A stretch of DNA of 64,000 nucleotides, taken from assembly GCA_028707125.1 (NCBI GenBank), contig JAQTUX010000001.1:468142-532141 (forward strand), read 5' to 3'. The translations under genes were made by a program, and so were the position numbers. Positions 1 to 64,000 of the stretch are shown in pieces; within the stretch, counting starts at the first letter, position 1; each line of letters opens with the position of its first letter. Source of the stretch: Candidatus Omnitrophota bacterium (GTDB lineage Bacteria; Omnitrophota; Gorgyraeia; Gygaellales; JAQTUX01). The notes beneath the pieces were generated by a model. That model was not told the origin of the DNA, made no database searches, and was given only the letters and a program-made list of their open reading frames with translations.

Positions 1-301
1 ACTAAAAGACTCCCCATAAAGATTATTAGTAATCAAACGCAGAAAATGAGCACCATTAGAATTAAAATAGGCGAATTTTTTAAAACTCCCCAGAAAGTCA
101 CAGAGAAAAAGAACGAAGTAGCAATACCATTCGTATTAAATAAAGAGAAATTGTGGATGCGTTTGTCACTTGATAAAAAATAGGAAATAGTGATAGGAAA
201 TAGCGGGGACGGTTCTCTGGGATATTAGTTAGCGTAATAAGTTATGACACCTCGATTATAAATGCGAGGAGGCATTATCCGATAACAAAGGAGAGAGGGA
301 T

Positions 302-523
302 ATGGACAGAGAGACGAAGAACATAGTGGGTTTACTGGTCAATCTGGCTATACCAGGGATTGGAACAATTATTTGGGGTGATAGCAATAAGGGGGTAACG
401 CAGTTAGTCCTGTGGTTGGTAGGGGTATTTTTATCCTTTGTTATTATCGGTATTCCTTTAGTTTTTGGTGTTTGGGTTTGGGCTTTAGCAATGGGAATAA
501 AGAGGATGTCCAAAAATAAATAA
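302..523 (+). CDS. small integral membrane protein, TM2-domain-like
   Basis: 73-aa ORF with two hydrophobic helices and a Gly-rich pattern (IPGIGTIIWGD...QLVLWLVGVF) resembling TM2 domains. AGGAGAGAGGG RBS-like stretch lies upstream. Confidence 0.4.
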   Translation: MDRETKNIVGLLVNLAIPGIGTIIWGDSNKGVTQLVLWLVGVFLSFVIIGIPLVFGVWVWALAMGIKRMSKNK

Positions 524-651
524 TGAATACTGGCGGCGGGGCGCTTTTAGGCTGGAGGGTACCCCACACTTACGTGTGGGGAATGATACGATAAGAATAG
601 CCAGATGATTCTACACACGTAAGTGTGTAGAGGAAAAAAGGAGGGGGTGCG

Positions 652-1197
652 ATGCGCAAGGTAGTAGTCTTAGGAATTATAGCAATATTCGTGGTATTCT
701 TGGGGACTGCCCTATGCCAGGACATAGCGGGCAGGTGGTACGCGGGCGCGGCGGCAACTTATGTTCAGCCGGAAGACGCGGAATTCAAGGAAAAGCTGAC
801 GGGTTTAGGCAGGATATTTGTGGGCAAAGGAATAAATAACAATCTTTCCGCGGAGCTTGAGGCGGATAGTTTCAGGATGAAATCAAAAACCGGCTCTAAG
901 GTAAGGGTGAGCTCGGTCCTGGCCAGCCTGGAATTAAGGAAGAAGTTTGGAGTGATCTACCCTTACGCGCTGGCCGGATTGGGCTGGTCATTCTTCAGTT
1001 TTGACGGTATGACGCCCGCGGAGACAAAGGACAAATCAAACTCTTACGCGTATAAACTTGGCGCTGGAGTAGAGTATTTCCTGAATAAGGACTGGGCGCT
1101 GAATTATGAAGCGGCGCATTTTTACACCGACACAGGTGACACTCATTCCGATGTTTGGAACTGGCAGCACAGCATAGGCATAAAATACTATTTTTAG
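652..1197 (+). CDS. small outer-membrane beta-barrel protein (OmpW/OmpA-like 8-strand family)
   Basis: Signal peptide, alternating amphipathic strands and a C-terminal ...GIKYYF aromatic terminus typical of OMPs. GGAGGGGG RBS lies upstream. Confidence 0.5.
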   Translation: MRKVVVLGIIAIFVVFLGTALCQDIAGRWYAGAAATYVQPEDAEFKEKLTGLGRIFVGKGINNNLSAELEADSFRMKSKTGSKVRVSSVLASLELRKKFGVIYPYALAGLGWSFFSFDGMTPAETKDKSNSYAYKLGAGVEYFLNKDWALNYEAAHFYTDTGDTHSDVWNWQHSIGIKYYF

Positions 1198-1201
1198 TGG
1201 T

Positions 1202-1834
1202 ATGAAGGGTATATTCGTCACATTCGAGGGCTCTGAGGGCTCCGGCAAGAGCACGCACTCTAAGATGCTTTGTGATTATTTGAGGCGCGAGGGCCGCGAG
1301 GTGTTGTTTGCGCGCGAGCCGGGCTCGACGTTTGTGGGCGAGCAGATAAGGAAGGCCCTGCTCAGCGTGAGAAACAAGTCGATGTCTGCCAACTGTGAAC
1401 TGATGCTTTATATGGCGGCGAGGGCGCAGATCGTGGATGAGCTGATCATCCCCGCTTTGAAAAAAGGCGCCGCGGTGGTCTGCGACAGGTTCCTTGATTC
1501 AACGCTTGCCTATCAGGGCTATGGGCTGGGAATGGATTTATCGGCGATCCGCCACATGGGCAAACTGGTCACGCGCGGGATCAGGCCGGACATAACCTTT
1601 TTTCTTGATGTGGAGGTCAACGAAGGCCTTCGGCGCGCCGGCAGCGTAAAGGATAGGATAGAATTAAGGCCGCTTGCTTTTCACAGGAGAGTGAGGGCCG
1701 GCTATCTTAAGCTGGCAAAGGCCGAACCCGGCCGCGTCAAGGTGATCAAGGTCGACCACAATAAAGAGCAGACGCAAGAGGCGATAAGAAAACAGATAGA
1801 CGATCTGATAAAGAAATGTCATTTAAGAACATAA
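1202..1834 (+). CDS. tmk: thymidylate kinase
   Basis: P-loop FVTFEGSEGSGKST, DRF/LID-region motifs and ~210 aa length fit dTMP kinase. Confidence 0.85.
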   Translation: MKGIFVTFEGSEGSGKSTHSKMLCDYLRREGREVLFAREPGSTFVGEQIRKALLSVRNKSMSANCELMLYMAARAQIVDELIIPALKKGAAVVCDRFLDSTLAYQGYGLGMDLSAIRHMGKLVTRGIRPDITFFLDVEVNEGLRRAGSVKDRIELRPLAFHRRVRAGYLKLAKAEPGRVKVIKVDHNKEQTQEAIRKQIDDLIKKCHLRT

Positions 1835-2781
1835 TTGGACAGCCGCGGGCAATAGCGCTCATCAAGTCGCAATTAAAAGAGGGCACGCTTAAGGGCTCGT
1901 ATCTGTTCTGCGGCCCGTCCGGCATAGGCAAGACATTGACCGCGCTGGCCCTGGCAAAGGCGCTTAACTGCCAGGAGCAGGGCGATGATTCTTGCGGCGC
2001 CTGCCCTTCCTGCAGGAAGATAGACGGCCTTAATCATCCCGATGTTTTCCTGATAGAGAAGAAGGAAGGCGACTCGCAGATAAAGGTGGATGACATACGC
2101 CTGATGCTGGAAAGGATCGCCTTAAGGCCGTTTGAGGCAAAATGGAAGGTGTTTATTATCAGGGACGCGCAATACCTGAGTTTAGAGAGCGCCAACTGTC
2201 TGCTCAAGGCGCTGGAGGAGCCGCCGGATAATTCGCTGATCATACTCACCACGTCAAATTCCGCGGCGGTCATCCCCACGATCATCTCCAGGTGCAAGAA
2301 GGTTACCTTCGGCAGCCTGCCGCTTAAGGCGGTGGGGGATATCCTCTCGGAGAAGTATTCGCTGGAGGCGGACACGAGCCGATTTCTCGCCCAGTTCAGC
2401 GGGGGCTCTCCGGGTGAGGCGGCAAGGTTCAAGGATATGGATATGCTGGTCGTAAAGAACAGCATAATAGACACCTTTTTGTTCGGCCTCTACCCCAAGG
2501 TGCCCTCGGCCGTATTTGACGACGAGAGAGAGGACCTGAGATTTACCCTGGCGGTGTTAGCCGCCTACCTTCGCGATCTATGGATGCTGAAGATCGGCCT
2601 CAACAGCCGCCTGATAAATGAAGACAGGGCGGACAACCTTGAGTCAATGAGCGGCAGGTACAGTTTTGAGGAGCTGGACGCTGCATTTAACGACCTGAGC
2701 CAGTTGTCCTACCTGGCCGAGAGAAACGTAAGCACGAAACTGATATTCAACTTTCTGAGGTTAAGATTATGCAAGAGATAG
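1816..2781 (+). CDS. holB: DNA polymerase III delta-prime subunit
   Basis: AAA+ Walker A GPSGIGKT, zinc module CQEQGDDSCGACPSCRKI and sensor region. Sits directly downstream of tmk as in many bacteria. Confidence 0.8.
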   Translation: MSFKNIIGQPRAIALIKSQLKEGTLKGSYLFCGPSGIGKTLTALALAKALNCQEQGDDSCGACPSCRKIDGLNHPDVFLIEKKEGDSQIKVDDIRLMLERIALRPFEAKWKVFIIRDAQYLSLESANCLLKALEEPPDNSLIILTTSNSAAVIPTIISRCKKVTFGSLPLKAVGDILSEKYSLEADTSRFLAQFSGGSPGEAARFKDMDMLVVKNSIIDTFLFGLYPKVPSAVFDDEREDLRFTLAVLAAYLRDLWMLKIGLNSRLINEDRADNLESMSGRYSFEELDAAFNDLSQLSYLAERNVSTKLIFNFLRLRLCKR

Positions 2782-3557
2782 TGCAGGTTAAATTAAGAGA
2801 GGCCGGGCAGTGCACTTATTTCTACAACAACGGCCTTGCCCTGAAACTGGGCGATATAGTCATTGTGGAGCAGGACAGGGGGCTTGATTACGGCCATATC
2901 GCCTGCGACGCGCAGGTTGCCGCGGAGCCGGAGAACAAGGACAATATCAAGAAGGTCCTGCGCGTGGCAACGGCTGATGACATAGAGAAGATCGCCGATA
3001 ACCAGCTTCGGGCGGCCGAGGCGCGCAAGACCTGCGTAATAAAGATCGATCAGCACCGGCTTGATATGAAACTGGTTGACTGCGAATACGCCTTTGACCG
3101 CAGCAAGATAATCTTTTACTTCACCGCGGAGGAGAGGATAGATTTCCGGGAACTGGTCAAGGAGCTGGCAGGCATATTCAAGGTAAGGATAGAGTTGAGG
3201 CAGATAGGCGTCAGGGATGAGGCGCGGCTTTTAGGGGGGCTGGGCTCCTGCGGCAGGGAGCTTTGCTGCAAGACATTCCTCAAGGACTTTGTGCCGGTCA
3301 CGATAAGGATGGCAAAGGACGAAGGCCTGCCGCTGAATCCGCCCAAGATCTCCGGGCTATGCGGACGGCTGATGTGCTGCCTGGCCTATGAATATGATAC
3401 CTACAAGGAATTCAGCCGCGGCATGCCCAGGGAGGGCGATAAGATCAGCACTCCCGAAGGCAAGGGCAAGGTCGTCTCGGTCAACATACTTAAACGCAAG
3501 GCGTACGTTGAATTGGAAGAAGGAAAACAAATAATCATAGATTATACGAAGAAATAA
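2769..3557 (+). CDS. ricT: PSP1/RicT (YaaT) family regulatory protein
   Basis: PSP1 C-terminal domain pattern with Cys-rich LGSCGRELCCKTFL...GLCGRLMCC. Conserved tmk-holB-yaaT gene order. Confidence 0.65.
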   Translation: MQEIVQVKLREAGQCTYFYNNGLALKLGDIVIVEQDRGLDYGHIACDAQVAAEPENKDNIKKVLRVATADDIEKIADNQLRAAEARKTCVIKIDQHRLDMKLVDCEYAFDRSKIIFYFTAEERIDFRELVKELAGIFKVRIELRQIGVRDEARLLGGLGSCGRELCCKTFLKDFVPVTIRMAKDEGLPLNPPKISGLCGRLMCCLAYEYDTYKEFSRGMPREGDKISTPEGKGKVVSVNILKRKAYVELEEGKQIIIDYTKK

Positions 3558-5035
3558 TGCCTGAAAAATTCTACATAACCACTCCGATCTATTACGTGAA
3601 TGCCTCTCCGCACATAGGGCATTCCTATACGACGGTTGCCGCTGATACTATCGCGCGTTTTATGAGGGGCAGGATCGGCAAGGAGAACGTGCTCTTTCTT
3701 ACCGGCACCGACGAGCACGGCCAGAAAGTGCAGCGCGCGGCGGAAGAGGCGGGCGTGGCCGTGCGGGAATTCACCGACAGGACATCCGGGAAATTCAGGG
3801 ATCTCTGGCAGGCGCTGAACATCCAATACGACGATTTTATACGCACTACGGAACAAAGGCACATTGAGGCGGTGCAGAAGGTTTTAACCATGCTTTATGA
3901 TAAGGGCGATATCTTTCAGTCAAAGTATGAGGGGCTCTACTGCACGCCCTGCGAGACATTCTGGACAGGGACTCAAGCCGAGGACGGGCTCTGCCCTGAC
4001 TGTAAGCGCAAGCTGGAAAGCATAAGCGAGACAAACTTCTTCTTTAATCTTTCTAAATATCAGGAAGCGCTTATGAAGCATATCGCCTCGCACCCGGGTT
4101 TTATCCGGCCCAGGATACGCGAGAACGAGGTGATGAGCTTTCTTGAGCATAACCGCTTGTCCGACCTGTGCATATCGCGCCCCAAAGAGCGGCTGGGCTG
4201 GGGCATCCCGCTGCCGTTCAGCCCGGATCATGTTACCTATGTCTGGTTTGACGCGCTGATAAATTACATCAGCGCGATCGGCTTCGCGCGGGACAGGAAG
4301 AAATTTGATAAATTCTGGCCGGCGGACATACACATCATGGCAAAGGACATACTCAGGCAGCACGCCATATACTGGCCGATAATGCTCATGGCCCTCGGCG
4401 AGAAGCTTCCCGAGGTAGTGTTCGCCCACGGCTGGTGGAAGATAGACGAGAAAAAGATGTCAAAGTCACTGGGCAACGTGGTTGACCCCTATGCCATGGT
4501 TGAGAAATACGGCGTAGAGGCCTACAGGTATTTCCTGCTCAGAGAGGTGCAGTTCGGCTTTGACGGCAACTTTTCCGAAGAGGCGCTGGTCAAGCGCGTC
4601 AACAGCGACCTTGCCAACGATCTGGGCAATCTCGCGCACAGGAGCGCCACGATGCTGGAGAAATACTGCGCCGGAAAACTGCCGGAGAAAGGCGGAGCGT
4701 TCCCCGCTGATTTTGACAAGGCGCTGAAAGAACTGCCTGAGGCGGTAGAGGCGTTCATGCTGGAATACAATTTCAGCGCCGCCCTTGAGAAGATATGGGG
4801 ACTTATAAACAAGGCGAACAAATACATAGAAGACACAAAGCCCTGGGCCCTGGCAAAAGAAAAGAAGGACAAGGAGCTGTATCTGTTCTTGAACCTTCTG
4901 GTTGAGGTGATAAAGACAGTGGCCGCGGCCCTTGCCGCGCTTATGCCTCAGGCCTCGCAGAAGCTGTTGAAGCAGTTCTCGGCTCCAGAGATCAAAAAGG
5001 GCGAGCCCTTGTTTCCGAGAATAGAGACCAATTGA
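3557..5035 (+). CDS. metG: methionyl-tRNA synthetase (short form without C-terminal tRNA-binding domain)
   Basis: HIGH motif (PHIGHSYT), KMSKS motif (KMSKSLGN) and zinc knuckle CTPCETF...CPDC. Confidence 0.85.
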   Translation: MPEKFYITTPIYYVNASPHIGHSYTTVAADTIARFMRGRIGKENVLFLTGTDEHGQKVQRAAEEAGVAVREFTDRTSGKFRDLWQALNIQYDDFIRTTEQRHIEAVQKVLTMLYDKGDIFQSKYEGLYCTPCETFWTGTQAEDGLCPDCKRKLESISETNFFFNLSKYQEALMKHIASHPGFIRPRIRENEVMSFLEHNRLSDLCISRPKERLGWGIPLPFSPDHVTYVWFDALINYISAIGFARDRKKFDKFWPADIHIMAKDILRQHAIYWPIMLMALGEKLPEVVFAHGWWKIDEKKMSKSLGNVVDPYAMVEKYGVEAYRYFLLREVQFGFDGNFSEEALVKRVNSDLANDLGNLAHRSATMLEKYCAGKLPEKGGAFPADFDKALKELPEAVEAFMLEYNFSAALEKIWGLINKANKYIEDTKPWALAKEKKDKELYLFLNLLVEVIKTVAAALAALMPQASQKLLKQFSAPEIKKGEPLFPRIETN

Positions 5036-5138
5036 AAGCGAAAAGCGCAAAGCGAAAAACGCAAAACTAAAACGTAAAGTTCAAAACGTTTTAAACTTTA
5101 AACTTTGGTTTTACGCTTTGCGCTTTACATTTTACGCT
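5036..5138. repeat. long imperfect palindromic intergenic element (copy 1); 3' 32 bp identical to the copy at 9959-9990
   Basis: aagcgaaaagcgcaaagcg...ggttttacgctttgcgctttacattttacgct; the two halves are reverse complements of each other. Confidence 0.6.
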
Positions 5139-5960
5139 ATGTTAACTGATACTCATTGCCACCTTGATTTCCCGGAATACGGCGAGGATCTGGAGCGGGT
5201 AATAGAGAACGCCAGGCAGGCGGGGATCGCCTTTATCGTGAATATCGGCTCCAGCTTGAAGTCCAGCCGGGAGGCAGTATCTCTGTCCGCGAAATACGAT
5301 TTTATTTATGCCGCGGTTGGCCTGCATCCTCACGAATGGAAAGGTTTCTCCGCCGCGGACATATCGGAGGTCAAGTCGTTAGCGGCAAATAAAAAGGTTG
5401 TGGCAATAGGCGAATGCGGGCTGGATTATCACAGGGCCCACGATAAGGAAAGGCAAAAACAGCTCTTTTCGGCGCATATAGATATAGCCAAAGAGAAGGG
5501 CCTGCCGCTGGTCATACACACCAGGGACGCGCACAATGATACGCTTGATATCTTAAGGCGCGCTTTCCCGGAGGGCGGTATCAGGGGGGTGGTGCATTGT
5601 TTTTCCGGCGACGAAAAGGTGCTTTCTGAGTGCCTTGAGCTGGGGCTGGACATATCCTTCACCTGCAATATAACATATCCCGCTAAGGGCTTTAATACCC
5701 GGCGGGATCCCGCCGATAATATACTTCAGCGGGACAAGAAGGCGGAGGATTTAAGAAAACTGGTCGGCATGATTCCGCTTGAACGGCTCTTGCTTGAAAC
5801 CGACGCGCCGTTCCTGCCGCCGCAGGAGTTAAGGGGCAGGCGTAATGAGCCGGCGTATGTGAAATACCTGGCTGACGCGATAGCGGAGATCAAGGGAATA
5901 AGTTTTGACGAGGTATCGCGCCAGACCGAAGCCAACGCCAGAAGGTTGTTTGGAATATGA
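5139..5960 (+). CDS. tatD: TatD family metal-dependent DNase/hydrolase
   Basis: MLTDTHCHLDF start motif and conserved His/Glu/Asp metal ligands (GLHPHE, ECGLDYH, VIHTRDA, VVHCFSG, ETDAPF). Start placed at the internal Met of the ORF beginning at 5118. Confidence 0.85.
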   Translation: MLTDTHCHLDFPEYGEDLERVIENARQAGIAFIVNIGSSLKSSREAVSLSAKYDFIYAAVGLHPHEWKGFSAADISEVKSLAANKKVVAIGECGLDYHRAHDKERQKQLFSAHIDIAKEKGLPLVIHTRDAHNDTLDILRRAFPEGGIRGVVHCFSGDEKVLSECLELGLDISFTCNITYPAKGFNTRRDPADNILQRDKKAEDLRKLVGMIPLERLLLETDAPFLPPQELRGRRNEPAYVKYLADAIAEIKGISFDEVSRQTEANARRLFGI

Positions 5961-7081
5961 GATCCAGAGTGTCCATAGTCAGGTGCGGCAGTTACGACAG
6001 GGAAGCGGTGCGGCAGGCGGTAGATGACGCCGTCGGCCTGCTCGGCGGCATAACCGCCTTTGTCAAGCCCGGCCGCAAAGTGCTGGTCAAGCCAAACCTG
6101 CTTATGGCGCAGGGCCCGGAAATACCGGTATGCACGCATCCGGAATTCATAAGGGCGGTGGTAAGGATGTTGAAGGCGATCAATGCAGAGGTGCTTATCG
6201 GCGACGGCCCCAGCGTCTGGGGAGGCCGCTCGGAAAATGTGGATGAGGTCTATGATGTCTGCGGCATCAGAGAGATAGCGCGGGATGAGGGCTGCGGTAT
6301 CGTCTATTTTGACAAGCATTCCTGGTTTGGCAAGATACCCCTGGCCGCGGTCCTTAATGAGGTGGACTGCGTGGTGTCTTTGCCCAAACTTAAGACGCAC
6401 AATTTTACGGTGCTTACCGCCGGGGTAAAAAATCTTTTCGGCCTGGTCAGCAGCAGTTTTAAACTCAAGTTCCATAGAGACTTTTTTGACGCGGAGCATT
6501 TTTCCTCCGTGCTGGTTGACATCTACGAAAAGGTAAGGCCGGCGCTGACTATAATTGACGCGGTAACCGCTATGCAGGGAGATGGTCCTGGCCCCAGCGG
6601 CACCGCGAAGCAGCTAGGTTTAGCGCTGGCTTCGCGTGATGCCGTGGCGCTTGACAGCGTGGCCTCTACGATCATGGGACTGCACCCGGAAAATGTGCCT
6701 ACGAACAGGATCGCAGAAAAAAGGCAGTTGGGTAATATAAAAAAAGACAGCATAGAATTATTAGGCGAAGATTTAAGCGAGATAAATGTAGGGCATTTCC
6801 AGCAGGCAGGCGCCTCTATCATATTGAGGATCCCCGCCCCCTTAGCCGCGGTCATCAAAAGGTTCCTTAAGGCCTGGCCGCTTGTGCTGAGCAGGGAATG
6901 CAGGAGATGCCGCAAATGCGCAGCTGCCTGCCCTGAAGGGGCGATATCATTCAACGAAAATAAAGACAGAATAGAGATAGATTACGGCAAATGCATCAGT
7001 TGTTTCTGCTGCCAGGAGACCTGTCCGTATGCCGCGATCGCCACGAGGAAGAGTTTGCTGGCCAGATTGATCGGCTTGTAA
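5957..7081 (+). CDS. DUF362-family protein with C-terminal 2x[4Fe-4S] ferredoxin domain
   Basis: C-terminal CRRCRKCAAACP and CISCFCCQETCPYAAI cluster motifs. N-terminal region resembles DUF362. Confidence 0.55.
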   Translation: MRSRVSIVRCGSYDREAVRQAVDDAVGLLGGITAFVKPGRKVLVKPNLLMAQGPEIPVCTHPEFIRAVVRMLKAINAEVLIGDGPSVWGGRSENVDEVYDVCGIREIARDEGCGIVYFDKHSWFGKIPLAAVLNEVDCVVSLPKLKTHNFTVLTAGVKNLFGLVSSSFKLKFHRDFFDAEHFSSVLVDIYEKVRPALTIIDAVTAMQGDGPGPSGTAKQLGLALASRDAVALDSVASTIMGLHPENVPTNRIAEKRQLGNIKKDSIELLGEDLSEINVGHFQQAGASIILRIPAPLAAVIKRFLKAWPLVLSRECRRCRKCAAACPEGAISFNENKDRIEIDYGKCISCFCCQETCPYAAIATRKSLLARLIGL

Positions 7082-7097
7082 GTACGCTCGCGCGTCT

Positions 7098-7922
7098 TTG
7101 AGCAAAGGGAAGCGTAGAATGAAGAAAATATTTATAATCCTGGTAATAGCATCATTGATATTATCAGGGTGGACAATAAAAAGAGATACAATAAGCAGGG
7201 GCATGTTGTCCCATAGAATAGGGCTTATTTATCACGCTATACCTAGAGTAATACAGAGCGAAACGGGATCTCTCGGTTTAGATAATATTAAGCAATATAT
7301 TTATAGAAATGTCCACCGTTACGGGAATATCCGTGATGACGGCCCTGGATGGATGCTGATCTACGGAGAGGCCTGGTGCGACTCGGTGGCGAATATATAT
7401 ATTCGGTTGGCGGAGGCGCTTGATATAAGAGGATATTTGATTTTTTTAGGAAACGGCAGCCATTCAGTCGCGTATGTTACTCCGGGGCATACGGCCTTGG
7501 AGAATATAGATTATCTTCAAGAAAATGCCATTGTTGTCGATCTGGAGGCAGGCATTATATATAAATGTAAACCAAGGGATATCTGCGGTGTTGATAAGAG
7601 ATATTGTAAGAAGCCCGCGATTTTTTTGATCAATCAGCCGATTTCGGAATATCGGCCTTTCAAAACATGGTTCTATAAAAAAGTATTCCCTCGCATTCCG
7701 GTAACCTGGCTTAAGAAATATATCCAGATCGCCTTGATCTGCAGAAGGTTTGAACGGGGCGAAAGAGAATACTATCTTGCCAGGGTCCACCAGTTGTTTT
7801 TTGACTATGATGCGGCCGCTAGAGGTTATCAGGGGGTAATTAAGAGGCATCCCGCCACGCGTTGGGCTGACCTGGCGGGATATTGGGCGGAACAGATATC
7901 CCTGCGATCGGACCAGAGTTGA
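7098..7922 (+). CDS. hypothetical exported/membrane-anchored protein, possible transglutaminase-like cysteine protease fold
   Basis: N-terminal TM helix. GEAWCDSV...HSVAYV...D spacing is reminiscent of a Cys-His-Asp transglutaminase-like core; this is a weak call. Confidence 0.3.
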   Translation: MSKGKRRMKKIFIILVIASLILSGWTIKRDTISRGMLSHRIGLIYHAIPRVIQSETGSLGLDNIKQYIYRNVHRYGNIRDDGPGWMLIYGEAWCDSVANIYIRLAEALDIRGYLIFLGNGSHSVAYVTPGHTALENIDYLQENAIVVDLEAGIIYKCKPRDICGVDKRYCKKPAIFLINQPISEYRPFKTWFYKKVFPRIPVTWLKKYIQIALICRRFERGEREYYLARVHQLFFDYDAAARGYQGVIKRHPATRWADLAGYWAEQISLRSDQS

Positions 7923-7934
7923 TTTGGAGATAAT

Positions 7935-8975
7935 ATGCCTTTGGCTACTATTGCCTGGAGTAAAGGAAATATAAAGATAATTGACCAGACCAAACTGCCG
8001 CTAAAACTGGAATATATCTATTGCCGCGATATAAATGCGTTGTGGAAGGCGATAAAGTTATTGAAAGTGAGGGGCGCGCCGGCGCTGGGAGCGGCAGCAG
8101 GGTTGGGCGTGTATCTGGGGATCAAGGGTTTTAAGGGCAAGGATATAAACGTATTCAGGCAGCGTCTTAATAAGGTCATTTCCTATCTTGGCTCAAGCCG
8201 GCCTACCGCGGTGAACCTTTTCTGGGGCTTAAACCGCATGCGCTCCGCGTTTGAGGCGAACAAACGCCTTGCCGCGGGAGAAATAAAAAAGGCGCTGTTC
8301 CGCGAGGCAATGGACATAATGGAAGAAGACAGGCGGATATGCAGAAAGATGGGCGCCTACGGAGCGCGCTTGATAAAAAACGGCGACTCTGTGCTTACGG
8401 TCTGCAACGCCGGAAGCTTAGCCACGGTTGATTACGGCACAGCCCTCGGCGTGCTTTACAGCGCCAAAGAGCGGGGCAGGCGCTTTAAGGTCTATTCCTG
8501 CGAGACGCGGCCGCTGCTTCAGGGCGCGCGGCTTACTGCCTGGGAACTGAAGAAGAACAGGGTTGACGTTACGCTTATCTGCGATAATACGGCTGCAAGT
8601 TTGATGGATCAGGGAAAAATAAACAAAATCATTGCCGGAGCAGACAGGATCGCGGCAAATGGCGACGCCGCGAATAAAATAGGCACCTATATGCTGGCAG
8701 TGCTGGCCAAATTTCACAATATACCTTTCTATATAGCGGCGCCTGCCTCTACGTTTGACTTGAAGATCAAAAGCGGCAGGCAGATCCCCATTGAGCAGAG
8801 GGATGCCCGTGAGGTAACAGAGTTATTGCGTAAACGCGGCACAGCGCCGAGGGGCGTCAAGGTGTATAATCCGGCGTTTGACGTGACGCCCGCGGGGCTG
8901 ATCACCGCGATAATCACGGAGAAGGGGATCATAAATAAACCGAATACGGTGAAGATCAAGAGTTTGATCGGATGA
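7935..8975 (+). CDS. mtnA: S-methyl-5-thioribose-1-phosphate isomerase (eIF-2B alpha/beta/delta family)
   Basis: N-terminal WSKGNIKIIDQTKLP...RGAPALG, GSLAT and CDNTAA motifs characteristic of MtnA. Confidence 0.75.
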   Translation: MPLATIAWSKGNIKIIDQTKLPLKLEYIYCRDINALWKAIKLLKVRGAPALGAAAGLGVYLGIKGFKGKDINVFRQRLNKVISYLGSSRPTAVNLFWGLNRMRSAFEANKRLAAGEIKKALFREAMDIMEEDRRICRKMGAYGARLIKNGDSVLTVCNAGSLATVDYGTALGVLYSAKERGRRFKVYSCETRPLLQGARLTAWELKKNRVDVTLICDNTAASLMDQGKINKIIAGADRIAANGDAANKIGTYMLAVLAKFHNIPFYIAAPASTFDLKIKSGRQIPIEQRDAREVTELLRKRGTAPRGVKVYNPAFDVTPAGLITAIITEKGIINKPNTVKIKSLIG

Positions 8976-9871
8976 AGACGCTAAAAGACATCGGAGAATT
9001 CGCTCTGATAGACCGGCTCAGCCGCGGCATTAAAGCGCGCAGTCCCGTGGTAAAGGGCATTGGAGACGACTGCGCGGTGCTGGAGTATAGCGGAAGGGAT
9101 TATTTGCTTGCGGGCTCTGATATGATCGTGGAGGGGGTGCATTTTAAGCGTTCTGCCCCGCCGTTCTATATCGGCAGGAAGGCGCTCGCCGCCGCCTTAA
9201 GCGACATCGCGGCAATGGGGGGGGAACCGATAGCCGCGCTTATTTCCATAGGGCTGCCTGAAGGCCTGCCGCTTAGTTTTATGGACGGGATATACAGGGG
9301 CATCAGGGCGTTGGCGCGCGAATATAATGTCAACCTGATCGGCGGAGATACATCCGCCTCTTCAAAGATAGTCATTGATGCCGTTGTTTTAGGCAGGGTG
9401 GAGAAAAACCGCCTGGTTTTAAGGAGCGGGGCAAAGAAGGGGGATATTATTTTTGTCACGGGCGGATTGGGGGGTTCTATCAAGGGCAGGCATTTTACAT
9501 TTGAGCCAAAGATAAAAGAGGCGCGCTTTCTGGTGAAGAATTTCAGGGTCAACGCGATGATAGATATATCCGACGGCCTGCTTGGCGATCTGGGGCATAT
9601 TTTAAAACAGAGCAAGGCAGGCGCCGTGATCTTTGAGGAACTGATCCCCCTACGCAAGGCGGCCTCAGGCTTCAGGGAGGCGCTGATAATGGGAGAGGAC
9701 TACGAATTGCTTTTTACCACCCCTGTTTCCCAGGCGAGGAAGATAATAAAAATGACAGGCGGCAGATATCGGGAGATCGGGGAGGTCCTGGACAGGGAAC
9801 GCGGCTTTACGCTGGTCACCAAAGATTGCAGGCAGGTGAGATTGAAAGCAGAGGGATTTAGGCATTTTTAA
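8972..9871 (+). CDS. thiL: thiamine-monophosphate kinase
   Basis: AIR-synthase-related fold with IGEFALIDRL...GIGDDCAVL N-terminus and GGDTS motif. Confidence 0.75.
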   Translation: MKTLKDIGEFALIDRLSRGIKARSPVVKGIGDDCAVLEYSGRDYLLAGSDMIVEGVHFKRSAPPFYIGRKALAAALSDIAAMGGEPIAALISIGLPEGLPLSFMDGIYRGIRALAREYNVNLIGGDTSASSKIVIDAVVLGRVEKNRLVLRSGAKKGDIIFVTGGLGGSIKGRHFTFEPKIKEARFLVKNFRVNAMIDISDGLLGDLGHILKQSKAGAVIFEELIPLRKAASGFREALIMGEDYELLFTTPVSQARKIIKMTGGRYREIGEVLDRERGFTLVTKDCRQVRLKAEGFRHF

Positions 9872-9990
9872 AGCGTAGAGCGTAAAACGAAAAGCGCAAA
9901 ACTAAAGTGCAAAACTTAAAACTTTAAAACAAGAAAACTTTAAACTTTAAGTTTTGGTTTTACGCTTTGCGCTTTACATTTTACGCTAAC
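9872..9990. repeat. long imperfect palindromic intergenic element (copy 2)
   Basis: agcgtagagcgtaaaacgaaaagcgcaaaac...ggttttacgctttgcgctttacattttacgct; same family as 5036-5138. Confidence 0.6.
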
Positions 9991-9995
9991 ATCTT

Positions 9996-10412
9996 ATGCA
10001 AGTAATCACTAATTCTGAGAAAGAGACGTTTGATCTGGGCAGGAAATTGGCGGCGCGCTTAAAAAAAGGGGACATAGTCGCGCTTGAGGGAGAACTCGGC
10101 GCGGGCAAGACCATATTCGTCAAGGGCGTTGCCGCCGGCCTGGGGTTTGACAGGGACAAGGTCGTGAGCTCGTCCTTTGTCTTGATCAGGGAATATAAGG
10201 CGAAGCTCCCCCTGCATCACTTTGACCTTTACCGGCTGAAGAATAAATGCGAATTCGCCGACTTAGGATACGAGGAATATTTTTTTGGCGATGGTGTCTG
10301 CCTTGTGGAGTGGGCTGATAAAGCAAGGGAGTTCATCCCGCCGCGGGCGATCCGCATATCGTTTAAGGTCGCGGGCAAGGATAAGAGGAAGATTGAATAT
10401 TCTGGGCTTTGA
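9996..10412 (+). CDS. tsaE: tRNA t6A37 biosynthesis ATPase TsaE
   Basis: Walker A GELGAGKT within ~140 aa of YjeE-like architecture; followed by tsaB. Confidence 0.8.
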   Translation: MQVITNSEKETFDLGRKLAARLKKGDIVALEGELGAGKTIFVKGVAAGLGFDRDKVVSSSFVLIREYKAKLPLHHFDLYRLKNKCEFADLGYEEYFFGDGVCLVEWADKAREFIPPRAIRISFKVAGKDKRKIEYSGL

Positions 10413-11049
10413 TACATCCAGCAGGATGCTGGCTATAGTTGTGGGCAATGATAAAGGCGTGCTTGCCGCCCGCAACATCAACGCGCGCGTTAAGCATTCG
10501 GTTATGATAATGCCCGCGATAGAGGCGCTGCTTAAAAAGGCGGGGCTTAAGAAGGGGCGCATCGATGCTGTGGCAGCGGGCCTTGGCCCGGGTTCTTTAA
10601 CAGGTATAAGGATCGGCGTATCCACGGCAAAAGGGCTCTGCCTTGGCCTGGACAGGCCGGCCATAGGCATATGCAGTTTGGATATCATTGCCCGTAACGC
10701 GGATAGCGGCGACAGCGATGTATGTGTGCTAGTAGACGCGAAGCGCTCATTGGTATATTCCGCCGTATATAGAGGCGTAAAGCGCGCGAGGCCGCCGAGA
10801 TTATCTTCTCTGGAGGATGCCTTGCGAGGGCTCAAACCAGGCACCCTGTTCCTGGGCGACGCCATAGGCATATACGGAGATCGGATAAAAGAAAAGGTTA
10901 GCCAGGCGCGCTTTGCCGCGCAAAGACAGTGGTATCCGCGCGCGGAAAATATCCTGGAGATCGCGTTATCGCCTAAGAACAGGAAGGCCGCGGCAGAGAA
11001 GCTGGTGCCGTTGTATCTTTATCCCAAAGAATGCCAGATCAGGAAATGA
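10393..11049 (+). CDS. tsaB: tRNA t6A37 biosynthesis protein TsaB (inactive Kae1/YeaZ paralogue)
   Basis: ILGFDTSS N-terminus and GPGSLTGIRIG motif. Likely TTG start at 10393, inside the longer ORF that begins at 10285. Confidence 0.65.
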   Translation: MNILGFDTSSRMLAIVVGNDKGVLAARNINARVKHSVMIMPAIEALLKKAGLKKGRIDAVAAGLGPGSLTGIRIGVSTAKGLCLGLDRPAIGICSLDIIARNADSGDSDVCVLVDAKRSLVYSAVYRGVKRARPPRLSSLEDALRGLKPGTLFLGDAIGIYGDRIKEKVSQARFAAQRQWYPRAENILEIALSPKNRKAAAEKLVPLYLYPKECQIRK

Positions 11050-12161
11050 AGAAAGAATTCTTCCGTCCCACAATAGCCGAGATAGACCTGGGCGCGCTGG
11101 AATATAATTTCCGGCAGATAAAGCGCAGGGTCTCGTCGCATACAAAGATACTGGTGACGGTCAAGGCAGACGCCTACGGACACGGCATACTGCGGGTTTC
11201 CAAGCGGCTGGTACGCTGCGGCGTGGATTATTTAGGCGTTGCTTCTCTTGATGAGGCCGTATGTTTGAGAAGGGCAGGGGTGAAATGCCCAATACTTGTC
11301 CTGGGCGTGATCTTCCCCGAACAGGCCGGGACGGTCATCGATCACGATCTGACGCAGACCGTCTGCACCCTTGATGTCTGCCGCGCCCTGGACCGGCTGG
11401 CGGCGCGCAGGCACAAACGGGTCTCTGTCCACGTAAAGATAGACACAGGTATGGGCCGGCTGGGTGTCAGCTGGGGCGACGCCGAAGAATTCATCAGCGC
11501 CCTGTATAAGCAGATGAAGCACGTTTCCATAGAGGGCATCTTTACCCATTTTCCCCGCGCCGATGATAATAAAGCCCTTACCGGACGGCAGATAAGCATG
11601 TTCAGCGCCCTGGTGCGCCGGCTTGAGAAGAAGGGCATATTCATCCTGTTCAAGCACTGCGCCAACAGTATGGCTGTGCTGGATTATCCCGGAAGCCATT
11701 TTAATCTTATAAGGCCGGGACTGATCATTTACGGCCTGTATCCCAAAGACGGCTTAGACATACGGCTGAAACCGGCGATGGGACTGAAGTCAAAGATAGT
11801 TTTTATGAAATCAGTGAAAAAAGGCACGCCGTTAAGCTACGGCCATACCTATATAACCTCTAAAGATACCTCAGTAGCAGTTGTCCCCATTGGTTACGGC
11901 GACGGCTATTCCCGCGGCCTATCCAATAAGGCCCAGGTTTTGATCAAGGGCAGGCGTTTTCCTGTTGTGGGCACTATCTGCATGGACCAGATCCTGGTTG
12001 ATACAGGCAGGTTAAAGGCAAAGGTGGGAGATGAAGTTGTCTTGATCGGCCGTCAGGGAAAACAGGCAATTACCGCTGAAGAGATCGCCCGCCTCACGCG
12101 CACCATCCCTTATGAAGTCGTCTGCCAGGTAGGCAGGCGCGTCCCGCGGATATACAGGTAA
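11031..12161 (+). CDS. alr: alanine racemase
   Basis: PLP-lysine motif VTVKADAYGHGI and C-terminal beta-domain. Its 3' 70 nt are duplicated at 21792-21872. Confidence 0.9.
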   Translation: MPDQEMKKEFFRPTIAEIDLGALEYNFRQIKRRVSSHTKILVTVKADAYGHGILRVSKRLVRCGVDYLGVASLDEAVCLRRAGVKCPILVLGVIFPEQAGTVIDHDLTQTVCTLDVCRALDRLAARRHKRVSVHVKIDTGMGRLGVSWGDAEEFISALYKQMKHVSIEGIFTHFPRADDNKALTGRQISMFSALVRRLEKKGIFILFKHCANSMAVLDYPGSHFNLIRPGLIIYGLYPKDGLDIRLKPAMGLKSKIVFMKSVKKGTPLSYGHTYITSKDTSVAVVPIGYGDGYSRGLSNKAQVLIKGRRFPVVGTICMDQILVDTGRLKAKVGDEVVLIGRQGKQAITAEEIARLTRTIPYEVVCQVGRRVPRIYR

Positions 12162-12168
12162 TATTTAC
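12088..12168 (+). repeat. left copy of the 81-bp direct repeat (alr 3' end plus 9 nt); right copy at 21792-21872
   Basis: 61 nt are identical (cccgcctcacgcg...gtcccgcg), followed by 20 nt with 4 mismatches. Confidence 0.8.
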
Positions 12169-12244
12169 TTGACAAGATGTATTCTATGTAGTATTGTGAT
12201 TTTGTAATAACTATAAGTAAATCAAATAGTTACATTCCAGATAA

Positions 12245-15200
12245 GTGTCGTTCACGAACAAATTACCTATCCTGATTTTAAAGAAAATAACCCAAACAGG
12301 GATACTCTGCGTATCCCTGTTTTTGTTTTATCTGCCATTTGCATTTGCAGACATATCTGCATCAGCCAATGTCGGTCTGACGTTAAACAGCGTTAGAGGC
12401 CGCACTATCATGGCAGGCGCCCGGCCGATTTCATTCACGTTGCGAGTTCAATACAACGGCACAAATCAACTGACTTTTGGCGCAGAAGGATTGCGGGGAA
12501 ATGCCACTTTAGACGCCCAGACAGGCAGGTTCTACTGGATGCCAGAGGAAACTGATGTAGGAACACACCCTATCACTTTCCGGGTAACAGATGGTGTAGA
12601 AACCGACCAAAAGACAGTCACATACACTATTCTGCATAACTCTACTCCTTACACGGGCTCAGTCAGTCCCGATGATGAGATAGTCCGCTCCAATGAACAG
12701 TTGGAGTTTATTGCTACTTATTTTGACAACGCCGGCTGGCAGGACATACAGGATGTGTATATGTCTATCGGAGGGGCTTACTTCAGGTATAACCTACCTG
12801 AAAATAAGCTATATGCCTCAAGTAACTTTTCCCAATGGAATGGCGGTTATACCCCAGGCACAGCACAGATCATACAGGTAGACTTGGACGAATGGCAGGC
12901 AAGACTGGATTGTTCCAAAGTTAATATAAATGGTTCAGGTAAGGCATTAGAAATTAAATGGCCCATTCTATTTATAAATAAGACGAGGCACAATATAAGA
13001 AAGAACGTCTCTTTGTATGCTAAAGATAGAAACAACCTTGATTCCGGCTGGAGGGAGTCAGGGGAGATTAAAATTAGAGGATTAAAAGGCCGCATCCTTA
13101 CCTTTGGTCAGACCATAATAGATACTATTTCTAAAGAAAACTTTACTGTGACCTACACCTTTAGCGCCTCTAAAGACGACTACATCTACATGGCATTTGC
13201 CAAGACAGAAGGAAGTGACTTCCAGCCCTACCTTCAGTTATTTGATCCAAGCGGCAGCCATATTGCTTACGTATACGATACCACAGCCAACGCGCTCGGC
13301 ACGACACTAACCGCAACAGGCAGATATGTGTTAACCGTCTCAGACCACAACGGCGAAAATACCGGCAGCTACGCTTTGACCCTTCAGCGCTTTAATAACC
13401 CGGGCCAGGCATCTGCCCTAACTGCAGGCCAGACCCAATCCGCCTCCATATCAGCCCCCTCTGAAATAGACGCCTACAGCTTTACAGCGGCCTCAGCCGA
13501 CACCTTGATCATAAACCTGGTCAAGACATCAGGAGAGTTTAGGCCCTACATAGGAGTATATGACGATAAGGGCAAGCTGCTTAAAAAAGTTGATACCTCT
13601 TCTTCAGTCACCTTAAGTATGCCGCTTGCTCGGGCAGGGGTTTACTACATCTATGTGAGGGACTCCTATAACTATGAGACAGGAAGCTACAGTATAGCCC
13701 TGCAGGGCGCCAGCAATCCTGAACTTATCCAGCTCTCCTTCGGCCCTACAGTAACAGGCGCTATCTCTGCTGCAAGCCCGACAGTCACCTACACCTTTAG
13801 CGCCTCTAAAGACGACTACATCTACATGGCATTTGCCAAGACAGAAGGAAGTGACTTCCAGCCCTACCTTCAGTTATTTGATCCAAGCGGCAGCCATATT
13901 GCTTACGTATACGATACCACAGCCAACGCGCTCGGCACGACACTAACCGCAACAGGCAGATATGTGTTAACCGTCTCAGACCACAACGGCGAAAATACCG
14001 GCAGCTACGCTTTGACCCTTCAGCGCTTTAATAACCCGGGCCAGGCATCTGCCCTAACTGCAGGCCAGACCCAATCCGCCTCCATATCAGCCCCCTCTGA
14101 AATAGACGCCTACAGCTTTACAGCGGCCTCAGCCGACACCTTGATCATAAACCTGGTCAAGACATCAGGCCAGTTTACGCCTCGTCTGACAGTATATGAC
14201 AGTAAGGGCAAGCGGCTTGAGAGCGCTAATATCTTTTCAGATACCTTAAGCGCCTCACTTCCTCAGGCAGGCGTCTACCACATCTATGTAGTGGACTCCT
14301 ATAACTATGAGACAGGAAGTTATGACATAAGCCTGCAGAGCGCCAGTAATCCCGATGGCGCTGTAGACATTGCTTTCGGTGAGACAGTAACGGGTGAGAT
14401 TTCTTCTCCTATGGATACGGATGTATATGGCTTTACCGTAAATGAAGGTGATAATTTATACGCGGATATACGTTTTCCCAAAGTCAGCGGCAATAGTTAT
14501 TTCTCTCCATATGTGCGGCTGTATGATAGGTCAGGCAATATGATTGCCGATTCTACCTCGGGTATGCTTCTTCACTCTTTGCCTTCCGCAGGAACTTATT
14601 ATATTTTTGTCTCCGACAATTATATGGATGCCACAGGCAGCTATCAACTTACTCTGTCCAATGAGACCCCTGATATAGATAATCTTTCAGTTACGCCCAA
14701 TCCTTTTTCTCCGGACGAAAGCGGCACCTGGGTAGATCTGGATACAGGGGAAATATTCAACGACCCGGGGCCTAACCGCGTTCTGGACGATGTAGCCAAT
14801 ATTTCTTTTACCGCCTCTATGCAGGGATTTTTTGATATCAAGATTATTGATAGTAACAGCCAGCTGGTCAGGCAGCTTGTTTATGACGTATTAACTCCGG
14901 ATCACCGGACTAATTTGATACGAGTGCAGTGGAATGGCCGCAGCCAGAATAGTGATTTAGTTCCAAACGGCGCGTATACGCTGATAGTAAACTCCGGAAA
15001 TGTTGACAGGTGTCTGACCGCGACAATTAATGTAAACAAAATTGTTTTTATCACTATTGCCAGAATAACGCCAAATCCTTTTTCTCCTGACCGTGACGGT
15101 GTAGACGAAACAACCACCCTTTCTTACAGTTTATCTGAGAATTCCTATGTCAGCGTAGAGATTTATAACCAGCAAAATACTCTATTAAGAAAGTTAGCAG

Positions 15201-16279
15201 ACAATCAACTCCTTAGCTACGGCAGCCATAGCCATATCTGGGACGGTAAAGATAGTCAGGGTGCATACCTTCCTGAAGGCAGATACACTGTGAAGATAAG
15301 CGCTAAGGCAGAGGATGGAAAAGACGCAGCTCCTGTTTACCTGAATGTTGCCATACTGTTTATTTCTGATATCCGTATTTCTACGGACGAGATTAATCCT
15401 TACGCAGGAGAGGCCGTAACCATATCTTATAGAATGTCACATGAAGGCGTTTTAAATATTAAAATTTATAATAATAAAAATGCATTGGTAAGGAATCTTA
15501 TTCTAAACCAGCCCCGCCAGTCAGGCACATACTCAGAGGTTTGGGATGGCAAAGATAATGCCGGCAGGATTGTGCTTGACGGCGCCTACTATTTTATCAT
15601 AGAGGACAGCAAGGGTGGCGCTGTCTATGATCCTCGCGGCACAGGCGGGAAAGATATCTCCGGCAGCATCCGCCTGTCGGCATCTGATTTTAATCTGCTT
15701 CTTAATCAATTCTGTGTTATAGATTATACTCTGCCCCAGGCAGCAAAGATTAATCTTAAGGTCCGCTATGATAGATATTCAGGCCCGGCTGTCAGGGTGT
15801 TGAAATATCAAGAGCCGGTTTCTTCAGGCGCGCACCAGACGCTCTGGGACGGCAGGGATGAGACAGGAGATTTTGTTGACCGTACTGATTTTACCTTTGC
15901 CATCTGGGGATATACATTGGATGAGAATTCCATTTTGGTTGTGGGAGATAGACCTGTAATTAGCAATCCGGCTATTATCCCGGTCCGTTTTAGCCCTTAT
16001 GATAATCCTTATAGCACAGGTGTTTCAGAAGGCACAATCTCCTTTAATCTATCCAGAGATGCCAATGTTACGATAAATATTTATGATTCTGAAGGTAATC
16101 TGGCGCGCAATCTGCTGAATAATCAGCCCTGCGCGCAGGGCAGCAATTCTTTTATCTGGAACGGCAGAAATAACGAAGGTAATTTTGCGTCTGAAGGGTT
16201 TTATCGGGTAGCAATTCAGGCGGAAAAAGACGGCAATTATTCGGAAGGTTATACCTTGCATACGGAGATTTTCTATTGA
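12245..16279 (+). CDS. giant secreted surface protein with tandem PPC (pre-peptidase C-terminal) domains followed by ~5 FlgD-Ig-like domains
   Basis: Signal peptide. Repeated ...DAYSFTA...AGVYYIYV.DSYNYETGSY motifs (PPC-like). Repeated NPFSPD..G......L.Y.L.....V.V.IY....L.R.L...Q..G.H...WDG motifs (FlgD-Ig-like). GTG start. Confidence 0.6.
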   Translation: MSFTNKLPILILKKITQTGILCVSLFLFYLPFAFADISASANVGLTLNSVRGRTIMAGARPISFTLRVQYNGTNQLTFGAEGLRGNATLDAQTGRFYWMPEETDVGTHPITFRVTDGVETDQKTVTYTILHNSTPYTGSVSPDDEIVRSNEQLEFIATYFDNAGWQDIQDVYMSIGGAYFRYNLPENKLYASSNFSQWNGGYTPGTAQIIQVDLDEWQARLDCSKVNINGSGKALEIKWPILFINKTRHNIRKNVSLYAKDRNNLDSGWRESGEIKIRGLKGRILTFGQTIIDTISKENFTVTYTFSASKDDYIYMAFAKTEGSDFQPYLQLFDPSGSHIAYVYDTTANALGTTLTATGRYVLTVSDHNGENTGSYALTLQRFNNPGQASALTAGQTQSASISAPSEIDAYSFTAASADTLIINLVKTSGEFRPYIGVYDDKGKLLKKVDTSSSVTLSMPLARAGVYYIYVRDSYNYETGSYSIALQGASNPELIQLSFGPTVTGAISAASPTVTYTFSASKDDYIYMAFAKTEGSDFQPYLQLFDPSGSHIAYVYDTTANALGTTLTATGRYVLTVSDHNGENTGSYALTLQRFNNPGQASALTAGQTQSASISAPSEIDAYSFTAASADTLIINLVKTSGQFTPRLTVYDSKGKRLESANIFSDTLSASLPQAGVYHIYVVDSYNYETGSYDISLQSASNPDGAVDIAFGETVTGEISSPMDTDVYGFTVNEGDNLYADIRFPKVSGNSYFSPYVRLYDRSGNMIADSTSGMLLHSLPSAGTYYIFVSDNYMDATGSYQLTLSNETPDIDNLSVTPNPFSPDESGTWVDLDTGEIFNDPGPNRVLDDVANISFTASMQGFFDIKIIDSNSQLVRQLVYDVLTPDHRTNLIRVQWNGRSQNSDLVPNGAYTLIVNSGNVDRCLTATINVNKIVFITIARITPNPFSPDRDGVDETTTLSYSLSENSYVSVEIYNQQNTLLRKLADNQLLSYGSHSHIWDGKDSQGAYLPEGRYTVKISAKAEDGKDAAPVYLNVAILFISDIRISTDEINPYAGEAVTISYRMSHEGVLNIKIYNNKNALVRNLILNQPRQSGTYSEVWDGKDNAGRIVLDGAYYFIIEDSKGGAVYDPRGTGGKDISGSIRLSASDFNLLLNQFCVIDYTLPQAAKINLKVRYDRYSGPAVRVLKYQEPVSSGAHQTLWDGRDETGDFVDRTDFTFAIWGYTLDENSILVVGDRPVISNPAIIPVRFSPYDNPYSTGVSEGTISFNLSRDANVTINIYDSEGNLARNLLNNQPCAQGSNSFIWNGRNNEGNFASEGFYRVAIQAEKDGNYSEGYTLHTEIFY
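13148..14169 (+). repeat. intragenic tandem duplication, 636-bp period; 386 bp are 100% identical between units (13148-13533 vs 13784-14169)
   Basis: Exact DNA identity, giving an identical 128-aa peptide TVTYTFSASKDDYIYMAF...LVKTSG. The adjacent halves of each unit are only ~60-70% identical. Confidence 0.9.
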
Positions 16280-16285
16280 TATGGG

Positions 16286-16717
16286 GTGGACGGGATGAAA
16301 AAAACGAGTATGTATATTCTGTTTTTCATAGCCGCATTCTCTTTTAATCTTTTAGCAAAAGAGGCGTATCAAAACCAGTTGATTTTGGAATTAAACTTTC
16401 CAAAAGAAAGCACTGCTAAAATGGAGGCGCCGCGACCAAAGGCAGAGGCCCTGTCCATTTCCGGCGAAATCCTTGTTAACATCAGCCCTGTTCCTGAGAA
16501 AATAGAACAGGACAGGTATTTGGTGGAGTATTTCTTAGATGAGCAGTTAATATATCGAACCACCGGTTTTGACAGGCGCACTTTTGCCTGTATTCTGGAT
16601 ACTGCCCAATATGAAAACGGCACGCATAAGCTGATCATTAATTTCTGGGATAAATCCGGCCCTTCAGCCATCGGCATAAGAGAGCTTATCATTAACAACG
16701 AGGAAACAAATGAATAA
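16286..16717 (+). CDS. hypothetical secreted protein
   Basis: Signal peptide MYILFFIAAFSFNLLA and no recognisable motif. Lies immediately upstream of rhs with a 4-nt overlap. Confidence 0.3.
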   Translation: MDGMKKTSMYILFFIAAFSFNLLAKEAYQNQLILELNFPKESTAKMEAPRPKAEALSISGEILVNISPVPEKIEQDRYLVEYFLDEQLIYRTTGFDRRTFACILDTAQYENGTHKLIINFWDKSGPSAIGIRELIINNEETNE

Positions 16718-19700
16718 CCGCCTCCTGAAGATCCTCTCGGTATTCACGCTTTTCTTCTTTGTTTCCAATATCTTCATACCCCCTGTAGCCCTTGCCGAGC
16801 TTCCCTGCTGGAACGATGCCTCGCTTGCTTCCGGAGAGGGCGGGGTAGATGATGCAGCCACCGCAGGCGGCAAGCCCGCTGGCATAAACCAGAAGAACAG
16901 GACAGAGGCAGCAGATCCTGTTGATGTCTCAAACGGCAATTTCTTCTACCAGAACCAGGATTTATCCATCCCTTCACGAGGACTCTCCTTAGAGATAAAG
17001 CGCTTCTACAACAGTTTAGACACCTACGAAGGCCCCTTTGGCATAGGCACAAGCCACAGCTATAATATATTCTTGTTGGAGATTTCAGAAGCAAGCCAGA
17101 CATACGTTCTAAGGCGTAACGCCAACGGCTCAAAGGACAGATTCCTGCGGAATGCCGACGGTTCCCATACACCTTCAGCTGGCTGCTATGACACCTTAAC
17201 CAAAGACACAACCGGCTACCTGATACAGGACAAGTATGGCTTCATCTATCGCTTTGGTTTAGATGGTCGCCTTAACTCAATCACTGACCGAAACAACAAC
17301 ACAATCTCCTTAGAGTATGACTCACAATCATCTGTATTAAGCAGAGTCAGCGACAGCTTAAGCCGCTTTATTGAATTCGCTTATAACCCCCAGCGCAAGA
17401 TAAGCCAGGTAAGCGACTCTACCGGCCGCCTGATCTCATATGAATACGATTCAGACGGCAATCTAATCTATGTAACCACTCCTGCCACAGGGGATTATCC
17501 TTCAGGACTGACTACCACATACGCCTACGACGATAAGCACAGGTTAACCTCCATAACAAACGCCAGGGATAGGCGATATATATCCCTGGAGTATGATGAA
17601 AATAGCCGCGTAAAGGATCTTACCTATGGAGCAGGCGTATATCGCTTTAGCTATAAGAGCGCTCTTACAACCCTTATTGACCCCAGGGGCTTTACGACAG
17701 AATACGAGCTTAATACAGATGGCACAGTCCAGAGCCAGAAGCAATACGCCGGCAGCTCATCTTATCAAACCAGATACGAATACAACCAGAACCGCGAGCG
17801 CACCAGGATAACCTATCCTGAGGGCAACTGGGTTAAATACACCTATGATAATAAGGGCAGCATTCTGGAAATCAGGCGCAAGAAAGCCAACGCCTCTGAC
17901 AGTGATGACCCTGCAAATGACATAGTAGCTGCCTTTAGCTATGAGCCGCAGTTTAACTTCGTCAAGACCGCAACAGACCCTAAGGGCAACGTTACTACCT
18001 ATGATTATGACTCAAAAGGAAATCTCATCAAAATAATCTATCCGGCTGTTAACGGCGTAAAACCCGAAGTTAAATTCGCCTATAGTGCTTACGGCCCGCC
18101 AACCAGCGTAACAGACCCTAACGGTAATGTAACTACCTATGATTACGACCCTGATACTGGATACTTAGTCAAAACAACCGCTGCTCAAGGCGTTCTTAAC
18201 CTTATCACCCGGTTTACCTACGACACAACCGGTAACATCAAAACCGTAACCGACCCCAAAGGCAGCACCACGACATTTGAATACGACAGCCACAACAACC
18301 TGATTAAGACCACATCCGCTTCACCATTTAACTATGAGACCCTCTATAAATACGATGAGAACGATAACCTGATTGAGCTCCACAGACAGACCGGCGACCC
18401 TGATAATCCCTGGCAGACAACCTCCTACACCTATGATATCCTTGACCGGCTGGACTCTGTCAAAGACGCCATAGGCAATACCTCTAACTTTATCTATGAC
18501 TTAAACGGCAACCGCCGCTCGCTTGCAGATGCGGAAGGTAATACTACTACTTATGAATACGATGAACGCAATCTACTCTGGAGGGTAACCGACGCAGAGA
18601 ATAATGTTACAGAATACTCCTACGATACAAACGGCAACCTCAAGCAAATCACTGACGCAAAAGGCAATGCTACCGTCTACACCTACGACAGCTTTGATCG
18701 GCTCATCTCTACCACCTACGCTGACGACTCAATAGAGGAATACACCTATGACGCCAATTCCAACCTCATCACCAAAAAAGACCCCAAAGGCCAGGTCATC
18801 ACCTACGCCTATGACTCCATTAACCAGCTGGACTTAAAGACCTATCCTGATAAATCAAGCGTTGACTATGTTTATGACATCGGCTCCCGGCTTGTTGATG
18901 TCATTGACAAAATCGGCACCATACACTATGACTATGATGCGGCCAGCCGAATTACCAGCGTAACCTATCCCGGCAATAAATCCGTCTCTTACGAATACGA
19001 CGCCAATTCCAACCGCAGCAAGCTAACCTACCCCGATAATACCTATCTTACCTATATATATGATGAACTCAACCGCCTGACCAATGTAGTTGCCCCATTG
19101 ATGGGGCAAGGCAGTGCCGTCGCCTCCTACACCTATGACGCCCTCTCCAGACGCACCCGGCTTGACTACCTCAACAATACCTACTCGCTCTATGACTATG
19201 ACCCAGCCAGCCGCCTGACAACGCTTACCAATGTCTCTAACTCTATACCTAACCCCTACTCCTACACCTATGATAACGCGGGCAACAGGACGTCATTGCG
19301 AGGAGCCGAAGGCGACGAAGCAACCTACACCTATGACAAGACCTACCAGCTCACAGCCGTCAACTACCCTGACGGCTTTGCCTTCTTTGACACTGCCTAC
19401 GACTATGATGAGATAGGCAACCGCACGACAAACTACACCTCAAACTCCCTCAACCAATATACCAAGGCAGGTACAACCAACCTCGCCTACGACAGCAACG
19501 GCAACCTCACCAATGACGGCAGCTTCACCTACGCCTATGACTACGAGAACCGGCTGGTGAGCGCCTCGTCATTGCGAGGGAGCGAAGCGACCGAAGCAAT
19601 CTACGCCTACGACCCCTTCGGCAGGCGCACCTCAAAGTCATTGCGAGGAGCCGAAGGCGACGAAGCAATCTCCTACATCTACGATGGCGACCAGATCATC

Positions 19701-20468
19701 GCGGAATACGACGCAAGCAACAATCTCATCGCTAAATATATCTATGGTACGGGTATAGATGAACCCATTCTTATGCAAAGGGGGGAGAATGCTTATTACT
19801 ACCACTTTGACGGCCTGGGAAGCGTAGTAAACCTCACCGACTCTTCCGGCTCAAAGGTTGAAAGCTACACCTACGATGCCTACGGTAATCCCATTATCCA
19901 CGATCCATCATCCAATATCCTTCTTCAATCCTCCGTTGGTAATCGCTACATGTTCACAGGAAGAGAATATGATGATGAGACGGGGCTGTATTACTACAGG
20001 GCGAGGCATTATTCGCCGATGATTGGGAGATTCTTGCAGAGGGACTCTTGGCCAGGAATACCAGAAGATCCCGGTTCACTCGTTAATAAATATACCTACT
20101 GCTCCAACAATCCCATAAATTGGATAGATCCTTATGGGTGGGATAAACAGAAGAAGGATCAACCATGGTGGATTGTAGTTGGAGGTATTACAGTAGCTAC
20201 ACCTATTCAAGGGGATGAAGCAATCTTTTGGACAGGAGTAGGTATAGTTGCAATAGGTAGTTATGCTGTTCATCAGTTTAGTAAATATCACGCAAAAGGT
20301 CCGTTATGGAATGCTCCAGGTATGCCAGGGTGGAATTTAAGGCAATATGAAGAACGACAACCAGGAGCTTTCAAGCCACCGCCAAATTTTAAGAATTGGA
20401 AAGATAGAATTATATGGGCAGCTGGTTTACTCGCTAAATTATTTAATAATTTCAGAGGAGGCAGATGA
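16710..20468 (+). CDS. rhs: Sec-secreted Rhs/YD-repeat polymorphic toxin with variable C-terminal domain
   Basis: Signal peptide, dozens of YD repeats (xYxYDxxGNL) and the Rhs core ending ...YYYRARHYSPMIGRFLQRD...NNPINWIDPYGW. A ~120-aa divergent hydrophobic C-terminal domain follows, in visibly AT-rich DNA. Confidence 0.8.
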   Translation: MNNRLLKILSVFTLFFFVSNIFIPPVALAELPCWNDASLASGEGGVDDAATAGGKPAGINQKNRTEAADPVDVSNGNFFYQNQDLSIPSRGLSLEIKRFYNSLDTYEGPFGIGTSHSYNIFLLEISEASQTYVLRRNANGSKDRFLRNADGSHTPSAGCYDTLTKDTTGYLIQDKYGFIYRFGLDGRLNSITDRNNNTISLEYDSQSSVLSRVSDSLSRFIEFAYNPQRKISQVSDSTGRLISYEYDSDGNLIYVTTPATGDYPSGLTTTYAYDDKHRLTSITNARDRRYISLEYDENSRVKDLTYGAGVYRFSYKSALTTLIDPRGFTTEYELNTDGTVQSQKQYAGSSSYQTRYEYNQNRERTRITYPEGNWVKYTYDNKGSILEIRRKKANASDSDDPANDIVAAFSYEPQFNFVKTATDPKGNVTTYDYDSKGNLIKIIYPAVNGVKPEVKFAYSAYGPPTSVTDPNGNVTTYDYDPDTGYLVKTTAAQGVLNLITRFTYDTTGNIKTVTDPKGSTTTFEYDSHNNLIKTTSASPFNYETLYKYDENDNLIELHRQTGDPDNPWQTTSYTYDILDRLDSVKDAIGNTSNFIYDLNGNRRSLADAEGNTTTYEYDERNLLWRVTDAENNVTEYSYDTNGNLKQITDAKGNATVYTYDSFDRLISTTYADDSIEEYTYDANSNLITKKDPKGQVITYAYDSINQLDLKTYPDKSSVDYVYDIGSRLVDVIDKIGTIHYDYDAASRITSVTYPGNKSVSYEYDANSNRSKLTYPDNTYLTYIYDELNRLTNVVAPLMGQGSAVASYTYDALSRRTRLDYLNNTYSLYDYDPASRLTTLTNVSNSIPNPYSYTYDNAGNRTSLRGAEGDEATYTYDKTYQLTAVNYPDGFAFFDTAYDYDEIGNRTTNYTSNSLNQYTKAGTTNLAYDSNGNLTNDGSFTYAYDYENRLVSASSLRGSEATEAIYAYDPFGRRTSKSLRGAEGDEAISYIYDGDQIIAEYDASNNLIAKYIYGTGIDEPILMQRGENAYYYHFDGLGSVVNLTDSSGSKVESYTYDAYGNPIIHDPSSNILLQSSVGNRYMFTGREYDDETGLYYYRARHYSPMIGRFLQRDSWPGIPEDPGSLVNKYTYCSNNPINWIDPYGWDKQKKDQPWWIVVGGITVATPIQGDEAIFWTGVGIVAIGSYAVHQFSKYHAKGPLWNAPGMPGWNLRQYEERQPGAFKPPPNFKNWKDRIIWAAGLLAKLFNNFRGGR

Positions 20469-20962
20469 TAAAAAATAAATTACTTTTTCATATGATACCA
20501 ATAGAAGATAGAACTAATAAAGGTTATAAGAATTTAGTTGAAAATATTTTAAAACATGCTTTCTATTTTATTCCAGCAGAAGATTTGGAGGGAATAGAAA
20601 AAATAATACTTTTAGATGAATGCCAAGATCGAGAGTTTAAATGGGCGGGTGGATTTTATTATGCCTATGAAGAAAAGGATGCTATTATAGAACTGTATCC
20701 TCCAAAAATAATAGATGCAAAACCATTTTTTGTTCCAACATCAAAATTCTTTAATAGTTACTCAATCACTAAGATGTTTTTGCATGAATTGGGACACCAT
20801 AAATTCGGAAATGTGCAGGAACGAGAATTCAAAGCTCAAGAATACATGGTGTTATATATTAAGAAAATATATGGCAATTGGATTTATTTTTTTGATTTTT
20901 TAGCTAGACTAGATAATTTTTTACGTAAGTTTCTCAAAACCTTCAACAAAAAAGCAATGTAG
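20465..20962 (+). CDS. small protein downstream of the Rhs C-terminus: candidate immunity protein or HExxH zincin-like partner
   Basis: ATGA overlap with the rhs stop and GGAGG RBS. Contains HELGHH (HExxH) at residues ~107-112. AT-rich. Confidence 0.35.
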   Translation: MIKNKLLFHMIPIEDRTNKGYKNLVENILKHAFYFIPAEDLEGIEKIILLDECQDREFKWAGGFYYAYEEKDAIIELYPPKIIDAKPFFVPTSKFFNSYSITKMFLHELGHHKFGNVQEREFKAQEYMVLYIKKIYGNWIYFFDFLARLDNFLRKFLKTFNKKAM

Positions 20963-21022
20963 TATAACGAAAAAACGCCAACGAAGCTTTACATAACTAG
21001 CAATACATAATGGGCATAACGG

Positions 21023-21036
21023 GGACGGTTCTCTTT
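21023..21036 (+). repeat. REP-like motif GGGGACGGTTCTCT (copy upstream of RAYT)
   Basis: Same 13-14-mer occurs at 206-220 (+) and as the reverse complement at 21775-21790. Confidence 0.6.
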
Positions 21037-21157
21037 ATCATAACCTTAACTATCATAATCACTTACAACACCTACTTTATAAATTTTAAGATTTCTTGCA
21101 AGTAAACGCCTCATTTTTGCGTCTATTATAGTAGAAGGGCAGAAAGGGGGCGTTTTT

Positions 21158-21763
21158 ATGCCACGAGACAGAAGGCACATACCAGAGGCAGGTTTCCTGC
21201 ACGTTATATCCAGAGGCAACAACAGAAGGAAGATATTTCGGTATGAGAGAGATTTAGAGGCGTATTATTCAATTCTTCTTCAAAGCAAAGCAGAAGACAG
21301 AATCAACATCTCTCATTATTGCCTGATGAGCAATCATATACACTTGATACTGGAGGTAAACGAAGCAAGCAACCTTTCCAGGTTCATGAAGCGGGTAAAC
21401 CTGAGGTACGTCTACTATTACAGAAGAAAGTATGCCTACTGCGGCCATCTCTGGCAGGACAGGTTCAAGGCAAAGACTATAGACAATGAGGAATACCTTA
21501 TTCAATGCGGCAAATACATAGAGCTGAATCCTGTTAGAGCGGGCATAGTCAAGAGACCTGAAGAATATCGGTTTTCCAGTTACCTCCACTATGCTTATGG
21601 AGCTGAGGATGTATTGATACAAGATAATCCTTTCTACTCTGAATTGGGAGAGAGCCAAGAGCGAAGGCAAACAATTTACAGAGATATGATTATAGAAGAG
21701 ATGATAGAGAAGGGCCTAAGACAGGAAAAAATAATTGAGCACTCAGAACTTATTGCGGTATAA
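21158..21763 (+). CDS. REP-associated tyrosine transposase (RAYT) / IS200-like Y1 HUH transposase
   Basis: HUH motif SNHIHLILEV and catalytic Tyr region YYYRRKYAYCGHLWQDRF, with N-terminal HVISRGNNRRKIF. Flanked by inverted GGGGACGGTTCTC motifs. Confidence 0.75.
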   Translation: MPRDRRHIPEAGFLHVISRGNNRRKIFRYERDLEAYYSILLQSKAEDRINISHYCLMSNHIHLILEVNEASNLSRFMKRVNLRYVYYYRRKYAYCGHLWQDRFKAKTIDNEEYLIQCGKYIELNPVRAGIVKRPEEYRFSSYLHYAYGAEDVLIQDNPFYSELGESQERRQTIYRDMIIEEMIEKGLRQEKIIEHSELIAV

Positions 21764-21774
21764 TAGATAACAGC

Positions 21775-21790
21775 AAGGAGAACCGTCCCC
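21775..21790 (-). repeat. REP-like motif (inverted copy downstream of RAYT)
   Basis: aggagaaccgtcccccc is the reverse complement of GGGGACGGTTCTCCT. Confidence 0.6.
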
Positions 21791-21791
21791 C

Positions 21792-21872
21792 CCCGCCTCA
21801 CGCGCACCATCCCTTATGAAGTCGTCTGCCAGGTAGGCAGGCGCGTCCCGCGCGTATACAAATAATATTTAC
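21792..21872 (+). repeat. right copy of the alr 3'-end direct repeat (degenerate C-terminal coding fragment ...RLTRTIPYEVVCQVGRRVPRVYK*)
   Basis: 61/61 nt identical to 12088-12148, then 16/20 identical. Its stop abuts the convergent lptF/G stop. Confidence 0.8.
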
Positions 21873-22972
21873 AGAGTATCCTGGAATTTGAACAGGGCGA
21901 TATAAAGGAAGATGATGTTTGTCGTCCACGCGGCAAGAAGGGGGGGCAGCAGGCCGGATTTTCCCAGGGCGATGCTTACCGCGTCCATCACGTAATACAG
22001 GAAGGCGATGATCATGCATATGCCGATAGAGGACAGCGCCGCGCCGCGTTTCTTGATCTCCAGGGAAAACGGTATGCCCAGCAGGATTATTACTAGGCTG
22101 GTAAAGGGAAAGGAGGTCTTGTAAAATAAATCCACCTGAAGGTTCCTTATGACCGTCTTTGCCCCGCTTTTTGAGATCTTTCGTATGTAATTATTCAAAC
22201 GGGCCATATTCATATGCTCCGGCCGCTGCCTTTGTTCTATAAAATCCTTGGGCGTCTCGTCAAGATACATCGCGATCTCCGCGTGGAATTCGGGGTTGCC
22301 CTTTACGATGCCGCGGCTGTCAAAATAGAATATGGTGCATTTGTAGAGGTTCCAGTATTTATCCTTCCATACGCCTTTATCCGCCAGGATCTTTGAAGTG
22401 ATATTCTGGTTTTTATCCTGCTCAAGTATGGTCACGTTTTCAATGGTATTTGACTGCGTATCAAAGGACTTGATAAAAAACAGCCGGTTGCGCAGGCCGT
22501 AGATCGAAAGGTTATTTATCTCCGGCCGCGACCGCTTTTTATTCCTGTCCGCGCTTGAATACTCCATCTGCCTTTTTATCTGCTCGGTCGTTTCCCTGGC
22601 ATTGGGCACGAGGCGTTCATTGGCCATGAACACAAAGGCGCTTATGACGCATCCGAAGAACACCGTTGAGCGGCAGATCTGCCAGAGGCTCAGGCCTGAG
22701 GCGCGCATAGCCACTATCTCGTGGCTGCGGTTGAGGCGGCCGAAGGTGTAGAGCACGGCAAGCAGGCAGGCGATGGGCGAGGTCTGGATAAATATCACCG
22801 GCAGGTATGAGGCGTAGTATTGCAGCAGGAGGGGCGGGTTCATGCCCTGTTTCAGTATCTCGTCCAGATGGCTGAGTATATCAATGGCTATATACAGGAG
22901 GAAGAACAGCGACTGTGTCCCTATAAACAGTGAGGCCGTTGATTTGAGGATGTAACGGTCTAATATACGCAT
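21869..22972 (-). CDS. LPS export ABC permease, LptF/LptG (YjgP/YjgQ) family
   Basis: Six-TM permease architecture with a periplasmic beta-jellyroll insert, paired with an adjacent paralogue. Confidence 0.65.
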   Translation of the reverse strand: MRILDRYILKSTASLFIGTQSLFFLLYIAIDILSHLDEILKQGMNPPLLLQYYASYLPVIFIQTSPIACLLAVLYTFGRLNRSHEIVAMRASGLSLWQICRSTVFFGCVISAFVFMANERLVPNARETTEQIKRQMEYSSADRNKKRSRPEINNLSIYGLRNRLFFIKSFDTQSNTIENVTILEQDKNQNITSKILADKGVWKDKYWNLYKCTIFYFDSRGIVKGNPEFHAEIAMYLDETPKDFIEQRQRPEHMNMARLNNYIRKISKSGAKTVIRNLQVDLFYKTSFPFTSLVIILLGIPFSLEIKKRGAALSSIGICMIIAFLYYVMDAVSIALGKSGLLPPLLAAWTTNIIFLYIALFKFQDTL

Positions 22973-24048
22973 GACTTATAGGTAAGCACGCCGCCTATGG
23001 CGCCCAGCAGCACATTAGGCGCCCACATAGCGATATTGGGGTTGAAATTGCTCTGCAGGCAGAGCGCCTCCGCTCCGATCACGAGAAGGTAGTAGGCGCC
23101 CACGATGAGGAAGGCGATGCCGAAATTCACGGACTTTTCCCGCCGCCTTGTGATTATCGCCAGCGGAGCGCCGATAAGCACAAAGACAAGGCAGGAGAAC
23201 GCCATTGATAATTTTTTATTTATCTCCGTGATCAGGGGAAGGGGGTTGATGCCTTTTGTTTTCAACCTGCCGATCTCCTGCATCAGTTCTTTTATCGTCA
23301 TATGCTTGGGCTTCTTCTCTACTTCCCCCGTGGCAGAGGCAAGGTTAAGCGTCATAAAATAGGTCTTGAAATTCAATTTGTAGAAGCTGTTGGGTTCGTT
23401 GGGGTCGGGTTCGTCGGATGTGCCGTCCAGCAGTTTAAGTTTGACTATATTCTTGTCGGGGATGGCTATGAATTCCCCTTCTTTGGCGACGATCGTCCTG
23501 GTGGGCTTGCCTTCCTGCGGCTCATAGATCCTTATGTTGGAGAACCTGTTGCCTTCTATCTGGTAGATGAACAGGACGTATTTTTCAAAAGAGTCAATGA
23601 ATACCCCCGGCTCAAGCGCGGCAGTGGGGTTGCTTACCCCCACCCGCATCACCGCCTTTTTTGAGGCAAGCTGGGCGCGGGGGATGACCTTATCGTTGAA
23701 TACGACGAGCACGAGGCTCATGATCAGGCCCAGCACAAGGATGGGCACTATCAGGCGGAATATGTTTATTCCGCTTGAGCGTATGGCTATTATTTCGTTG
23801 TCGGAAGACAGCCGGCCGAAGCACAGGAGCACGGCCGCGAGCGTGGCAATAGGCAGGGTATAGCTGAAGAGGTATGGGGTCAGGAGCAAGAACAGCTTGC
23901 TTACGCTGACGATGTCAACCCCTTTGTTGATCACCAGGTCGGCCATCTTTACCATGTTCCCCAGAAGCATCACGAACGTCAACACCAGAATGGACGCTAT
24001 CAGGGGGGCGGCAAATTCTTTCAATATGTAATTTCTCAGGATCTTCAT
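22960..24048 (-). CDS. LPS export ABC permease, LptF/LptG (YjgP/YjgQ) family
   Basis: Same family as the neighbour, with overlapping start and stop. Confidence 0.65.
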   Translation of the reverse strand: MKILRNYILKEFAAPLIASILVLTFVMLLGNMVKMADLVINKGVDIVSVSKLFLLLTPYLFSYTLPIATLAAVLLCFGRLSSDNEIIAIRSSGINIFRLIVPILVLGLIMSLVLVVFNDKVIPRAQLASKKAVMRVGVSNPTAALEPGVFIDSFEKYVLFIYQIEGNRFSNIRIYEPQEGKPTRTIVAKEGEFIAIPDKNIVKLKLLDGTSDEPDPNEPNSFYKLNFKTYFMTLNLASATGEVEKKPKHMTIKELMQEIGRLKTKGINPLPLITEINKKLSMAFSCLVFVLIGAPLAIITRRREKSVNFGIAFLIVGAYYLLVIGAEALCLQSNFNPNIAMWAPNVLLGAIGGVLTYKSCVY

Positions 24049-24049
24049 T

Positions 24050-24751
24050 TTAGTTCGCGAGGGTATACACGTAGATCTTTGCGCAGCCGGCCTTCTTCAA
24101 TACCTCGGCCGCTTCCTGAACTGTGGCTTGAGTGGTCATGATATCGTCAAACAGCATTATGGATTTTCCTTTGACAGCTTCAGGATCGTCTAAGGCAAAG
24201 CAGCCCTTGACGTTGCCGGCCTTATGTTCCGGCTCAAGCTCTGATTGAGGCCGGGTATATTTTACGCGCCGCAATCCCTTAAATATCTCTAATCCGAATT
24301 CCTCCGCCAGTTCTTCGCAGAGGAGCATCGCCTGATCGAATTCCCTTTCTCTGAGTTTTCTGCCGTGCAGCGGTATGGGCACGATAAGGTCCACGTTCGT
24401 AAGCGGCAAATAATTTTCCCGGATATACTCGATCAACAACTTACCCAGCAGCTCCTTCAGTTTCAGCCGGCTGGAGTATTTAAACAGATGTATCAGTTTT
24501 CTGGCGCACCCTTTATATTTCAGGCAGGCATACGCCTTTTCAAAGGCGGCCCCTTTGCCGCCGGGCGCGTAGCACACGTTGTTTTTCTCTATTTTCTCCC
24601 AACATTCAAAGCAGAGCAGCCCATCTATGTTGACCTCCTTGAGCCTCCTGCCGCATACGAGGCAGACCTTGGGGTAGAGGATGTTTATCAGGCCCTCCAC
24701 GGCGCCGCATAGCATAGCCAATATAATAACAACTAATATGGTTGAATTCAA
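24050..24751 (-). CDS. comFC: ComF family phosphoribosyltransferase-domain protein
   Basis: N-terminal double zinc ribbon (CLVCGRRL...CFECW) and PRTase motif IMLFDDIMTTQATV. Confidence 0.6.
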   Translation of the reverse strand: MNSTILVVIILAMLCGAVEGLINILYPKVCLVCGRRLKEVNIDGLLCFECWEKIEKNNVCYAPGGKGAAFEKAYACLKYKGCARKLIHLFKYSSRLKLKELLGKLLIEYIRENYLPLTNVDLIVPIPLHGRKLREREFDQAMLLCEELAEEFGLEIFKGLRRVKYTRPQSELEPEHKAGNVKGCFALDDPEAVKGKSIMLFDDIMTTQATVQEAAEVLKKAGCAKIYVYTLAN

Positions 24752-24845
24752 GGAGAAAAAGTTGTAGAATATATTTGCAATACTCGGGTCCGGGATTGGC
24801 TGTTATTTCCGGAGGTTAAATAGTTGATGGCCGGGCCGCCATCTG

Positions 24846-25943
24846 ATGAAACGTCAGGTGGCGGTTTTCTTTGGGGGAACGCGAACAATGGATAAATATC
24901 TTATCTTTTCAACGCGGGAAGTGGTCGGGATATTATTACCTTTGGCTGTTTTCATAGTCACTTTAATATCGGGTTTTATCATCAGGAAGGTTATCTTTTC
25001 CCGCCTGGCGCGCTGGTCTGAAAAGACCAGGACCGAGATCGACGACGTCATTATTACTTCCGCCAAAGGCCCTTTTATGATCTGGTTTTTAATGCTGGGG
25101 CTTTATTTCGCGCTTGAATCCTCAAGTATCCCCGAAGGTTCAAGTCATTTTATTAACAAACTCTTGTTGGTTCTTGGTATTCTGTCCGTCACCTTTGTCC
25201 TGTCAAATGTGACAGCGAAGTTGATCAGGATATATTCGCGTAAAGTGGAAACCGCCTTGCCCGTTACTTCGCTTACCGGGAATATCAGCCGCATAGTGAT
25301 ATTCGGTGTGGGGATTTTAATAATCCTGAATAGCCTGGGCATCTCCATAACGCCTATTTTAGCCACCTTAGGTGTCGGCGGCCTGGCCGTTGCCCTGGCC
25401 TTACAGGATACCCTTTCCAATCTTTTCGCAGGTTTTCATATTATCGTTACTAGGCAGATCAGGGTGGGAGATTACATAAAGTTAGACACCGGAGAAGAGG
25501 GTTACGTCATTGATATTACCTGGAGGACGACCCAGGTCAAGATGCTGCCCAATAACGTGGTATTGGTCCCCAATGAAAAGCTTACCAAGGCCATCGTAAC
25601 CAACTATTATCTTCCCGATAAAGAAATGGCCGTCCTGGTTAATTTAGGGGTCCACTACAAAAGCGATCTGAAGAAGGTTGAGAAGATAACCTGTGAAGCG
25701 GCGGCGGAGGTCATGAAATCGGTAACCGGAGGCGTCCCGGAATTCCAGCCCTTTATCCGCTACGGAGGTTTCGGCGATTCCGCCATAAATCTCACCGTGA
25801 TCTTGAGGGCGAAGGAATTCGTGGACCAATACCTGATCAAGCATGAGTTCATAAAGCTGCTCCATGAGCGTTTTTCCAAAGAAGGCATCGTGATCCCCTA
25901 TCCCATAAGAGCGGTAAATTACGAACAGGAAAAAGAGAAATGA
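24846..25943 (+). CDS. mechanosensitive ion channel, MscS family
   Basis: Three N-terminal TM helices, then the MscS beta-domain signature IRVGDYIKLDTGEEGYVIDITWRTTQVKMLPNNVVLVPNEKL. True start may be the Met at 24891. Confidence 0.75.
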   Translation: MKRQVAVFFGGTRTMDKYLIFSTREVVGILLPLAVFIVTLISGFIIRKVIFSRLARWSEKTRTEIDDVIITSAKGPFMIWFLMLGLYFALESSSIPEGSSHFINKLLLVLGILSVTFVLSNVTAKLIRIYSRKVETALPVTSLTGNISRIVIFGVGILIILNSLGISITPILATLGVGGLAVALALQDTLSNLFAGFHIIVTRQIRVGDYIKLDTGEEGYVIDITWRTTQVKMLPNNVVLVPNEKLTKAIVTNYYLPDKEMAVLVNLGVHYKSDLKKVEKITCEAAAEVMKSVTGGVPEFQPFIRYGGFGDSAINLTVILRAKEFVDQYLIKHEFIKLLHERFSKEGIVIPYPIRAVNYEQEKEK

Positions 25944-28174
25944 AGAGAGTCCTTTTATTTATCCTGCCGATCCTGATCCTTATCTCCGTCGCCTTCACTA
26001 TATTCGGGATACTCCAGGTCCGCTATGAAGAAGAGAAGCTTATGGATGACCTGAAAAGAAAGGCGAGGACGGTAGCGGAAAGCGTGGAATTGTCCGCCAG
26101 GCACGCGCTTATTAACGGCGACCTGAAGTCGGCCAAGCGGTTAGTGGAAAGTTTCCAGAAAAGAGAAAGGATGCAGGGCTGCGTAATCTATGATAAGAAC
26201 GGGCAGGTCCTGGTCATTACTGAACGCATCTCTGACTGGGCGCGGAAAGATAAACCTTACCTTAGAGACGTTCTGGACGGCAAGAGCGCCGTCGGGGCGA
26301 TGGAAAAATTCGGCGATTATTCCGTATACGTCCATGCCCTGCCGGTCCTGGACGATGAAAATAATATATTGGGCGCGGTAGAGGTCGTTTACGATACCTC
26401 TTATCTATTCATCACTCTGGCAGACCTGTGGAGGCGGATAAGCATAACCCTGATAACCTTGATCGTGCTTATAGCCATAGCCGCTTTATTGATCCAGAGG
26501 CAGATCTTTATCCTGCCTGTGCGCCGGCTCACTCAATGGTTCACTCATTTTCAAAAAGGAGAAACGGAAAAGTTGAAGCCGTTCGAAGAAAAGGGCGAGT
26601 TTGGGCGGCTGGTAAGCGAAGTAGAGCAGGTCGCCCTGGGCCTGAGGGTGGCGCGTAAGGTGGTCAGCGAAGAAGCGCATGTCCGCCTCGCCAAAGAGGA
26701 CCTGTGGACGGAGCATAAATTAAAAGACCTTATCCACGCTAAGTTGGGAGACAACGCCTTTTTTGTGGTCTCCAACCGCGAGCCGTATATGCACGTCATA
26801 GATGAGGTGACCGGCGCGCCTAAATGCATCCGGCCGGCAAGCGGCGTTGTCACCGCCATAGACCCGATACTGCGCGCCTGCGGCGGGACGTGGATCGCGC
26901 ACGGAAGCGCGGAGGCGGACAGGAGGTTTGTCAACTCCAGGGATAAACTGGGGGTGCCGCCGCAAGACAACCGTTATATCCTGAAGAGGGTATGGCTTAC
27001 CAAGGAAGAGGAGGAGGGCTATTATTACGGTTTTGCCAACGAGGGCTTATGGCCGCTTTGCCATGTTACTCATACCCGCCCCATATTCAGGGAGACCGAC
27101 TGGCAGATGTATAAGAAGGTAAACCAGAAATTTGCCGACAGCGTTTTAGAGGAACTGCCGGCAAAGAACCCGTTTGTCTTTATCCAGGATTATCATTTCA
27201 CCATGCTTGCCAGGATGATCAAGGAAAAAAGGCCCGACGCTACGATAGCGCTGTTCTGGCATATCCCCTGGCCTAACCCGGAGGTCTTCGCGATCTGCCC
27301 CTACCAGCGGGAGATCCTCAATGGGATGCTCGCCTGCGATCTGATCGGCTTCCACGTGCAGGTCCATTGCAACAACTTTCTTGACACGGCCAACCGCCTG
27401 ATCGAATGCCGCGTTGACACGGAAAAATTCAGCATAGTCAGGGCCAGTAAGGAGACGTTTGTCAGGGCCTTTCCCATCAGCGTTGACGTACACATGGGCG
27501 CTAAGGCGTCTAAAGCCGAATCCAGCCAGATAGACGCGATACGCCAGGAATTTCAATTGCAGGATAAGCTGGTCGCCGTGGGCGTGGACAGGATAGATTA
27601 TACTAAAGGCATAATTGAAAGGGTGCTCGCCGTTGACAGGTTTCTGGAAAAATATCCGGAATATAAAAATAAGTTCGTATTCATCCAATTGGCCGCTCCC
27701 AGCAGGACCCATATTAAGCGCTATCATGAGCTTATCGGGGAGATAGATGAATTGGTCGAAAAAAAGAACTGGAAATACTCGGAAGGGGACTGGAAGCCGA
27801 TAATCTATCTAAAGAAGTATTTTTCGCAGGAAGAGGTAAGGCCGTATTATCTGCTCGCGGACCTGTGTATCGTGAGCTCTTTGCATGACGGGATGAATTT
27901 AGTCGCGAAAGAATATGTGGCGTCAAAGGCCGATCTAAGCGGCGCTTTGATCCTGAGCCGTTTTACCGGCGCCGCCCGGGAGCTCACCGATGCCGTGCAG
28001 ATAAACCCCTATTCCATAGAAGAATTCGCGGACGCGATAAAGCTTTCTCTTGAGATGCCCGCGGAGGAAAAGAGGAAGCGCATGGAGAACATGCAGAGGA
28101 TCATCAGCGAGAACAATGTCTATCGCTGGGCAGGCAGCATAGTTACGGAGCTGACCGCGTTGAATAAGGCATGA
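25940..28174 (+). CDS. otsA: trehalose-6-phosphate synthase (GT20) fused to an N-terminal two-TM sensor-like region
   Basis: GT20 catalytic core from ~aa 268 (FFVVSNREPY...GFANEGLWPLCH...IGFHVQ...), about 470 aa long. It is preceded by TM1, a ~140-aa extracytoplasmic segment, TM2 and a HAMP-like amphipathic linker. Confidence 0.85.
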   Translation: MKRVLLFILPILILISVAFTIFGILQVRYEEEKLMDDLKRKARTVAESVELSARHALINGDLKSAKRLVESFQKRERMQGCVIYDKNGQVLVITERISDWARKDKPYLRDVLDGKSAVGAMEKFGDYSVYVHALPVLDDENNILGAVEVVYDTSYLFITLADLWRRISITLITLIVLIAIAALLIQRQIFILPVRRLTQWFTHFQKGETEKLKPFEEKGEFGRLVSEVEQVALGLRVARKVVSEEAHVRLAKEDLWTEHKLKDLIHAKLGDNAFFVVSNREPYMHVIDEVTGAPKCIRPASGVVTAIDPILRACGGTWIAHGSAEADRRFVNSRDKLGVPPQDNRYILKRVWLTKEEEEGYYYGFANEGLWPLCHVTHTRPIFRETDWQMYKKVNQKFADSVLEELPAKNPFVFIQDYHFTMLARMIKEKRPDATIALFWHIPWPNPEVFAICPYQREILNGMLACDLIGFHVQVHCNNFLDTANRLIECRVDTEKFSIVRASKETFVRAFPISVDVHMGAKASKAESSQIDAIRQEFQLQDKLVAVGVDRIDYTKGIIERVLAVDRFLEKYPEYKNKFVFIQLAAPSRTHIKRYHELIGEIDELVEKKNWKYSEGDWKPIIYLKKYFSQEEVRPYYLLADLCIVSSLHDGMNLVAKEYVASKADLSGALILSRFTGAARELTDAVQINPYSIEEFADAIKLSLEMPAEEKRKRMENMQRIISENNVYRWAGSIVTELTALNKA

Positions 28175-28181
28175 GTATGCC

Positions 28182-28979
28182 ATGAAAGATATTTTGCTCT
28201 CCTGGGGGGGCGTCAAGAAGGAGATAGCCGGTAAACATCTTCTGCTGTTTTTGGATTATGACGGGACGCTTGCCCCGATCGCGCGGACGCCCGGAGAGGC
28301 GGTTCTTTCTAAAGAGGTAAAAGGATTATTACGGGGCCTGTCCACGAGCCCTTATTGCTCGCTGGGCATCATCAGCGGCAGGGCCCTGGGAAGCATAAAG
28401 AAGGCCGTGGGGATAAAAGGCATTATTTATGCCGGCAACCACGGCCTGGAGATAGAAGGGCCCGAGTTCAAATTTACAGTGCCTCTTTCGCCGCGCTTTA
28501 GGTCGGCCCTGCGCGATATCTCCGGAAAATTGCGCAAGCGGCTTTCCGGCATAAAAGGCGTTCTCATGGAGGATAAGGGCCTGACGCTGAGCATCCATTA
28601 TCGTTTAGCCGGCAGAAAAGATATCCCCGCGTTTGAGAGGGCCGTTTCCGAGGTTACCCGTCCTTACGCCGCGCGCGGCAGTGTAGGGATCGATCATGGG
28701 AAGAAAGTTTATGAGATAAAACCCCCTATACAATGGGATAAAGGCAAAGCCGTCTTATGGCTTATGGCAAGGCGGCAATTTGCCTCAGGAGGCAAAGGCG
28801 TTCTTCCCGTTTATATCGGAGACGACGTAACCGATGAAGATGCCTTTAAGGCATTAAAAAGAAGGGGGCTGACGGTATTCGTGGGGGAGAGGCGCGCTTC
28901 CAGGGCCGATTACCGCCTGAAGAACACGGGAGAGGTGGCGAAGTTCCTGCGTTTAATATCAGCGTTAAAGCGTGAATAG
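28182..28979 (+). CDS. otsB: trehalose-6-phosphate phosphatase
   Basis: HAD motif I LLFLDYDGTL, motif GDDVTDE, and adjacency to otsA. Confidence 0.8.
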   Translation: MKDILLSWGGVKKEIAGKHLLLFLDYDGTLAPIARTPGEAVLSKEVKGLLRGLSTSPYCSLGIISGRALGSIKKAVGIKGIIYAGNHGLEIEGPEFKFTVPLSPRFRSALRDISGKLRKRLSGIKGVLMEDKGLTLSIHYRLAGRKDIPAFERAVSEVTRPYAARGSVGIDHGKKVYEIKPPIQWDKGKAVLWLMARRQFASGGKGVLPVYIGDDVTDEDAFKALKRRGLTVFVGERRASRADYRLKNTGEVAKFLRLISALKRE

Positions 28980-28982
28980 ATC

Positions 28983-29654
28983 ATGCCCGAGTCAATAAAA
29001 GCAAAAGAGCCGTTCAGGTTTTTCACGAGATTGCACCTGTCGGAGCTGACCGGATTAAGAGCCGTCACCTTAGGCCAATTGCTGGGCTTTATCAAGGAGG
29101 TGTCTGGTTCCTGCATTTATCACCACACCCATAGATATCTGCAGCAGCACCAGTATCTTTCTCCCGAGCCGCCTAATGATTTCGCGTATTGGGTAAGCGA
29201 GGTCCTTGGCGAAGATGAGCTCGCGGAGATGCTGGTCAGCATTGATACGGTGCAATACCCGACCATCCGGCAATTGAGGGAAAAGATCGCGGCCACGATC
29301 GAGGCGTACTTAAAAGAGAGCCCTTCCGCTAAGCTGAAATTCGCGCGTTCAGGAGAAGAGTTCCATTTCATCAAGTCGGTAAGTTTTATTTTACCGACAA
29401 ACTATATCGTTTATGATCTGAGCGAATTCGCGCGGGTCCTGAGGAAGATCACCATTGACTCTATCTATTTTCATATCTTTGAGGCGCGCCTGCGGCTGGA
29501 AAAGGCGGCAAACGACTTTTCATACTGGATAGAGAATTCTTTGGGCGACAAGGAATTGGCTGATAACATTTCCGGCTTTGACCCCTATACCCGCACCCTG
29601 GAAGACCTGAGGAAAACAATCGTCCGGATAATCGAAAGAAGGATACGGGATTAG
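28983..29654 (+). CDS. hypothetical protein with internal two-fold repeat, embedded in the trehalose cluster
   Basis: Two ~45-aa repeats (FAYWVSEVLGEDELAEMLVSIDTVQYPTIRQLREKI / FSYWIENSLGDKELADNISGFDPYTRTLEDLRKTI). No motif I can name. Confidence 0.3.
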   Translation: MPESIKAKEPFRFFTRLHLSELTGLRAVTLGQLLGFIKEVSGSCIYHHTHRYLQQHQYLSPEPPNDFAYWVSEVLGEDELAEMLVSIDTVQYPTIRQLREKIAATIEAYLKESPSAKLKFARSGEEFHFIKSVSFILPTNYIVYDLSEFARVLRKITIDSIYFHIFEARLRLEKAANDFSYWIENSLGDKELADNISGFDPYTRTLEDLRKTIVRIIERRIRD

Positions 29655-30869
29655 ATGGCAAAGATAGAAGAATATATACCTATTGTGGGGCAGTCCATCA
29701 TCGACGACCTGAGGCTGCTCGGCGAACGCCTGAAAGGCAAGGTCATCCAGCATATAAACTCTACTCCTGTAGGAGGCGGGGTCGCCGAGTTGTTAAACCG
29801 CATGGTCCCGTTGTTAAAAGAGCTGGCGGTAGACGCGAGGTGGGACGTAATAAAGGGCGGCGAGCAATTCTTTAACGTGACCAAGAGGTTCCATAACGCG
29901 CTGCACGGCAGGGCCGAGGATATAACACAAAGGGATTTTGAAGTATTCCTGGAGACCAGCAGGGAAAACATCGCGAATGTCAATACCTACGGGGATATTG
30001 TCTTTGTCCACGACCCGCAGCCGATAGCCCTGATAAAAAAGAGGTCCGAGAACAAATGGCTTTGGCGCTGCCATATTGATGTGTCTAATCCCGACAAAAA
30101 GGTCTGGGAGTTTCTAATGGATTTTATTATTCAGTATGACTCGGCGGTATTTTCCGCCCCGGCCTTCTCGCAAAAACTGCCGATAAGGCAATTCTTGATC
30201 TCTCCGTCCATCGACCCTTTAAGCGATAAGAACAAAGAGCTGCCGCGGGAGGTGATAGACGGCGTTTTACAAAAATATAATATCAGTAAAAATAAGCCGA
30301 TAATCACCCAGATATCCCGCTTTGACCGCCTGAAAGACCCTGTAGGTGTGATCGACGCGTATAAGCAGGTAAGAAGATATATCAATTGCCAGCTGGTTTT
30401 GGCCGGCGGCGCCGCGGAAGACGACCCGGAGGGCCTGAAGGTCCTTGAGGAAGTTAAAGAGAAGGCCAGGAATGATCCGGATATCCATATATTGCTTTTG
30501 CCTCAAAATGATATAGAGGTGAACGCGCTGCAAAGGGCCTCAGACGTCATTATCCAGAAGTCCCTGAGGGAAGGGTTCGGTTTAACGGTCGCCGAGGCCT
30601 TGTGGAAGGCAAAGCCGGTTGTGGCCTCCAATGTCGGCGGTATCCCTCTGCAAATAAAACATAAATACTCAGGGCTGCTTTGCCATTCTATTGAGGGGGC
30701 CAGTTTTGCCATAAAACAGCTCTTAAGCAGCCCTGAATACGCCGGAAAATTGGGAGAGAACGGGCGCGAACATATAAAAAACAATTTTTTAGTTACGAGG
30801 CACTTAAGAGATTATATGCTGCTGTTCCTTTCATTGTATTACCAGGAAGATGTCATTAACCTGTGTTGA
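29655..30869 (+). CDS. treT: trehalose glycosyltransferring synthase TreT (GT4)
   Basis: Blocks match archaeal/thermophile TreT almost residue for residue: VNSTPVGGGVAE, ARWDVIKG, FFNVTKRFHNALHG, VHDPQP, WLWRCHID, PSIDPLSDKN, KPIITQISRFDRLKDP, DDPEG, ALQRASDVIIQKSLREGFGLTVAEALWKAKPV, VGGIPLQI. Confidence 0.8.
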   Translation: MAKIEEYIPIVGQSIIDDLRLLGERLKGKVIQHINSTPVGGGVAELLNRMVPLLKELAVDARWDVIKGGEQFFNVTKRFHNALHGRAEDITQRDFEVFLETSRENIANVNTYGDIVFVHDPQPIALIKKRSENKWLWRCHIDVSNPDKKVWEFLMDFIIQYDSAVFSAPAFSQKLPIRQFLISPSIDPLSDKNKELPREVIDGVLQKYNISKNKPIITQISRFDRLKDPVGVIDAYKQVRRYINCQLVLAGGAAEDDPEGLKVLEEVKEKARNDPDIHILLLPQNDIEVNALQRASDVIIQKSLREGFGLTVAEALWKAKPVVASNVGGIPLQIKHKYSGLLCHSIEGASFAIKQLLSSPEYAGKLGENGREHIKNNFLVTRHLRDYMLLFLSLYYQEDVINLC

Positions 30870-30950
30870 TTTCGGCGGTTTTGACTTTGATTGACAGAGA
30901 TATATAGTAAAGGTAGAATAAGGGCTAAAGAAATACAGGCAGAGGTGATA

Positions 30951-31508
30951 AATATGAATAATATAGACGCCTTAAAGGCCAGGTTACTGGTTGTCTTGAA
31001 AGAAAAAAGTTTTCACAAGCAGAAGGTGAAGTTGGCCTCGGGGCTTGAGAGCGATTATTATATTGACGCCCGGGTCACTACTTTAAGCGCCGAAGGCGCC
31101 TACCTGGCGGCGAAGATAATGATAGAGATGGCTAAAGGAGAAAAGATAAAGGCGATAGGCGGCCCTACCCTCGGCGCGGACCCCCTTGCCGGCGCTATCG
31201 CCGCCGTGAGTTTTCAGGAAGGCGCTCCCATAGACACATTTATCGTAAGGAAGGCGGTTAAGGCGCACGGCAGGCAGAAACGCGTAGAAGGCGCCGCGTT
31301 AGAAAAGGGAGACGAGGTTATTTTGATAGACGATGTGGCGACCACGGGCGGCTCCCTCGTTGATGCCATAGGGGCGTTAAAAGAAATGGGCGTCAAGGTC
31401 AACAAGGTATTTTGCGTGGTTGACCGGCTGCAGGGAGCGGCAGAAAACCTGCGCAAGTCCGGCTGTGAACTTATTCCCATATTTACCTCAAAGGATTTCG
31501 GAGTATAA
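30951..31508 (+). CDS. pyrE: orotate phosphoribosyltransferase
   Basis: PRPP-binding motif VILIDDVATTGGSL and KLASGLESDYYID N-region. Start chosen at the Met after GAGGTG inside the longer ORF that begins at 30891. Confidence 0.75.
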   Translation, partial: NMNNIDALKARLLVVLKEKSFHKQKVKLASGLESDYYIDARVTTLSAEGAYLAAKIMIEMAKGEKIKAIGGPTLGADPLAGAIAAVSFQEGAPIDTFIVRKAVKAHGRQKRVEGAALEKGDEVILIDDVATTGGSLVDAIGALKEMGVKVNKVFCVVDRLQGAAENLRKSGCELIPIFTSKDFGV

Positions 31509-32282
31509 ATGTTAAGGGGCATTTTCGCGTCAGTCCTCGCGTTTTCCCTATGCGGCTGTATCACGGAGTACAACATCGCCACGCGGCAGGAGGAGTTGAT
31601 ATATTACAGCACGGAGAAAGAGGGGCGGTTAGGCGCCTCAGTGGCGGCGGCGATCGAGAAGGAATACAAATTAGCGGAAGACCCTCTGGTGCAGGAACGC
31701 GTGCGGCGGATAGGAGAGCGTATCGCGGCCGTTTCCGACCGCAAAGACATAAAGTATCATTTTAAGGTCATAGATGAGGACGAAGTTAACGCCGTGTCAT
31801 TGCCCGGCGGATATGTCTATTGTTTCAGCGGGCTGATCGAGAAGATAGAGACCGACGACCAGCTGGCCGCGGTGCTGGCGCATGAAGTGGCGCACATTGC
31901 CGCCAAGCACAGCATAAAGAAACTCCAGGCGGCGATGGGATATTCGCTTCTGCGCGTCGCGCTCGCGCAGGCAGGGGATGCCAATGCCGCGGCAGGCATT
32001 GACGCCGCGGTAAATCAGGCATTCCTGGGTTATTCCCGTGAGGATGAACTTCAGGCCGATACGTTAGGCGTTAAATACACCCGGCTCGCGGGATATGACC
32101 CCGACGCGGCGCTGGGGGTCCTTGAGATACTGGAGAAAGAAGGCAGGAAAAGGCCCGCCGGAAGCAAGTCCTACTTTCGCACCCATCCCTATATCCCCGA
32201 CCGCATAAGAGTGGTCAGGCAGGGGCTGGGCGAAGACATGAGTTTTACGGACTATATCAACATCGAGCAGGAAGTGAAATGA
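31509..32282 (+). CDS. M48-family zinc metalloprotease lipoprotein (BepA/Ste24-like)
   Basis: Lipobox ...SLCGC, HExxH motif LAHEVAHIAAKH and downstream Glu ligand region. Confidence 0.7.
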   Translation: MLRGIFASVLAFSLCGCITEYNIATRQEELIYYSTEKEGRLGASVAAAIEKEYKLAEDPLVQERVRRIGERIAAVSDRKDIKYHFKVIDEDEVNAVSLPGGYVYCFSGLIEKIETDDQLAAVLAHEVAHIAAKHSIKKLQAAMGYSLLRVALAQAGDANAAAGIDAAVNQAFLGYSREDELQADTLGVKYTRLAGYDPDAALGVLEILEKEGRKRPAGSKSYFRTHPYIPDRIRVVRQGLGEDMSFTDYINIEQEVK

Positions 32283-32659
32283 AAAACAATAAGGCGTTCA
32301 CTCTCGCGGAATTGATATTAGCCGCCGCGATAACGGCGTTTGCCTTCAGCGCCATACTTCTGGGCATATTGACTTATTCGCTGATAGGCAAGAAGGCGCG
32401 GCAGATCACTATCGCCACCGGCCATGCCGAATACGTCCTGGAGGAGATAAAGGATTCCACGATCTCTGCTATACAATCAACCGACTGGGCGCAGTGGGCC
32501 CGGGATGAAGGGCTGGATGATTTAGATAGAGGGGATGATCTTGAGGCAATAACCGTATCCACGTCAGGGACGAATCCCCTCCTTGTTCAGGTTACTGTCA
32601 GTTGGGATGAAGACGGGGCATCCAGAAGCATAGATTTTTACACAAAGGTCGCGGAATGA
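32279..32659 (+). CDS. prepilin-type N-terminal cleavage/methylation domain protein (pseudopilin)
   Basis: KAFTLAELILAAAITAF class III signal peptide. Confidence 0.55.
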   Translation: MKNNKAFTLAELILAAAITAFAFSAILLGILTYSLIGKKARQITIATGHAEYVLEEIKDSTISAIQSTDWAQWARDEGLDDLDRGDDLEAITVSTSGTNPLLVQVTVSWDEDGASRSIDFYTKVAE

Positions 32660-33141
32660 GAGTGGGGAATAAAAAAAACGGTTTTACGCTGGTAGAGGCC
32701 ATGATAGTGGTCTTGATATTTTCTTTTATTGTCGCCGCCATATCCGGCGTCCTGCTGGCAGGTAATCAATCGCTGAAGGCAAATTACGCCTCATTCATAG
32801 TCCAGCAGCAGGGGCGCGGCTCCCTGTTGAAGATCGCGAGGGAATTGAGGAAGGCCTCAGGGGTGTCGCTTGTTTCTCAAGGGGCGGATTCTATCACCTA
32901 TCAGGCAAAGGATGCGTTGGGCGCTTCCTATGAAGCCGCTATCTATCTTAACGAGGAAAGCGGCAAGATCATGAAGAGCGTAGGCGGTGTTGATACCGCG
33001 ACCATAGCGGGGGAAATATCAGGCCTGGCTTTTTATACGCAAGGCAACACCGTGAAAATAGAGGTTACGTCCCAAAAGACAGTCCTGGGCAGGACGCATA
33101 CCTTTACTCTCGCGGGCAGGGCGCGGGTGAGGAACCTATGA
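32656..33141 (+). CDS. prepilin-type N-terminal cleavage/methylation domain protein (pseudopilin)
   Basis: GFTLVEAMIVVLIF class III signal peptide. Confidence 0.55.
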   Translation: MRVGNKKNGFTLVEAMIVVLIFSFIVAAISGVLLAGNQSLKANYASFIVQQQGRGSLLKIARELRKASGVSLVSQGADSITYQAKDALGASYEAAIYLNEESGKIMKSVGGVDTATIAGEISGLAFYTQGNTVKIEVTSQKTVLGRTHTFTLAGRARVRNL

Positions 33142-34280
33142 GAATAGTCGGCGATAAAAAAGGCGCCGTGCTTATATTCTGCTATTTTGTAATAGCCATG
33201 CTGGCTATAGCGGGCGCCGGGATCTTCGGCTTTGGCATCGTCGAGTTAAGGTCCGCTTCCGTATACCGCGATTCTACCAAGGCATTCTGGCTGGCAGAGG
33301 GGGGCCTGCAAGAGGCATTTTATCAGTTAAGACAGGATATCAACTGGGCGCCTGAACCGGTATCCTTCGGCGGCTTCACGGATGGTTCGGCATCGGTAAC
33401 GGTTGAAAACCTGGGCAGTAAACTCAACATTGTTTCGGTGGGCAATTATGCTTCGCCTCAGGCCACGTTCAATCGCGCGGTCTCGGCTGACGCCTATTTG
33501 ATCCCTTCTCCCGCCGAGAACACCATTTCTTCCGGAGGCGACCTTGGCCTGTGGGGCGTATTTTCCGATTTAAGGGTGCACGACAAGACGAGGATAAGCG
33601 GAGAATTTGAAGAAAGCGGCCCCGGGGCGCAGAGCTGGTTTGAAGACAAGCAGGAGGGCGTAAACTCCGATCACACCACGCTTAAGATACCGGATATGAA
33701 CGATAACGGAACCGCCGATGAATTTGACGATTTCGTGCTTTTTGCCAGGGACGCGGTCGCGTCAGAGGACCCGGACGATGTGGTGTATATCCAGTCAAAT
33801 AACGCGGTGCTTGTCTTCCCCGACGAGGACCTTGTCGGCAAGAAGATCGTATATGTGGAGGGTTCAACTCCGGGGAGCGGAGATATAAGTATAATATTTG
33901 ACGGCACCTGGCAGGACGGCGAGGACCTGACATTTATTTCAACCGGGGACATAACCTATCTGGAGCCGCTGCAGTTCCAGTCAGAGGCGCGCCTGAGCAC
34001 CATGTCCTGGGAGGATTATTCAGAGACGGCGATATTTATCAGCGCGCATGAAAGCGTGAACTACTCGCACGGGCAGAGCAATTTTGTCGATATATTTGAA
34101 TGGGGCTCAACCACGGGCAACGTTATCTCCAACGGCGGCATCTCATTCACTGAGGTGTTGACTTACAAGGAGTTTTATTTCAGCGACAGGTTTATGAACG
34201 GAGATTTCCCTCCGGGTTTTTACGGCCTGATCGCGGCCGGACAGCTGGGAGACGGCCTGTCTGACTGGAGGGAAGAGTAG
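33138..34280 (+). CDS. minor pilin / PilX-like protein (N-terminal TM anchor)
   Basis: Translationally coupled to the two pseudopilin genes. Hydrophobic N-terminus, then an Asp/Gly-rich extracellular region. Confidence 0.35.
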   Translation: MRIVGDKKGAVLIFCYFVIAMLAIAGAGIFGFGIVELRSASVYRDSTKAFWLAEGGLQEAFYQLRQDINWAPEPVSFGGFTDGSASVTVENLGSKLNIVSVGNYASPQATFNRAVSADAYLIPSPAENTISSGGDLGLWGVFSDLRVHDKTRISGEFEESGPGAQSWFEDKQEGVNSDHTTLKIPDMNDNGTADEFDDFVLFARDAVASEDPDDVVYIQSNNAVLVFPDEDLVGKKIVYVEGSTPGSGDISIIFDGTWQDGEDLTFISTGDITYLEPLQFQSEARLSTMSWEDYSETAIFISAHESVNYSHGQSNFVDIFEWGSTTGNVISNGGISFTEVLTYKEFYFSDRFMNGDFPPGFYGLIAAGQLGDGLSDWREE

Positions 34281-34787
34281 ATGATGAAGGCCGGGAAATC
34301 CCATATCGTATTTTTGATCGCCGCGGCCGGGCTGGCGCTCATCATTTTCTATTTTATATCGTCCATTACGGAGAAAGCACAACTTGAGAATATAGAACCC
34401 GTTCCGTCGGAGGCGCGGAAGATAGAGGCGCCGAGGCGAACGCTTATTCCTTCGCGGCCGGAGGACTATGGAATGATAGCGCTTTCTCCCGTTAACAGCC
34501 CGCGGGACCAGGGGCAGTGGGATGGGCTGATGATGAGCAAGGTGTCGGAGCTTAGAAGCGGATTGAAAGAGGGCCAGGTTGGAGCGATAAAGAAAGCTGT
34601 CGCCGAAGACCCCAGGAGGTCGCGGGAGAAGTTAAAGCTGGTTGATTCAAAGATCGAAGAGATGAAAGTGGTCTTATCATCGGACCCGAATAACGAGCAG
34701 GCGGCAGAGCGCCTGCGGAACCTGATGGCTTTAAAAAGTATCCACAAGGCAATGAAGGAAAACTTCGGCGCGGAAAAGGAGAGGTGA
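34281..34787 (+). CDS. hypothetical membrane-anchored protein
   Basis: Single N-terminal TM helix, charged coiled region, coupled to the pilin genes. Confidence 0.25.
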   Translation: MMKAGKSHIVFLIAAAGLALIIFYFISSITEKAQLENIEPVPSEARKIEAPRRTLIPSRPEDYGMIALSPVNSPRDQGQWDGLMMSKVSELRSGLKEGQVGAIKKAVAEDPRRSREKLKLVDSKIEEMKVVLSSDPNNEQAAERLRNLMALKSIHKAMKENFGAEKER

Positions 34788-35218
34788 AGATGGCGAAATT
34801 GTTAACGGTAGCGGCGGTGTTGTTCGGTTTGTTGGGCTGCGCTTCAGTCAGGAAGGAAACCAGGGACGCGCAGATCCAGCAGCTTCAAACGCAGGTCAGC
34901 GATCTAAGCGGTGAGCTTCAGAAAAAGGACGAAGAGATCGGTTATTTAGAGCGGCAGCTGGCAGCGGCCCAGACCCAAAGGGAAGAGATTACCTCCGCGC
35001 GGGAACGCGCGCCAAAAAAATCGCTGGACAGCAAAAAGAGGACCCGTAAGAACATTCAGCTCGCCCTGAAGAAGGCCGGCTATTATAAGGGCGAGATTGA
35101 CGGCAAACTGGGGAAGGCGACAAAAAAGGCTGTCAGGGATTTTCAAAAGGCCAATGGTTTGAGCGCGGATGGGATAGTAGGAAAGGCGACCTGGGCCAAG
35201 TTAAGCGGGCATTTGTAA
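34784..35218 (+). CDS. lipoprotein with coiled-coil and peptidoglycan-binding (PG_binding_1) domain
   Basis: Lipobox LLGCAS, coiled-coil QLQTQVSDLSGELQKKDEEIGYLERQL and C-terminal GKLGKATKKAVRDFQKANGLSADGIVGKATW. Confidence 0.5.
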   Translation: MKMAKLLTVAAVLFGLLGCASVRKETRDAQIQQLQTQVSDLSGELQKKDEEIGYLERQLAAAQTQREEITSARERAPKKSLDSKKRTRKNIQLALKKAGYYKGEIDGKLGKATKKAVRDFQKANGLSADGIVGKATWAKLSGHL

Positions 35219-35245
35219 TAAACAGCGGCTTGGAGGAAAACAGAC

Positions 35246-36238
35246 ATGTTGAAGACAATGAGATCCCCGAGGTTTCTGGCGTGTTCCCTGATGATGATCG
35301 TATTCTTCTGCGCGAGCAATGCTTTTACCTATGCTAAAGATAGAGAGGGAAAGCGCGAAAAAGAATCAAAGGAACTGCAAAAACGTTTTGAATGGTGGCC
35401 TACCGACGCCAAACCCGCTCCCGTAAAAGACCCCGCGATGGGAGGATACTGGTGGATGCCGACAGAGCCGGGGACTGCCCGCCCCTGGGGCAACCGTGGC
35501 TACATTTATGTCTATAAAATAATCTTTGACTATAAGGAGGAAGAGCTCCCGCCGCCCAAGCCGCAGGAGCCGAGGGCGGCCCTGCTTATAAAGAAGATCA
35601 TCAAGAACGTAAAGATCTATTTTGATTACGATAAGTCCGAATTGCGCGACGACGCGGTGGATATACTGGAAAACGCCGTCAGGGTATTGGGAAGGAACCC
35701 CGATGCCAGCGTCCTCATAACCGGCAACTGCGATCTCCGCGGCTCGGAGGCATACAATGAAAAACTGGGGCGAAGGCGGGGGGAGGCGGTAAGAAGATTT
35801 ATGCTGGATAATGGTATCCCCGAAGAGAGGATACGCATAGTCAGCCGCGGCAAGCTGGACGCGATAGCGCACGTAGACGACCTCGTGGGCATGCAGAAAG
35901 ACAGGAACGCGCAGTTCACCATCGCCGAGGTGAAAGAGGTGATGATCCCCTATGGCGGCGAGGGAGAACAGGCCGCCGCGGAAGCGGAAGATATCTCGCA
36001 GGCGCAGGAGATAGAAGACGGCAAATACCTTATTGAAAAAGAGCAGGAAGTGACGTCTGAGGTGAGGATCTCCACAAAGGAATACAGGGTCAAGAAAGGC
36101 GATACGCTTTCAAGCATAGCCAAGGAGCAGCTGGGCAAGGCGCACCGCTGGAAATATCTTTACGAATTGAATAAAGACAGGATCAAAGACCCCAATAAGC
36201 TCAAGGCAGGGCAGGAGATTGTCATTCCAGTAGAATAA
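35246..36238 (+). CDS. OmpA-family protein with C-terminal LysM domain
   Basis: OmpA_C motif NPDASVLITGNCDLRGSEAYNEKLGRRRGEAVRRFM, and LysM YRVKKGDTLSSIAKEQLG...AGQEIVIP. Confidence 0.75.
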   Translation: MLKTMRSPRFLACSLMMIVFFCASNAFTYAKDREGKREKESKELQKRFEWWPTDAKPAPVKDPAMGGYWWMPTEPGTARPWGNRGYIYVYKIIFDYKEEELPPPKPQEPRAALLIKKIIKNVKIYFDYDKSELRDDAVDILENAVRVLGRNPDASVLITGNCDLRGSEAYNEKLGRRRGEAVRRFMLDNGIPEERIRIVSRGKLDAIAHVDDLVGMQKDRNAQFTIAEVKEVMIPYGGEGEQAAAEAEDISQAQEIEDGKYLIEKEQEVTSEVRISTKEYRVKKGDTLSSIAKEQLGKAHRWKYLYELNKDRIKDPNKLKAGQEIVIPVE

Positions 36239-36240
36239 AT

Positions 36241-36259
36241 AGTGCGGAAGGAGAGATTT
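36241..36259. repeat. 19-bp direct repeat agtgcggaaggagagattt (attL-like; copy of the tRNA-Leu 3' end)
   Basis: Identical to 40906-40924, which covers the last 17 nt of tRNA-Leu plus 2 nt. Confidence 0.8.
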
Positions 36260-36330
36260 ACCCGACCATCGTGCCACATAGGTCGGGATCCCGCCGAGAA
36301 TTAGACAAGTAGCGGGAGAACTCTCACAGA

Positions 36331-36700
36331 GCTATGGTGTCCTTCATCTGAGGAATGCCCAAAAGGCCGTTTGTCAATTAACCTACTCGATTCAATCCTA
36401 CTACAACCATACAAATCAATCAAGAGAATAGTCCCCGCGGGCTAGGCCGCTCGCTTCTTGCTAATGCAATGCGTGTTCGGCTCGGCTTGGGGCTGGCGGC
36501 GGGCGGCGGCGCCAGCCCCAAGCGTCCTAGCTTTCAATCCTTTTAAAACCTACCTATGCTCGGCCACTATGCCGCATTCACCAAATAAAAAACTCGGCGG
36601 TGCGGCATGCCGAGCTTCTTGGTGGAAAACTTAGTATTCTCCTTACCAGAACTAATACTAACTATACTTGCGTCTTGAGATTAAAAGAGTTACAATGAAA
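36331..36700 (+). repeat. left ~370-bp inverted repeat of the module; carries an outward-terminating hairpin and an inward promoter
   Basis: Reverse complement of 40380-40815, apart from a ~70-bp internal tandem duplication in the right copy. ctgaggaatgcccaaaaggccgtttgtcaattaacc...gagttacaatgaaaac. Confidence 0.85.
36668..36696 (+). promoter_or_regulatory. sigma70-like promoter TTGCGT-17-TACAAT inside the left IR; ATG of 36703 lies ~7 nt after the -10 (leaderless-like)
   Basis: Hexamers and spacing read directly from the sequence. An identical promoter sits in the right IR facing inward. Confidence 0.5.
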
Positions 36701-36702
36701 AC

Positions 36703-37935
36703 ATGGAAAATTATGTAAAGGAAATGTATTTGGATATTGTTAAGTCAAAAATTGCTGCCTATAAAATCCTTAATTTTGGTGATAAGTTTTCTTTAAAAGC
36801 ACCTTCTAAAATTAACTGTAAAGATTTTAAAGAGCTTATTGCAAAGCTTGAAAATGAGACTTTACAAGATGGTGCAATAGTCACTTTAGATGGTTATTTT
36901 TCAAATTATGCCCAAATGTATTTCCCATTGACATATATGCCTTCAATCCCGTCTGTGGCTAAAATAGAGGAAATTGAAGAAGCACATCAAATCACGGAGG
37001 ATATTATTATTCCTCGAGTAAAAGGAAACTTGCAGTTTTCGTTCAAGAGTTTTCAATTACCAATAGAAAATATTCCGGTTTTAAATATTGAAAATAGACA
37101 GTGGAAAATTGGATTCTTGTATCCTAAGGAATTTTCGGGTTTTAATTTTGAAGAAGATAAAACACCTGAGAAGAATAAATTAAGAGAGCTACGCTTAAAA
37201 ATCCCCTCTTCCGCAACACCGGTTTTGGTTCTTTATGACAATTCTGTTTATTCTCAATTTACGGAAAGCGACGTAATAATTACCGCACAAGTTGCCGTCT
37301 TGGACAAAGCGCTTGTTGATGAATTCGGATGTTGTTTAGGGGACTTACAGTATTTATTACAAAGGAATTCATTTTTTAGAAAAAAGGAAGATACTAATGC
37401 CTTATGTTTAATCCTTAACAAATTCACTGGCGGGATAAAAAATAGTGTAAAACGAGAAGTCGAGGGGACTTTGTTATTGGAAGCATATTTTAGAAAGGAG
37501 ATGCATGTAACTGAACAAGGTTTATCAAAAGCCTTACCCAATGCTCCTGGTGGCTTGCGTATAGCTAATTACCCGCCTTATGCACAAGCAGGATATGGGG
37601 CAAGTATACCTACCAATAAAGTTAATTTTGTTTTACGCCAACCGTTAACCTTCTCAATCTTAACTAATTCGTCAGTTAATAAAGAAGTTTTGTTAAAAGA
37701 CATTGAGTTAATGCGCATACATTTTATGCTATTTATTCGTAATATATGCGCAATAAAAGCGAGCGAGCGTAAAATTAGTCTTTCTCCTCCCGATATATTT
37801 TTCTTATCTTCAATATATGAAAAGAGTTTATTCGGAATAGATAATTTCTTGAAAGCTGCAGGCGGAATTGAAGGAGTTAAAGGATTGGCAGGCTTTAATG
37901 AAACTAGAAACTGGCTTTGGGACTTCTGTTCTTAA
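36703..37935 (+). CDS. hypothetical protein (410 aa), AT-rich, no recognisable domain
   Basis: Long ORF, AT-rich composition unlike its flanks, promoter immediately upstream, and a 4-nt stop overlap with the convergent partner. Confidence 0.5.
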   Translation: MENYVKEMYLDIVKSKIAAYKILNFGDKFSLKAPSKINCKDFKELIAKLENETLQDGAIVTLDGYFSNYAQMYFPLTYMPSIPSVAKIEEIEEAHQITEDIIIPRVKGNLQFSFKSFQLPIENIPVLNIENRQWKIGFLYPKEFSGFNFEEDKTPEKNKLRELRLKIPSSATPVLVLYDNSVYSQFTESDVIITAQVAVLDKALVDEFGCCLGDLQYLLQRNSFFRKKEDTNALCLILNKFTGGIKNSVKREVEGTLLLEAYFRKEMHVTEQGLSKALPNAPGGLRIANYPPYAQAGYGASIPTNKVNFVLRQPLTFSILTNSSVNKEVLLKDIELMRIHFMLFIRNICAIKASERKISLSPPDIFFLSSIYEKSLFGIDNFLKAAGGIEGVKGLAGFNETRNWLWDFCS

Positions 37936-40364
37936 GAGAGACAAAAGAATAAGTGATATATTTTTAGTTTTGTTCTCCATTTAGTTACGTGCAGGGAACT
38001 AAAGGTTTTTCCCGGTGTACCAACATCTATTTCTATGATTTCCAGACTATCTTTTTCAAAATCGTCAAAATCCGTCACGCACTTTTGAGCTCTATTGATT
38101 GTACCTACAAAGTCCTGATCTTTGAAAAAGGTTACCAAAAAAGCAAATTTCTGCTTGTCTGTCAAATTACCCAACAATTGTTTTTCTTTTGATTTGTAGT
38201 ATTCTTCGCCTTTCCAGACTAAACACTCACTAATAGCCTTTTCCTTATCAATCGCAATATGAATATCTGTTTTTCCTTCTCCGTGCTTGCTTTCTCGAGT
38301 TGCAGCTTCGCCAATTTGGGGAATATTTTGTAATTGCACTAACATAATATCTCTTAAATGTTCTTCACCCTGACTTCTGCAAGTGCCTCTTATTTCTTCA
38401 AGACGATTGCCCACGTTAAGCAAAGACTTAAAAACAAGTGTTTCGAAATCTTCTATTGGCGCTTCTTCATCTACATTATTCTTATCTAAGGGTGATCTTT
38501 GCGCTAGTAGCTGATTCTGATAATCAAGACGTAGTTCCTTAATCTCTTGATTACTCTTCAATTTTCTATAATCTTCTTGAAGCAATTTTTCTGCGATTTG
38601 CATCTCTTTTTGAAGACTTGACAATTTTGGTAATTCTTTAACTGCTTGTCTAAAAACTTCTACTGATAGATCAAATTGACCCCTGTCTCTCAATAACCAA
38701 CCTTTTCCTCTATAAGCCATTTCTTTTGTATTTGCATTTCCCTTAGCTATAATGTCATCAAATATAGATAAGGCCCTTTGATCTAATTCTTGTTTTTTTG
38801 CAGCATTTTCTGGCAGATCTCCTAATAATTTATAATATTCCGCTTCAAAAAGATTATTAAGTAATTTCGCATCAAAGGGGAGAAACTCTAGACACATTCT
38901 TGCTTGAGACTTCTTAGCTTCAATTTTTATATACGCGGCTAAATGAAGTAGAGATTTTCTTCGATAAATATCTTTCTTAGATTCATCGGATTCATTTTCG
39001 ATAAGAATTTGATACAATTTGTGACACGCAAGATCATAAACTTCAATATGGCTTGTAAGCAATAAATTATTTGCTGCTATTCCTATAGCTTCGATATTTT
39101 TTGGAAAGGACAAGTGGGATGAAATAGCCAAGAAAGCTAAACCTGAGTATAAGTTGCCTTCTAAGAAATACCCGCCGGCTTGAAAAGCTTTAGAAGCTCT
39201 AAATTGAAGGTAAACTAGTCTTTTACTATTGTTACTTACTAAACCATAACTAATAGCTTGTACCAAAAACAACTCCCCCAAAGACTTATAATAGAGCCTC
39301 TTTGCTTTAGTTGATTTCAATATACGAAGTGCATCCTTATAAAGAATAATTCTTTCTTTAAAAGAAACGTTTTGAGCATTTGCAAGTATTAACTTTGATA
39401 GAGCTTCGCAAATTTGAGATTTTTCAATGGCTGTCGGTTCTTTTTTGAATAATTCTGCTGCCTTAAGAAAAAGGGCTGATTTTTCTTTTGGGTCACCTGA
39501 ATGTCTTGCTTTTAGTTCTTCAATTGTTCCCTTGAGTTCATAAAGCAAGAATTTATCAGCAGTCTTTTCGGTTTCTCCACATGCTTCTTCTAAATATTGA
39601 ATTCGTTTATTGAAATCATTCTGAAAATACGAGGCGGCCCTCAGATAAGCAGATTTAACCTTCGCTAAACATTCAGGATTATCTGCTTTCTCGGCATGTT
39701 CACAAGCTTTTTTAAGCGCTGGAAGACATTCGGGAGAAAAAGAGCTATAATAATATAAAGAAGAATACAGGTAATGAAAACTCATGTACAAATTGAACTT
39801 TTTCTCGTCTCCTGCCTTACTATATTCTTCTGCACACTCCTTAAATAATTCACCCATCTTTTTTGTATCATGTTTCTTAGCTTCTGTAGTAATCTGTACT
39901 AACGCCTCGCACCGTTTTGCCTTTGCAATATGAATATCTTTCTGTGCTTGCAGATAATAATCACCATTTTTAGCAATTTCTTCTGGACTAAGCGATTTTA
40001 CTTTAGATAATTCATATGCTTCTTGTTCATAAAGCTTAGCTTTTTTGTGCTTATTTTTTTCTTCTCCTGCTAAATAAGCTAAATAAGCTGCCTTCATTGC
40101 ACGATAAAAGTTCTTGTCACCACTTTCCTTGAAAGCCTCTAAGCATTTAGCAAAATTTTCTTTTTTATTTTCTGGGGCATCGGCAGCAACTTTTGATAAG
40201 TAATACATGCCAAGCATTTGAAATCCGCTTTTTTTATCTCCAGCAGTTATATATAATTCATGGGCCTTGAAAAAATGAGGAATTCTCTCTAGGAAAGAAA
40301 TTTCATCTTTTTGTGCCAATTCTTGTTCTGCTTGCGCTTCTTTTAATAATTGCTCTTTAGTCAT
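37932..40364 (-). CDS. hypothetical protein (810 aa): N-terminal ~570-aa alpha-helical/TPR-like repeat region plus ~240-aa C-terminal domain with a possible nuclease-like acidic cluster
   Basis: Long AT-rich ORF driven by the right-IR promoter. C-terminal ...HGEGKTDIHIAIDKEKAISECLVWKGEEYY; the D..D.E.K reading is speculative. Confidence 0.5.
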   Translation of the reverse strand: MTKEQLLKEAQAEQELAQKDEISFLERIPHFFKAHELYITAGDKKSGFQMLGMYYLSKVAADAPENKKENFAKCLEAFKESGDKNFYRAMKAAYLAYLAGEEKNKHKKAKLYEQEAYELSKVKSLSPEEIAKNGDYYLQAQKDIHIAKAKRCEALVQITTEAKKHDTKKMGELFKECAEEYSKAGDEKKFNLYMSFHYLYSSLYYYSSFSPECLPALKKACEHAEKADNPECLAKVKSAYLRAASYFQNDFNKRIQYLEEACGETEKTADKFLLYELKGTIEELKARHSGDPKEKSALFLKAAELFKKEPTAIEKSQICEALSKLILANAQNVSFKERIILYKDALRILKSTKAKRLYYKSLGELFLVQAISYGLVSNNSKRLVYLQFRASKAFQAGGYFLEGNLYSGLAFLAISSHLSFPKNIEAIGIAANNLLLTSHIEVYDLACHKLYQILIENESDESKKDIYRRKSLLHLAAYIKIEAKKSQARMCLEFLPFDAKLLNNLFEAEYYKLLGDLPENAAKKQELDQRALSIFDDIIAKGNANTKEMAYRGKGWLLRDRGQFDLSVEVFRQAVKELPKLSSLQKEMQIAEKLLQEDYRKLKSNQEIKELRLDYQNQLLAQRSPLDKNNVDEEAPIEDFETLVFKSLLNVGNRLEEIRGTCRSQGEEHLRDIMLVQLQNIPQIGEAATRESKHGEGKTDIHIAIDKEKAISECLVWKGEEYYKSKEKQLLGNLTDKQKFAFLVTFFKDQDFVGTINRAQKCVTDFDDFEKDSLEIIEIDVGTPGKTFSSLHVTKWRTKLKIYHLFFCLS

Positions 40365-40379
40365 CTAAAAGGTAGTTTG

Positions 40380-40815
40380 TGAACTTTCGTTTTCATTGTA
40401 ACTCTTTTAATTTCAAGACGCAAGTATAGTTAGTATTAGTTCTGGTAAGGAGAATACTAAGTTTTCCACCAAGAAGCTCGGCATGCCGCACCGCCGAGCT
40501 TTTTTATTTGTTCATTGCGGCATGGTGGACGAGCCTGGATAGTTTTTTAGAAGGTTAAGCGAGGACACTGCGGCTGGGGCTGCCCCCACCCAGCCCCAGC
40601 CGCAAACCGAGCTGAACACGCATAGCATTAGTAAGAAGCGAGCGGCCTAGCGAGCGCCAAGCGAAGGCCTGCCCCAAGCCGAGCCGAACACGCATTGCAT
40701 TAGCAAGAAGCGAGCGGCCTAGCCCGCGGGGACTATTCTCTTGATTGATTTGTATGGTTGTAGTAGGATTGAATCGAGTAGGTTAATTGACAAACGGCCT
40801 TTTGGGCATTCCTCA
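40380..40815 (-). repeat. right inverted repeat of the module (with promoter TTGCGT-17-TACAAT on the minus strand at 40395-40423 and a terminator hairpin)
   Basis: Reverse complement of the left IR. Contains ctcggcatgccgcaccgccgag plus a T-tract. Confidence 0.85.
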
Positions 40816-40907
40816 GAAGCAGTGAGGAGGGAGTTTCCCGACCATCGTGTCACATAGGTCGGGATCCCGCCGAGTTACTATATAGCAGCGGGAGAACCCG
40901 AAAATAG

Positions 40908-40990
40908 TGCGGAAGGAGAGATTTGAACTCTCACAGGGTTACCCCCACAACGCCCTGAACGTTGCGTGTCTGCCATTCCACCACTTCCGC
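40908..40990 (-). tRNA. tRNA-Leu (anticodon CAG)
   Basis: Reverse complement reads GCGGAAGTGGTGGAATGGCAGACACGCAACGTTCAGGGCGTTGTGGGGGTAACCCTGTGAGAGTTCAAATCTCTCCTTCCGCA. Cloverleaf with long variable arm, anticodon loop TTCAGGG. Confidence 0.85.
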
Positions 40991-41089
40991 GTTTTCTTCC
41001 TGAACTATCCCGCATATTTTACCCCTTTTGTCCGTAATGTCAAAACAAAATGAATTGTAAGTTCCCTGTCCGGTTGGTATAATTAGGCC

Positions 41090-42046
41090 ATGTTTATCGC
41101 CTCGTTCAATAGCGTGTTTGCGGCGTGTTTTCAGGTATTTGTGCTGGGCTTCCTGGGATATATCTGCTTTAAGCGCCGGCTTGTGGATGATAACGGGCTT
41201 AATTTCATCAGCAAGTTGACAATAGAAGTGACCCTGCCGCTGCTCATATTTACCAGCATACTGCGTAATTTCAGTTTTTCCGCGTTTAATCTTTGGTGGC
41301 TCCTGCCTTTGATAGGCGTGGCAGTCAGCGTATGCGGTTTTTTTGTCTCTCTGCCTTTCTCTCCGTTTTTTAAGGCGGGGCAGGAGAGAAGGCAGTATAT
41401 GGCGCTGATAGGGTTTCAGAACGCCGGATACCTTATGATCATGTTTATCTCCTCATATTTTTCCGGCGCGGACAAAGAAAACATGCTGATACTTCTGTTT
41501 TTGTTTCTTCTGGGTTTTAATCTGCTTGTGTGGTCGTTCGGCGTCAGCTTTCTCACCGGCCGGAGCTTAAGGAGTTTTGAGCTGGGCAGTCTGTTCAGCC
41601 CTCCGGTTATTGCGGCGCTCTCAGGCCTTCTGGCGGTGCTGCTGGGTTTAAACAGGTATCTTCCCGGCCCGCTGATCCAGCCGTTTAAGATGTTAGGCGA
41701 CTGCACCTCGCCGCTGGCGCTGTTTATGATTGGAGGTAATCTGGCGCGGGTGAGACCGAAGGACTTAAACCCCAAGCTCATATCGCTGGCCTCCCTGGGA
41801 AAGCTGGTTATCCTGCCGTTTATCGCCCTGATACTCGTGGTAAATCTCAATCTTCCCCGCTTGTTGGGCTTGTTGATCCTGCTTGAGGCGGCTATGCCTC
41901 CGGCCGTATCCTCGTCGGTAATACTCAGGCATTATAAAAAAGAGGATATATTCGTCAGCCAGGGCATCTTCTTCGGCCACATATTAAGCGTCCTGACCGT
42001 GCCGCTTTTTTTGAGTTTGTATTTTATGCTTAGTGTGGTAAAATAA
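41090..42046 (+). CDS. AEC (auxin efflux carrier) family membrane transporter
   Basis: ~10 TM helices in a 5+5 arrangement with a central loop. Mem_trans-like N-terminus MFIASFNSVFAACFQVFVLGFLGY. Confidence 0.65.
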   Translation: MFIASFNSVFAACFQVFVLGFLGYICFKRRLVDDNGLNFISKLTIEVTLPLLIFTSILRNFSFSAFNLWWLLPLIGVAVSVCGFFVSLPFSPFFKAGQERRQYMALIGFQNAGYLMIMFISSYFSGADKENMLILLFLFLLGFNLLVWSFGVSFLTGRSLRSFELGSLFSPPVIAALSGLLAVLLGLNRYLPGPLIQPFKMLGDCTSPLALFMIGGNLARVRPKDLNPKLISLASLGKLVILPFIALILVVNLNLPRLLGLLILLEAAMPPAVSSSVILRHYKKEDIFVSQGIFFGHILSVLTVPLFLSLYFMLSVVK

Positions 42047-42054
42047 TCTCCCCT

Positions 42055-42507
42055 ATGGGTAAGGTCATAGCCACGAACAAAAAGGCATTAAGGGACTATT
42101 TTGTCGTCGAGACGCTTGAGGCGGGTATCGAGCTGAAGGGCTCCGAGGTAAAATCCGTGAGGGCGGCCAACGCCGACCTCAACGACGGCTATGCCAGGAT
42201 CGAGGGCGGGGAAGCCGTTCTTTATAATATGTACATAGCGCCTTATGTGGAGGCCTCTTATATGAACGTGGACCCTTTGAGGCCGAGGAGGCTTTTGCTT
42301 AAGAAGGCGCAGATAACGAAGTTGATGCAGCAGGCCTCGCAAAAGGGCTGCACGCTTATACCGCTTAGATTATATTTTTCAGACAGGGGCTTTGCCAAGA
42401 TAGAGCTTGCCGTATGCAAAGGCAAGAGGATGTTTGATAAGCGCCAGGCAATAAAGGAAAGGGAGGTTGGCCTGGCGATCAAACGCACTTTGCGCGCGAG
42501 GCGATAA
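42055..42507 (+). CDS. smpB: SsrA-binding protein
   Basis: KVIATNKKALRDYFV...GIELKGSEVKS...GYARIEGGEA; canonical SmpB, immediately upstream of ssrA. Confidence 0.9.
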   Translation: MGKVIATNKKALRDYFVVETLEAGIELKGSEVKSVRAANADLNDGYARIEGGEAVLYNMYIAPYVEASYMNVDPLRPRRLLLKKAQITKLMQQASQKGCTLIPLRLYFSDRGFAKIELAVCKGKRMFDKRQAIKEREVGLAIKRTLRARR

Positions 42508-42937
42508 TATGTTAGAATTGGGTAAGGAAAGGAGGGGGTGATCTGGTCTCGACCTGAGACGAGCCGGGTAAGAGCAGCATGCCGCGGACGCAGGGTAGGC
42601 CGCGTTAACAATCCTTGCACATATAAACGCTAACGAACAGTTGACGTTTAACGGGCTGATGAGCACAATGGAAGTGGTTCCTTCCACTTTTGTTGCGCCT
42701 CAGTTCGCGCTAAGCCTCGTTCGTTAATTAACGAACGAGCCTCTACTTAGCCCTGTCTGGGGGCTGGGATAGAGCGGTTACAGACTGGCTCCAATAGTTT
42801 GCCTTTGTAGTTGGGGCGAGATCTTAAAAGGCTGCTGTTCCGGCGATTCTGTTTATCGAAGCGGCGGAAAGTAAGCATAAAAGATAAACTAAGCATGTAG
42901 CGGCTTTTATCGGGCTGCTTGGGGACGCGGGTTCGAT

Positions 42938-43578
42938 CGGTAAAGGTCGACTCCCGAAGCAATTCGGGATGAAAAATCTGGCTTACATCAGGGAAACCCT
43001 AACGTAGAGACGAGGGCAACCCTGAGGGGTGATGAGCCCTGCAGAGACTGCCTCTTTTAAGAGGCGATAGGAGGCGATACCGTTGGAAGAAGTCGAGAAA
43101 GCGTATATCGCGGGAATCGTTGATGGCGAAGGGACTGTAACCTTGATGAAGCACCATAAAAATGAGACGCATATCCCTTTTGTTGGGATTGCTAATAATA
43201 ATTTGGGGCTTCTGAAGTGGATTAAGTCTCTGGTGGGCGGCAATATTTGTTCGAAGAAGAAAAGATTGCCGCATCACAATGATTCCTATGTCTTAAACAT
43301 AAGACAGGATAGGGCTTTACGTTTTCTCGGCGAAATAGGCGAATACCTGATCGTAAAGAAACCACAGGCAGAATTGATACTGCAGAAGTATAAGTCTGTC
43401 ACGCATCGTAACGGAAGATATACTCCTGCGTTGCTGCAAAAAAAGATGCAGTTGGTTGCCGAGATCAGAAGGCTTAACCAGCGGTAAATATATGCCTCTT
43501 ATAATATGCCAGGCTCCGTCAGGGATTTAGGCGGATGAAGAGATAGTCCACGCTATTTGGAAAACAAATAGATAAGTG
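42938..43578 (+). mobile_element. group I-like intron (641 nt) in the tmRNA T-loop, encoding a LAGLIDADG homing endonuclease
   Basis: Exon 1 ends in U that can pair with intron G in a P1 helix (exon UCGAU / intron GUCGA, loop cgguaaag). Intron ends in G. LAGLIDADG ORF sits inside. Exon junction restores TTCGATT T-loop. Confidence 0.65.
43083..43487 (+). CDS. LAGLIDADG-family homing endonuclease (single-motif, I-CreI-like size)
   Basis: KAYIAGIVDGEGTV motif near the N-terminus, 134 aa, basic C-terminus; intron-internal. TTG start with GGAGG RBS. Confidence 0.7.
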   Translation: MEEVEKAYIAGIVDGEGTVTLMKHHKNETHIPFVGIANNNLGLLKWIKSLVGGNICSKKKRLPHHNDSYVLNIRQDRALRFLGEIGEYLIVKKPQAELILQKYKSVTHRNGRYTPALLQKKMQLVAEIRRLNQR

Positions 43579-43591
43579 TCCCGCCACCTCC

Positions 43592-43635
43592 ACCAACTTT
43601 TTCCGACAAGGAAAAAGTTGGTGGATACTTAACGA
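43592..43635 (+). terminator. hairpin terminator overlapping the tmRNA CCA end
   Basis: ccaccaactttttccgacaaggaaaaagttggtgg forms a 13-bp stem. Confidence 0.5.
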
Positions 43636-43707
43636 GCGTAGCGCTGCGACAAGCAGCGCAGCGAGTTAAGTATCTTAAACGAGTGTAGTGCCTAACAAGA
43701 AAGCTTA

Positions 43708-44793
43708 ATGCATAATATCTTTAGAAATCGCGTATTCCTTTACTGCTGCCTGTTGCTTGCGGGCAGTTATTTGTTGACCGGCTGCGCCACTGTCCCTTCA
43801 CGCATTGAAGGTATGCCGCGTTATTCCCTTAACGGCACATCCTATCTTCCGCTCATATCCGTATGCGAGAAGATGGGCGTAAAGTGGGAATATGATACGC
43901 TCACGCGCCAGATCTCCCTTTATAAAAACAACCATACAGTTAAAATGGCGGTGGGCAGCAGCTGGATCCAGATAGACGGTTCTCCCCGGCGCATTGAAAT
44001 GCCTGTGCGGGCCTACAGGGGCATCGTGGTCATACCGCAGGGCCTGAGGACTTCCCTGTTCAGCTCGCTGTTTGAGGGGCCTGCTGCCCCGGCCAGGGCA
44101 AGGAGGATCAAAAGGATAGTGCTGGATGCCGGCCACGGCGGCAAGGACCCCGGGGCGATAGGAAGAGGGGGGTTAAGGGAGAAAGACGTGAACTTTGATA
44201 TCGTAAAGCGCTTGAAAAAGCGCCTTGAGTCCGAAGGCTTTGAAGTCATATTGACAAGGGCAAGTGATATCTTTATTACACTGGGCGAGCGCTCCCGTAT
44301 CGCCAACAGGTCGGGCGCGGACCTGTTCATAAGCATTCACAGTAACGCCAACCGTTCAAAGTATGTCAACGGTTTTGAAGTGTATTATCTTACCTCTACG
44401 GTGGACGATTCTAACCGGGCTTATACCACTGCCATGAATACCGCCTCTTCTCCCATGGACGGCGACATAGCTGTCCCGTCGGAGTCGCTCAGGGCCACGC
44501 TCTGGGACCTCTATTTTACCCAGAACCGCTCTGATTCAATAGGCCTGGCAAAGAGCATAACCAGGGAAGCGAACAAGTATATGGGGCTTAAGATACTGGG
44601 CGTAAAGGGCGCGAAGTTTTTTGTCCTGAAGGGCGCGCGCATGCCGGCGGTGCTGGTTGAGGTGGGTTTCCTCTCCAATAGTAAAGAGGAGCGTTTGCTC
44701 AGGAACGGATATTACAGGCAGCAGATCGCCGACAGCATTGCCGGCGGCATAATGAATTATGCTGATTCGGGATATTACCGGGGAGGGGCGTAG
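43708..44793 (+). CDS. N-acetylmuramoyl-L-alanine amidase (Amidase_3, AmiC-like) with N-terminal AMIN-like region
   Basis: RIVLDAGHGGKDPGA zinc-binding motif and SIHSNA motif. Confidence 0.8.
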   Translation: MHNIFRNRVFLYCCLLLAGSYLLTGCATVPSRIEGMPRYSLNGTSYLPLISVCEKMGVKWEYDTLTRQISLYKNNHTVKMAVGSSWIQIDGSPRRIEMPVRAYRGIVVIPQGLRTSLFSSLFEGPAAPARARRIKRIVLDAGHGGKDPGAIGRGGLREKDVNFDIVKRLKKRLESEGFEVILTRASDIFITLGERSRIANRSGADLFISIHSNANRSKYVNGFEVYYLTSTVDDSNRAYTTAMNTASSPMDGDIAVPSESLRATLWDLYFTQNRSDSIGLAKSITREANKYMGLKILGVKGAKFFVLKGARMPAVLVEVGFLSNSKEERLLRNGYYRQQIADSIAGGIMNYADSGYYRGGA

Positions 44794-44795
44794 GC

Positions 44796-45587
44796 TTGAG
44801 GCAGGCGATCGGGGTATTTGATTCAGGGGTAGGCGGGCTTACCGTAGCCAGGGAATTGATCCATCAGCTTCCCTGCGAGGACATTGTCTATTTCGGCGAC
44901 ACCGCCCGCGTGCCTTACGGCATAAAATCCAAAGAAACGGTAATAAGGTTTTCCGTTGAGAACACGCTGTTTTTGCTTAAACACGACGTAAAGCTTATCT
45001 GCGTTGCCTGTAATACCGCCTCCAGCGTAGCGCTGCCGGTGATCAAGGCGCATTTTAAGGTGCCGGTGGTAGGCGTCATATCTCCGGGAGTGAGAGAGGC
45101 GGTTTACGCCACGCAGAATAAACGCGTCGGCGTCATCGGCACGCGCGGCACCATAAGGAGCAGGTCATACGAATATGAAATAAAGCAGCTTGACCCTCAA
45201 GTCAAGGTGACCGCTGTTGCCTGCCCTTTATTTGTCCCTTTTGTGGAAGAGGGCTGGCTTTCCGGCGAAGTTGTGCTTAGTGTGGCCCGCGCGTATCTTA
45301 AGCCCTTGAAGGATGCCCGCGTAGACACGGTCATACTGGGCTGCACGCATTATCCCTTGCTTAAAGGCATCATTAAGGAAGTGCTGGGCAGGGAAGTCAC
45401 TTTGATAGATTCCGCCAAACAAGTCGCCATAGAAGTTAAAAAGATATTGATCCAGGACGGCCTGTTAAATAAAGGCCGGGGCGGCAGGCATAATTTTTTC
45501 GTGAGCGATAACCCGGAATGGTTCAGCGGACTGGCAGAGACATTTCTGGGCAGGAAGATCAATAATGTGGAAATGGTGAGGGTATAG
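44796..45587 (+). CDS. murI: glutamate racemase
   Basis: IGVFDSGVGGLTV N-terminus, catalytic Cys motifs VACNTAS and GCTHYP. Confidence 0.85.
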   Translation: MRQAIGVFDSGVGGLTVARELIHQLPCEDIVYFGDTARVPYGIKSKETVIRFSVENTLFLLKHDVKLICVACNTASSVALPVIKAHFKVPVVGVISPGVREAVYATQNKRVGVIGTRGTIRSRSYEYEIKQLDPQVKVTAVACPLFVPFVEEGWLSGEVVLSVARAYLKPLKDARVDTVILGCTHYPLLKGIIKEVLGREVTLIDSAKQVAIEVKKILIQDGLLNKGRGGRHNFFVSDNPEWFSGLAETFLGRKINNVEMVRV

Positions 45588-45589
45588 TA

Positions 45590-45961
45590 ATGCCGTTTGA
45601 ATTAAGGATTGAAGACAGCTTCAGTTCGGCGCACAACCTCAAGGGATATCGCGGCAGGTGCGAGGACCTGCACGGCCACAACTGGAAGGTTGAGATCCGT
45701 GTTGCCGCCGATAAACTGGATAACGTGGGCCTGGCCATTGACTTCAGGTCGCTGAAGAAGATACTTAAGGATACCCTCGACGGGCTCGACCATAAATACC
45801 TCAACAGGATCCCCTATTTCAGGAAGCATAACCCCAGCTCAGAGAACATAGCCAGGTATATTTATGAAGAGCTTTTCGCGCGCCTGCGGCGTAAAGGCGT
45901 CCTGCTGAAACAGGCGCGGGTCTGGGAGAGCGAGAACGCCTCTGCGATCTATTCTCCATGA
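45590..45961 (+). CDS. queD: 6-carboxy-5,6,7,8-tetrahydropterin synthase
   Basis: CEDLHGHNWKVEI zinc-binding motif, ~120 aa, heads the queDCEF cluster. Confidence 0.8.
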   Translation: MPFELRIEDSFSSAHNLKGYRGRCEDLHGHNWKVEIRVAADKLDNVGLAIDFRSLKKILKDTLDGLDHKYLNRIPYFRKHNPSSENIARYIYEELFARLRRKGVLLKQARVWESENASAIYSP

Positions 45962-46614
45962 AGAAGGCGATAGTCCTGCTTTCGGGCGGGCTTGATTCTG
46001 CCACAACTCTTTTTATAGCCGGGGCAAGGGGTTTTAGCCCTCAAGCGCTGATCTTTGATTACGGCCAGAGGCACAGGCGCGAGATCGGATCCGCGAAGAA
46101 GATCTGCCGCCTCGCTAAATGCCCATATACAATAATGAAGATCAGCATGCCCTGGAAGGGCTCGGCTCTGCTGGATAGGAAAATACGGATAAGGAAAACA
46201 GGGGTTTGCCCGGGGATCCCCGCCACATACGTCCCTTCCAGAAACCTGATCTTTTTGAGTTTCGCCGCCTCATACGCGGAGGCATCCGGCGCGGATGCGG
46301 TATTCATCGGCGCCAACGAGATAGATTTTTCCGGTTACCCGGATTGCAGGAAGAGTTTTTTCAGGGCGCTTGAGCGGGTATTCAGGGCCGGGACAAAAAA
46401 AGGGGTTGAAGGCAAGCCCTTAAAGATAATCGCGCCTTTAATAAATAAAAGCAAGGCCGAGATCATAAAGATCGGGACGCGGCTGGGCGTGCCTTATGAG
46501 TTTACTTCTTCCTGTTACATCGGCAAGGCCGGTCCCTGCGGGAAATGCGACAGCTGCCGCTTGCGGGCAAAGGGTTTCAGAGAGGCAGGGGCCAAGGATC
46601 CATTATTGAGATGA
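45958..46614 (+). CDS. queC: 7-cyano-7-deazaguanine synthase
   Basis: PP-loop KAIVLLSGGLDS and C-terminal zinc Cys cluster CGKCDSC. Confidence 0.85.
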   Translation: MKKAIVLLSGGLDSATTLFIAGARGFSPQALIFDYGQRHRREIGSAKKICRLAKCPYTIMKISMPWKGSALLDRKIRIRKTGVCPGIPATYVPSRNLIFLSFAASYAEASGADAVFIGANEIDFSGYPDCRKSFFRALERVFRAGTKKGVEGKPLKIIAPLINKSKAEIIKIGTRLGVPYEFTSSCYIGKAGPCGKCDSCRLRAKGFREAGAKDPLLR

Positions 46615-47276
46615 TCGCGAAAATAGCGGAGATTTTTGAGAGCATTCAGGGAGAGGGGCTGTATCAGGGCAAGCGGCAGATATTTGTGCGTTTTTTCGGC
46701 TGTGGCCTTAACTGCCGCTTTTGCGATACAGCGCCGGCTTCTTTTAAGGAATTTTCCGCCTCTGCTCTGGCTGTTGAAGTGTCCGGCTTTGAAGGCAGGT
46801 TTCACAGCGTATCGCTTACCGGAGGCGAGCCGCTTGAACAGACGCCTTTCCTGAAGGAACTCTTGAAGCATCTCAAGCCGCTGGGCCATAATATTTTTCT
46901 GGAAACAAACGGCATATTATACGAGGAGCTGCGCGGAATGATCGACGATATAGATATTGTCTCAATGGATTTTAAGCTGCCGTCTTCTACCGGCTGCCGG
47001 CCGGTGTGGCAGGAGCACAGCAGGTTTCTTGAAATAGCGCGGAAAAAAAACGCCTACGTCAAAGCGGTTATCTGCCGCGATACAGAGGGGCAGGACCTGA
47101 ACAAGGCGGTAGATATCATCGCGGAGATAGACAGGGACATACCGCTTGTGCTTCAGGAGAATTTCTACGAGGCGGGCTTAGAGGACAAGATATCGAGATA
47201 CAGGGAGATCGCTGCCAGCCGCCTATCCAACGTAACAAGCGGGATACAGGCGCACAAACTGCTGGGGGTCAGGTAA
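46611..47276 (+). CDS. queE: 7-carboxy-7-deazaguanine synthase (radical SAM)
   Basis: FESIQGEG...FVRFFGCGLNCRFCDT motif. Start at the Met inside the ORF beginning at 46545. Confidence 0.8.
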   Translation: MIAKIAEIFESIQGEGLYQGKRQIFVRFFGCGLNCRFCDTAPASFKEFSASALAVEVSGFEGRFHSVSLTGGEPLEQTPFLKELLKHLKPLGHNIFLETNGILYEELRGMIDDIDIVSMDFKLPSSTGCRPVWQEHSRFLEIARKKNAYVKAVICRDTEGQDLNKAVDIIAEIDRDIPLVLQENFYEAGLEDKISRYREIAASRLSNVTSGIQAHKLLGVR

Positions 47277-47668
47277 TGAAATCATCCTACGAAAACCTGC
47301 AGAGAGGCGTAAGAAAAATGAAGACGCCTACCATAGAGGCCTGGGAGAACCAGTATCCCGACAGGAAATACGAGATAGAGATAAAAGAGCCGGAATTCAC
47401 CTGCATCTGCCCCAAGACCGGCCTGCCTGATTTTGCCGCCATAACCATCAGGTATTCGCCGGTCAAATACTGCGTAGAGTTGAAGTCATTCAAATATTAC
47501 GTATATTCTTTTCGCAATGTGGGGATATTTCATGAACATGTCATTAACAGGATGCTGGATGATTTTATCAGGGCGGTAAAGCCGCGCTGGGCAGAGATAG
47601 AAGGGGTGTTTAATCCGCGCGGCGGCATCACCACGATAGTGCGCAGGAGTTACGGAAAGAAGGCATGA
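47276..47668 (+). CDS. queF: NADPH-dependent 7-cyano-7-deazaguanine reductase (type I)
   Basis: EFTCICPKTGLPDFA catalytic Cys motif and C-terminal GFHE-like region. Confidence 0.8.
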   Translation: MKSSYENLQRGVRKMKTPTIEAWENQYPDRKYEIEIKEPEFTCICPKTGLPDFAAITIRYSPVKYCVELKSFKYYVYSFRNVGIFHEHVINRMLDDFIRAVKPRWAEIEGVFNPRGGITTIVRRSYGKKA

Positions 47669-48501
47669 TCACAGAAAATAAAATTATCAACACAGTCGCG
47701 GGCCTGTGCGTCAAGGCAAACACGCGTTTAAGGCCGGACGTATTGAGGGCGTTGAAGGCGGCATTGAGGCGGGAGAAAAATAAGGGGGCAAAGTACGCGC
47801 TCCGCGTCCTGATAGAAAACGCCTCTATCGCGCGCGGGGAGGGCATCGCCTTATGCCAGGATACCGGGATGCCGGTCGTATTCGTAGAGACAGGCAGCAG
47901 GGCGGCGTTAAGCGGCAATATAAAGAATGCCATAATTAGGGGTGTGGAAAAGGGATACAGGCAAGGTTTCCTGCGCGGTTCAATAATAGCCGATCCCTTG
48001 ACGAGAAAGGCGCCCGCGCGTCCTTCTCCGGCGGTAATACATTTTGATTACGTAAACGGCGCGTCGCTTAAGATCACGGTCTTGCCTAAGGGGTTTGGTT
48101 CGGAGAATAAGAGCAGTTTAAGGATGTTCAAACCCACAGCCGGCATTGAGGAGATAGAAGAATACATAGTGGACAGGGTAAAAGACGCGGGGCCTGATGC
48201 CTGCCCTCCTTACATAGTCGGTATCGGAATAGGCGGGACCGCGGATTACGCCTGTCTCCTGGCAAAAAAGGCGCTGCTTCGCCCTCTGGACAAGAGGCAC
48301 AGCAGCTACCTTATCGCCGGCATTGAGAAAGACCTATTGAAGCGCATCAACAAACTGGGAATAGGGGCGGCAGGCCTGGGAGGCAGCAGCACCTGCCTGG
48401 CGGCGGCGATAGAAGAATTTCCTACCCACATCTCCGGCCTCGCGGTTGCCGTGAATATTTGCTGCCATGCCCTGCGCTCTGCCTCAGCAATAATAAGATG
48501 A
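47665..48501 (+). CDS. Fe-S hydro-lyase (fumarate hydratase class I / tartrate dehydratase) alpha subunit
   Basis: CQDTGMP motif and Cys ligands, ~280 aa; followed by the beta subunit. Confidence 0.7.
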   Translation: MITENKIINTVAGLCVKANTRLRPDVLRALKAALRREKNKGAKYALRVLIENASIARGEGIALCQDTGMPVVFVETGSRAALSGNIKNAIIRGVEKGYRQGFLRGSIIADPLTRKAPARPSPAVIHFDYVNGASLKITVLPKGFGSENKSSLRMFKPTAGIEEIEEYIVDRVKDAGPDACPPYIVGIGIGGTADYACLLAKKALLRPLDKRHSSYLIAGIEKDLLKRINKLGIGAAGLGGSSTCLAAAIEEFPTHISGLAVAVNICCHALRSASAIIR

Positions 48502-49022
48502 AGAGAATATTTTTGCCATTAAGCGACGTAGATCTGTCCGGCCTCAAAGCCGGAGACGCCGTGTTTTTAAACGGTATCGTATACACTGCCCGCGACCAGG
48601 CGCACAAGCGGCTGGTCAAGCTGCTTAAGTCAGGCAGGCGCCTGCCGTTTGAGATAAGGGGGGCGGCTTTGTATTATTGCGGGCCTACGCCGGCTAAGCC
48701 GGGAAAGATCATAGGTTCTTGCGGTCCGACCACAAGTTCGCGCATGGACGCGTTCACGCCCGCCTTACTGAAGGCAGGGCTTAAGGCCATGATCGGCAAG
48801 GGCAGGCGTTCCAAAGAAGTGATCGGCGCGATCAAAAAATATAAAGCGGTGTATTTCACGGCAATAGGCGGCGCCGGAGCGTTTTTAAGCAGGCGCGTAA
48901 CAGCTTCCGCTTTAACGGCATTTGAGGAATTGGGGCCTGAGGCAGTGCGCTGCCTTCGGCTGAAGGATTTTCCCGCGATAGTGGCGGTTGACCCCGGAGG
49001 AAGGAGCGTAAAAGGATGGTAA
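48498..49022 (+). CDS. Fe-S hydro-lyase (fumarate hydratase class I) beta subunit
   Basis: [16 protein letters not shown] and GPTTSSRMD motifs; coupled to the alpha subunit. Confidence 0.7.
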
Positions 49023-49729
49023 GAGCTGACGGAAGGGCCAACGATAAAATACGAAAGGTGAAGATAACACGGAATTTCAATAAATACGCGGAGGGCTCCT
49101 GCCTGATAGAGATCGGGCAGACCAGGGTCATCTGCACGGCGACAGTAGAAGAGGCAGTGCCGCAATTTTTACGGGGCAGAGGGGTGGGCTGGGTTACCGC
49201 CGAATACGGCATGCTGCCGCGCTCCTGCAAGACGCGGGTATCAAGGGACAAGAATTCAGGCAGGACCCATGAGATAAAACGGCTTGTCGGCCGCTCCTTA
49301 AGGTCGGCGGTTGATATGGATGAGATGGGCGAGAGGACGATCTGGATCGACTGCGACGTTATACAGGCGGACGGAGGCACGCGCACCGCCTCTATCACCG
49401 GAAGCTACGTCGCCCTTGTTGATGCCCTCAATTGGCTGAAGAAGCAGGGCGCTTTTAACAAACTGCCCGTAACCGGCTTTGTCGCGGCAATAAGCGTGGG
49501 CATGCTTGAAGAGCATGTTATCCTGGACCTGACTTACGAAGAGGACTCCAGGGCGGACGTTGATATGAACGTGGTGATGAACGGAAAGGGAGAATTCATA
49601 GAGATACAGGGCACATCAGAGCGCGAGACATTCAACAGGCAGCAGATGGATAAGATGCTGAAGCTGGCGCAGTCAGGCATTGAAGAGCTTATAGGCGCCC
49701 AAAGGGAATTACTTAAGGATGTGTTGTGA
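49016..49729 (+). CDS. rph: ribonuclease PH
   Basis: [11 protein letters not shown]...[17 protein letters not shown] and TAEYGMLP motifs. Confidence 0.85.
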
Positions 49730-50348
49730 TCCTGAAGGCGCGGAACTCGTAGCCGCCACTAAAAATAAAAAGAAGTTGGAAGAGATCAGGGAACTGCTTA
49801 AGGATCTTGATCTGAAGATTACCTCCCTGTCGGACTACCCCGCGGCACCGCGCATAATTGAGAACGGCAGGACATTCAAAGCCAACGCGGTAAAGAAGGC
49901 GGTCAAGATCGCCCGTTTTACGGGGAAGCTGACGCTGGGAGAGGATTCCGGGCTTGAGGTTGAGGCATTAGGCAATCAGCCCGGCGTGCGCTCCTCAAGG
50001 TTTTCCGGCAAGAACAAAAGCGACAACCAGAATAATTTAAAACTGCTTAAACTCCTTGAAGGCGTGCCGCTCTCTAAAAGGAAGGCCAGATACCGCTCGA
50101 GCGTTGCCCTTGCCGGCGCCAAAGGGCTTATAGGAGTGGTTGAAGGAAGCTGTTCCGGATTGATCGGATTTACGCCGAGGGGCAGTTACGGCTTCGGCTA
50201 TGACCCGCTGTTTCTTATCCCCAGGTTCAAAAAGACCTTCGCGCAATTAGGCCCTCTCGTCAAACACAAAATGAGCCACCGTTTCCGCGCGCTAAAGAAG
50301 GCAAGGGCGCTTATCGCGGCGTCTATTTGCCGAAGATCAGGTCGGTAA
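49719..50348 (+). CDS. rdgB: non-canonical purine NTP pyrophosphatase (RdgB/HAM1)
   Basis: [21 protein letters not shown] and GFGYDPLF motifs. rph-rdgB adjacency is conserved. Confidence 0.75.
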
Positions 50349-52794
50349 TATTCTTGATATTTTTAATGGGGTCCATAACCGCGGACTTCAAGCTGTATTT
50401 CGGCTCTTTGACCGTGCCGCTTATCTTGATGGTTATGCCCGGGCCGCCGAATATGGCGGTGGTGATCTTGCGTATGTCGCCGGTTTCCTTGAGCAGGCCC
50501 TCGCTCATTATCGCCTCAAGGGTGAAGTCAAGGCTGCTGTCAAATCCTATGGAGCCCTTTCCCTGCAGATGAAGTGAGTCGCTGGATAGCGCCAGGTCTT
50601 CGGTGCGGACAAAGCCGTCCCGCAGTATAAAAGAAGCGCCCCCTTCGCTGAAGACGATATTCTGGAACGCGGGGACAAATATGAAGTTTCCCAGCCCTTT
50701 GAGCAGGTTCAGCTCCCATATCTTGCCTTCTATTATTGATACGATGCCGTCTCCCTGCAGTTGAGCCATATCAGCGCCCCTGCCGTTTAAACTGAGCGAG
50801 GCGTTGAGCGTTCCCGCGTAGTCCTTGCCTTTGAGTTTGGGAAAATCATTTTCCAGAAGCGAGATATCCGCCCTGGTTATGCCCGCGTTCAGGCTGTGCA
50901 CAGGCGTTTCCGCGGCAAAATTTACCGCGCCTTCCAGGTTAAGCGCGCCGGCGTACAGCGAGGAATTAGCGTTGACCTTTAACAGGCGGTTGCTTTGGCT
51001 GATGTTTGAAGATAAGGTATTTAATGAAACCCCGTATAATGATATTCGGGGTGAACTGATCCCGGCGTCCACCTGCCAGTTTTTATAGTCAGCCGCCTGT
51101 CCTTTCAGCGTGCCTTCAATTTTAAGCAGGCCCACGGGTTTTATCCGGCCGATCGCGTCTTTTACCTGTTGGGGAAGCGGGGCAGAGCCGAGGTTCTCCA
51201 GGTTGATCTCCGCGGCCAGGCCCATGTCCAAAAACGGGCTGCTTGTGTCGGCGGTCGTGATCACGCCGCTCGCGTTGAGAATTGAATCAAAGTAGCTCGC
51301 GTTAAAGGAGTTGACCGTGATCTGTTTGCCGATGATCTCCAGCTTGCTCTTTATCGCCAACTCATTATTATTTAAGGTAAAATCAATGAGCGGCCTGGCA
51401 AAGTCAGTCAGCGCGCCTTCGGAAGTAAACCGCATCTCCTCATAGGTAAAACCCGCCTGTTTCCAACTCAATGTATCTTTGGAAAATTCCACCACCGCGT
51501 TCACGTTCTTCAGCGGTTCGGGCAGCGCCTTTAAACCGCATTCCGCCTCAGAGATGGCCAGCCGGCCGTCGTATTTAAGCGGCATATCTCCGCTTAGCGC
51601 TCCGCTCACATTCGCGGAAAACGCGATCTTGCCGGTCACATCAAGCGGTATCTCTCCGGCAGCATCTTTCAGCGCCTTAAGCAGCGTGCCCGCGTCGGTG
51701 TCTGCCGAGGCAGTCAATTCAATATAGGGAGGAAAGCCCAGTTTTGCTTTGCCGTTTATTAAGAAGGGGATCTCCTTTACCCGCAGAACGATGTTTTCAT
51801 ATGCAACAAGGTTCCGGTCAAAGGTAAGCGCGCCTTTGATGCTCTGGATCTCGCCTATCCGCGGTATGCCGGATACCCTGGTATCTTCCAGCGCGATGCT
51901 GCCCTTGTACGATGTTGCCCCGCCTTTTAGCGGCAGGGAGATATCGGGCTTGAGCAGCCAGTTTGCCGTAACTTCGATCTCGTTGTATTTTACGCGCGCG
52001 TCCTTAAGCGGGATCTCCGCCGTTATATTAAGCTTATCCTGAGAGAATTTCAGCGACGCCTTTATCAGCGGCGATACGCCGGATATCTCGGCGGGGATTA
52101 TGCGGAAGTATTCTTTGATCTCAGAAAGCGGCAGGTCGCTGAGCGTGATATCGGCGTTACCCTGTTTTTTGGCGATAAGGAACTGCCCTTTTAAATTCAG
52201 CTTACTTGTTACCTGTCCCCGCGCCATTGCCGCCGACAGCCGCAGGTCTATTTTAGCCGGCAGATCAAGCGACGCCTTAAGGTTTATCTCGTTGATCTCT
52301 TTTTTGTATTCAGGGTCAAACCGCTTATCCCGGAACACAACCTCGCCGTCCGCTATGTTAATGCCGCCGATCATCAGGGAAAACGCGGGCTTATCCGTTT
52401 TTGCCGGCTTGAGGAACCGCGTAATATTCAGCTGTCCGGCCTGGTCAATGGCCGCGCTCAGCCGCGGCTTGTTGATCTTAATGGAGGGGATTATGATCTT
52501 CTTCTGTTTGAAAATAGGCAGGACCAATAAGTTGAAAGAGATGTCCTCGCAGGAAAATACCTCTTCGTTGGCGCCCTTTTCAGAGAGCCCTATGTTCTTT
52601 ATCACAAAGCCGCGGATGATGTTGTATTCCAGGGAGCCCACGCGCGCGGACAGGGTAGTGGCGTCTTCAATGCCGGATATGAGAAGTGCCCTGAGCTTGA
52701 CCGGCAGATAGAATTTATTCAGGTAGAAAAGCGAGCCGACAACCAGCAGTATAAAAGCGGCAAGATAAATAAGGACGCGTTTCTTTTTGGCCAT
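50323..52794 (-). CDS. AsmA-family / DUF748-like large envelope protein (N-terminal TM anchor)
   Basis: 823 aa with one N-terminal TM helix and long repetitive beta-rich periplasmic body, as in AsmA/TamB-like proteins. Confidence 0.45.
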   Translation of the reverse strand: MAKKKRVLIYLAAFILLVVGSLFYLNKFYLPVKLRALLISGIEDATTLSARVGSLEYNIIRGFVIKNIGLSEKGANEEVFSCEDISFNLLVLPIFKQKKIIIPSIKINKPRLSAAIDQAGQLNITRFLKPAKTDKPAFSLMIGGINIADGEVVFRDKRFDPEYKKEINEINLKASLDLPAKIDLRLSAAMARGQVTSKLNLKGQFLIAKKQGNADITLSDLPLSEIKEYFRIIPAEISGVSPLIKASLKFSQDKLNITAEIPLKDARVKYNEIEVTANWLLKPDISLPLKGGATSYKGSIALEDTRVSGIPRIGEIQSIKGALTFDRNLVAYENIVLRVKEIPFLINGKAKLGFPPYIELTASADTDAGTLLKALKDAAGEIPLDVTGKIAFSANVSGALSGDMPLKYDGRLAISEAECGLKALPEPLKNVNAVVEFSKDTLSWKQAGFTYEEMRFTSEGALTDFARPLIDFTLNNNELAIKSKLEIIGKQITVNSFNASYFDSILNASGVITTADTSSPFLDMGLAAEINLENLGSAPLPQQVKDAIGRIKPVGLLKIEGTLKGQAADYKNWQVDAGISSPRISLYGVSLNTLSSNISQSNRLLKVNANSSLYAGALNLEGAVNFAAETPVHSLNAGITRADISLLENDFPKLKGKDYAGTLNASLSLNGRGADMAQLQGDGIVSIIEGKIWELNLLKGLGNFIFVPAFQNIVFSEGGASFILRDGFVRTEDLALSSDSLHLQGKGSIGFDSSLDFTLEAIMSEGLLKETGDIRKITTAIFGGPGITIKISGTVKEPKYSLKSAVMDPIKNIKNITDLIFGK

Positions 52795-52851
52795 GGGACT
52801 ATTATATACTATTTTTCCTACATATCAATCAGTGTGATATAATATATCTCA

Positions 52852-53928
52852 ATGTCCATATCCGCCATAGATTCCATACGCTGCAGGTTCAATTATCCCT
52901 ACCGCGCGCTCCGCAATAAGCTCCTGGGAAGGAGCGACCCGCTTATAGTGATCCTGGTCGTAAATAATGAATGCAACCTGAAATGCAGGTATTGCTTCGG
53001 CCAATACTGCGCGAGAAAGGCCGGCAGTGATTTCAACACCGCGCAGATAATCAGCATCGTTGATGAGCTGCACGCTTTGGGCACGCGCGTGCTGACGGTG
53101 CACGGAGGCGAGACGCTGTTAAGGGACGACATCGGCGAGATCGTTGACTACATAAAGAAAAAGGGGATGTATATCCACCTTGTGACCAACGGCCTGCTGC
53201 TTAAACAGAAGATCGGCCTGATAAGAAAAGTGGACAGCTTGTGCATCAGTTTTGACGGCAGGCAGGAGGGGCATGAGGCCAACCGGGGCGCGGGCACATT
53301 CAAGCCCACGCTTGAGGCGATAAAACTGGCCAAGAGAGAAGGGTTCCGCCTGCGTATCCACGCCACCATCACCAAATACACAAAGGACGATATTGAATAC
53401 CTTGCCAAGCTGGCAAGGGAAATAGGGTTCTTCCAGTATTTCAGCATCCTCTATCAATGCGGCGGGGTGACCCGGGAATTTCAGGAGCTTATGTTGAGCG
53501 ATGAGGAGACAAAAGACGCGATCCGGCAGATCATACACTGGAAGAAAAAGGGCTATCCCATTTTTACTTCTTACCGCGTGCTTGAGAACGCCTTAAACTG
53601 GCCTTATCCCTACATCAAGCCGCATCTCAGGCCGGAGGAGATACCCGCGCGCTTTAAGCCCATTGACTGTTTTTACGGCAAAAGCAAATTCATAATAGAC
53701 GCGGACGGCCGCGTCTATCCCTGTTTCGCGCTTATGGATGAATTCAAGCCCCTCAACATAAAGGAAGTGGGGCTGAAGAGGGCGATAGAGCACGTAAGAG
53801 ACGCGAAGCGCTGCTCCAGCTGCATGTATTTTACCAATAATGACCACAACCTTCTACTGGGCCTTTCAATCAGGCAGCTCCTCAATCAATGCAAGTTACA
53901 ATTCAAGGAACTGATCGGAAGATATTAA
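52852..53928 (+). CDS. radical SAM protein with C-terminal SPASM-like Cys cluster
   Basis: CNLKCRYC (CxxxCxxC), and C-terminal CF...C...CSSC motifs. Confidence 0.65.
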   Translation: MSISAIDSIRCRFNYPYRALRNKLLGRSDPLIVILVVNNECNLKCRYCFGQYCARKAGSDFNTAQIISIVDELHALGTRVLTVHGGETLLRDDIGEIVDYIKKKGMYIHLVTNGLLLKQKIGLIRKVDSLCISFDGRQEGHEANRGAGTFKPTLEAIKLAKREGFRLRIHATITKYTKDDIEYLAKLAREIGFFQYFSILYQCGGVTREFQELMLSDEETKDAIRQIIHWKKKGYPIFTSYRVLENALNWPYPYIKPHLRPEEIPARFKPIDCFYGKSKFIIDADGRVYPCFALMDEFKPLNIKEVGLKRAIEHVRDAKRCSSCMYFTNNDHNLLLGLSIRQLLNQCKLQFKELIGRY

Positions 53929-53934
53929 GGCGCC

Positions 53935-55893
53935 ATGCATAGTTTCGCGGCATTATTTTATCCGGCTTTTATTCTGGGGGTATGCCTGCTGCCGTTCTAT
54001 CTGTTCAGGCGCAGCTGGAAGGAAACCGGCATTATCGCCTGCGTCGTGATCTATTTCTTTATCCTGAATAAGGACTTGCTCGGCGGCAGGCAGGTGTTTT
54101 ACCACGACACGCGTTTCACCTACGAATACCTTCTGATGATCTTTAAGCAATGGCTGGACAGCGGCGCCGCGGTCGGCTGGAATCCCTATATGAACGCGGG
54201 AGAGCCGCTGTATCTGTTCTCCAATTATTTTCTCTGGGCGCCCTGGGTATTATTTTGCTGGATAAATAAATTTACCGGCATCAACGCCCACGCCCTGTTC
54301 AATATGTTCTGGTTGTTTTTGTTCGTCAATTTCTGCGTCGGCGGCCTGCTGTTCTTTCTGGCCTTATACGACAATTTCAAGGCAGCGCTGTTCTCTTTCA
54401 TCGCCTTGATGCTCGGCGGGATGTTCATCGTAAACCTGGGCCAGCCCATGGGGTTGGCCACGATGTATTACCTGCCCTATATACTTTTCTGCCTCGCCTT
54501 ATCCGTTAAGAGAAAAGATATTTACGGCTTTGTTCTCGCCGTTGCCTTCTCGGGGATAGCCCTGAATCATTACCTGCCTCACTATGTCTTTTTGGCGGCC
54601 GGCATCTGCGTCTTTTTCTTTCTCGCGTTTAATTTCAGGTTGCTGCCCGCGGCGCTGCGTTTATTGGGCTCAGGATATAGATTTATGCTTTTAGCTCTGG
54701 CAGTCGCTTTGCTGGCGGCATCGCCTGCCATGTTCCTGGCCGGGGAGATGCGGAATTACGTGTCTCCCAGCCGCGGCGGCGCCCTGGCCGGAGCCGCGCT
54801 TGAGCCCGGCCGCAGCGGCTACCAGCCCGGCGTTAAAGCGTCGCTGTCCGATTATCGGATATTGCTTAAGCAGGATCTTCCTTCCGACGCGAATATACAC
54901 CACGCCTTTTATTTCGGCATTGTGCCGCTTTTGCTTATGCCGCTGGCTATATTCGGGCGGCGCAACAGACGCGCCTGGGCTATCCTCGCTAGCGCTGCCT
55001 TGCTCATATTCCTGGGCAGCGGCAATGATTTCTGGGGATACCGCCTGTTGATAAAATATGTCCCGGGATTTAATATGATCAGGCATTCTTTCGGGCTGGC
55101 CCAATTTGCCGCCTTTTTCCTGATATGCCTGTCGGGTTTCGGGCTCAAGGAATTACTGCGGGATAACGGCAGAAAACAGCTGTTCTTCTGGCTGGCAGTC
55201 ATTGTTTTATTAACGGATTTAAGTTTATTTTATGTCCGCCATAACAAGAGCAACGCCTCGCAGGCGTTGCGGGTCACTCCGGCGAATATAGTTTATCCCC
55301 GGGAAAGGTCTCTTTATCCTTCTCAGGCCTACCCATTGCCTCCGGATATCTCGCCTTTAATTTACAAGAAGGCGGCATTAAAAAATCCCTTTCTCAATTT
55401 CACGCTCTTCAGGGATAAGCGTCTTAACGATATACTTAATCGCTTTCTGCCGGAAAACGGCTATGAGCTGGCATTGGGCGTGGGCGGGCCGCTGATCTAT
55501 TTTACTCAAGACAGAGGCGCTTTGCTTTCGGAGGAATTTTACAATATGGGCGATAATGGGGCCGCGGGGCAAGGGGCGGTTGACTATATACAAACCAATA
55601 AACCCAATGAGCTGGAGGTCCTGGTCAAGGCGCCCGCGCCCGGGTTACTTGTGCGGCTGGAGAGTTTTCACCCCGGCTGGCAGGCATTTATAGACGGAGA
55701 AAAGACGCGCGTCCATAGGGCCAATTATACCTTTCAGGCAATAGAGGTGCCTGAGGGGCGTCACAGGGTTGTGTTCAGGTTTGCCACGGCCTACCCGGTA
55801 TTGTTATATATTCATATCCTTTGCGTATTCTTGACCTGGGCGGCGTTCAACATTTATCTTTTTTCTGGTCCGCGCCTTGCTGCCGCAGGTTGA
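53935..55893 (+). CDS. polytopic membrane protein (possible YfhO/glycosyltransferase-like)
   Basis: At least 12 predicted TM helices across 652 aa with a C-terminal soluble domain. Family assignment is weak. Confidence 0.3.
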   Translation: MHSFAALFYPAFILGVCLLPFYLFRRSWKETGIIACVVIYFFILNKDLLGGRQVFYHDTRFTYEYLLMIFKQWLDSGAAVGWNPYMNAGEPLYLFSNYFLWAPWVLFCWINKFTGINAHALFNMFWLFLFVNFCVGGLLFFLALYDNFKAALFSFIALMLGGMFIVNLGQPMGLATMYYLPYILFCLALSVKRKDIYGFVLAVAFSGIALNHYLPHYVFLAAGICVFFFLAFNFRLLPAALRLLGSGYRFMLLALAVALLAASPAMFLAGEMRNYVSPSRGGALAGAALEPGRSGYQPGVKASLSDYRILLKQDLPSDANIHHAFYFGIVPLLLMPLAIFGRRNRRAWAILASAALLIFLGSGNDFWGYRLLIKYVPGFNMIRHSFGLAQFAAFFLICLSGFGLKELLRDNGRKQLFFWLAVIVLLTDLSLFYVRHNKSNASQALRVTPANIVYPRERSLYPSQAYPLPPDISPLIYKKAALKNPFLNFTLFRDKRLNDILNRFLPENGYELALGVGGPLIYFTQDRGALLSEEFYNMGDNGAAGQGAVDYIQTNKPNELEVLVKAPAPGLLVRLESFHPGWQAFIDGEKTRVHRANYTFQAIEVPEGRHRVVFRFATAYPVLLYIHILCVFLTWAAFNIYLFSGPRLAAAG

Positions 55894-56007
55894 GGTTGAA
55901 AAGCGCGTTTTGGCGTGTTATAATTGAATGCTTGAAATATATAGGTACCGCGGGTAATAAATATTAGCGGGCGGTACCGTTCTTCCGATATGCAATAGAG
56001 AAAAGAA

Positions 56008-56082
56008 CGGGGCGTGGCTCAGTTTGGCTAGAGCGTGTGGTTTGGGACCACAAGGTCACAGGTTCGAATCCTGTCGCCCCGA
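56008..56082 (+). tRNA. tRNA-Pro (anticodon TGG)
   Basis: CGGGGCGTGGCTCAGTTTGGCTAGAGCGTGTGGTTTGGGACCACAAGGTCACAGGTTCGAATCCTGTCGCCCCGA; anticodon loop TTTGGGA. Confidence 0.9.
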
Positions 56083-56092
56083 CTGGATAAAT

Positions 56093-56167
56093 GTCCCTGT
56101 AGCTCAGTTGGATAGAGCATCTGCCTTCTAAGCAGAGGGTCGCCTGTTCGAATCAGGCCAGGGACGC
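56093..56167 (+). tRNA. tRNA-Arg (anticodon TCT)
   Basis: GTCCCTGTAGCTCAGTTGGATAGAGCATCTGCCTTCTAAGCAGAGGGTCGCCTGTTCGAATCAGGCCAGGGACG; anticodon loop CTTCTAA. Confidence 0.9.
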
Positions 56168-56197
56168 TGAGATGTAAACCCGATAGGGTATTTATAT

Positions 56198-57523
56198 ATG
56201 ATCAATAAGAAAAAACTGTTGCCGGAGGTCCTGCTGATCGCGCTGGGCGCCTGCTCTGTTTTGGTCCTCGCGGTATATGTTTTTGTTTCCCTTAATTACA
56301 GGGCGATGGTCGCCTCCGGACTGAAGGGCCTGACCTCCAAGGATATCTCGGTCGGCTCAAGCGAGCTCAGGTTTCCCTTGACGGTCACGCTCAACGACTT
56401 GAAGGTAGAGGACCTGTTTGAGGCAAAGGAATTCAGGGTCGGCATCAGCGTGATCGGGTTGATCTTCGGGGACTTGGTGTTCTCTGAGGTCTACCTGGGC
56501 GGGCCGAAGCTCACGATGGAACTCAATAAGCCGCTGATAGATTCAGAGCCGCAGCTGCCGGGCGATGGCATAGAGGCAGCGGCTATTGATGTAAGCAAGA
56601 TACCGCTTCCTCCGGCAGCGCCTTCGGTTTCTGAGGCGCGCGCTGTTGCCGAAGATGAGACGCCCACCAGAGGGTTTGTCATAAAGCGCCTGCGCGTTAA
56701 AGACGGCAGCATTGATATTGTTGACAGGAATGCCGGGCCGGAAGGCCTGCTCATATATCTTAACGCCGTGAACGCGGATATAGAGAATTTTTATTTCGCG
56801 CCTGAGCCGGTCATCACCAACTTTAATATCAGCGCGCGCATGCCCTGGCAGGGCGGCGGCAAAGAGGGGAGTTTCAACTTCGCCGGATGGATGAACCTGT
56901 TCCAGAGGGATATGCAGGCAGACCTGAATATCAACGGCATAGACGGGGTTTACCTGAGCCCTTATTATTCGGAATGGGTTGACGTTGAGGGCGCGCGCAT
57001 AAACGAGGCGTACCTGAATTTTTCCAGCAACCTGAGCGCGGCGAATAACAACCTGACCGCCAGGTGCCATCTTGAGCTGACGGATATAAAATTTAATCCC
57101 CGCCCCGAGGGAGAAGAATTCAATAAGGCGGAGAAGATCACCTCGGCAGTGCTGGATATATTCCGCGAGATGGATAAGGGCAAGGTGGAGCTGAATTTTA
57201 CCCTGAACACCACTATGGACAAGCCGGGCTTCGGCATCAACACCATACGCCAGGCAGTGGATGAGAAGATAGCCCGGAGAGGCAATAAGCTTGGGCCGGA
57301 AGACCTCCTGGCTTTGCCCATTAAGTTCTTGAGCAACGCGCTGAAGGGCACGATCAAAAGCACAGCCGAGATATCCCGCGCCTTGGTCGGCGGTACCATT
57401 GAGATCGGCAGGGAGATGAAGAAGTCCGTTGAAGGCGCCTTCAGCAAGGACGAGACAGAGTTGAAGGACATAGAATCAGGAGAAACACAGGAACCGGAGA
57501 ATAAAAGCAGCGATTTGAATTGA
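56198..57523 (+). CDS. hypothetical membrane-anchored protein (DUF748/AsmA-N-like)
   Basis: N-terminal TM helix and beta-rich body; no catalytic motif recognised. Confidence 0.3.
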   Translation: MINKKKLLPEVLLIALGACSVLVLAVYVFVSLNYRAMVASGLKGLTSKDISVGSSELRFPLTVTLNDLKVEDLFEAKEFRVGISVIGLIFGDLVFSEVYLGGPKLTMELNKPLIDSEPQLPGDGIEAAAIDVSKIPLPPAAPSVSEARAVAEDETPTRGFVIKRLRVKDGSIDIVDRNAGPEGLLIYLNAVNADIENFYFAPEPVITNFNISARMPWQGGGKEGSFNFAGWMNLFQRDMQADLNINGIDGVYLSPYYSEWVDVEGARINEAYLNFSSNLSAANNNLTARCHLELTDIKFNPRPEGEEFNKAEKITSAVLDIFREMDKGKVELNFTLNTTMDKPGFGINTIRQAVDEKIARRGNKLGPEDLLALPIKFLSNALKGTIKSTAEISRALVGGTIEIGREMKKSVEGAFSKDETELKDIESGETQEPENKSSDLN

Positions 57524-57531
57524 TAGATAAT

Positions 57532-57608
57532 GGTGGGTGTAGCTCAGTCTGGTTCAGAGCACTTGACTGTGGCTCAAGTGGCCGCGGGTTCAAATCCCGT
57601 CACCCACC
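57532..57608 (+). tRNA. tRNA-His (anticodon GTG) with extra 5' G(-1)
   Basis: GGTGGGTGTAGCTCAGTCTGGTTCAGAGCACTTGACTGTGGCTCAAGTGGCCGCGGGTTCAAATCCCGTCACCCACC; anticodon loop CTGTGGC. Confidence 0.9.
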
Positions 57609-57643
57609 CCTTTGATTGTAACTTATTGAGATGAAATGAGTTA

Positions 57644-57682
57644 CGAAATATCCCCGACGGGTCATCTCCGTCGGGGATATTT
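57644..57682 (+). terminator. rho-independent terminator
   Basis: atccccgacgggtcatctccgtcggggatattttat is a GC hairpin followed by a T-run. Confidence 0.6.
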
Positions 57683-57735
57683 TATCTGGCGACACCCCTA
57701 GGAGTCAGGAAAAGAAGGATTTATGAAGAAATGAT

Positions 57736-57783
57736 TTGACAGTTGTTCTAAAAATGAGTACAATTGTTCTCAAGGTGAGAACG
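57736..57783 (+). promoter_or_regulatory. promoter TTGACA-17-TACAAT followed by palindromic operator GTTCTCaaggtGAGAAC
   Basis: Consensus hexamers with 17-nt spacer at 57736-57764; a perfect 6-bp-arm palindrome at 57767-57783 lies between the -10 and the ATG at 57786. Confidence 0.55.
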
Positions 57784-57785
57784 CC

Positions 57786-58358
57786 ATGTTAAAAGATCTG
57801 ATAGGTTCAAAGACCCGCCAAACCATACTAAAGGCTTTTGTTGAATCTCCCGATAGCGAATATTACACCCGCCAGTTGGCCAAGCTATACAAAATCTCGG
57901 TAGGAACGCTTCACAGGGAGCTAAAAAGACTTAGCGCTTCGAGCATTCTTAAAGAGCGCAAAGTCGGCAATATAAAGCTATTTTCCCTGAATAAACAAAA
58001 TCCTCTTTATGAGGAGATCAAGAATATTATATATAAAACCCAGGGTGTGGTAAGTTTCGTAAGAGACGCAATATCCGGCATAAAAGGCATTAAAGTCGCT
58101 TTCATATACGGGTCCTTCGCAAAAGGAGACGAAAGACAGGATAGCGATGTAGATATATTTTTGATGGGGAATAGCATTGATGAAGATAAATTGATACATG
58201 CGATAAAAGATGTAGAAAAAAAACTATTTAAAGAAATAAATTATACGCGGTATACGGAAAATGAATACAGAAAAGAGAAGAAAAAGAAGAATTCCTTTAT
58301 ATTAGAAGTCATAAGGGGCAAGAAAACATTTATTAAGGGGGGCGAAGGTGACCTCTAA
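57786..58358 (+). CDS. HTH plus minimal nucleotidyltransferase (MNT) domain protein (antitoxin-like of an MNT/HEPN pair)
   Basis: N-terminal winged-helix and NTase motif GSFAKGDERQDSDVDIF. Overlaps the next ORF by 11 nt. Confidence 0.65.
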   Translation: MLKDLIGSKTRQTILKAFVESPDSEYYTRQLAKLYKISVGTLHRELKRLSASSILKERKVGNIKLFSLNKQNPLYEEIKNIIYKTQGVVSFVRDAISGIKGIKVAFIYGSFAKGDERQDSDVDIFLMGNSIDEDKLIHAIKDVEKKLFKEINYTRYTENEYRKEKKKKNSFILEVIRGKKTFIKGGEGDL

Positions 58359-58815
58359 CGGTTTCTTAAGCGAATATATAGAAAAGAAGCTGATTAAGCC
58401 GGAGAAAATAGGGACCGACCAGATAGAAAAAGTAATAAAAGCTGCGGAGAAAAGCCTGACAGTCGCAGAGAGGTTGCTTTCAATAGATGAAGAGACCGCC
58501 TATGAGAAAGCTTACGCCGCAATGCTCCATGCCGCCAGGGCGTTTGTATTTATGAAAGGATATAGGCCAACGACAAATTTTCAGCATAAGACAGTCGTTG
58601 CTTTTACGGCGCACTTTTTAGGCGATAAATATAAAGCTCTAACCGAAAAGTTTGACTATATGAGGAAGAACAGAAACAATTTTATTTACGAACCATGGAA
58701 ATTTCACGTCTCTATGACTGACGTTAAGAGCGCGTTAAAATCAGCCCATCAGTTTATTGATGTTATCAAAGAAGAAATAAAAAAAGAAAATCCCCAAGGT
58801 AATTTTAAGTTTTAA
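58348..58815 (+). CDS. HEPN-domain protein (partner of the MNT; canonical Rx4-6H motif not evident)
   Basis: All-alpha ~155 aa, HEPN-like helix pattern (AAMLHAARAFVFMKGY...). Position downstream of the MNT is typical. Confidence 0.45.
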   Translation: MTSNGFLSEYIEKKLIKPEKIGTDQIEKVIKAAEKSLTVAERLLSIDEETAYEKAYAAMLHAARAFVFMKGYRPTTNFQHKTVVAFTAHFLGDKYKALTEKFDYMRKNRNNFIYEPWKFHVSMTDVKSALKSAHQFIDVIKEEIKKENPQGNFKF

Positions 58816-58913
58816 ATATCTCGACCTTTTTTCCCTGATTCTTGATTGCAGGAAAAAAGTCCTGGGCCGCCAAAGGCGGACCAGGACTTAGCACTTCTTT
58901 AATCCCTCCCCAT

Positions 58914-59162
58914 ATGCCTTGGCACGTTTACATCATTGAATGCAGCGACGGCAAGCTCTACACCGGTATCACCAATAACCTGGAACGCAGGATCAAAGCT
59001 CACAATAGCGGCAACGGCTGCAGGTTCACGAAATACCGCCGTCCGGTTCAACTTGTCCATTCCGAAGAATGTCCTGCCAAACCCGATGCCTTGAAGAGGG
59101 AAGCGCGCATCAAGCGCCTGACAAGGGTGGAGAAAATAGAGCTGATTCAAGCCGCTACATAG
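58914..59162 (+). CDS. GIY-YIG nuclease family protein (UPF0213-like, stand-alone)
   Basis: WHVYIIECSDGKLYTGITNNLERRIKAHN matches the GIY-YIG core. Start at the internal Met of the ORF beginning at 58842. Confidence 0.65.
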   Translation: MPWHVYIIECSDGKLYTGITNNLERRIKAHNSGNGCRFTKYRRPVQLVHSEECPAKPDALKREARIKRLTRVEKIELIQAAT

Positions 59163-59189
59163 TTTAGTGGGTCCTGTCTCTTTTTCCGC

Positions 59190-59420
59190 TCGGTAGCTAA
59201 TGAACCTACCCCTTTTCTCGCTCAGTGCGATTTTGCCTAAATCTAACGAGGGCCGGCAAAGGTCTCTCGCAGCTCGGTGCTGCGAACTCGCCCTTTTTGC
59301 TTTAACAAAAAGGGCTCAGACAGTCCTCGCACTTTGGGCCTTATAGGCCACAAAGTTCCCTCGCTGCTCGAGCTGCTTTGCCTAAAATCGCAATTCGCTC
59401 GAAAAGGGTAGGTTCATTTT
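59190..59420. repeat. ~230-bp nested imperfect palindrome / structured element
   Basis: Outer arms aatgaacctacccctttt...gaaaagggtaggttcatt; inner hairpin cccttttt gctttaac aaaaaggg; several further dyads. Confidence 0.5.
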
Positions 59421-59541
59421 ACAAGAAGAAGAGCAACAGTGTCACCGTAACCACGATTCCTGCCATAAATAGGTCTTCGTAATAGCGAATATATCTCATA
59501 GGAATATGATACTTATAGTCATCATATATGTCAATAGAGAA

Positions 59542-59587
59542 TGCTACTTATAGTATCGTAGACAATAAGTAGCAATGATGCCATAAT
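59542..59587 (+). promoter_or_regulatory. C-box-like operator (TGCTACTTAT-N13-ATAAGTAGCA) overlapping promoter TAGACA-17-CATAAT; ATG 7 nt after the -10 (leaderless-type)
   Basis: Perfect 10-bp inverted repeat at 59542-59551 / 59565-59574 flanks the -35. Confidence 0.5.
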
Positions 59588-59594
59588 AAAAGTA

Positions 59595-59804
59595 ATGGAA
59601 AGCAAAATACTAAGGCAATTTGGGGATAGGGTCAAAAAGCTAAGAAAGGCCAAGGGTTGGTCTCAAGAAGACCTTGCTAAGAGGGCGGGACTGCACAGGA
59701 CTTACATTGGCAGTATTGAGAGAAGCGAAAGGAATGTAAGCTTGCTTAATGTAGAGAGAATTGCAAAGGCACTAAATGTTGCAACTCAACACCTTTTAAA
59801 ATAA
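59595..59804 (+). CDS. XRE-family HTH controller (C) protein of a restriction-modification system
   Basis: 69 aa; LRKAKGWSQEDLAKRAGLHRTYIGSIERSERNVSLLNVERIAKALNV is the classic C-protein size and helix-turn-helix. Stop overlaps the next start (taATGtca). Confidence 0.6.
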   Translation: MESKILRQFGDRVKKLRKAKGWSQEDLAKRAGLHRTYIGSIERSERNVSLLNVERIAKALNVATQHLLK

Positions 59805-60775
59805 TGTCAGAAACAATAGATTACAAGATAATATTATCAAGATTTCCATGGATTGTTGAGAAAAATCAGAATGTTATACTAAGTCCTGATTGCGATGGGT
59901 TTTTATGCGGATTATTAATGTCTAGTTTTCTAGGATGGAAAATAGTTGGTTTCTACGATGGCAAGATTCTTATATTAAAAAAGGGCCTAAAGACAAGGGA
60001 CTGTGTATTTCTAGATATGGAGATCTTTAGGAAAGACATTAGAAGTGTAGGGCATCATATGCTTATGTTCGATGTTCGTAATCTACCGTCTAATTGGGAT
60101 AATTTTAATAATTGTATCCAGCCAAACAATATAAGAGGATTTGATTTTCGTAGCAGTTTTAACCTGAAATACCCGCTTGGTACGATCCATTTTCTTATAG
60201 GGATTTTAGCTCAAAGTGTAAAGATAGATATTCAGGAAAAAGCAATTTGCCCCATGCTTTTTGTAGATGGCACATTTAAGAACTTATTCAATTTCCCGGA
60301 AAATTGTTTAAGTTGGCTCCATTTTTTAAAAGCAGATTGTTTAGAGAACCCGCTACATAAAATATTTTATAATAATTATTATTCTGTGAATGAATTAATG
60401 GTTGCGTTGAAGGATTTATTCCAGAAATTAAGAGAGATTAATCACGGTAAGAGAGGCGGGGATAAGCTTAAAATATCTAACTCAAGGGGCGATATTCAAA
60501 GTTTTCAATATAAAGGAAAATTTTACGCTTTGGAAGATGATAAGAAAGTAAAGATAGAAAATTTGTTGAAGTTATTATCCGGATTAACAGGATGGAAGTA
60601 TGATTCTAACGATTGGCAATGGAATGATATGAATTCATTTATTTTCTCAAAGTCCTCAATAATGCCGCGTAAAAAAAACTACTATCCTTTGATGGACAGC
60701 AATCCTTTATCTTATGCTATCACAGGTACCCTGTCGCTAGAATACACCCTGGAAAAACCAAATAATCTGCCTTAG
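59804..60775 (+). CDS. candidate restriction endonuclease (no conserved motif identified)
   Basis: Translationally coupled to the C gene and convergent with the methyltransferase; AT-rich. Assignment is by context only. Confidence 0.3.
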   Translation: MSETIDYKIILSRFPWIVEKNQNVILSPDCDGFLCGLLMSSFLGWKIVGFYDGKILILKKGLKTRDCVFLDMEIFRKDIRSVGHHMLMFDVRNLPSNWDNFNNCIQPNNIRGFDFRSSFNLKYPLGTIHFLIGILAQSVKIDIQEKAICPMLFVDGTFKNLFNFPENCLSWLHFLKADCLENPLHKIFYNNYYSVNELMVALKDLFQKLREINHGKRGGDKLKISNSRGDIQSFQYKGKFYALEDDKKVKIENLLKLLSGLTGWKYDSNDWQWNDMNSFIFSKSSIMPRKKNYYPLMDSNPLSYAITGTLSLEYTLEKPNNLP

Positions 60776-62295
60776 GATGTAATGTTAACAAGTTCGAATT
60801 CTTTTTGACCAACATTCGCCTCTTGTTTTGTTCGTTTTTCTGCCAGTTTACAATAATCTTCAGAGATATCAAAACCTATGTATTTTCTGCCTAGCTTTAT
60901 AGCAGCGATAGCAGTTGTTCCGCTGCCCATGTATGGATCTAAAACTATACCCCCTGGTGGGCAAAAGCAGCGAATAAAGTCGACAGGTAGCTTATCGGGA
61001 AAGGTAGCAGGATGCTGATGTTTTAACCGTGTGCCGTCTCCACAAGTCACATAATCCCAAATTGTACCTCTACATTTTACAGGATTGATTGTTACTTTCT
61101 TTGATTTCAATGTATGTCCATTCGTCAAGCGAGTAGCACATCCGGTCATCGTTTTCCCGCCATGCTTACTCGGTATCTTAAGAGGGGTTTTATTGAAATA
61201 TTGCGGTCTTGAACCTTTAAGAAAGATTGGTATATATTCATGATCAACCCTAAATCTTTTTGTCCACCAAGCGCCTTCGCCACCGTGCTTTCTGTAAATA
61301 ACCGTCTCAAATAATTTAAACCCGACATTTTCACACCAATCAATTACGGTTTTAAATGTAGTTAATGTCTTGCCGAAGTTTTTAGTTTGGTCTTGTATAA
61401 CCATCGCGGTAATCCCGCCTTCTTTTAATACCCTATAAATCTCTTTCCCAGTAGCATGAAGATCATAAGTAAACCCATTATATGCTCTTATGCCATCATA
61501 CGGAGGAGAGGTAACGACTAAATCAATTGAATTATCCGGTAATTTTCTCAATCCCTCCACACAGTCCATGCATTGAACAGTGTTTAGCCATTTCTTCAAA
61601 TAATCATCTGTCTTAACGGAGTCCTTGATTTTTTTATTACCTAATACATTCGTGATTGTAGAGTTATCTGTGCTAGCCGGACTTTTAATAATATCGACAA
61701 CTATTCCTTGGATAGTAAGATGATCGGGGGCTACTAAAATAGGTTCCATGTTAGAATTTGCTGGTTCTAGCCGTATTCTATTTCTTTCTTTATAGAATTT
61801 TTTTAGCGTGACTTCTTTATTTTCCAACAGCGCAACAATTCTTTCGCCATTCTGAGCCGTACTTTGTTGTTTTATTACCACTATATCACCATCATCAATA
61901 TTTTCTTCTATCATGCTTTTGCCAGCTACTTTTAATGCAAAATAATTGTCACTTGCTTTTATTTTATCTTGAGGAACAGCTATACTTTCTCTATCTTCTA
62001 CTGCTTCAATTGGTGTACCTGCAGCTATTCTGCCTAAAAGTGGTATTCGGATCAAATTTTGTTTGGCAAAAACATCCAATGCTCGAGGATGGTTTTCCTC
62101 TTTTCTTAAATACCCCATATTTTGTAGCGTTTGGACATGATAGTGGGCCGTTGAGACAGAAGAAAGGCGAAGGTGTTTTTTGATTTCTTCTAGGGAAGGC
62201 GCGTAATCGTGCTTATCCTTGTAGCTTTTTATGAAATCTAGTACCTGTTTTTGACGTTTAGTAAGCATTTTAATAACCCTTGACTTTCGATTCAT
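60772..62295 (-). CDS. LexA repressor (wHTH + S24 autopeptidase) fused in frame to a beta-class (N4C/N6A) DNA methyltransferase
   Basis: N-terminal ~200 aa align to LexA: LTKRQKQVLDFI...SSVSTAHYHVQTLQNMGYLRKEENHPRALDV, cleavage site GRIAAGTP, Ser in AGKSMIE, Lys in VTLKKF. C-terminal MTase: motif IV VVTSPPY, then motif I FDPYMGSGTTAIAAIKLGRKYIGFDISEDY. Alternative start at Met 62268 (MLTKRQ). Confidence 0.75.
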   Translation of the reverse strand: MNRKSRVIKMLTKRQKQVLDFIKSYKDKHDYAPSLEEIKKHLRLSSVSTAHYHVQTLQNMGYLRKEENHPRALDVFAKQNLIRIPLLGRIAAGTPIEAVEDRESIAVPQDKIKASDNYFALKVAGKSMIEENIDDGDIVVIKQQSTAQNGERIVALLENKEVTLKKFYKERNRIRLEPANSNMEPILVAPDHLTIQGIVVDIIKSPASTDNSTITNVLGNKKIKDSVKTDDYLKKWLNTVQCMDCVEGLRKLPDNSIDLVVTSPPYDGIRAYNGFTYDLHATGKEIYRVLKEGGITAMVIQDQTKNFGKTLTTFKTVIDWCENVGFKLFETVIYRKHGGEGAWWTKRFRVDHEYIPIFLKGSRPQYFNKTPLKIPSKHGGKTMTGCATRLTNGHTLKSKKVTINPVKCRGTIWDYVTCGDGTRLKHQHPATFPDKLPVDFIRCFCPPGGIVLDPYMGSGTTAIAAIKLGRKYIGFDISEDYCKLAEKRTKQEANVGQKEFELVNITS

Positions 62296-62329
62296 TTTCG
62301 ATTATAATATATTCATTAGAAAAGTCAAG
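62279..62329. promoter_or_regulatory. palindromic promoter/operator CTTGACTTT-N33-AAAGTCAAG embracing the TTGACT/TATAAT hexamers for the LexA-MTase gene
   Basis: Perfect 9-bp inverted arms. Minus-strand -35 TTGACT (62324-62329) and -10 TATAAT (62301-62306) with a 16-nt spacer. Confidence 0.5.
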
Positions 62330-62658
62330 AGAAAATTTGTAAGAGTGGTATTTTAAGAGGATAGAAAATATGCCAGAAAACAAAGAAAATTCCGAAGGAA
62401 ATCTTAAAGAATCTTCGGATTCATCCCAAGATACTAGTAAACCGAGCGAAGGTAATAATTCAAATAAATAGAGAGAAAAATTAAAGAGAGGTTTCTACTT
62501 TGTGCCATCTCCCTCCCCTAAAAATTGCGGCAGTTTTCTGAAAAGCTAGCGCTGGGAGAGAGTATCTAAAACAGTCAGTTTTTAATTTATTTCTTAGGGA
62601 GTTAAGGTGTAATAACTACCATTTCTAATGATTTACCCAGTAATGAGGAGGATATTAA

Positions 62659-63375
62659 GTGAATACGTGTAATCAAAAATTTAACTTGAAGAATATATTT
62701 GTGAGAACTAAGCAAAAGATCTCAAAATTTAAAGACCTTATTTCTAATAACTTAAATTATTTGGCTAACGCGATTTTAGTAATTCTTCTGCTAACATTGT
62801 TCTATATCTTTTGCCTTAAGAGCGTTATTCTTGAAAGTAAAGTATTATTAGCTACTTTGTGGGCGCTACTTTTATACACATGGAAAACCTGGCAATTAAA
62901 AGATATTACTTTTAAACATGTTAGTTATACTTTAAGACCCGTGGTGGTATTAGATATTATTAATATTGAAAATAGTGACTTGACAATAGATTATCAAGGT
63001 CTTGGGAAAGTTTTATCGGTATGCGCAGAACTCCGCAATATTGGAGAAGGTATCGCAACAAACATTTTTGTAGGATATAGTATTTTTGTTAAAAATTCTC
63101 AAGGTAAAGAGATTCAAATTACTGCGAACAATAGAGGTCGTTCGCTAGGAAGCAAGGAAAAAAGATGTGTTGAATTGACTGTCATAGAAGACGGCTTAGA
63201 TTTAAATGAGATAGCTCTCAAATTAAAAAGTGGTCAGACCGAAAATAGAACAATAACGATCTATTATAAAGACCTTGAAGGTAACAGATACTTTACAGAG
63301 ATGCAACAAAATTTTCATGGCGCAGGATGGACATTTCTTTACACTAAAGAAGGTTCTGGGATGGAAAATTCCTAG
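62659..63375 (+). CDS. hypothetical membrane-anchored protein
   Basis: N-terminal TM (LANAILVILLLTLFYIFCL) and ~170-aa beta-rich domain; AT-rich. Confidence 0.3.
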   Translation: MNTCNQKFNLKNIFVRTKQKISKFKDLISNNLNYLANAILVILLLTLFYIFCLKSVILESKVLLATLWALLLYTWKTWQLKDITFKHVSYTLRPVVVLDIINIENSDLTIDYQGLGKVLSVCAELRNIGEGIATNIFVGYSIFVKNSQGKEIQITANNRGRSLGSKEKRCVELTVIEDGLDLNEIALKLKSGQTENRTITIYYKDLEGNRYFTEMQQNFHGAGWTFLYTKEGSGMENS

Positions 63376-63410
63376 ATAGATAATAGTTTATAAAAAGAAA
63401 ACAATTGGCA

Positions 63411-64000
63411 ATGTTCGAAGAAAATATTTTTAAAAAAATCTTAGAAACTTGGTCATCCGATCAACACCATCCTTACAGGGATAGAAGGAAAAAGCCACTT
63501 CCTTCAATTACCGATTTAAAGATAATGATTGAAACCTTATTTCTGGCAAGTCTAAAAAGAGAGGAAGGTGGATGGTTAACTTTTGCTACCGTGTTATTAG
63601 CGAAGGATAAATTAGAACAGGAGCTTAAAACATCTGAGCGCAAACAGCTTATTCTTAATTTTGATAAAAGTATACCTTTCATAGAATCGTCCATAACAAA
63701 ATTAGCTTCTGCATTTGACCCAAAAATCTCTGCGCTAATTGTTGGTCCTCGAGAGGGCAATAGTAATGAGTATGAGATATGGGGAGTAATGTTCTTTAGA
63801 CCAAGCCACAATCGATTTAATGAAATTTCTGCTGGTATGCCAGAATTTAGTTATTTTCGTCCAGATTTAATGATGGTTACCGTTGTTTCACCTGGCTCAT
63901 TAATCATAAGCCGGGGAGATAGCCGAATAGGACATTTGACCGCAGGAACATTTGTTGCAGCAACCCCGACCCCATTTACTTCGCATGCGATGGGGAATTA
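63411..64000 (+). CDS. hypothetical protein, 3'-truncated by the window end
   Basis: Open frame from ATG 63411 to the window edge (>=196 codons, no stop). It is not in the supplied ORF track because it is incomplete. Preferred over the overlapping 112-aa minus-strand ORF. Confidence 0.35.
   Translation, partial: MFEENIFKKILETWSSDQHHPYRDRRKKPLPSITDLKIMIETLFLASLKREEGGWLTFATVLLAKDKLEQELKTSERKQLILNFDKSIPFIESSITKLASAFDPKISALIVGPREGNSNEYEIWGVMFFRPSHNRFNEISAGMPEFSYFRPDLMMVTVVSPGSLIISRGDSRIGHLTAGTFVAATPTPFTSHAMGN

Follow-up and report, generated by a model that had tools for sequence, protein, structure and literature searches.

The window, by which we mean the entire 64-kb stretch of DNA that was analyzed, contains a gene for a secreted multidomain protein, and this gene, hereafter the host gene, carries a long, exactly repeated tract within its coding sequence. 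The host gene comes first in an insertion of 9,704 bp that has sharp edges and is bracketed by 81-nt direct repeats, the two copies of which match at 77 of 81 positions. In order, the insertion comprises the PPC/FlgD-Ig host gene, an ORF of approximately 140 aa that has no assignment, the Rhs toxin gene, a second ORF of this kind (165 aa), and an IS200/RAYT-like transposase gene. The GC content of the insertion is 0.35-0.49, versus 0.50-0.56 for its flanks. The features that define the locus are as follows.

12088..12168, + strand: left 81-nt direct repeat, with which the intact alr gene ends (3' end) and which marks the left edge of the island; 4 differences from the right copy
12245..16279, + strand: host gene, GTG start; its secreted multidomain product has 1344 aa (ORF list, translation, and Pfam)
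16710..20468, + strand: Rhs/YD-repeat toxin gene with DUF6531, 14 RHS repeats, an Rhs-associated core (aa 1055-1143), and a tail of approximately 110 aa that is unassigned (Pfam and NCBIfam)
21158..21763, + strand: IS200-like/REP-associated tyrosine-transposase-like gene, located at the island's right end (PF01797, E = 3.9e-18)
21792..21872, + strand: right 81-nt direct repeat, the ancestral alr 3' end, orphaned beside the lptG stop codon

Two Logan contigs, L129 and L130, encode an LptG protein that is exactly that of the flanking gene. Contig L129 (SRR22315508) matches the window at 100% identity and ends inside the 81-nt repeat. Contig L130 (SRR22315506) is 99.5% identical to the window over lptG and joins lptG straight to alr, and its site is thus empty; it has one 81-nt copy, which is identical to the right copy of the window. 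We assign the right copy as the ancestral end of alr because of this identity. Since the site is empty in L130, the cassette varies between strains. The flanking direct repeats, in which the 3' end of alr is present twice, and the empty site of this close relative identify it as an integrated genomic island. Among the island ORFs scanned, neither a tyrosine nor a serine integrase was found, and the only gene of this kind is that for the IS200/RAYT-like Y1 transposase, which scores 76.7 bits against NF047646 (cut-off, 80).

Domain organization of the host protein

Starting from the GTG codon, the host product begins with a signal-peptide-like N-terminus. A He_PIG Ig domain occupies aa 60-129, aa 130-280 are unassigned, five PPC-like domains span aa 281-815, and the C-terminal part (aa 816-1344) is an array of FlgD_ig/CHU_C-like Ig domains, as judged by Pfam matches and the translation. 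The original prediction had described a "giant adhesin", a term that the data do not bear out, as the protein has only 1344 aa and its role in adhesion is at most putative. The same sequence is deposited at NCBI as MDD4909481.1, where it is annotated from Met99, a residue that lies inside the He_PIG domain; the public start codon is wrong. Profile scans of the protein revealed no surface anchor or sorting signal beyond weak Por_Secre_tail/CHU_C similarities. The parts of the protein that are relevant to the repeats are listed here.

12245..12349, + strand: Sec signal peptide (MSFTNKLPILILKKITQTGILCVSLFLFYLPFAFA/D), predicted from the translation by eye
13085..13402, + strand: domain D1, first of unit A (aa 281-386); predicted PPC-like beta sandwich, no Pfam match
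13403..13720, + strand: domain D2, second of unit A (aa 387-492); PPC domain, PF04151 at 26.6 bits and by model
13721..14038, + strand: domain D3, first of unit B (aa 493-598); 87% identical to D1, no Pfam match
14039..14353, + strand: domain D4, second of unit B (aa 599-703); PPC domain, PF04151 at 27.8 bits; 78% identical to D2
14354..14689, + strand: domain D5, an unpaired PPC-like domain (aa 704-815); PF04151 at a sub-threshold 19.6 bits, E = 0.0018
14690..16276, + strand: C-terminal FlgD_ig/CHU_C-like Ig array (Pfam FlgD_ig, E = 2.4e-42), which lacks homogenised repeats

The bit scores given above come from scanning D1 to D5 separately against Pfam, in which PF04151 has a gathering score of 25.9 bits. 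The repeat unit of 636 nt encodes two PPC-like beta sandwiches of approximately 106 aa each. The two domains of a pair differ considerably in sequence, with D1 being 32% identical to D2, and D5 is 38-42% identical to D1 to D4. The earlier description of the array as 636-bp PPC-domain repeats has to be amended in that a unit holds two domains and not one and in that only D2 and D4 reach the PPC threshold of Pfam.

Unit A (aa 281-492) was modelled with AlphaFold2 from a 10-row alignment of two-domain units, the rows of which were taken from the host protein and from its distant homologues P0002 and P0003. The model is confident (pLDDT 91.3, pTM 0.86) and predicts two eight-stranded beta sandwiches, and it is by this predicted fold only that D1 and D3 are PPC-like. 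The collagen-binding domains of ColG are the archetype of the PPC fold. When the unit A model was compared to the PDB using Foldseek, the top match was to the tandem collagen-binding domains of ColG (5iku, E = 2.6e-13). The host unit thus resembles ColG s3a-s3b and the PPC family PF04151 in that this is its best structural match, with a weak profile match as well (E = 0.0032), and in that D2 and D4 score above the gathering score. It differs from ColG in that the sequence identity is 18%, the host protein has no protease domain, and D1 and D3 have no Pfam match. We do not expect binding of calcium or collagen to matter in this organism.

The identical tract and its diverged flanks

The repeat itself consists of two copies of one tract and the sequence that separates them.

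13151..13533, + strand: copy 1 of the homogenised tract, 383 nt (aa 303-430); it starts at strand 2 of D1, includes the linker, and reaches the conserved KTSG motif of D2
13534..13786, + strand: diverged spacer of 253 nt between the tract copies; its counterpart is at 14170-14419
13787..14169, + strand: copy 2 of the homogenised tract, with the same letters as copy 1, which runs from strand 2 of D3 to the KTSG motif of D4

The offset between the tract copies within the ORF at 12245-16279 is 636 nt, or 212 codons, and it is therefore in frame. At this offset, the longest exact run is that of 13151-13533 with 13787-14169, 383 of 383 nt. The original prediction had reported a core of 386 bp that is 100% identical; when 13148-13533 is aligned with 13784-14169, 385 of the 386 bases are the same, so the observation is confirmed and the exact length is corrected to 383 nt. 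The sole mismatch in this range is a synonymous G/C difference at 13150/13786, and a second synonymous difference occurs three bases upstream of it at 13147/13783. The borders of the tract are sharp and fall at 13150/13151 and at 13533/13534. The identical share of each 636-nt unit is thus 60%, with the spacer at 13534-13786 being made up of the C-terminal two thirds of D2 and the N-terminal 21 aa of D3.

A repeat search of the window recovered the tract pair at a spacing of 636 and, downstream, two copies spaced by 633 that are 78% identical. No other long exact repeats exist within the 64-kb window, and the second-longest exact repeat in the host ORF is 27 nt. Tandem Repeats Finder did not report the 636-nt array because its period exceeds the 500-nt limit of the program.

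The position of the tract with respect to the protein fold is informative. In the unit A model, the tract corresponds to residues 23-150, beginning at strand 2 of the first domain, crossing the linker, and ending just past the invariant T-S-G of the second domain. Since the tract both begins and ends inside domains, its placement fits a process that acts on DNA rather than selection that acts on domains.

Outside the tract, the two units have diverged strongly. In 60-nt windows at the 636-nt offset, ungapped identity is approximately 0.5 just upstream of the tract, rises to 0.97-1.0 within it, and falls to approximately 0.5 and then to 0.3 downstream. The 60 nt on the 5' side of the tract are likewise approximately 50% identical between units. 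On the 3' side, a codon alignment of 61 codons (13535-13720 versus 14171-14353) that allows a one-codon (3-nt) indel and compares 183 nt yields 73% identity for DNA and 62% for protein, and third positions are 70% identical. The next 20 codons (60 nt) are 53% identical at the DNA level and 40% identical at the protein level. By the method of Nei and Gojobori, the downstream flank has a pS of 0.387, a dS of 0.54, and a dN of 0.28.

The contrast between tract and flank is too great to be accidental. At the level of identity found in the flank, the chance of 383 straight matches is 0.73^383, or 4.5e-53, and chance cannot be the source of the exact tract. The codon-aligned region 13148-13534 contains no non-synonymous differences and two synonymous differences in approximately 93 synonymous sites, and both of these lie outside the exact run, within the three codons that precede it. 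At the flank's pS of 0.387, the tract should have accumulated approximately 36 synonymous differences, and the exact run has none. Selection at the protein level is not the cause of the identity because synonymous sites are identical too. The locus presents near-identity with sharp borders amid diverged paralogues, synonymous sites included.

The match at synonymous sites is also the sole reason for considering that a DNA or RNA element embedded in the coding sequence, such as an sRNA, a binding array, or the template repeat of a diversity-generating retroelement (DGR), keeps the copies identical through constraint on the nucleotides themselves; nothing else speaks for it. The predicted RNA fold of the tract equals that of shuffled sequences (z = 0.17) and a scan of the window places no Rfam family at the tract, results on which we reject an embedded RNA element. 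The antisense ORFs are just 48 aa, and the 383 nt are not conserved elsewhere in the protein and metagenome contig searches. We regard such a constraint as scarcely credible. A diversity-generating retroelement was rejected on further grounds. The copies are identical, unlike a VR/TR pair with its adenine mutations, and the differences in the flank (A>G, 9; G>A, 9; C>T, 8; T>C, 8) are symmetric transitions that are not adenine-specific. No reverse transcriptase was found among the neighboring genes that were scanned.

The identity could also have been produced by assembly or polishing, if the copies truly differ or the true array has more than two units; the contig would then show a collapsed or minimally traversed loop, or a consensus homogenised by mis-mapped short reads. 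An exact repeat of 383 nt at a distance of 253 nt outspans the usual k-mers and short reads, so that repeat number is not fixable from them; the only public copy of the gene is on one MAG contig; and short-read polishing might erase a few real differences between copies. A de Bruijn assembler, however, does not create identity from sequences that are 73% identical, and the reads of copies so diverged would not cross-map during polishing. Moreover, the source contig is 1.26 Mb in length, 4157 nt nearby are matched at 100% by an independent Logan assembly, and the identity of the tract would still stand if too few units had been counted. For these reasons, we consider an artefact to be unlikely.

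Proposed origin of the tract

Given these observations, the history that we favor, and that we consider probable from the sequence, is an old tandem duplication followed by a very recent homogenisation of the units through homologous recombination. An old tandem duplication would have produced two adjacent 636-nt units, each with a pair of PPC-like domains, and the units would then have drifted apart to approximately 73% nucleotide identity. Very recently, homologous recombination would have overwritten at least 383 nt of one unit with the sequence of the other, either as a non-reciprocal patch of gene conversion or through an expansion and a subsequent contraction, that is, through two unequal crossovers at different points. 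A conversion patch and a gain followed by a loss would leave the same mosaic, and the present sequence cannot separate them. Recent recombination between adjacent repeats is nevertheless the only simple route to 0 differences in 383 nt beside a flank with a dS of approximately 0.54. The sequence shows the exact tract with its sharp borders, the old flanks, the two-domain unit, and the disagreement between the borders of the tract and those of the domains, whereas the recombination mechanism, the identity of the donor copy, and any variation in length that results are matters of inference.

The timing of the proposed event can be bounded. Zero differences in 383 nt give a 95% upper bound on tract divergence of approximately 0.8%, and the Jukes-Cantor distance of the flank is approximately 0.33. 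Therefore, the event would fall in roughly the last 2-3% of the separate history of the units. The original prediction spoke of a recent internal duplication, and here it must be revised: with a flank dS of approximately 0.54 the duplication is old, and it is only the 383-nt patch that is recent. Its proposal of gene conversion or unequal crossing-over agrees with the data as far as recent recombination is concerned, given the absence of differences in the tract versus the flank. A single unequal crossover, however, does not account for the pattern. A single duplication or crossover duplicates the full 636 nt, of which only 383 are identical, and two exchange points are therefore needed. At the 5' border, the tract begins where a poorly conserved N-terminal strand (approximately 50% identity) gives way to conserved sequence, and a heteroduplex could plausibly not have extended into the region of approximately 50% identity.

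The same mosaic would result from events in the reverse order, with a recent duplication of the whole 636-nt unit being followed by replacement of the 253-nt remainder from a diverged third paralogue or from imported DNA. A foreign donor is conceivable since the gene resides on a horizontally acquired island. This order of events requires two events, however, one of them with a donor that has not been seen: a third copy is absent from the 64-kb window, and D5 is too distant from the other four domains to represent one. A search of 5.8 billion proteins returned the host product itself and relatives of no more than 33% identity, and so offers no donor either.

A comparison for the usual state of such units comes from one of these distant relatives, P0002 (33% identity; locus L008 in a JGI metagenome), whose PPC array likewise repeats in steps of two domains, here of 627-630 nt. 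The units at L008 are 75-79% identical to one another, and their longest exact run is 43 nt. This indicates that an identity of approximately 75% is the normal, long-term state of two-domain units and that the 383-nt tract is exceptional, which supports old units with a recent patch and speaks against the reverse order. We therefore judge the reverse order to be quite improbable and retain the old duplication with recent homogenisation. Orthology of the host units with the alternating domain types of P0002 was also considered and set aside, as the identity matrix was indecisive; we claim only the shared two-domain period.

A second copy of the host gene, in which the tract could be compared between strains, was not found in any of the indexes that we searched, which covered proteins, genomes, metagenomes, and Logan. 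Exact-product look-ups gave no match for the full protein with either start or for the NCBI product. A scan of genome contigs for the host gene gave distant FlgD_ig matches only, and a scan of metagenome contigs gave no match. Likewise, the product of the 140-aa downstream ORF, the predicted product of a 5'-cut gene (14141-16276), the RAYT-like protein, and the alr product are absent from the Logan index. The literature searched contained nothing on the source runs or the protein accession.

The gene now holds perfect 383-nt direct repeats that are 253 nt apart, a long homology through which an in-frame module of 212 aa might be lost or gained. For RecA-dependent recombination, perfect direct repeats of 383 nt would be a much better substrate for deletion and duplication than are sequences that are 73% identical. 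The locus is thus a candidate for length variation in steps of 636 nt (212 aa), and assemblies may miscount its repeats. One could go further and suppose a domain-number switch, in which frequent in-frame gain and loss of modules tunes a secreted stalk that acts with the adjacent Rhs toxin; we think that this is distinctly unlikely. The associated proposal that the reach or the specificity of a stalk is tuned in this manner on a mobile island is equally doubtful. Omnitrophota are suspected of host- or prey-dependent lifestyles.

Relation to known systems

Homogenisation of this kind has well-known counterparts. Bacterial examples of gene conversion and concerted evolution include the tuf genes, the rRNA operons, Neisseria pilE/pilS, Borrelia vlsE, and Mycoplasma genitalium mgpB/C. 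As in these cases, the host tract is sharp-edged amid diverged paralogues and is independent of codon position and domain borders. Unlike the programmed systems, the host gene has no archive of silent cassettes and no signs of programmed or repeated switching. On its sequence, the tract looks like a single patch between two adjacent units that are both expressed.

Among surface proteins, the closest comparison is with the Periscope proteins and similar repeat surface proteins, which include SasG/Aap, Rib/alpha C, Esp, and Sgo_0707 (Whelan et al. 2021, PMC8201768). High DNA identity between the repeats of Periscope proteins has been proposed to permit intragenic recombination and the gain or loss of whole repeats (PMC8201768). 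Like these proteins, the host product is secreted and multidomain, with tandem folded beta-sandwich domains, and its perfect 383-nt repeat with an in-frame period of 636 nt is the same type of recombination substrate. Unlike them, it has two units of which 60% is identical, D5 and the FlgD_ig array are diverged, and the gene comes from an uncultured Omnitrophota bacterium and not from a pathogen. We would not class the host product as a Periscope protein, since its sequence holds no long array of DNA-identical domains. The locus may instead resemble a first step towards a Periscope-like system, or a one-off conversion.

The phenomenon itself is an ordinary one, namely the known concerted evolution of tandem domain repeats in secreted and surface proteins of bacteria. 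Since recombination between tandem repeats of surface proteins is well established, the tract alone opens no new question. It does provide a clean and datable example of concerted evolution inside a gene for a secreted protein from a poorly known phylum, and it flags a site at which repeat number may be mis-assembled or may differ between cells. Its practical value lies chiefly in annotation and in quality control of assemblies.

The context of the gene is the more useful observation: at alr lies an Rhs island of 9.7 kb that varies between strains, and a sister sample contains a strain in which the site is empty. The host gene resembles genes of Rhs/YD polymorphic-toxin islands in being directly upstream of the Rhs gene and within a strain-variable insertion. 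In P0002, the best of the distant homologues, the PPC array is fused directly to RHS repeats, and another Rhs gene adjoins; the PPC/FlgD-Ig protein of the window differs from this fusion in being encoded by a separate gene. Comparison of the two loci hints at a recurring association of PPC arrays with Rhs genes.

Insertion at the 3' end of alr

A region of low GC content, 9.7 kb in length, has been inserted where alr terminates. On it lie the PPC/FlgD-Ig gene and an Rhs toxin gene, together with a RAYT/IS200-like gene and two small ORFs that have no assignment. The insertion is bracketed by 81-nt direct repeats that match one another at 77 of 81 positions. No integrase was found on the 9.7-kb insertion.

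Features at the insertion
12088-21872: insertion
12088-12168 and 21792-21872: 81-nt direct repeats
12169-12197: promoter-like site, TTGACA-17-TATTGT

We observed the corresponding empty site in a 99.5%-identical strain (SRR22315506, contig L130), in which lptG directly adjoins alr and a single copy of the 81-nt repeat is present. This copy is identical to the right copy of the window. When alr of the window strain is compared to that of the empty-site strain, 20 differences are found over 645 nt (window 11443-12087), while lptG shows only 8 differences over approximately 1,500 nt, a divergence that is far below that of alr. The alr differences are concentrated in two places, 11450-11595 and the 70-nt stretch that adjoins the 81-nt repeat on its left. 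This suggests that a recombination tract accompanied gain or loss of the island.

The promoter-like site lies exactly at the island edge. The public annotation of the PPC/FlgD-Ig protein (MDD4909481.1, 1246 aa) places the start at Met99, within the He_PIG Ig domain. The upstream limit of the ORF is a GTG at 12245, and the additional N-terminus that this provides (window 12245-12539) is signal-peptide-like.

PPC arrays, Rhs genes and a 33-nt motif

A distant homologue of the PPC array is encoded by a JGI metagenome locus (L008; 3300032829, 2969-9704), where at least 8 PPC domains are fused C-terminally to RHS repeats. That gene is directly preceded by a further Rhs gene and an ORF of 159 aa. 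PPC arrays are therefore found together with Rhs toxins in two contigs that are unrelated to each other.

The Rhs ORF of the window (16710-20468) contains three in-frame copies of a motif of approximately 33 nt, GTCATTGCGAGGAGCCGAAGGCGACGAAGCAA(T/C)C, two of which are exact across 32 nt. The peptide encoded by the motif is SLRGAEGDEA.

Copies of the motif in the Rhs ORF
19292-19323, forward
19568-19600, forward
19637-19668, forward

These three forward half-arms are the only form in which the motif is present in the window. An exact 31-mer of the motif is found in at least 120 metagenome contigs (L009-L128) from soil, freshwater, marine and sediment samples, mostly outside of ORFs and mostly as inverted pairs 52-80 nt apart; the resulting hairpins span 65-100 nt, with minimum free energies of -32 to -68 kcal/mol. 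Neither RAYT nor Rhs homologues were found in the 716 kb of the 31-mer-bearing contigs listed. Rfam holds no family that matches the motif, and our literature search found no paper on it. The motif may be a REP/MITE-like element.

Other repeats and Rfam matches

Remaining features of the window
36342-36497 / 40667-40822: long inverted repeat, 156 nt, 98%
36580-36702 / 40389-40511: long inverted repeat, 123 nt, 96%
40596-40728: 61-nt tandem pair
5035-5139, 9870-9988: intergenic repeat, approximately 105 nt, 68-79% identity
24786-24844; 42542-42958; 56008-56166; 57533-57608: nhaA-I riboswitch-like motif, tmRNA and three tRNAs (Rfam)

The segment delimited by the long inverted repeats, which has the tandem pair at one end, could be invertible or transposable. 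Two ORFs lie in the approximately 4 kb between the repeats: one of 410 aa (+), which is unassigned, and one of 810 aa (-), which is TPR-like. The intergenic repeat, which contains tandem 14-mers (AAAGCGAAAAACGC), lies 3' of two different operon-internal genes. The nhaA-I riboswitch-like motif is positioned upstream of ORF 24846-25943.

Follow-up and report, generated by a model that had tools for sequence, protein, structure and literature searches.

The Rhs/YD-repeat protein of the window, a stretch of 64,000 nucleotides from a Candidatus Omnitrophota bacterium (contig JAQTUX010000001.1), ends in a C-terminal region (CT) that, judging from comparison of related loci, probably forms a toxin/immunity cassette with the product of the gene directly downstream. 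The partner encoded by that gene is very probably a zincin-fold metal-binding protein, and sequence searches support the assignment of the CT to a previously undescribed family of Rhs C-terminal modules. Within the CT, the partner co-varies with the last 57 aa and not with the hydrophobic segments. All features described here lie on the plus strand, and coordinates are those of the window.

The Rhs gene (16710..20468 in the list of open reading frames; 1252 aa plus stop codon) encodes RHS repeats in 18 stretches (Pfam PF05593, E=8.7e-89), YD repeats (NCBIfam TIGR01643 / YD_repeat_2x, E=6e-52) and a DUF6531 domain at aa 69-141 (Pfam). A predicted Sec signal peptide (MNNRLLKILSVFTLFFFVSNIFIPPVALA, then E; 16710..16796) was read by eye from the translation. 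The NCBIfam model of the Rhs-associated core (TIGR03696, Rhs_assc_core) matches aa 1055-1143 with 78.1 bits against a cut-off of 32.5, and the core domain, aa 1055-1144 (19872..20141), ends in DPYGW; its end reads ...NNPINWIDPYGW, with W1144 as the last residue. Self-cleavage at the end of the core is established for Rhs/Tc proteins, and by analogy we predict an autoproteolytic boundary after W1144. GC content falls from 0.45-0.55 in the Rhs core to 0.40 (20150-20449) and then to 0.29-0.33 (20300-21050), which confirms the switch to AT-rich DNA described after the core in the initial annotation. A repeat shell, a core ending in DPxG[LW] and a variable CT of distinct base composition characterize the protein as an Rhs/YD polymorphic toxin. 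An in-frame 30-nt repeat inside the Rhs gene forms no hairpin (z=0.54) and is absent from 105/105 loci compared.

The AT-rich CT (aa 1145-1252; 20142..20465) is 108 aa long; its C-terminal location was recognized at the outset, but a length of about 120 aa had been given. Homologous CTs occur in L011, L014, L015, L008, L007, L016 and L017. Pfam, NCBIfam, PADLOC and PDB sequences contain nothing that matches the CT, and its only PHROG match is weak (E=0.16). The Pfam search returned nothing for the window CT even at E<=10, and the CTs of eight relatives, searched at E<=1, gave nothing but a sub-threshold DUF6942 and a weak ExoD (E=0.23). The DUF6942 match, found for one CT remnant, covers 22 residues with 20 bits against a cut-off of 27, and we judged it to be compositional. 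Searching PDB sequences with the CT alignment (A2) returned His-tag and compositional matches and nothing meaningful. There is no profile match to Tox-WTIP or other described CT toxin domains, and the RxxR and Wx[ST]IP motifs are absent from the CT. The initial view that the CT matches no recognized toxin domain is thus borne out, and no match to a characterized toxin family emerged that would speak against it.

The CT has two parts. The variable N-part contains two Gly-rich, moderately hydrophobic segments, W1153-I1166 and I1172-F1190, separated by QGDEA (20166..20279; Kyte-Doolittle). Both had been noted before, but as strongly hydrophobic, which overstates the case: the best 19-residue Kyte-Doolittle mean in the window CT is 1.25, below the usual transmembrane threshold of 1.6, and the hydrophobic segments of most members also stay under the classical threshold. 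In L008 and P0025 the N-part is an unrelated hydrophobic stretch, and in L014 it is continuous and more hydrophobic. The second part is a conserved 57-aa tail, K1196-R1252 (KGPLWxAPGMPGW..QYE..QPGxFxPPPNF..W..IIWAAGLLAKLF..; 20295..20465), of which 22 columns are invariant in alignment A2. It carries a net positive charge, with 10 K+R against 3 D+E, and contains 7 Pro and 7 Gly. Its PPPNF motif (P1223-F1227; 20376..20390), invariant in alignment A2, is a speculative candidate for a recognition or cleavage site; L017 has KPPNNW in its place. The tail closes with an amphipathic helix, W1230-F1248 (WKDRIIWAAGLLAKLFNNF; 20397..20453), whose hydrophobic moment is 0.37 in the window and reaches 0.59 in L015. 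The helix is also present in a low-confidence AF2 model, although the model of the CT from a single sequence, with a pLDDT of 40, is unusable. A similar 'WW-helix' is found in an otherwise different Rhs CT paired with P0033.

The two parts of the CT differ in their relation to the partner. Between the window and L008, identity is 84% for the tail and 75% for the partner but only 24% for the N-part. Across six loci, giving 15 non-independent pairs, partner identity correlates with tail identity at r=0.92 (0.73 without L017), whereas the correlation with N-part identity, over the same 15 non-independent pairs, is r=0.35 (-0.40 without L017). The CT had been proposed to be a membrane-inserting effector, which is possible; however, the proposal was built on the wrong segment, as the conserved tail and not the hydrophobic part tracks the partner. 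Values of dN/dS between 0.13 and 0.26 for both CT and partner, rough because dS is saturated, indicate purifying selection.

Wherever a related locus has readable upstream DNA (the window, L011, L014, L015, L008-10, L007, L005/6 and L016), the CT tail or a shortened remnant of it directly precedes the partner gene. The carrier in L011 is a full 1519-aa Rhs protein, and L014 shares its neighbourhood with the window, with a permease-like gene downstream. The diverged pair L017/P0031 keeps the arrangement at 30% identity, and L022/P0033 keeps it at 25% identity but with a different, Pro-rich Rhs CT. In several loci the related Rhs gene carries another CT and the window cassette is an orphan: the other CT is PLA2-like, by motif reading, in L001, L004 and L007, and a Gly-rich transmembrane CT in L015. 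The order in L007 is main CT, transmembrane immunity gene, orphan core fragment, CT of the window type and partner. An extra orphan Rhs CT adjoins the cassette in L015, and on one further contig an orphan 246-aa YD fragment precedes the partner. The immunity genes of the neighbouring cassettes encode membrane proteins. The partner is intact, with HELGHH and the downstream Glu, where only 56 aa (L004) or some 25 aa (L001) of the CT are left. Because CT and partner are linked in all readable loci, orphans and loci with shortened CTs included, they behave as a toxin/immunity cassette. We also considered whether the partner might be a mobile unit with the neighbouring Y1 transposase, and rejected this because the cassette occurs without a transposase in L008, L011, L014 and L015; moreover, the transposases lie on different sides and have different flanking repeats.

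The same loci bear on a different reading of the CT, in which it would anchor the periplasmic Rhs shell in the inner membrane of the producer, in a teneurin-like topology, and its tail would lie in the cytoplasm, with the zincin as a regulatory protease or binder of the tail. A signal peptide, C-terminal hydrophobic segments and a basic tail would fit a stop-transfer sequence and the positive-inside rule, and the partner would be cytoplasmic. However, the module is swappable beside CTs that clearly look like toxins and have immunity genes of their own, and it is found as orphan fragments; most members have two hydrophobic segments, both only marginally hydrophobic, and the cleavage site of the core would detach the shell. 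We therefore consider a producer-side anchor very improbable.

The partner, which we take as the putative immunity protein of the cassette, is predicted to be a small cytoplasmic protein of 165 aa (20465..20962). Its ATG at 20465 overlaps the stop codon of the Rhs gene (TGA, 20466-20468) as ATGA, and a Shine-Dalgarno-like AGAGGAGG (20454..20461), built from the codons of the last CT residues (F-R-G-G), lies 3 nt 5' of it. An alternative start at ATG 20492 would give 156 aa; this is M10, and most partner homologues start at its equivalent ('MIxIEDKT'). The ATGA overlap pointed out in the initial annotation is therefore present in the window but is no conserved feature, and as a conserved coupling feature it is ruled out by the spacing between CT and partner among relatives, which ranges from +1 to +52 nt. 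No promoter-like or terminator-like site was found between CT and partner. The partner contains neither a signal peptide nor a transmembrane segment. Its C-terminus (aa 145-162, FLARLDNFLRKFLKTFNK; 20897..20950) forms a strongly amphipathic helix with a hydrophobic moment of 0.73, possibly an element that contacts the membrane surface or the toxin; a hydrophobic-then-basic C-terminus recurs across the partner superfamily.

The zincin-like HELGHH motif reported in the initial annotation is confirmed as part of a conserved zincin-fold protein. It comprises H107-H112 (20783..20800) and is conserved in an alignment of 25 close sequences (A1) and in one of 67 distant relatives (A3). In A1, H107, H111 and E121 are invariant, E108 is present in 24/25 and H112 in 23/25 sequences; A3 has H112 in all sequences and H107, E108, G110 and H111 in 90% or more of them. 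Candidates for the third metal ligand are H112 and E121 (20825..20827), which lies at the start of the next helix and is found in every A1 sequence and in 90% or more of those in A3; the spacing is HExGHH followed by a Glu 10 residues past the second His. In the predicted structure H107-E-L-G-H111 lies inside helix 94-113, and the next helix spans 120-136. The partner thus combines HExxH on an active-site helix with the zincin fold, a mixed beta-sheet together with the active-site helix and a following helix. Conservation of HExGHH...E extends over the 67 relatives, which are about 22% identical and include the Rhs-linked P0031 and P0033; this speaks for a functional site and not a relic.

An unlikely alternative to cleavage is that the cassette is the same but the partner protects by tight stoichiometric binding only, with the tail perhaps a pseudo-substrate in the cleft and the His and Glu residues kept for metal-dependent folding. 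The co-variation of tail and partner is expected of an interface, P0007 has HGLGHH and thus no catalytic Glu, and two close homologues have N at H112. Furthermore, nearly all known immunity proteins bind; according to PMC3482391, the only enzymatic exception known in 2012 was Imm-ARG. However, a pure binder would be free to lose the general base, and E108 is found in all but one of the 25 close sequences and in 90% or more of the 67 distant ones, including Rhs-linked clades with different CTs. If the partner is the immunity protein, the choice between cleavage and binding alone is in our view close to evenly poised. It speaks against cleavage that conserved metal ligands could serve stability alone.

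The partner has 24 close homologues at E<=1e-40. Its superfamily, zincins of about 160 aa, comprises 166 cluster representatives, and every one whose name was checked is unnamed or 'hypothetical'. The initial annotation would have been doubtful had the partner lacked conservation and coding signal; these homologues and the dN/dS values given above indicate both. The partner exceeded no threshold of the curated zincin families (WLM/SprT, Zincin_1, M78 ImmA/IrrE, Tox-MPTase2-5); its single Pfam match is WLM (E=0.087, 13.3 bits against a cut-off of 26). None of the 67 superfamily members exceeded the threshold of a zincin Pfam family either, and a Peptidase_M60 match in one case is weak (E=0.0029). 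The partner and its relatives have no match among Pfam immunity families (Imm1-74, SUKH, SuFu and others). Searches with the partner of NCBIfam, PADLOC and PHROGs gave nothing significant, and those with alignments A1 and A3 of PDB sequences gave nothing meaningful. A partner profile found no relative in contigs of GTDB species representatives at the sensitivity used, and tblastn found no match in plasmids and phages. In the literature searched there is no zincin or HExxH immunity protein, and the HExxH proteins described there are toxins or releasing peptidases only. P0036 and P0039, both distant relatives, stand alone in housekeeping contexts away from Rhs loci, and immunity is therefore not the ancestral role of the fold.

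Three roles had originally been offered for the partner: an immunity protein built on a zincin fold, a processing peptidase or a second effector. The first fits the comparative data, because the partner occupies the immunity slot, co-varies with the CT and is intact beside shortened CTs. As a processing or maturation peptidase or a holding factor, the partner would act in the producer, trimming or chaperoning the Rhs C-terminus before export, and would not confer immunity. Such a role is improbable. Tight gene coupling, with a Shine-Dalgarno sequence inside the last CT codons, and an intact active site would be in line with it, as would the CAAX metalloproteases of bacteriocin loci, which can process rather than protect (PMC9298176). 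However, the peptidase would be useless in L001 and L004, where an intact partner follows a CT remnant away from any Rhs core, the cassette has no other candidate immunity gene, and the Rhs core already has an autoproteolytic boundary of its own. Even less probable, to the point of being hardly credible, is a role of the partner as second effector, in which a small zincin toxin similar in size to the Tox-MPTases would have the CT tail as carrier or adaptor. The partner is never fused to Rhs, has no Pfam Tox-MPTase match, and no conserved third gene could provide immunity against it; it lacks a signal peptide or transmembrane segment, survives intact and alone in orphan loci, and has the standalone housekeeping relatives described above.

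Our preferred explanation is an Rhs toxin cassette with a two-module CT, whose zincin-fold partner neutralizes the toxin by cutting the tail; taken as a whole we give it somewhat less than an even chance. Toxicity, membrane action, topology, immunity and catalysis, as we infer them, would combine as follows. A Sec-exported Rhs shell would end at DPYGW, the predicted self-cleavage site, and carry the 108-aa non-enzymatic CT. The variable Gly-rich hydrophobic N-part may serve as a membrane-insertion or entry element, and the basic Pro/Gly/Trp-rich tail of 57 aa may act at, or be exposed to, the cytoplasmic face of the target's inner membrane. The downstream gene would be co-transcribed, and its product would be the cognate cytoplasmic immunity protein, which would draw the extended, Pro-rich tail into the cleft of its active site and cut it, as a dedicated single-substrate protease in the manner of the ImmA/IrrE enzymes. 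A partner without signal peptide or transmembrane segment and a net-positive tail are consistent with a cytoplasmic meeting place. Imm-ARG offers a precedent for enzymatic immunity (PMC3482391), and CAAX/Abi proteins one for bacteriocin immunity reported of metalloproteases, though of another fold (PMC9298176). The more specific version, in which the partner is an active dedicated metallopeptidase conferring immunity by cleaving the Pro-rich tail of incoming or leaked toxin, the 57-aa tail is the toxic part and the hydrophobic entry segment is swappable, is tentative. Immunity proteins of membrane-acting toxins are usually membrane proteins, and the soluble partner departs from this pattern, which counts against our explanation, as do the sub-threshold hydrophobicity of the CT segments and the standalone distant relatives. 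In addition, a Sec-exported protein with C-terminal hydrophobic segments might simply remain anchored in the membrane of the cell that makes it.

Examples of Rhs/YD systems are WapA/WapI of Bacillus subtilis, which is Sec-dependent, and the RhsA/RhsI type; the window pair, with its Sec signal and cytoplasmic partner, presumably parallels WapA/WapI. A swappable N-part that precedes a C-terminal part travelling with its immunity gene also recalls, as we take it, the two-domain architecture of CdiA-CT, a variable entry domain before a toxin domain inherited together with CdiI, but the carrier in the window is Rhs, and a short hydrophobic stretch takes the place of a folded entry domain. Like the Rhs/YD polymorphic toxins (PMC3482391, Zhang et al. 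2012), the window system has a YD shell, a core with DPxG[LW], an AT-rich variable CT, a linked downstream gene and orphan cassettes. In contrast to the described systems, its CT is a two-module peptide of 108 aa that appears non-enzymatic and of an undescribed family, and its immunity slot holds a zincin fold with a conserved catalytic motif, outside Pfam Imm/SUKH. With Imm-ARG and the Tri1 type (ADP-ribosylglycohydrolase against ART toxins), the window system shares the retention of an enzyme active site by the protein in the immunity slot. However, Imm-ARG reverses the product of the toxin, and the folds are unrelated; the window toxin is too small for an enzyme, and a partner enzyme would therefore act on the toxin itself.

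Among small hydrophobic toxins, Tox-WTIP is a short C-terminal toxin with two hydrophobic helices carried by Rhs or other proteins (PMC3482391). The window CT resembles it and the Gly-zipper toxins Tse4/Ssp6 in being short, C-terminal and equipped with two hydrophobic segments, but its conserved part is a soluble Pro-rich tail, and its immunity candidate is soluble, whereas theirs are membrane proteins. Gly-zipper-like CTs occur in the orphan cassettes neighbouring the L015 cassette. The partner has no sequence-level membership in the minimal cytoplasmic zincins (ImmA/IrrE M78, Wss1/SprT, Zincin_1 3e11/2ejq, YbeY, minigluzincins), and its context is an Rhs cassette, unlike the Xre-type repressor context of ImmA/IrrE. 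CAAX/Abi (CPBP) proteins are likewise putative metalloproteases beside small membrane-active peptide toxins; PMC9298176, with reference to Kjos et al. 2010, reports that such proteins protect against the bacteriocin, process it or serve as its receptor, and the role of the window partner is ambiguous in the same way. In contrast to the partner, they are integral membrane proteins with EExxxR/FxxxH motifs, have another fold and belong to Gram-positive class II bacteriocin loci.

The pair defines two protein families that curated libraries have missed, the CT tail and the superfamily of about 160-aa zincins. The system is small, and a tail peptide of 57 aa and a partner of 165 aa are of directly testable size. 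Polymorphic toxin systems almost always achieve immunity by stoichiometric binding, and the 2012 census held one enzymatic case, which reverses the toxin's product (PMC3482391). If the partner does cut the tail, polymorphic toxin systems would have their first case of immunity by proteolysis. One immunity molecule could then clear many toxin molecules, specificity would reside in a short peptide tail, and resistance could spread as a standalone gene.

The putative Rhs toxin gene (16710-20468, forward strand) encodes 1252 residues, with DUF6531 at the N-terminus and 18 RHS-repeat stretches (PF05593, E=8.7e-89) in Pfam, and its N-terminus, MNNRLLKILSVFTLFFFVSNIFIPPVALA/E, reads as a predicted Sec signal peptide. 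The Rhs-associated core TIGR03696 covers residues 1055-1143 (78 bits; cut-off 32.5 bits), and the core terminus is NNPINWIDPYGW, with its W as residue 1144. The 108 residues after W1144 (20142-20465, forward strand) form the C-terminal region (CT); GC content, 0.45-0.55 in the core, drops here to 0.40 and reaches 0.29-0.33 over 20300-21050. The partner gene (20465-20962, forward strand; 165 aa) begins at an ATG sharing bases with the Rhs stop codon (TGA) and carries HELGHH at residues 107-112, which confirms the initial annotation of an Rhs ORF with a CT and an overlapping HELGHH ORF. Its ATG is preceded by AGAGGAGG, made by the codons of the last CT residues, F-R-G-G, and no promoter-like or terminator-like site was found between the two genes. 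The exact partner start and the ATG/TGA overlap are not conserved, because most homologues begin at the M10 position (ATG 20492). Within the Rhs gene, a repeat of ~30 nt (CATTGCGAGGAGCCGAAGGCGACGAAGCAA) occurs in three in-frame copies (19292-19323, 19568-19599 and 19637-19668; two are 100% identical) that encode SLRGAEGDEA-like inserts where YD-repeats join; it contains no hairpin (z=0.54) and has no further copy in the rest of the window or in the related loci examined, and a similar peptide is seen in the Rhs fragment of locus L016.

The CT family is rare: a search with the single CT returned one homologue and a profile of seven CTs returned four. Both of the hydrophobic stretches previously described in the CT are present, with a best 19-residue Kyte-Doolittle mean of just 1.25 (customary threshold 1.6). 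The cognate conserved unit of the CT is not these stretches but the tail, the final 57 residues (K1196-R1252), which hold 22 invariant columns in the CT alignment and have the consensus KGPLW-x-APGM-x-G...Q-x-E-x-x-QPG-x-F-x-PPPNF...W...F. The tail is basic and Pro/Gly/Trp-rich (K+R 10 vs D+E 3; Pro 7), and its C-terminal helix is amphipathic. The hydrophobic stretch ahead of it, the N-part, varies among relatives: the window, L011 and L015 share the type WWIVVGGIT.A.PI.GDE..FW..VG, L014 has a single uninterrupted and more hydrophobic stretch (19-residue mean 2.06), and the segment in L008 and P0025, IAIADDI..., is unrelated. By analogy, this two-module CT, with a C-terminal tail apparently co-inherited with the partner gene, resembles CdiA-CT, in which the C-terminal of two modules is inherited together with the immunity gene.

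The tail or its remnant was present each time the DNA upstream of partner homologues was read (L011, L014, L015, L008-L010, L007, L005/L006 and L016). L011 encodes a complete 1519-aa Rhs protein whose stop ends 1 nt ahead of the partner start, and L014 shares the window's neighbourhood; downstream there, a permease-like gene (MRILDRY...) runs convergently. Across six loci, partner identity follows tail identity (r=0.92; 0.73 minus the outlier L017) and not N-part identity (r=0.35; -0.40 minus L017), a covariation that is suggestive only, because the pairs are few and non-independent. Two more distant partner relatives also follow Rhs CTs: the one ahead of P0031 (30% identity) contains a hydrophobic stretch, KDPLWEAPGNPGW, NFKPPNNW and, at its end, a helix, and the one ahead of P0033 (25% identity) is a different, Pro-rich CT with a similar terminal helix, PKTWWGRFLEKIADFL. 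Judged from these sequences, the CT and the partner are one cassette.

The partner is genuine and conserved, with a zincin fold, and its family is undescribed. Among 5.8 billion clustered proteins it has 24 close homologues (149-178 aa, 50-100% identity), none with a Pfam domain or a name. In the resulting 25-sequence alignment every member has H107, H111, E121, D15, D51, C53, G62-G-F-Y65 and E76-L-Y-P79; 24 have E108 and 23 have H112. Pairwise dN/dS is 0.13-0.26 within the window clade and up to 0.41 against the diverged L017 pair, values that are rough because dS is saturated. An AlphaFold2 model built from the homologue alignment (pLDDT 87.7, pTM 0.83) has a small sheet, a long helix (94-113) bearing HELGHH and a next helix starting at E121. 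Foldseek matches of this model to the PDB are weak, the best nine all being zincin-type proteins, and the best match among viral models is an IrrE N-terminal-like protein (E=6.4e-5). The sole Pfam signal, WLM, is sub-threshold (E=0.087); NCBIfam, PADLOC, PHROGs and PDB sequences gave no significant match, and no family member turned up among GTDB representative genomes, plasmids or phages. The protein has no transmembrane segment (maximum 19-residue mean 0.92) and ends in a strongly amphipathic helix (hydrophobic moment 0.73).

A full HMMER profile scan of 1.84 billion representatives retrieved 166 distant relatives at E<=1e-3, mostly of 150-200 aa. In 67 that were aligned (~22% identity), Y65 and H112 are invariant and H107, E108, G110, H111 and E121 occur in at least 90%; no zincin Pfam family reaches threshold, three end in TPRs, and Peptidase_M60 weakly matches one (E=0.0029). 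Some are standalone: P0036 (L019, 7001-7825) is fused to TPRs and adjoins TldD/PmbA and an uncharacterised 469-aa protein, and P0039 from Nitrospina gracilis (L104, 8001-8558; WP_005008084.1) lies divergent from a two-component system. Because these relatives stand alone, Rhs cassettes seem to have taken in a general small cytoplasmic zincin.

Several loci show the classic orphan-array layout of polymorphic toxins. The order in L007 is Rhs CT, 120-aa multi-transmembrane protein, orphan core fragment fused to a window-type CT, and partner; on a 23-kb contig a main Rhs gene and small ORFs precede an orphan YD fragment of 246 aa, which the partner follows; and in L015 the window-type cassette has as neighbours more orphan Rhs CTs, Gly-rich and transmembrane in type, together with a multi-transmembrane protein. 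The main Rhs gene of L004 and L001 comes with a CT and a membrane immunity gene of its own, and further downstream a Y1 transposase is followed by a tail remnant (56 aa in L004, ~25 aa in L001) and an intact partner with HELGHH and the E. An immunity gene would be expected to persist without a functional CT, as the partner does; a toxin, an effector that depends on its carrier or an enzyme dedicated to maturation would not. Immunity, one of the options raised in the initial annotation, is thus the best reading, and it is quite probable that this is a toxin cassette in which the partner confers immunity. No conserved third gene adjoins the pair.

The main Rhs proteins of L001 (781-4875), L004 (538-4734) and L007 (1-842) end in a different CT with the motifs PYGNYGGP...DE.FMxHDxGW, by reading putatively phospholipase-A2-like, and after each comes a small multi-transmembrane protein, presumably the cognate immunity protein; those of L001 and L004 have precomputed Peptidase_C39 matches and an N-terminus that is TPR-like by eye. 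The orphan CTs of L015 (150-773 and 3812-4816) have long Gly/Ala-rich, Gly-zipper-like hydrophobic stretches and adjoin an ORF of 125 aa with multiple transmembrane segments. Rhs loci of this lineage seem commonly to carry small membrane-directed CTs.

Just downstream of the window cassette lies a Y1/IS200-like REP-associated tyrosine transposase gene (21158-21763, element 21021-21790; PF01797, E=3.9e-18; NF047646, 76.7 bits, cut-off 80). Inverted 16-nt repeats (GGGGACGGTTCTCTTT) flank it, and a third copy of their 13-mer core lies at 205-217. Its absence from L014 suggests an insertion of ~770 nt. Diverged homologues (32-37% identity) with their own flanking inverted repeats adjoin the cassette in L001 (5101-5896) and L004 (5006-5823), where they lie upstream of the partner and the CT is truncated, the L004 repeat abutting the start of the conserved tail; in L005/L006 and one further contig, homologues are on the downstream side of the partner. 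Directly upstream of the Rhs gene, a 1344-aa secreted protein (12245-16279) has five FlgD-Ig domains, PPC domains, CHU_C/Por_Secre_tail (T9SS-type sorting) signals and an internal near-duplicate block of ~200 aa, with a 143-aa signal-peptide protein (16286-16717) in between; L001, L008 and L011 likewise have large surface proteins beside the cassette. Elsewhere in the window, a 506-aa ORF (60772-62295, reverse strand) has an unusual architecture of LexA DNA-binding, S24 peptidase and N6/N4 DNA methyltransferase domains (Pfam E=3.7e-17, 4.4e-30 and 7.7e-41, respectively). The methionyl-tRNA synthetase encoded in the window has its nearest relatives (57% identity) in Omnitrophota MAGs, which weakly points to that phylum as the source.

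Release of the C-terminal part at the core boundary is established for Rhs/Tc proteins, and the CT would likewise be set free at DPYGW. The Gly-rich hydrophobic N-part may then act as a membrane-insertion or entry element, exposing the tail and its amphipathic C-terminal helix at the cytoplasmic face, where the soluble partner could reach it, dock it as a substrate and cut it. Docking and cutting is the most likely action, because the predicted general base, a Glu, and the candidate metal ligands persist throughout the Rhs-linked clades and the wider superfamily, and zincin clefts bind extended peptides. The main rival, immunity through binding only, is supported by the HGLGHH of the partner homologue P0007 and by the fact that immunity proteins as a rule work by binding. 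Given immunity, we put cleavage by the partner at nearly even chances.

In polymorphic toxin systems, zincins are listed solely as toxins (Tox-MPTase1-5, HopH1, ALF) or releasing peptidases, and Imm-ARG is the only enzymatic immunity protein named (Zhang et al. 2012, PMC3482391). The same survey describes Tox-WTIP as a two-helix pore-forming CT; neither a Pfam scan nor the sequence gave a Tox-WTIP match or its motifs in our CT. No zincin or HExxH immunity protein was found in the literature searched. Functionally, the closest precedent lies in bacteriocin loci: CAAX/Abi intramembrane metalloproteases, which have been associated with immunity, processing or receptor functions (PMC9298176); their fold and membrane location differ.

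The locus probably represents an Rhs toxin/immunity cassette in which both the CT family and the zincin-fold, possibly catalytic, immunity family are new. The Nitrospina gracilis relative would offer a cultivable way into the biochemistry of this zincin superfamily. Proteolytic immunity, if true, would be a new principle, and for that reason of moderate to high interest to specialists.

Follow-up and report, generated by a model that had tools for sequence, protein, structure and literature searches.

A predicted osmoadaptation operon of Candidatus Omnitrophota combining a candidate Na+-type riboswitch leader with a Cache-HAMP-fused trehalose-6-phosphate synthase

Introduction

Synthesis of compatible solutes in bacteria is usually described as being controlled by transcription or by cytoplasmic ionic strength acting on soluble enzymes. 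HAMP-coupled enzymes other than kinases are represented by mycobacterial HAMP-adenylate cyclases and by HAMP-diguanylate cyclases, in which a dimeric HAMP bundle links the membrane or sensor module to a dimeric catalytic domain and the outputs are second messengers; we know of no characterised pair of HAMP with a glycosyltransferase. Two genes for trehalose metabolism, orfY and treT, reportedly form a pair in Thermoproteus tenax.

The msc-gt-tpsp operon of T. tenax is a stress operon linking a channel, a glycosyltransferase (GT) and the functions of trehalose-6-phosphate (T6P) synthase and phosphatase, TPS and TPP (Zaparty et al. 2013, PMC3634074). In it, the gene of a mechanosensitive channel shares a transcript with GT20 TPS, TPP and a GT of the GT4 family, trehalose is proposed to be made on stress and released through the channel on relief, and TPS needs an extra regulatory input (PMC3634074). 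On the RNA side, the nhaA-I class of cation ON switches comprises Li+-I and Na+-II riboswitches (RF03057; White et al. 2022, PMC9646797). Genes associated with it include otsA (16), mscS (3) and glycosyl transferase (5) (PMC9646797 supplement), the association with otsA being noted as “occasional” by the authors. Variants of the terminator type in which U is replaced by C at the specificity position respond to Na+ (KD in the low-mM range), and variants bearing a terminator were found to be restricted to Deltaproteobacteria, where the genes behind them have no known function (PMC9646797).

The window analysed here, a stretch of 64,000 nucleotides from contig JAQTUX010000001.1 of a Candidatus Omnitrophota bacterium, carries genes of the same types as msc-gt-tpsp. 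However, the TPS and TPP functions, which in T. tenax reside in one fusion protein that a soluble GT partner activates, are here encoded by separate genes without such a GT, the host is a bacterium, OtsA has a transmembrane Cache-HAMP module and the genes follow a riboswitch leader. The pair known from Thermoproteus by the structures of OrfY (PDB 4CSO) and Thermoproteus-type TreT (6ZJ4) sits in the window behind otsA-otsB, within a single operon predicted to be under riboswitch control.

Results and Discussion

Composition and boundaries of the operon

Five genes follow the leader on the plus strand, which also carries all leader elements, in the order mscS, otsA, otsB, orfY and treT. The open reading frames of otsA, otsB, a 223-aa protein and treT were found where the first-pass annotation had placed them, but the unit begins 5′ of its boundary at position 25940 and includes mscS together with a riboswitch and its terminator (24786–24872). 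The mscS gene (24846–25943) codes for a small-conductance mechanosensitive channel with all three Pfam MS_channel domains above threshold (1st, TM2/3, PF21088; 2nd, beta, PF00924; 3rd, C-terminal, PF21082), and its stop codon overlaps the ATG of otsA (ATGA). Gaps between otsA, otsB, orfY and treT are 7, 3 and 0 nt, so that treT begins one base past the orfY stop, and the consensus scan registered no terminator-like sites between these four genes. Co-directional and closely spaced genes downstream of treT (PRTase, M48 and pseudopilin) were considered and left out of the operon, because other loci lack this synteny and the consensus scan placed a strong promoter-like site after treT.

We consider it rather probable that these genes form an osmoadaptation operon, in which transcription would be gated by a cation and the activity of OtsA tuned by a receptor module resembling that of WalK. 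The strongest evidence for its salt or osmotic role is the presence of the riboswitch and mscS.

The co-location of two trehalose routes, initially thought unusual, turned out not to be exceptional: the order otsA-otsB-orfY-treT is retained in 53 of 56 Omnitrophota loci, and the orfY-treT pair recurs elsewhere. The mscS gene adjoins the cassette in 19/46 loci, lying either 5′ of it or in the otsA-otsB interval, and in three loci the gene of sensor-fused OtsA stands alone.

Receptor-like module of OtsA

The product of otsA (25940–28174, 744 aa; assigned by Pfam and alignment) carries its catalytic GT20 domain at residues 274–739 (26759–28156; Pfam E 1.4e-121, PF00982 score 406.9 versus a cutoff of 32.5 bits), in agreement with the proposal that this core begins about 268 residues in. 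Its best solved relative is mycobacterial OtsA 5JIJ (E 2.9e-83), and in the alignment to this structure the motifs VVSNRxP, DYH, HIPxP, GVDRxDYxKG and DGMNLVAKEY are conserved, being identical or conservatively changed. The catalytic and substrate-binding residues are kept as well (the N-terminal Arg, Asp of DYH, His of HIP, the R...K pair and Asp/Glu of DGMNLVAKEY), and we take them to correspond to the respective numbered residues of E. coli OtsA. Judging by these motifs, the GT20 domain is apparently catalytically intact. The protein misses the NCBIfam OtsA equivalog cutoffs (TIGR02400, 429 versus 565 bits; PRK14501, 486 versus 634), and its acceptor specificity is therefore deduced from the adjacent T6P phosphatase. 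By profile scores, the fused OtsA is a divergent GT20 subfamily.

The layout suggested for the N-terminal part, that is TM1, an extracytoplasmic segment of about 140 aa, TM2 and a HAMP-like linker, was borne out. Two hydrophobic segments with Kyte-Doolittle means around 3.0 were found at residues ~4–26 (TM1, 25949–26017, 19-residue mean 3.0) and ~166–188 (TM2, 26435–26503, mean 3.05). Residues K2 and R3 precede TM1 and an R/Q/R-rich sequence follows TM2, and for this reason the N-terminus and the GT20 domain are both predicted to be cytoplasmic. In the AlphaFold model an unbroken helix of residues 2–59 covers TM1, another one (154–206) runs from TM2 into AS1 of HAMP, and a third one (220–251) completes the helix-connector-helix architecture of HAMP.

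The segment between the two membrane helices (residues ~27–165, 26018–26434) was assigned to single-Cache/PDC sensor domains based on Pfam matches of the family and Foldseek. In the window protein itself the matches to sCache_3_2, CHASE8 and dCache are sub-threshold (E ~1e-4; 22.1 versus 28.4 bits for sCache_3_2 and 22.8 versus 27 for CHASE8), and sCache_3_2 matches 13 of 19 family members at E <= 0.01. The segment is modelled as a PDC fold with pLDDT 82, for which Foldseek retrieves sensor domains of WalK, CitA, DcuS and DctB with E-values from 1.7e-12 to 1e-5 (1.7e-12 for the N-terminal model of WalK and 1e-7 to 1e-6 for isolated domains). A dCache domain, which the first-pass annotation had named for a check, was rejected, because the domain has a single alpha/beta core of ~135 aa, and this core matches CitA and WalK. 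Invariant residues of the sensor include Q79, G80, C81, Y84, T94, Y130, P135, G145, D152, Y155 and W164.

The HAMP domain (residues ~190–245, 26507–26674) directly follows TM2 and was assigned by hhalign, Pfam matches of the family and the model. ILPVRRLTQWF is the sequence of its AS1, KGE occurs in the connector and GEFGRLVSEVEQVAL opens AS2; the Pro of AS1, the Gly of the connector and the canonical E-x-G-x-L feature are all present. Taken alone, the window protein is below the Pfam HAMP threshold (13 versus 25 bits, E 0.14), but PF00672 matches 6 of 19 family members with the best E of 2.2e-6. The family profile aligns with histidine kinase P0206, which has TM1-Cache-TM2-HAMP topology and a Pfam-significant HAMP, with 98.6% hhalign probability, and OtsA residues 190–233 are paired with the HAMP of this kinase.

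Relatives of the N-terminal module, for which a database survey had been proposed, are present in at least 268 species genomes, mostly of Candidatus Omnitrophota. Full-length fusion proteins were collected by the representative search and from the loci; the initial homologue search gave only fragments truncated by contig ends. The fusion proteins are annotated just as “trehalose-6-phosphate synthase”. Against the sensor profile, the full-length relatives checked at E-values of ~1e-121 to 1e-28 proved to be GT20 fusions, while both relatives checked at ~1e-20 to 1e-21 are histidine kinases, and this split indicates that the module was recruited from a kinase and then retained. The sensor has a median identity of 69%, and numerous residues of the periplasmic part and of HAMP are invariant; the alignment suggests that the module is under selection. 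OtsA shares topology, fold and HAMP with the input modules of WalK, CitA and DcuS (Foldseek E 1.7e-12 for the first; hhalign 98.6% to the kinase, which is of the Cache-HAMP-PAS-GAF type), but it has a GT-B glycosyltransferase as its output in place of the DHp/CA core, lacks a phosphorelay and would respond by synthesising a metabolite directly. Likewise, as in the HAMP cyclases, HAMP joins a sensor to a catalytic domain, but the output would be the precursor of an end product. The literature searched contained no description of a Cache-HAMP-OtsA fusion.

Since the extension is real, conserved, receptor-like and joined to an apparently intact GT20 domain, the most economical reading seems to be that T6P synthesis is under receptor-style control. 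One might assume instead that the module merely anchors or scaffolds the enzyme in the membrane, for example beside MscS or sugar transporters, and that regulation is wholly transcriptional, via the riboswitch. This assumption is favoured by the translational coupling of mscS with otsA and by a bacterial MAG (L087/L088), where a plain sensor-less OtsA of 502 aa from the same GT20 subfamily works in an otsA-otsB-orfY-treT-mscS cassette. However, a simple anchor would need neither a folded periplasmic PDC domain of ~140 aa, in which about a dozen residues are invariant, nor a HAMP domain that has conserved its canonical Pro, Gly and E-x-G-x-L, and the module is retained across clusters with less than 50% identity. 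A purely structural role of the module is, therefore, unlikely, and receptor-style control is preferred.

OtsB, OrfY and TreT

The next gene, as initially suggested, is otsB (28182–28979), coding for T6P phosphatase with TIGR00685 at 164.8 versus a cutoff of 68 bits, Pfam Trehalose_PPase at E 2.7e-41 and the HAD motifs DYDGT and GDDVTDED in its translation. The 223-aa protein that follows (28983–29654), described before as unknown and made of two ~45-aa repeats, is in fact a DUF5752 protein (Pfam E 5.9e-67, above threshold) homologous to T. tenax OrfY and having the same fold as 4CSO. Its repeat unit is about 100 aa long: the two halves match each other at E 3e-8, and each contains the NDF(A/S)xW motif and an invariant His. 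Within each half, conservation is highest in the NDFxxW...LG..ELA stretch noticed initially. Fold comparison gave no support to the “transcription factor” label given by the depositors of 4CSO, and searches of the available literature for DUF5752, for OrfY with trehalose and for 4CSO returned nothing relevant.

The identification of the last gene as treT (29655–30869), glycosyl-transferring trehalose synthase of the GT4 family, was confirmed by PF21269 (E 3.4e-54, 182.9 versus a cutoff of 27 bits), Glycos_transf_1 (PF00534, 94.4 bits) and full-length alignments to 6ZJ4 (E 2.3e-121) and 2X6Q (E 6.5e-103). It scores below the NCBIfam equivalog TreT_Thcocales (370 versus 775 bits), a model which is specific for Thermococcales, while the window protein is of Thermoproteus type. 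Genomic context shows tight coupling of OrfY with TreT: orfY lies directly 5′ of treT in the window, in the 53/56 Omnitrophota loci, in Thermoproteus and Pyrobaculum, and likewise in two unrelated bacterial lineages, namely on a marine metagenome contig (L085/L086) and in the bacterial MAG mentioned above. DUF5752/OrfY thus gains a firm genomic definition as an obligate partner of TreT across archaea and bacteria.

With OrfY as its partner, TreT may serve as a second route to trehalose. TreT enzymes of Thermococcus and Pyrococcus are reversible, and the pair could as well recycle trehalose back to NDP-glucose and glucose after stress, or form a GT4 complex activating TPS. Activation of TPSP by complex formation with GT, a GT4 protein, is documented for T. 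tenax (PMC3634074), and conservation within the cassette is highest for DUF5752 and TreT (median identity 72% and 79%, versus 49% for OtsB). Against this stands the closest match of the window protein, which is the Thermoproteus-type TreT (6ZJ4, E 2e-121), a clade described as unidirectional in synthesis (cited in PMC7688234). Moreover, the activating GT and OrfY-TreT are encoded by separate neighbouring genes in Pyrobaculum (L083), hence TreT is not the activating GT. We find a non-synthetic function improbable, and synthesis from NDP-glucose and glucose remains the preferred role of TreT.

Leader RNA

A promoter-like site (TTGAAT, 17 nt, TAGAAT; 24742–24770), which is a pattern match only with 9/12 consensus positions, lies 16 nt 5′ of the riboswitch, and its placement fits a transcription start just before position 24786. 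The aptamer of the nhaA-I class (Li+-I/Na+-II, 24786–24844) was identified with Rfam model RF03057 at 47.4 bits (gathering score 37), all model positions 1–55 of 55 being covered. Its P1 is formed by 24790–24797 with 24805–24812, and P2 by 24826–24831 with 24838–24843, with the loop CGGGCC. With a custom covariance model, 60 copies were detected in related loci, each on the cassette strand; two copies (L013a and L013b) were left out of the seed alignment because they were mis-registered by MAFFT. In these 60 copies 96% of cells are paired, compared with 32–54% if the partners are slid. The number of compensatory cells is 84 versus 23.6 in shuffles, none of 500 shuffles reaching 84, and double changes affect 10 of the 14 pairs of the two helices; it should be noted that fitting the alignment to the model works in favour of the structure.

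An intrinsic terminator (24836–24872) serves as the expression platform. Its 13-bp stem (24836–24848 with 24852–24864) has the loop AAA and is followed by TTTTCTTT at 24865–24872; the folding energy is −24.1 kcal/mol (z −5.8), and 0/200 shuffles fold equally well. It was missing from the output of the simple consensus terminator scan and was detected by ViennaRNA and comparative analysis. The 5′ arm of the terminator takes up CC of the aptamer loop and the entire 3′ arm of P2; therefore P2 and the terminator are mutually exclusive. An equivalent overlapping hairpin with a T-run is present in 56/60 homologous leaders. Of 74 loci, 44 have this leader in front of the cassette, and in the other 30 no aptamer could be detected within 300 nt upstream.

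The leader resembles the described Li+-I/Na+-II riboswitches in its full-length aptamer and its ON platform of the terminator type, and it probably shares the change from U to C with Na+-II. P2 is closed by C24831, where the consensus of the class is U. This is the only conserved position at which the construct of D. propionicus, a Na+-II representative carrying C (PMC9646797 supplement), differs from the Li+ construct of R. eutropha and the Rfam consensus, both having U. “Position 54” of the paper was mapped to the P2-closing base by elimination from construct sequences, the construct text having 67 nt and not 71. The same C closes P2 in 4 of the 60 related aptamers and U in 56, which makes the cation ligand of the family (Li+, Na+ or both) uncertain. 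For the window aptamer, with what is probably the C of the published Na+-II variant, rising intracellular Na+ is the likely trigger. Unlike the published terminator-bearing variants, those of Omnitrophota have this platform as a rule (56/60), precede a defined compatible-solute operon and mostly keep U.

If the leader were a canonical Li+-I riboswitch, the operon would rather provide defence against lithium toxicity. The Rfam family has been validated mainly as Li+-selective, most related aptamers have the consensus U, and Li+ control of trehalose synthesis was raised by the authors of PMC9646797 themselves. However, the window aptamer apparently combines two marks of Na+-responsive variants, that is C and the terminator platform, and even the C54U mutant retains its response to Na+ (PMC9646797). 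The cargo also suits osmotic or envelope stress, as it combines compatible-solute synthesis with MscS, and genes found behind other copies of the motif in related genomes code for MscS, SPFH/Band 7, OmpA-LysM and a permease. Defence against lithium is, consequently, quite unlikely, and an osmotic or Na+ response is preferred.

Proposed mode of regulation

Based on these features, one can assume that salt stress raises intracellular Na+, the likely trigger of the riboswitch, and that the bound cation would promote formation of P2, block the terminator and allow transcription of the operon. The fused OtsA would then act as a one-component transmembrane receptor enzyme, in which the dimeric TM1/single-Cache-PDC/TM2/HAMP input, homologous to that of WalK-type kinases, is joined to GT20 via a short helical linker. 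A periplasmic or membrane signal might be transmitted through the HAMP bundle and alter the arrangement or activity of the two GT20 domains, tuning T6P synthesis without new gene expression. OtsB would dephosphorylate T6P, TreT with its obligate partner OrfY would supply the second route from NDP-glucose and free glucose, and MscS would be the release valve upon hypo-osmotic shock.

If this scheme is true, the operon would be an osmostat with two inputs, transcription being gated by an intracellular cation and enzyme activity by an extracytoplasmic or membrane signal. We suggest tentatively, with somewhat more doubt than for the operon itself, that Cache-HAMP-GT20 proteins may be an undescribed class of one-component receptors with glycosyltransferase output, forming such an osmostat with the Na+-type riboswitch, and that the locus may offer the first physiological context for Na+-II-like nhaA-I riboswitches of the terminator type outside Deltaproteobacteria. 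An output class of this kind was not found in the searchable literature, and a receptor module wired to OtsA would be a different solution of the control problem from those usually described. Being a single polypeptide with easily assayed activity, the fused OtsA could be a convenient model for HAMP control of non-kinase outputs. The leader extends the story of Li+/Na+ riboswitches by placing the terminator type, as a rule, before a complete and interpretable osmoprotection operon, and the operon as a whole suggests how uncultivated Omnitrophota may cope with salt.

Start codons of otsA and mscS

It is virtually impossible that the N-terminal extension of OtsA arose by mis-annotation, with the actual start lying near residues 260–284, and conservation already refutes this. 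Although Met284 is the first Met after residue 121, it falls inside the GT20 domain, which starts at residue 274. Conservation extends over the 272 N-terminal residues, with alignment from Met1 in 18 homologues (MKRxLLFILPIL...) and identity of 60–82% in 80 loci, and full-length proteins of 739–761 aa recur across many clusters.

For mscS the true start is probably ATG 24888, which is favoured because ATG 24846 falls inside the terminator stem. GGGGGA at 24873–24878 precedes the downstream codon, and the distance from the aptamer to this start, 44 nt, is close to the 42 nt in a related locus (L025).

Organization of the trehalose operon

The four open reading frames attributed to a trehalose cluster in the first-pass annotation lie exactly where it had placed them, all on the forward strand: otsA (25940–28174, 744 aa), otsB (28182–28979), a 223-aa frame (28983–29654) and treT (29655–30869), with intergenic gaps of only 7, 3 and 0 nt. 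The gene for an MscS channel (Pfam) immediately precedes otsA, and its stop codon overlaps the otsA start (ATGA). Pfam assigned Trehalose_PPase to OtsB and TreT_GT1 with Glycos_transf_1 to TreT, while the 223-aa product, previously regarded as an unknown repeat protein, turned out to be DUF5752 (E 5.9e-67), so that we refer to its gene as orfY. With NCBIfam the T6P phosphatase model exceeded its cutoff for OtsB; the OtsA and TreT equivalog models gave high scores, yet under their cutoffs.

The GT20 domain occupies OtsA residues 274–739 (Pfam, E 1.4e-121). Its closest solved structure was mycobacterial OtsA (5JIJ, E 2.9e-83), and in the alignment to it the motifs VVSNRxP, DYH, HIPxP, GVDRxDYxKG and DGMNLVAKEY are kept; judged from its sequence, the domain looks active.

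Just 3′ of treT (30881–30919, forward strand) are two promoter-like sites, with 11/12 and 10/12 matches the strongest in this region, and they overlap the TTG start of a PRTase frame. The PRTase gene probably has a later start, an ATG near 30954, and is served by a separate promoter; this would set the 3′ boundary of the trehalose operon.

Leader riboswitch

Directly 5′ of mscS and otsA, beyond the region delimited in the first-pass annotation and absent from it, a riboswitch with an overlapping terminator was registered (24786–24872, forward strand). The riboswitch itself (24786–24844) is a full-length match to the nhaA-I motif (Rfam, 47.4 bits, above the gathering score of 37) and begins 16 nt 3′ of a promoter-like site. 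The intrinsic terminator is a 13-bp hairpin (24836–24848 paired with 24852–24864; −24.1 kcal/mol, z −5.8) followed by TTTTCTTT. Its 5′ arm consists of the 3′ arm of aptamer helix P2 plus two loop bases, so that aptamer and terminator exclude each other, the design of an ON-switch. The longest-frame start of mscS, ATG 24846, falls within the terminator stem, and the gene therefore probably starts at ATG 24888, behind GGGGGA, giving a product of 351 rather than 365 aa.

It is known that the nhaA-I class comprises Li+-selective ON switches (Li+-I), and that rare Na+-II variants, having an intrinsic terminator platform, C in place of the usual U at one position and a low-mM KD for Na+, were found there only in Deltaproteobacteria, before genes of unknown function (PMC9646797). 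The same study remarked on an occasional link of nhaA-I to trehalose-6-phosphate synthase, its Table I containing 16 otsA, 3 mscS and 5 glycosyl transferase genes out of 944. The aptamer of the window reads GAUGG-C-CGGGCC against GUUAG-C-CGGGCC in the Na+-II construct of D. propionicus, while the Li+ construct and the consensus have UGG-U-CGGGCC. This C is the sole conserved position separating the D. propionicus construct from the Li+ construct and consensus.

We then searched 89 sequences with a covariance model derived from five copies, which revealed 60 copies, every one on the strand of the otsA–otsB–orfY–treT cassette. Both helices covary: 96% of cells were paired, compared with 32–54% in slid controls, and compensatory cells numbered 84 where shuffles gave 23.6. 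An overlapping terminator accompanied 56 of the 60 copies, and C at the variant position was present in just 4. Among the 74 loci with enough upstream sequence, 44 carried a copy at most 300 nt from the leading gene of the cassette; this gene was otsA in 34, mostly 40–55 nt downstream of the aptamer, and mscS in 10. Copies were also registered 3′ of treT (L013, L017, L020, L025, L037 and L080 among the related loci). Further ones (L006:616–668, L035:3770–3825, L008:2529–2592, L058:562–615, L051:1358–1415 and L025:4–59) precede genes for SPFH/Band 7, OmpA-LysM, DapB, a Trp/Tyr-type permease and another MscS in related Omnitrophota, which suggests that the riboswitch governs a small regulon related to salt or envelope stress. 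In the searchable literature we found no description of a terminator-type nhaA-I RNA outside Deltaproteobacteria or before a defined osmoprotection operon.

Receptor-like N-terminal module of OtsA

A mis-called start, named earlier as one circumstance that could refute the N-terminal extension of OtsA, was ruled out by conservation from Met1 in 18 homologues and by the ATGA overlap with the mscS stop. In these homologues QGC79–81, Y84, T94, Y130, P135, G145, D152, Y155 and W164 of the periplasmic part are invariant, as are juxtamembrane P193, W200, F201, F204, Q205, G207, G222, E227 and A232. The extension is real and receptor-like. The two transmembrane segments proposed for it are recognizable by hydropathy at residues ~4–26 and ~166–188 (19-residue mean > 3.0), and basic residues at the cytoplasmic side of both point to a cytoplasmic GT20 domain. 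An AsmA/YhdP-like protein (50323–52794, reverse strand, 823 aa) and LptF/LptG (21869–24048) fit a diderm envelope, which places the sensor domain in the periplasm.

The AlphaFold model of residues 1–272 (pLDDT 82) contains a helix at 2–59, an alpha/beta core at 80–152, a helix at 154–206 where TM2 passes into HAMP helix AS1 and, beyond a connector, a helix spanning 220–251. A further helix, between HAMP and GT20, occupies residues 258–269. Its top Foldseek match was the entire N-terminal module of WalK (E 1.7e-12, 271 columns), followed by isolated sensor domains of WalK, CitA, DcuS and DctB. According to this model the extracytoplasmic domain is one Cache/PDC domain, and the double Cache (dCache) considered earlier was not borne out. 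The HAMP-like linker was upheld at the level of the family: HAMP was matched by 6 of 19 members (best E 2.2e-6) and sCache_3_2 by 13 of 19, and the family profile aligned at 98.6% probability with the TM1-Cache-TM2-HAMP region of a histidine kinase in which HAMP reaches Pfam significance, pairing ILPVRRL...KGEFGRL with ILPIFKL...NDELGRL. For the OtsA of the window alone, however, both Cache and HAMP scores remained under the Pfam threshold.

Distribution and probable origin of the fusion

A pattern scan of 185,579 genomes detected relatives of the module in 268 species genomes. Nearly all homologues come from Candidatus Omnitrophota MAGs, where they are annotated as ‘trehalose-6-phosphate synthase’ or ‘hypothetical’. 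When 1.84 billion representatives were searched exhaustively with a profile, there were 2075 matches with E ≤ 1e-3, 340 with E ≤ 1e-10 and 48 with E ≤ 1e-30. Every full-length match examined at E ~1e-121 to 1e-28 (739–913 aa), including the Acidobacteriota protein PYV27934.1, was a GT20 fusion, while two examined at E ~1e-20 to 1e-21 were histidine kinases. The module therefore looks kinase-derived, as if it had been recruited from a kinase and then kept and diversified with GT20. A Cache-HAMP-fused OtsA was not found described in the searchable literature.

Conservation of the cassette and the OrfY–TreT pair

The order otsA–otsB–DUF5752–treT was conserved in 53 of the 56 loci with sufficient downstream sequence, out of 80 related loci. 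Median identity to the window proteins was highest for TreT (79%) and GT20 (78%), followed by DUF5752 (72%), the sensor (69%) and OtsB (49%). In 46 loci mscS was found immediately upstream ten times and between otsA and otsB nine times. Sensor-otsA was solitary in three loci (L014, L031 and L078, gene at 7001–9238), with unrelated 3′ neighbors such as OmpA-like, YggT-like and GMP-synthase-like proteins, and in L031 the riboswitch leader is still present ahead of it.

The halves of DUF5752 (~6–110 and ~121–221) are homologous (E 3e-8), each with an NDF(A/S)xW motif and one invariant His. Using the sequence of Thermoproteus tenax OrfY (4CSO) as a query, we collected archaeal and bacterial relatives and inspected their neighborhoods. 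The DUF5752 gene overlaps the treT start in Thermoproteus, and a marine bacterium has the orfY–treT pair without other cassette genes. In Pyrobaculum sp. (L083:1018–6822) the pair adjoins, in divergent orientation, genes for a TPS-TPP fusion (TPSP) and a GT4 protein and a 194-aa frame, arranged as in the T. tenax msc-gt-tpsp operon; this frame has no Pfam match but corresponds to T. tenax msc in size and position. In this genome, gene orders that match those of the two T. tenax trehalose operons, which were described separately, are thus contiguous. Judged by this pairing across archaea and bacteria, OrfY and TreT form an obligate pair. The TreT assignment of the first-pass annotation was corroborated by matches to solved structures, with the Thermoproteus type (6ZJ4, E 2.3e-121) ahead of Pyrococcus 2X6Q (E 6.5e-103). 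The Thermoproteus type is cited as unidirectional, acting in the synthesis direction (PMC7688234).

A high-GC bacterial MAG (L087:1161–6043 and L088:236–4438) carries otsA–otsB–orfY–treT with a sensor-less 502-aa OtsA, whose GT20 and the one in the window fall into a single subfamily; an MscS-like gene follows treT in L087. The two-route cassette therefore appears to predate the sensor fusion, and this one is useful as an ancestral-state comparator. Given this cassette and the 53 of 56 loci, co-location of both trehalose routes can hardly be called unusual, as it had been.

Proposed mechanism

OtsA/OtsB, TreT, OrfY, the MscS linkage and the nhaA-I RNA are already known, as is the fact that this RNA is loosely associated with otsA. 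The analysis established which genes are present, their architecture and synteny, and the structure of the RNA; the ligands, the signaling and the role of OrfY are inferred. Salt stress would raise intracellular Na+, and the cation would stabilize the aptamer, preventing terminator formation and allowing transcription of mscS-otsA-otsB-orfY-treT. The sensor-fused OtsA may enter the membrane as a dimer, in which a periplasmic or membrane signal could be transmitted through HAMP to the paired GT20 domains and adjust the rate of T6P synthesis. OtsB would then yield trehalose, and OrfY–TreT may provide an added route using free glucose. By analogy with T. tenax, for which channel venting of solutes on down-shock was proposed (PMC3634074), MscS might let solutes out under such conditions.

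Other features of the window

A full-length tmRNA (42542–42958, forward strand; Rfam, 106 bits) is absent from the ARAGORN output. An 810-aa frame (37932–40364, reverse strand) had no Pfam match at E ≤ 1e-4; GC content is lowest in this part of the window (0.34–0.39), which may be foreign DNA. The forward-strand frame at 12245–16279 (1344 aa), with repeated FlgD_ig, CHU_C/Por_Secre_tail-like (type IX secretion sorting) and PPC domains, probably encodes a large surface protein. A gene for an RHS-repeat/YD-shell protein with N-terminal DUF6531 (16710–20468, forward strand, 1252 aa) is followed by small frames in a low-GC patch (20465–21763, GC 0.39), which is the usual polymorphic toxin/immunity layout.
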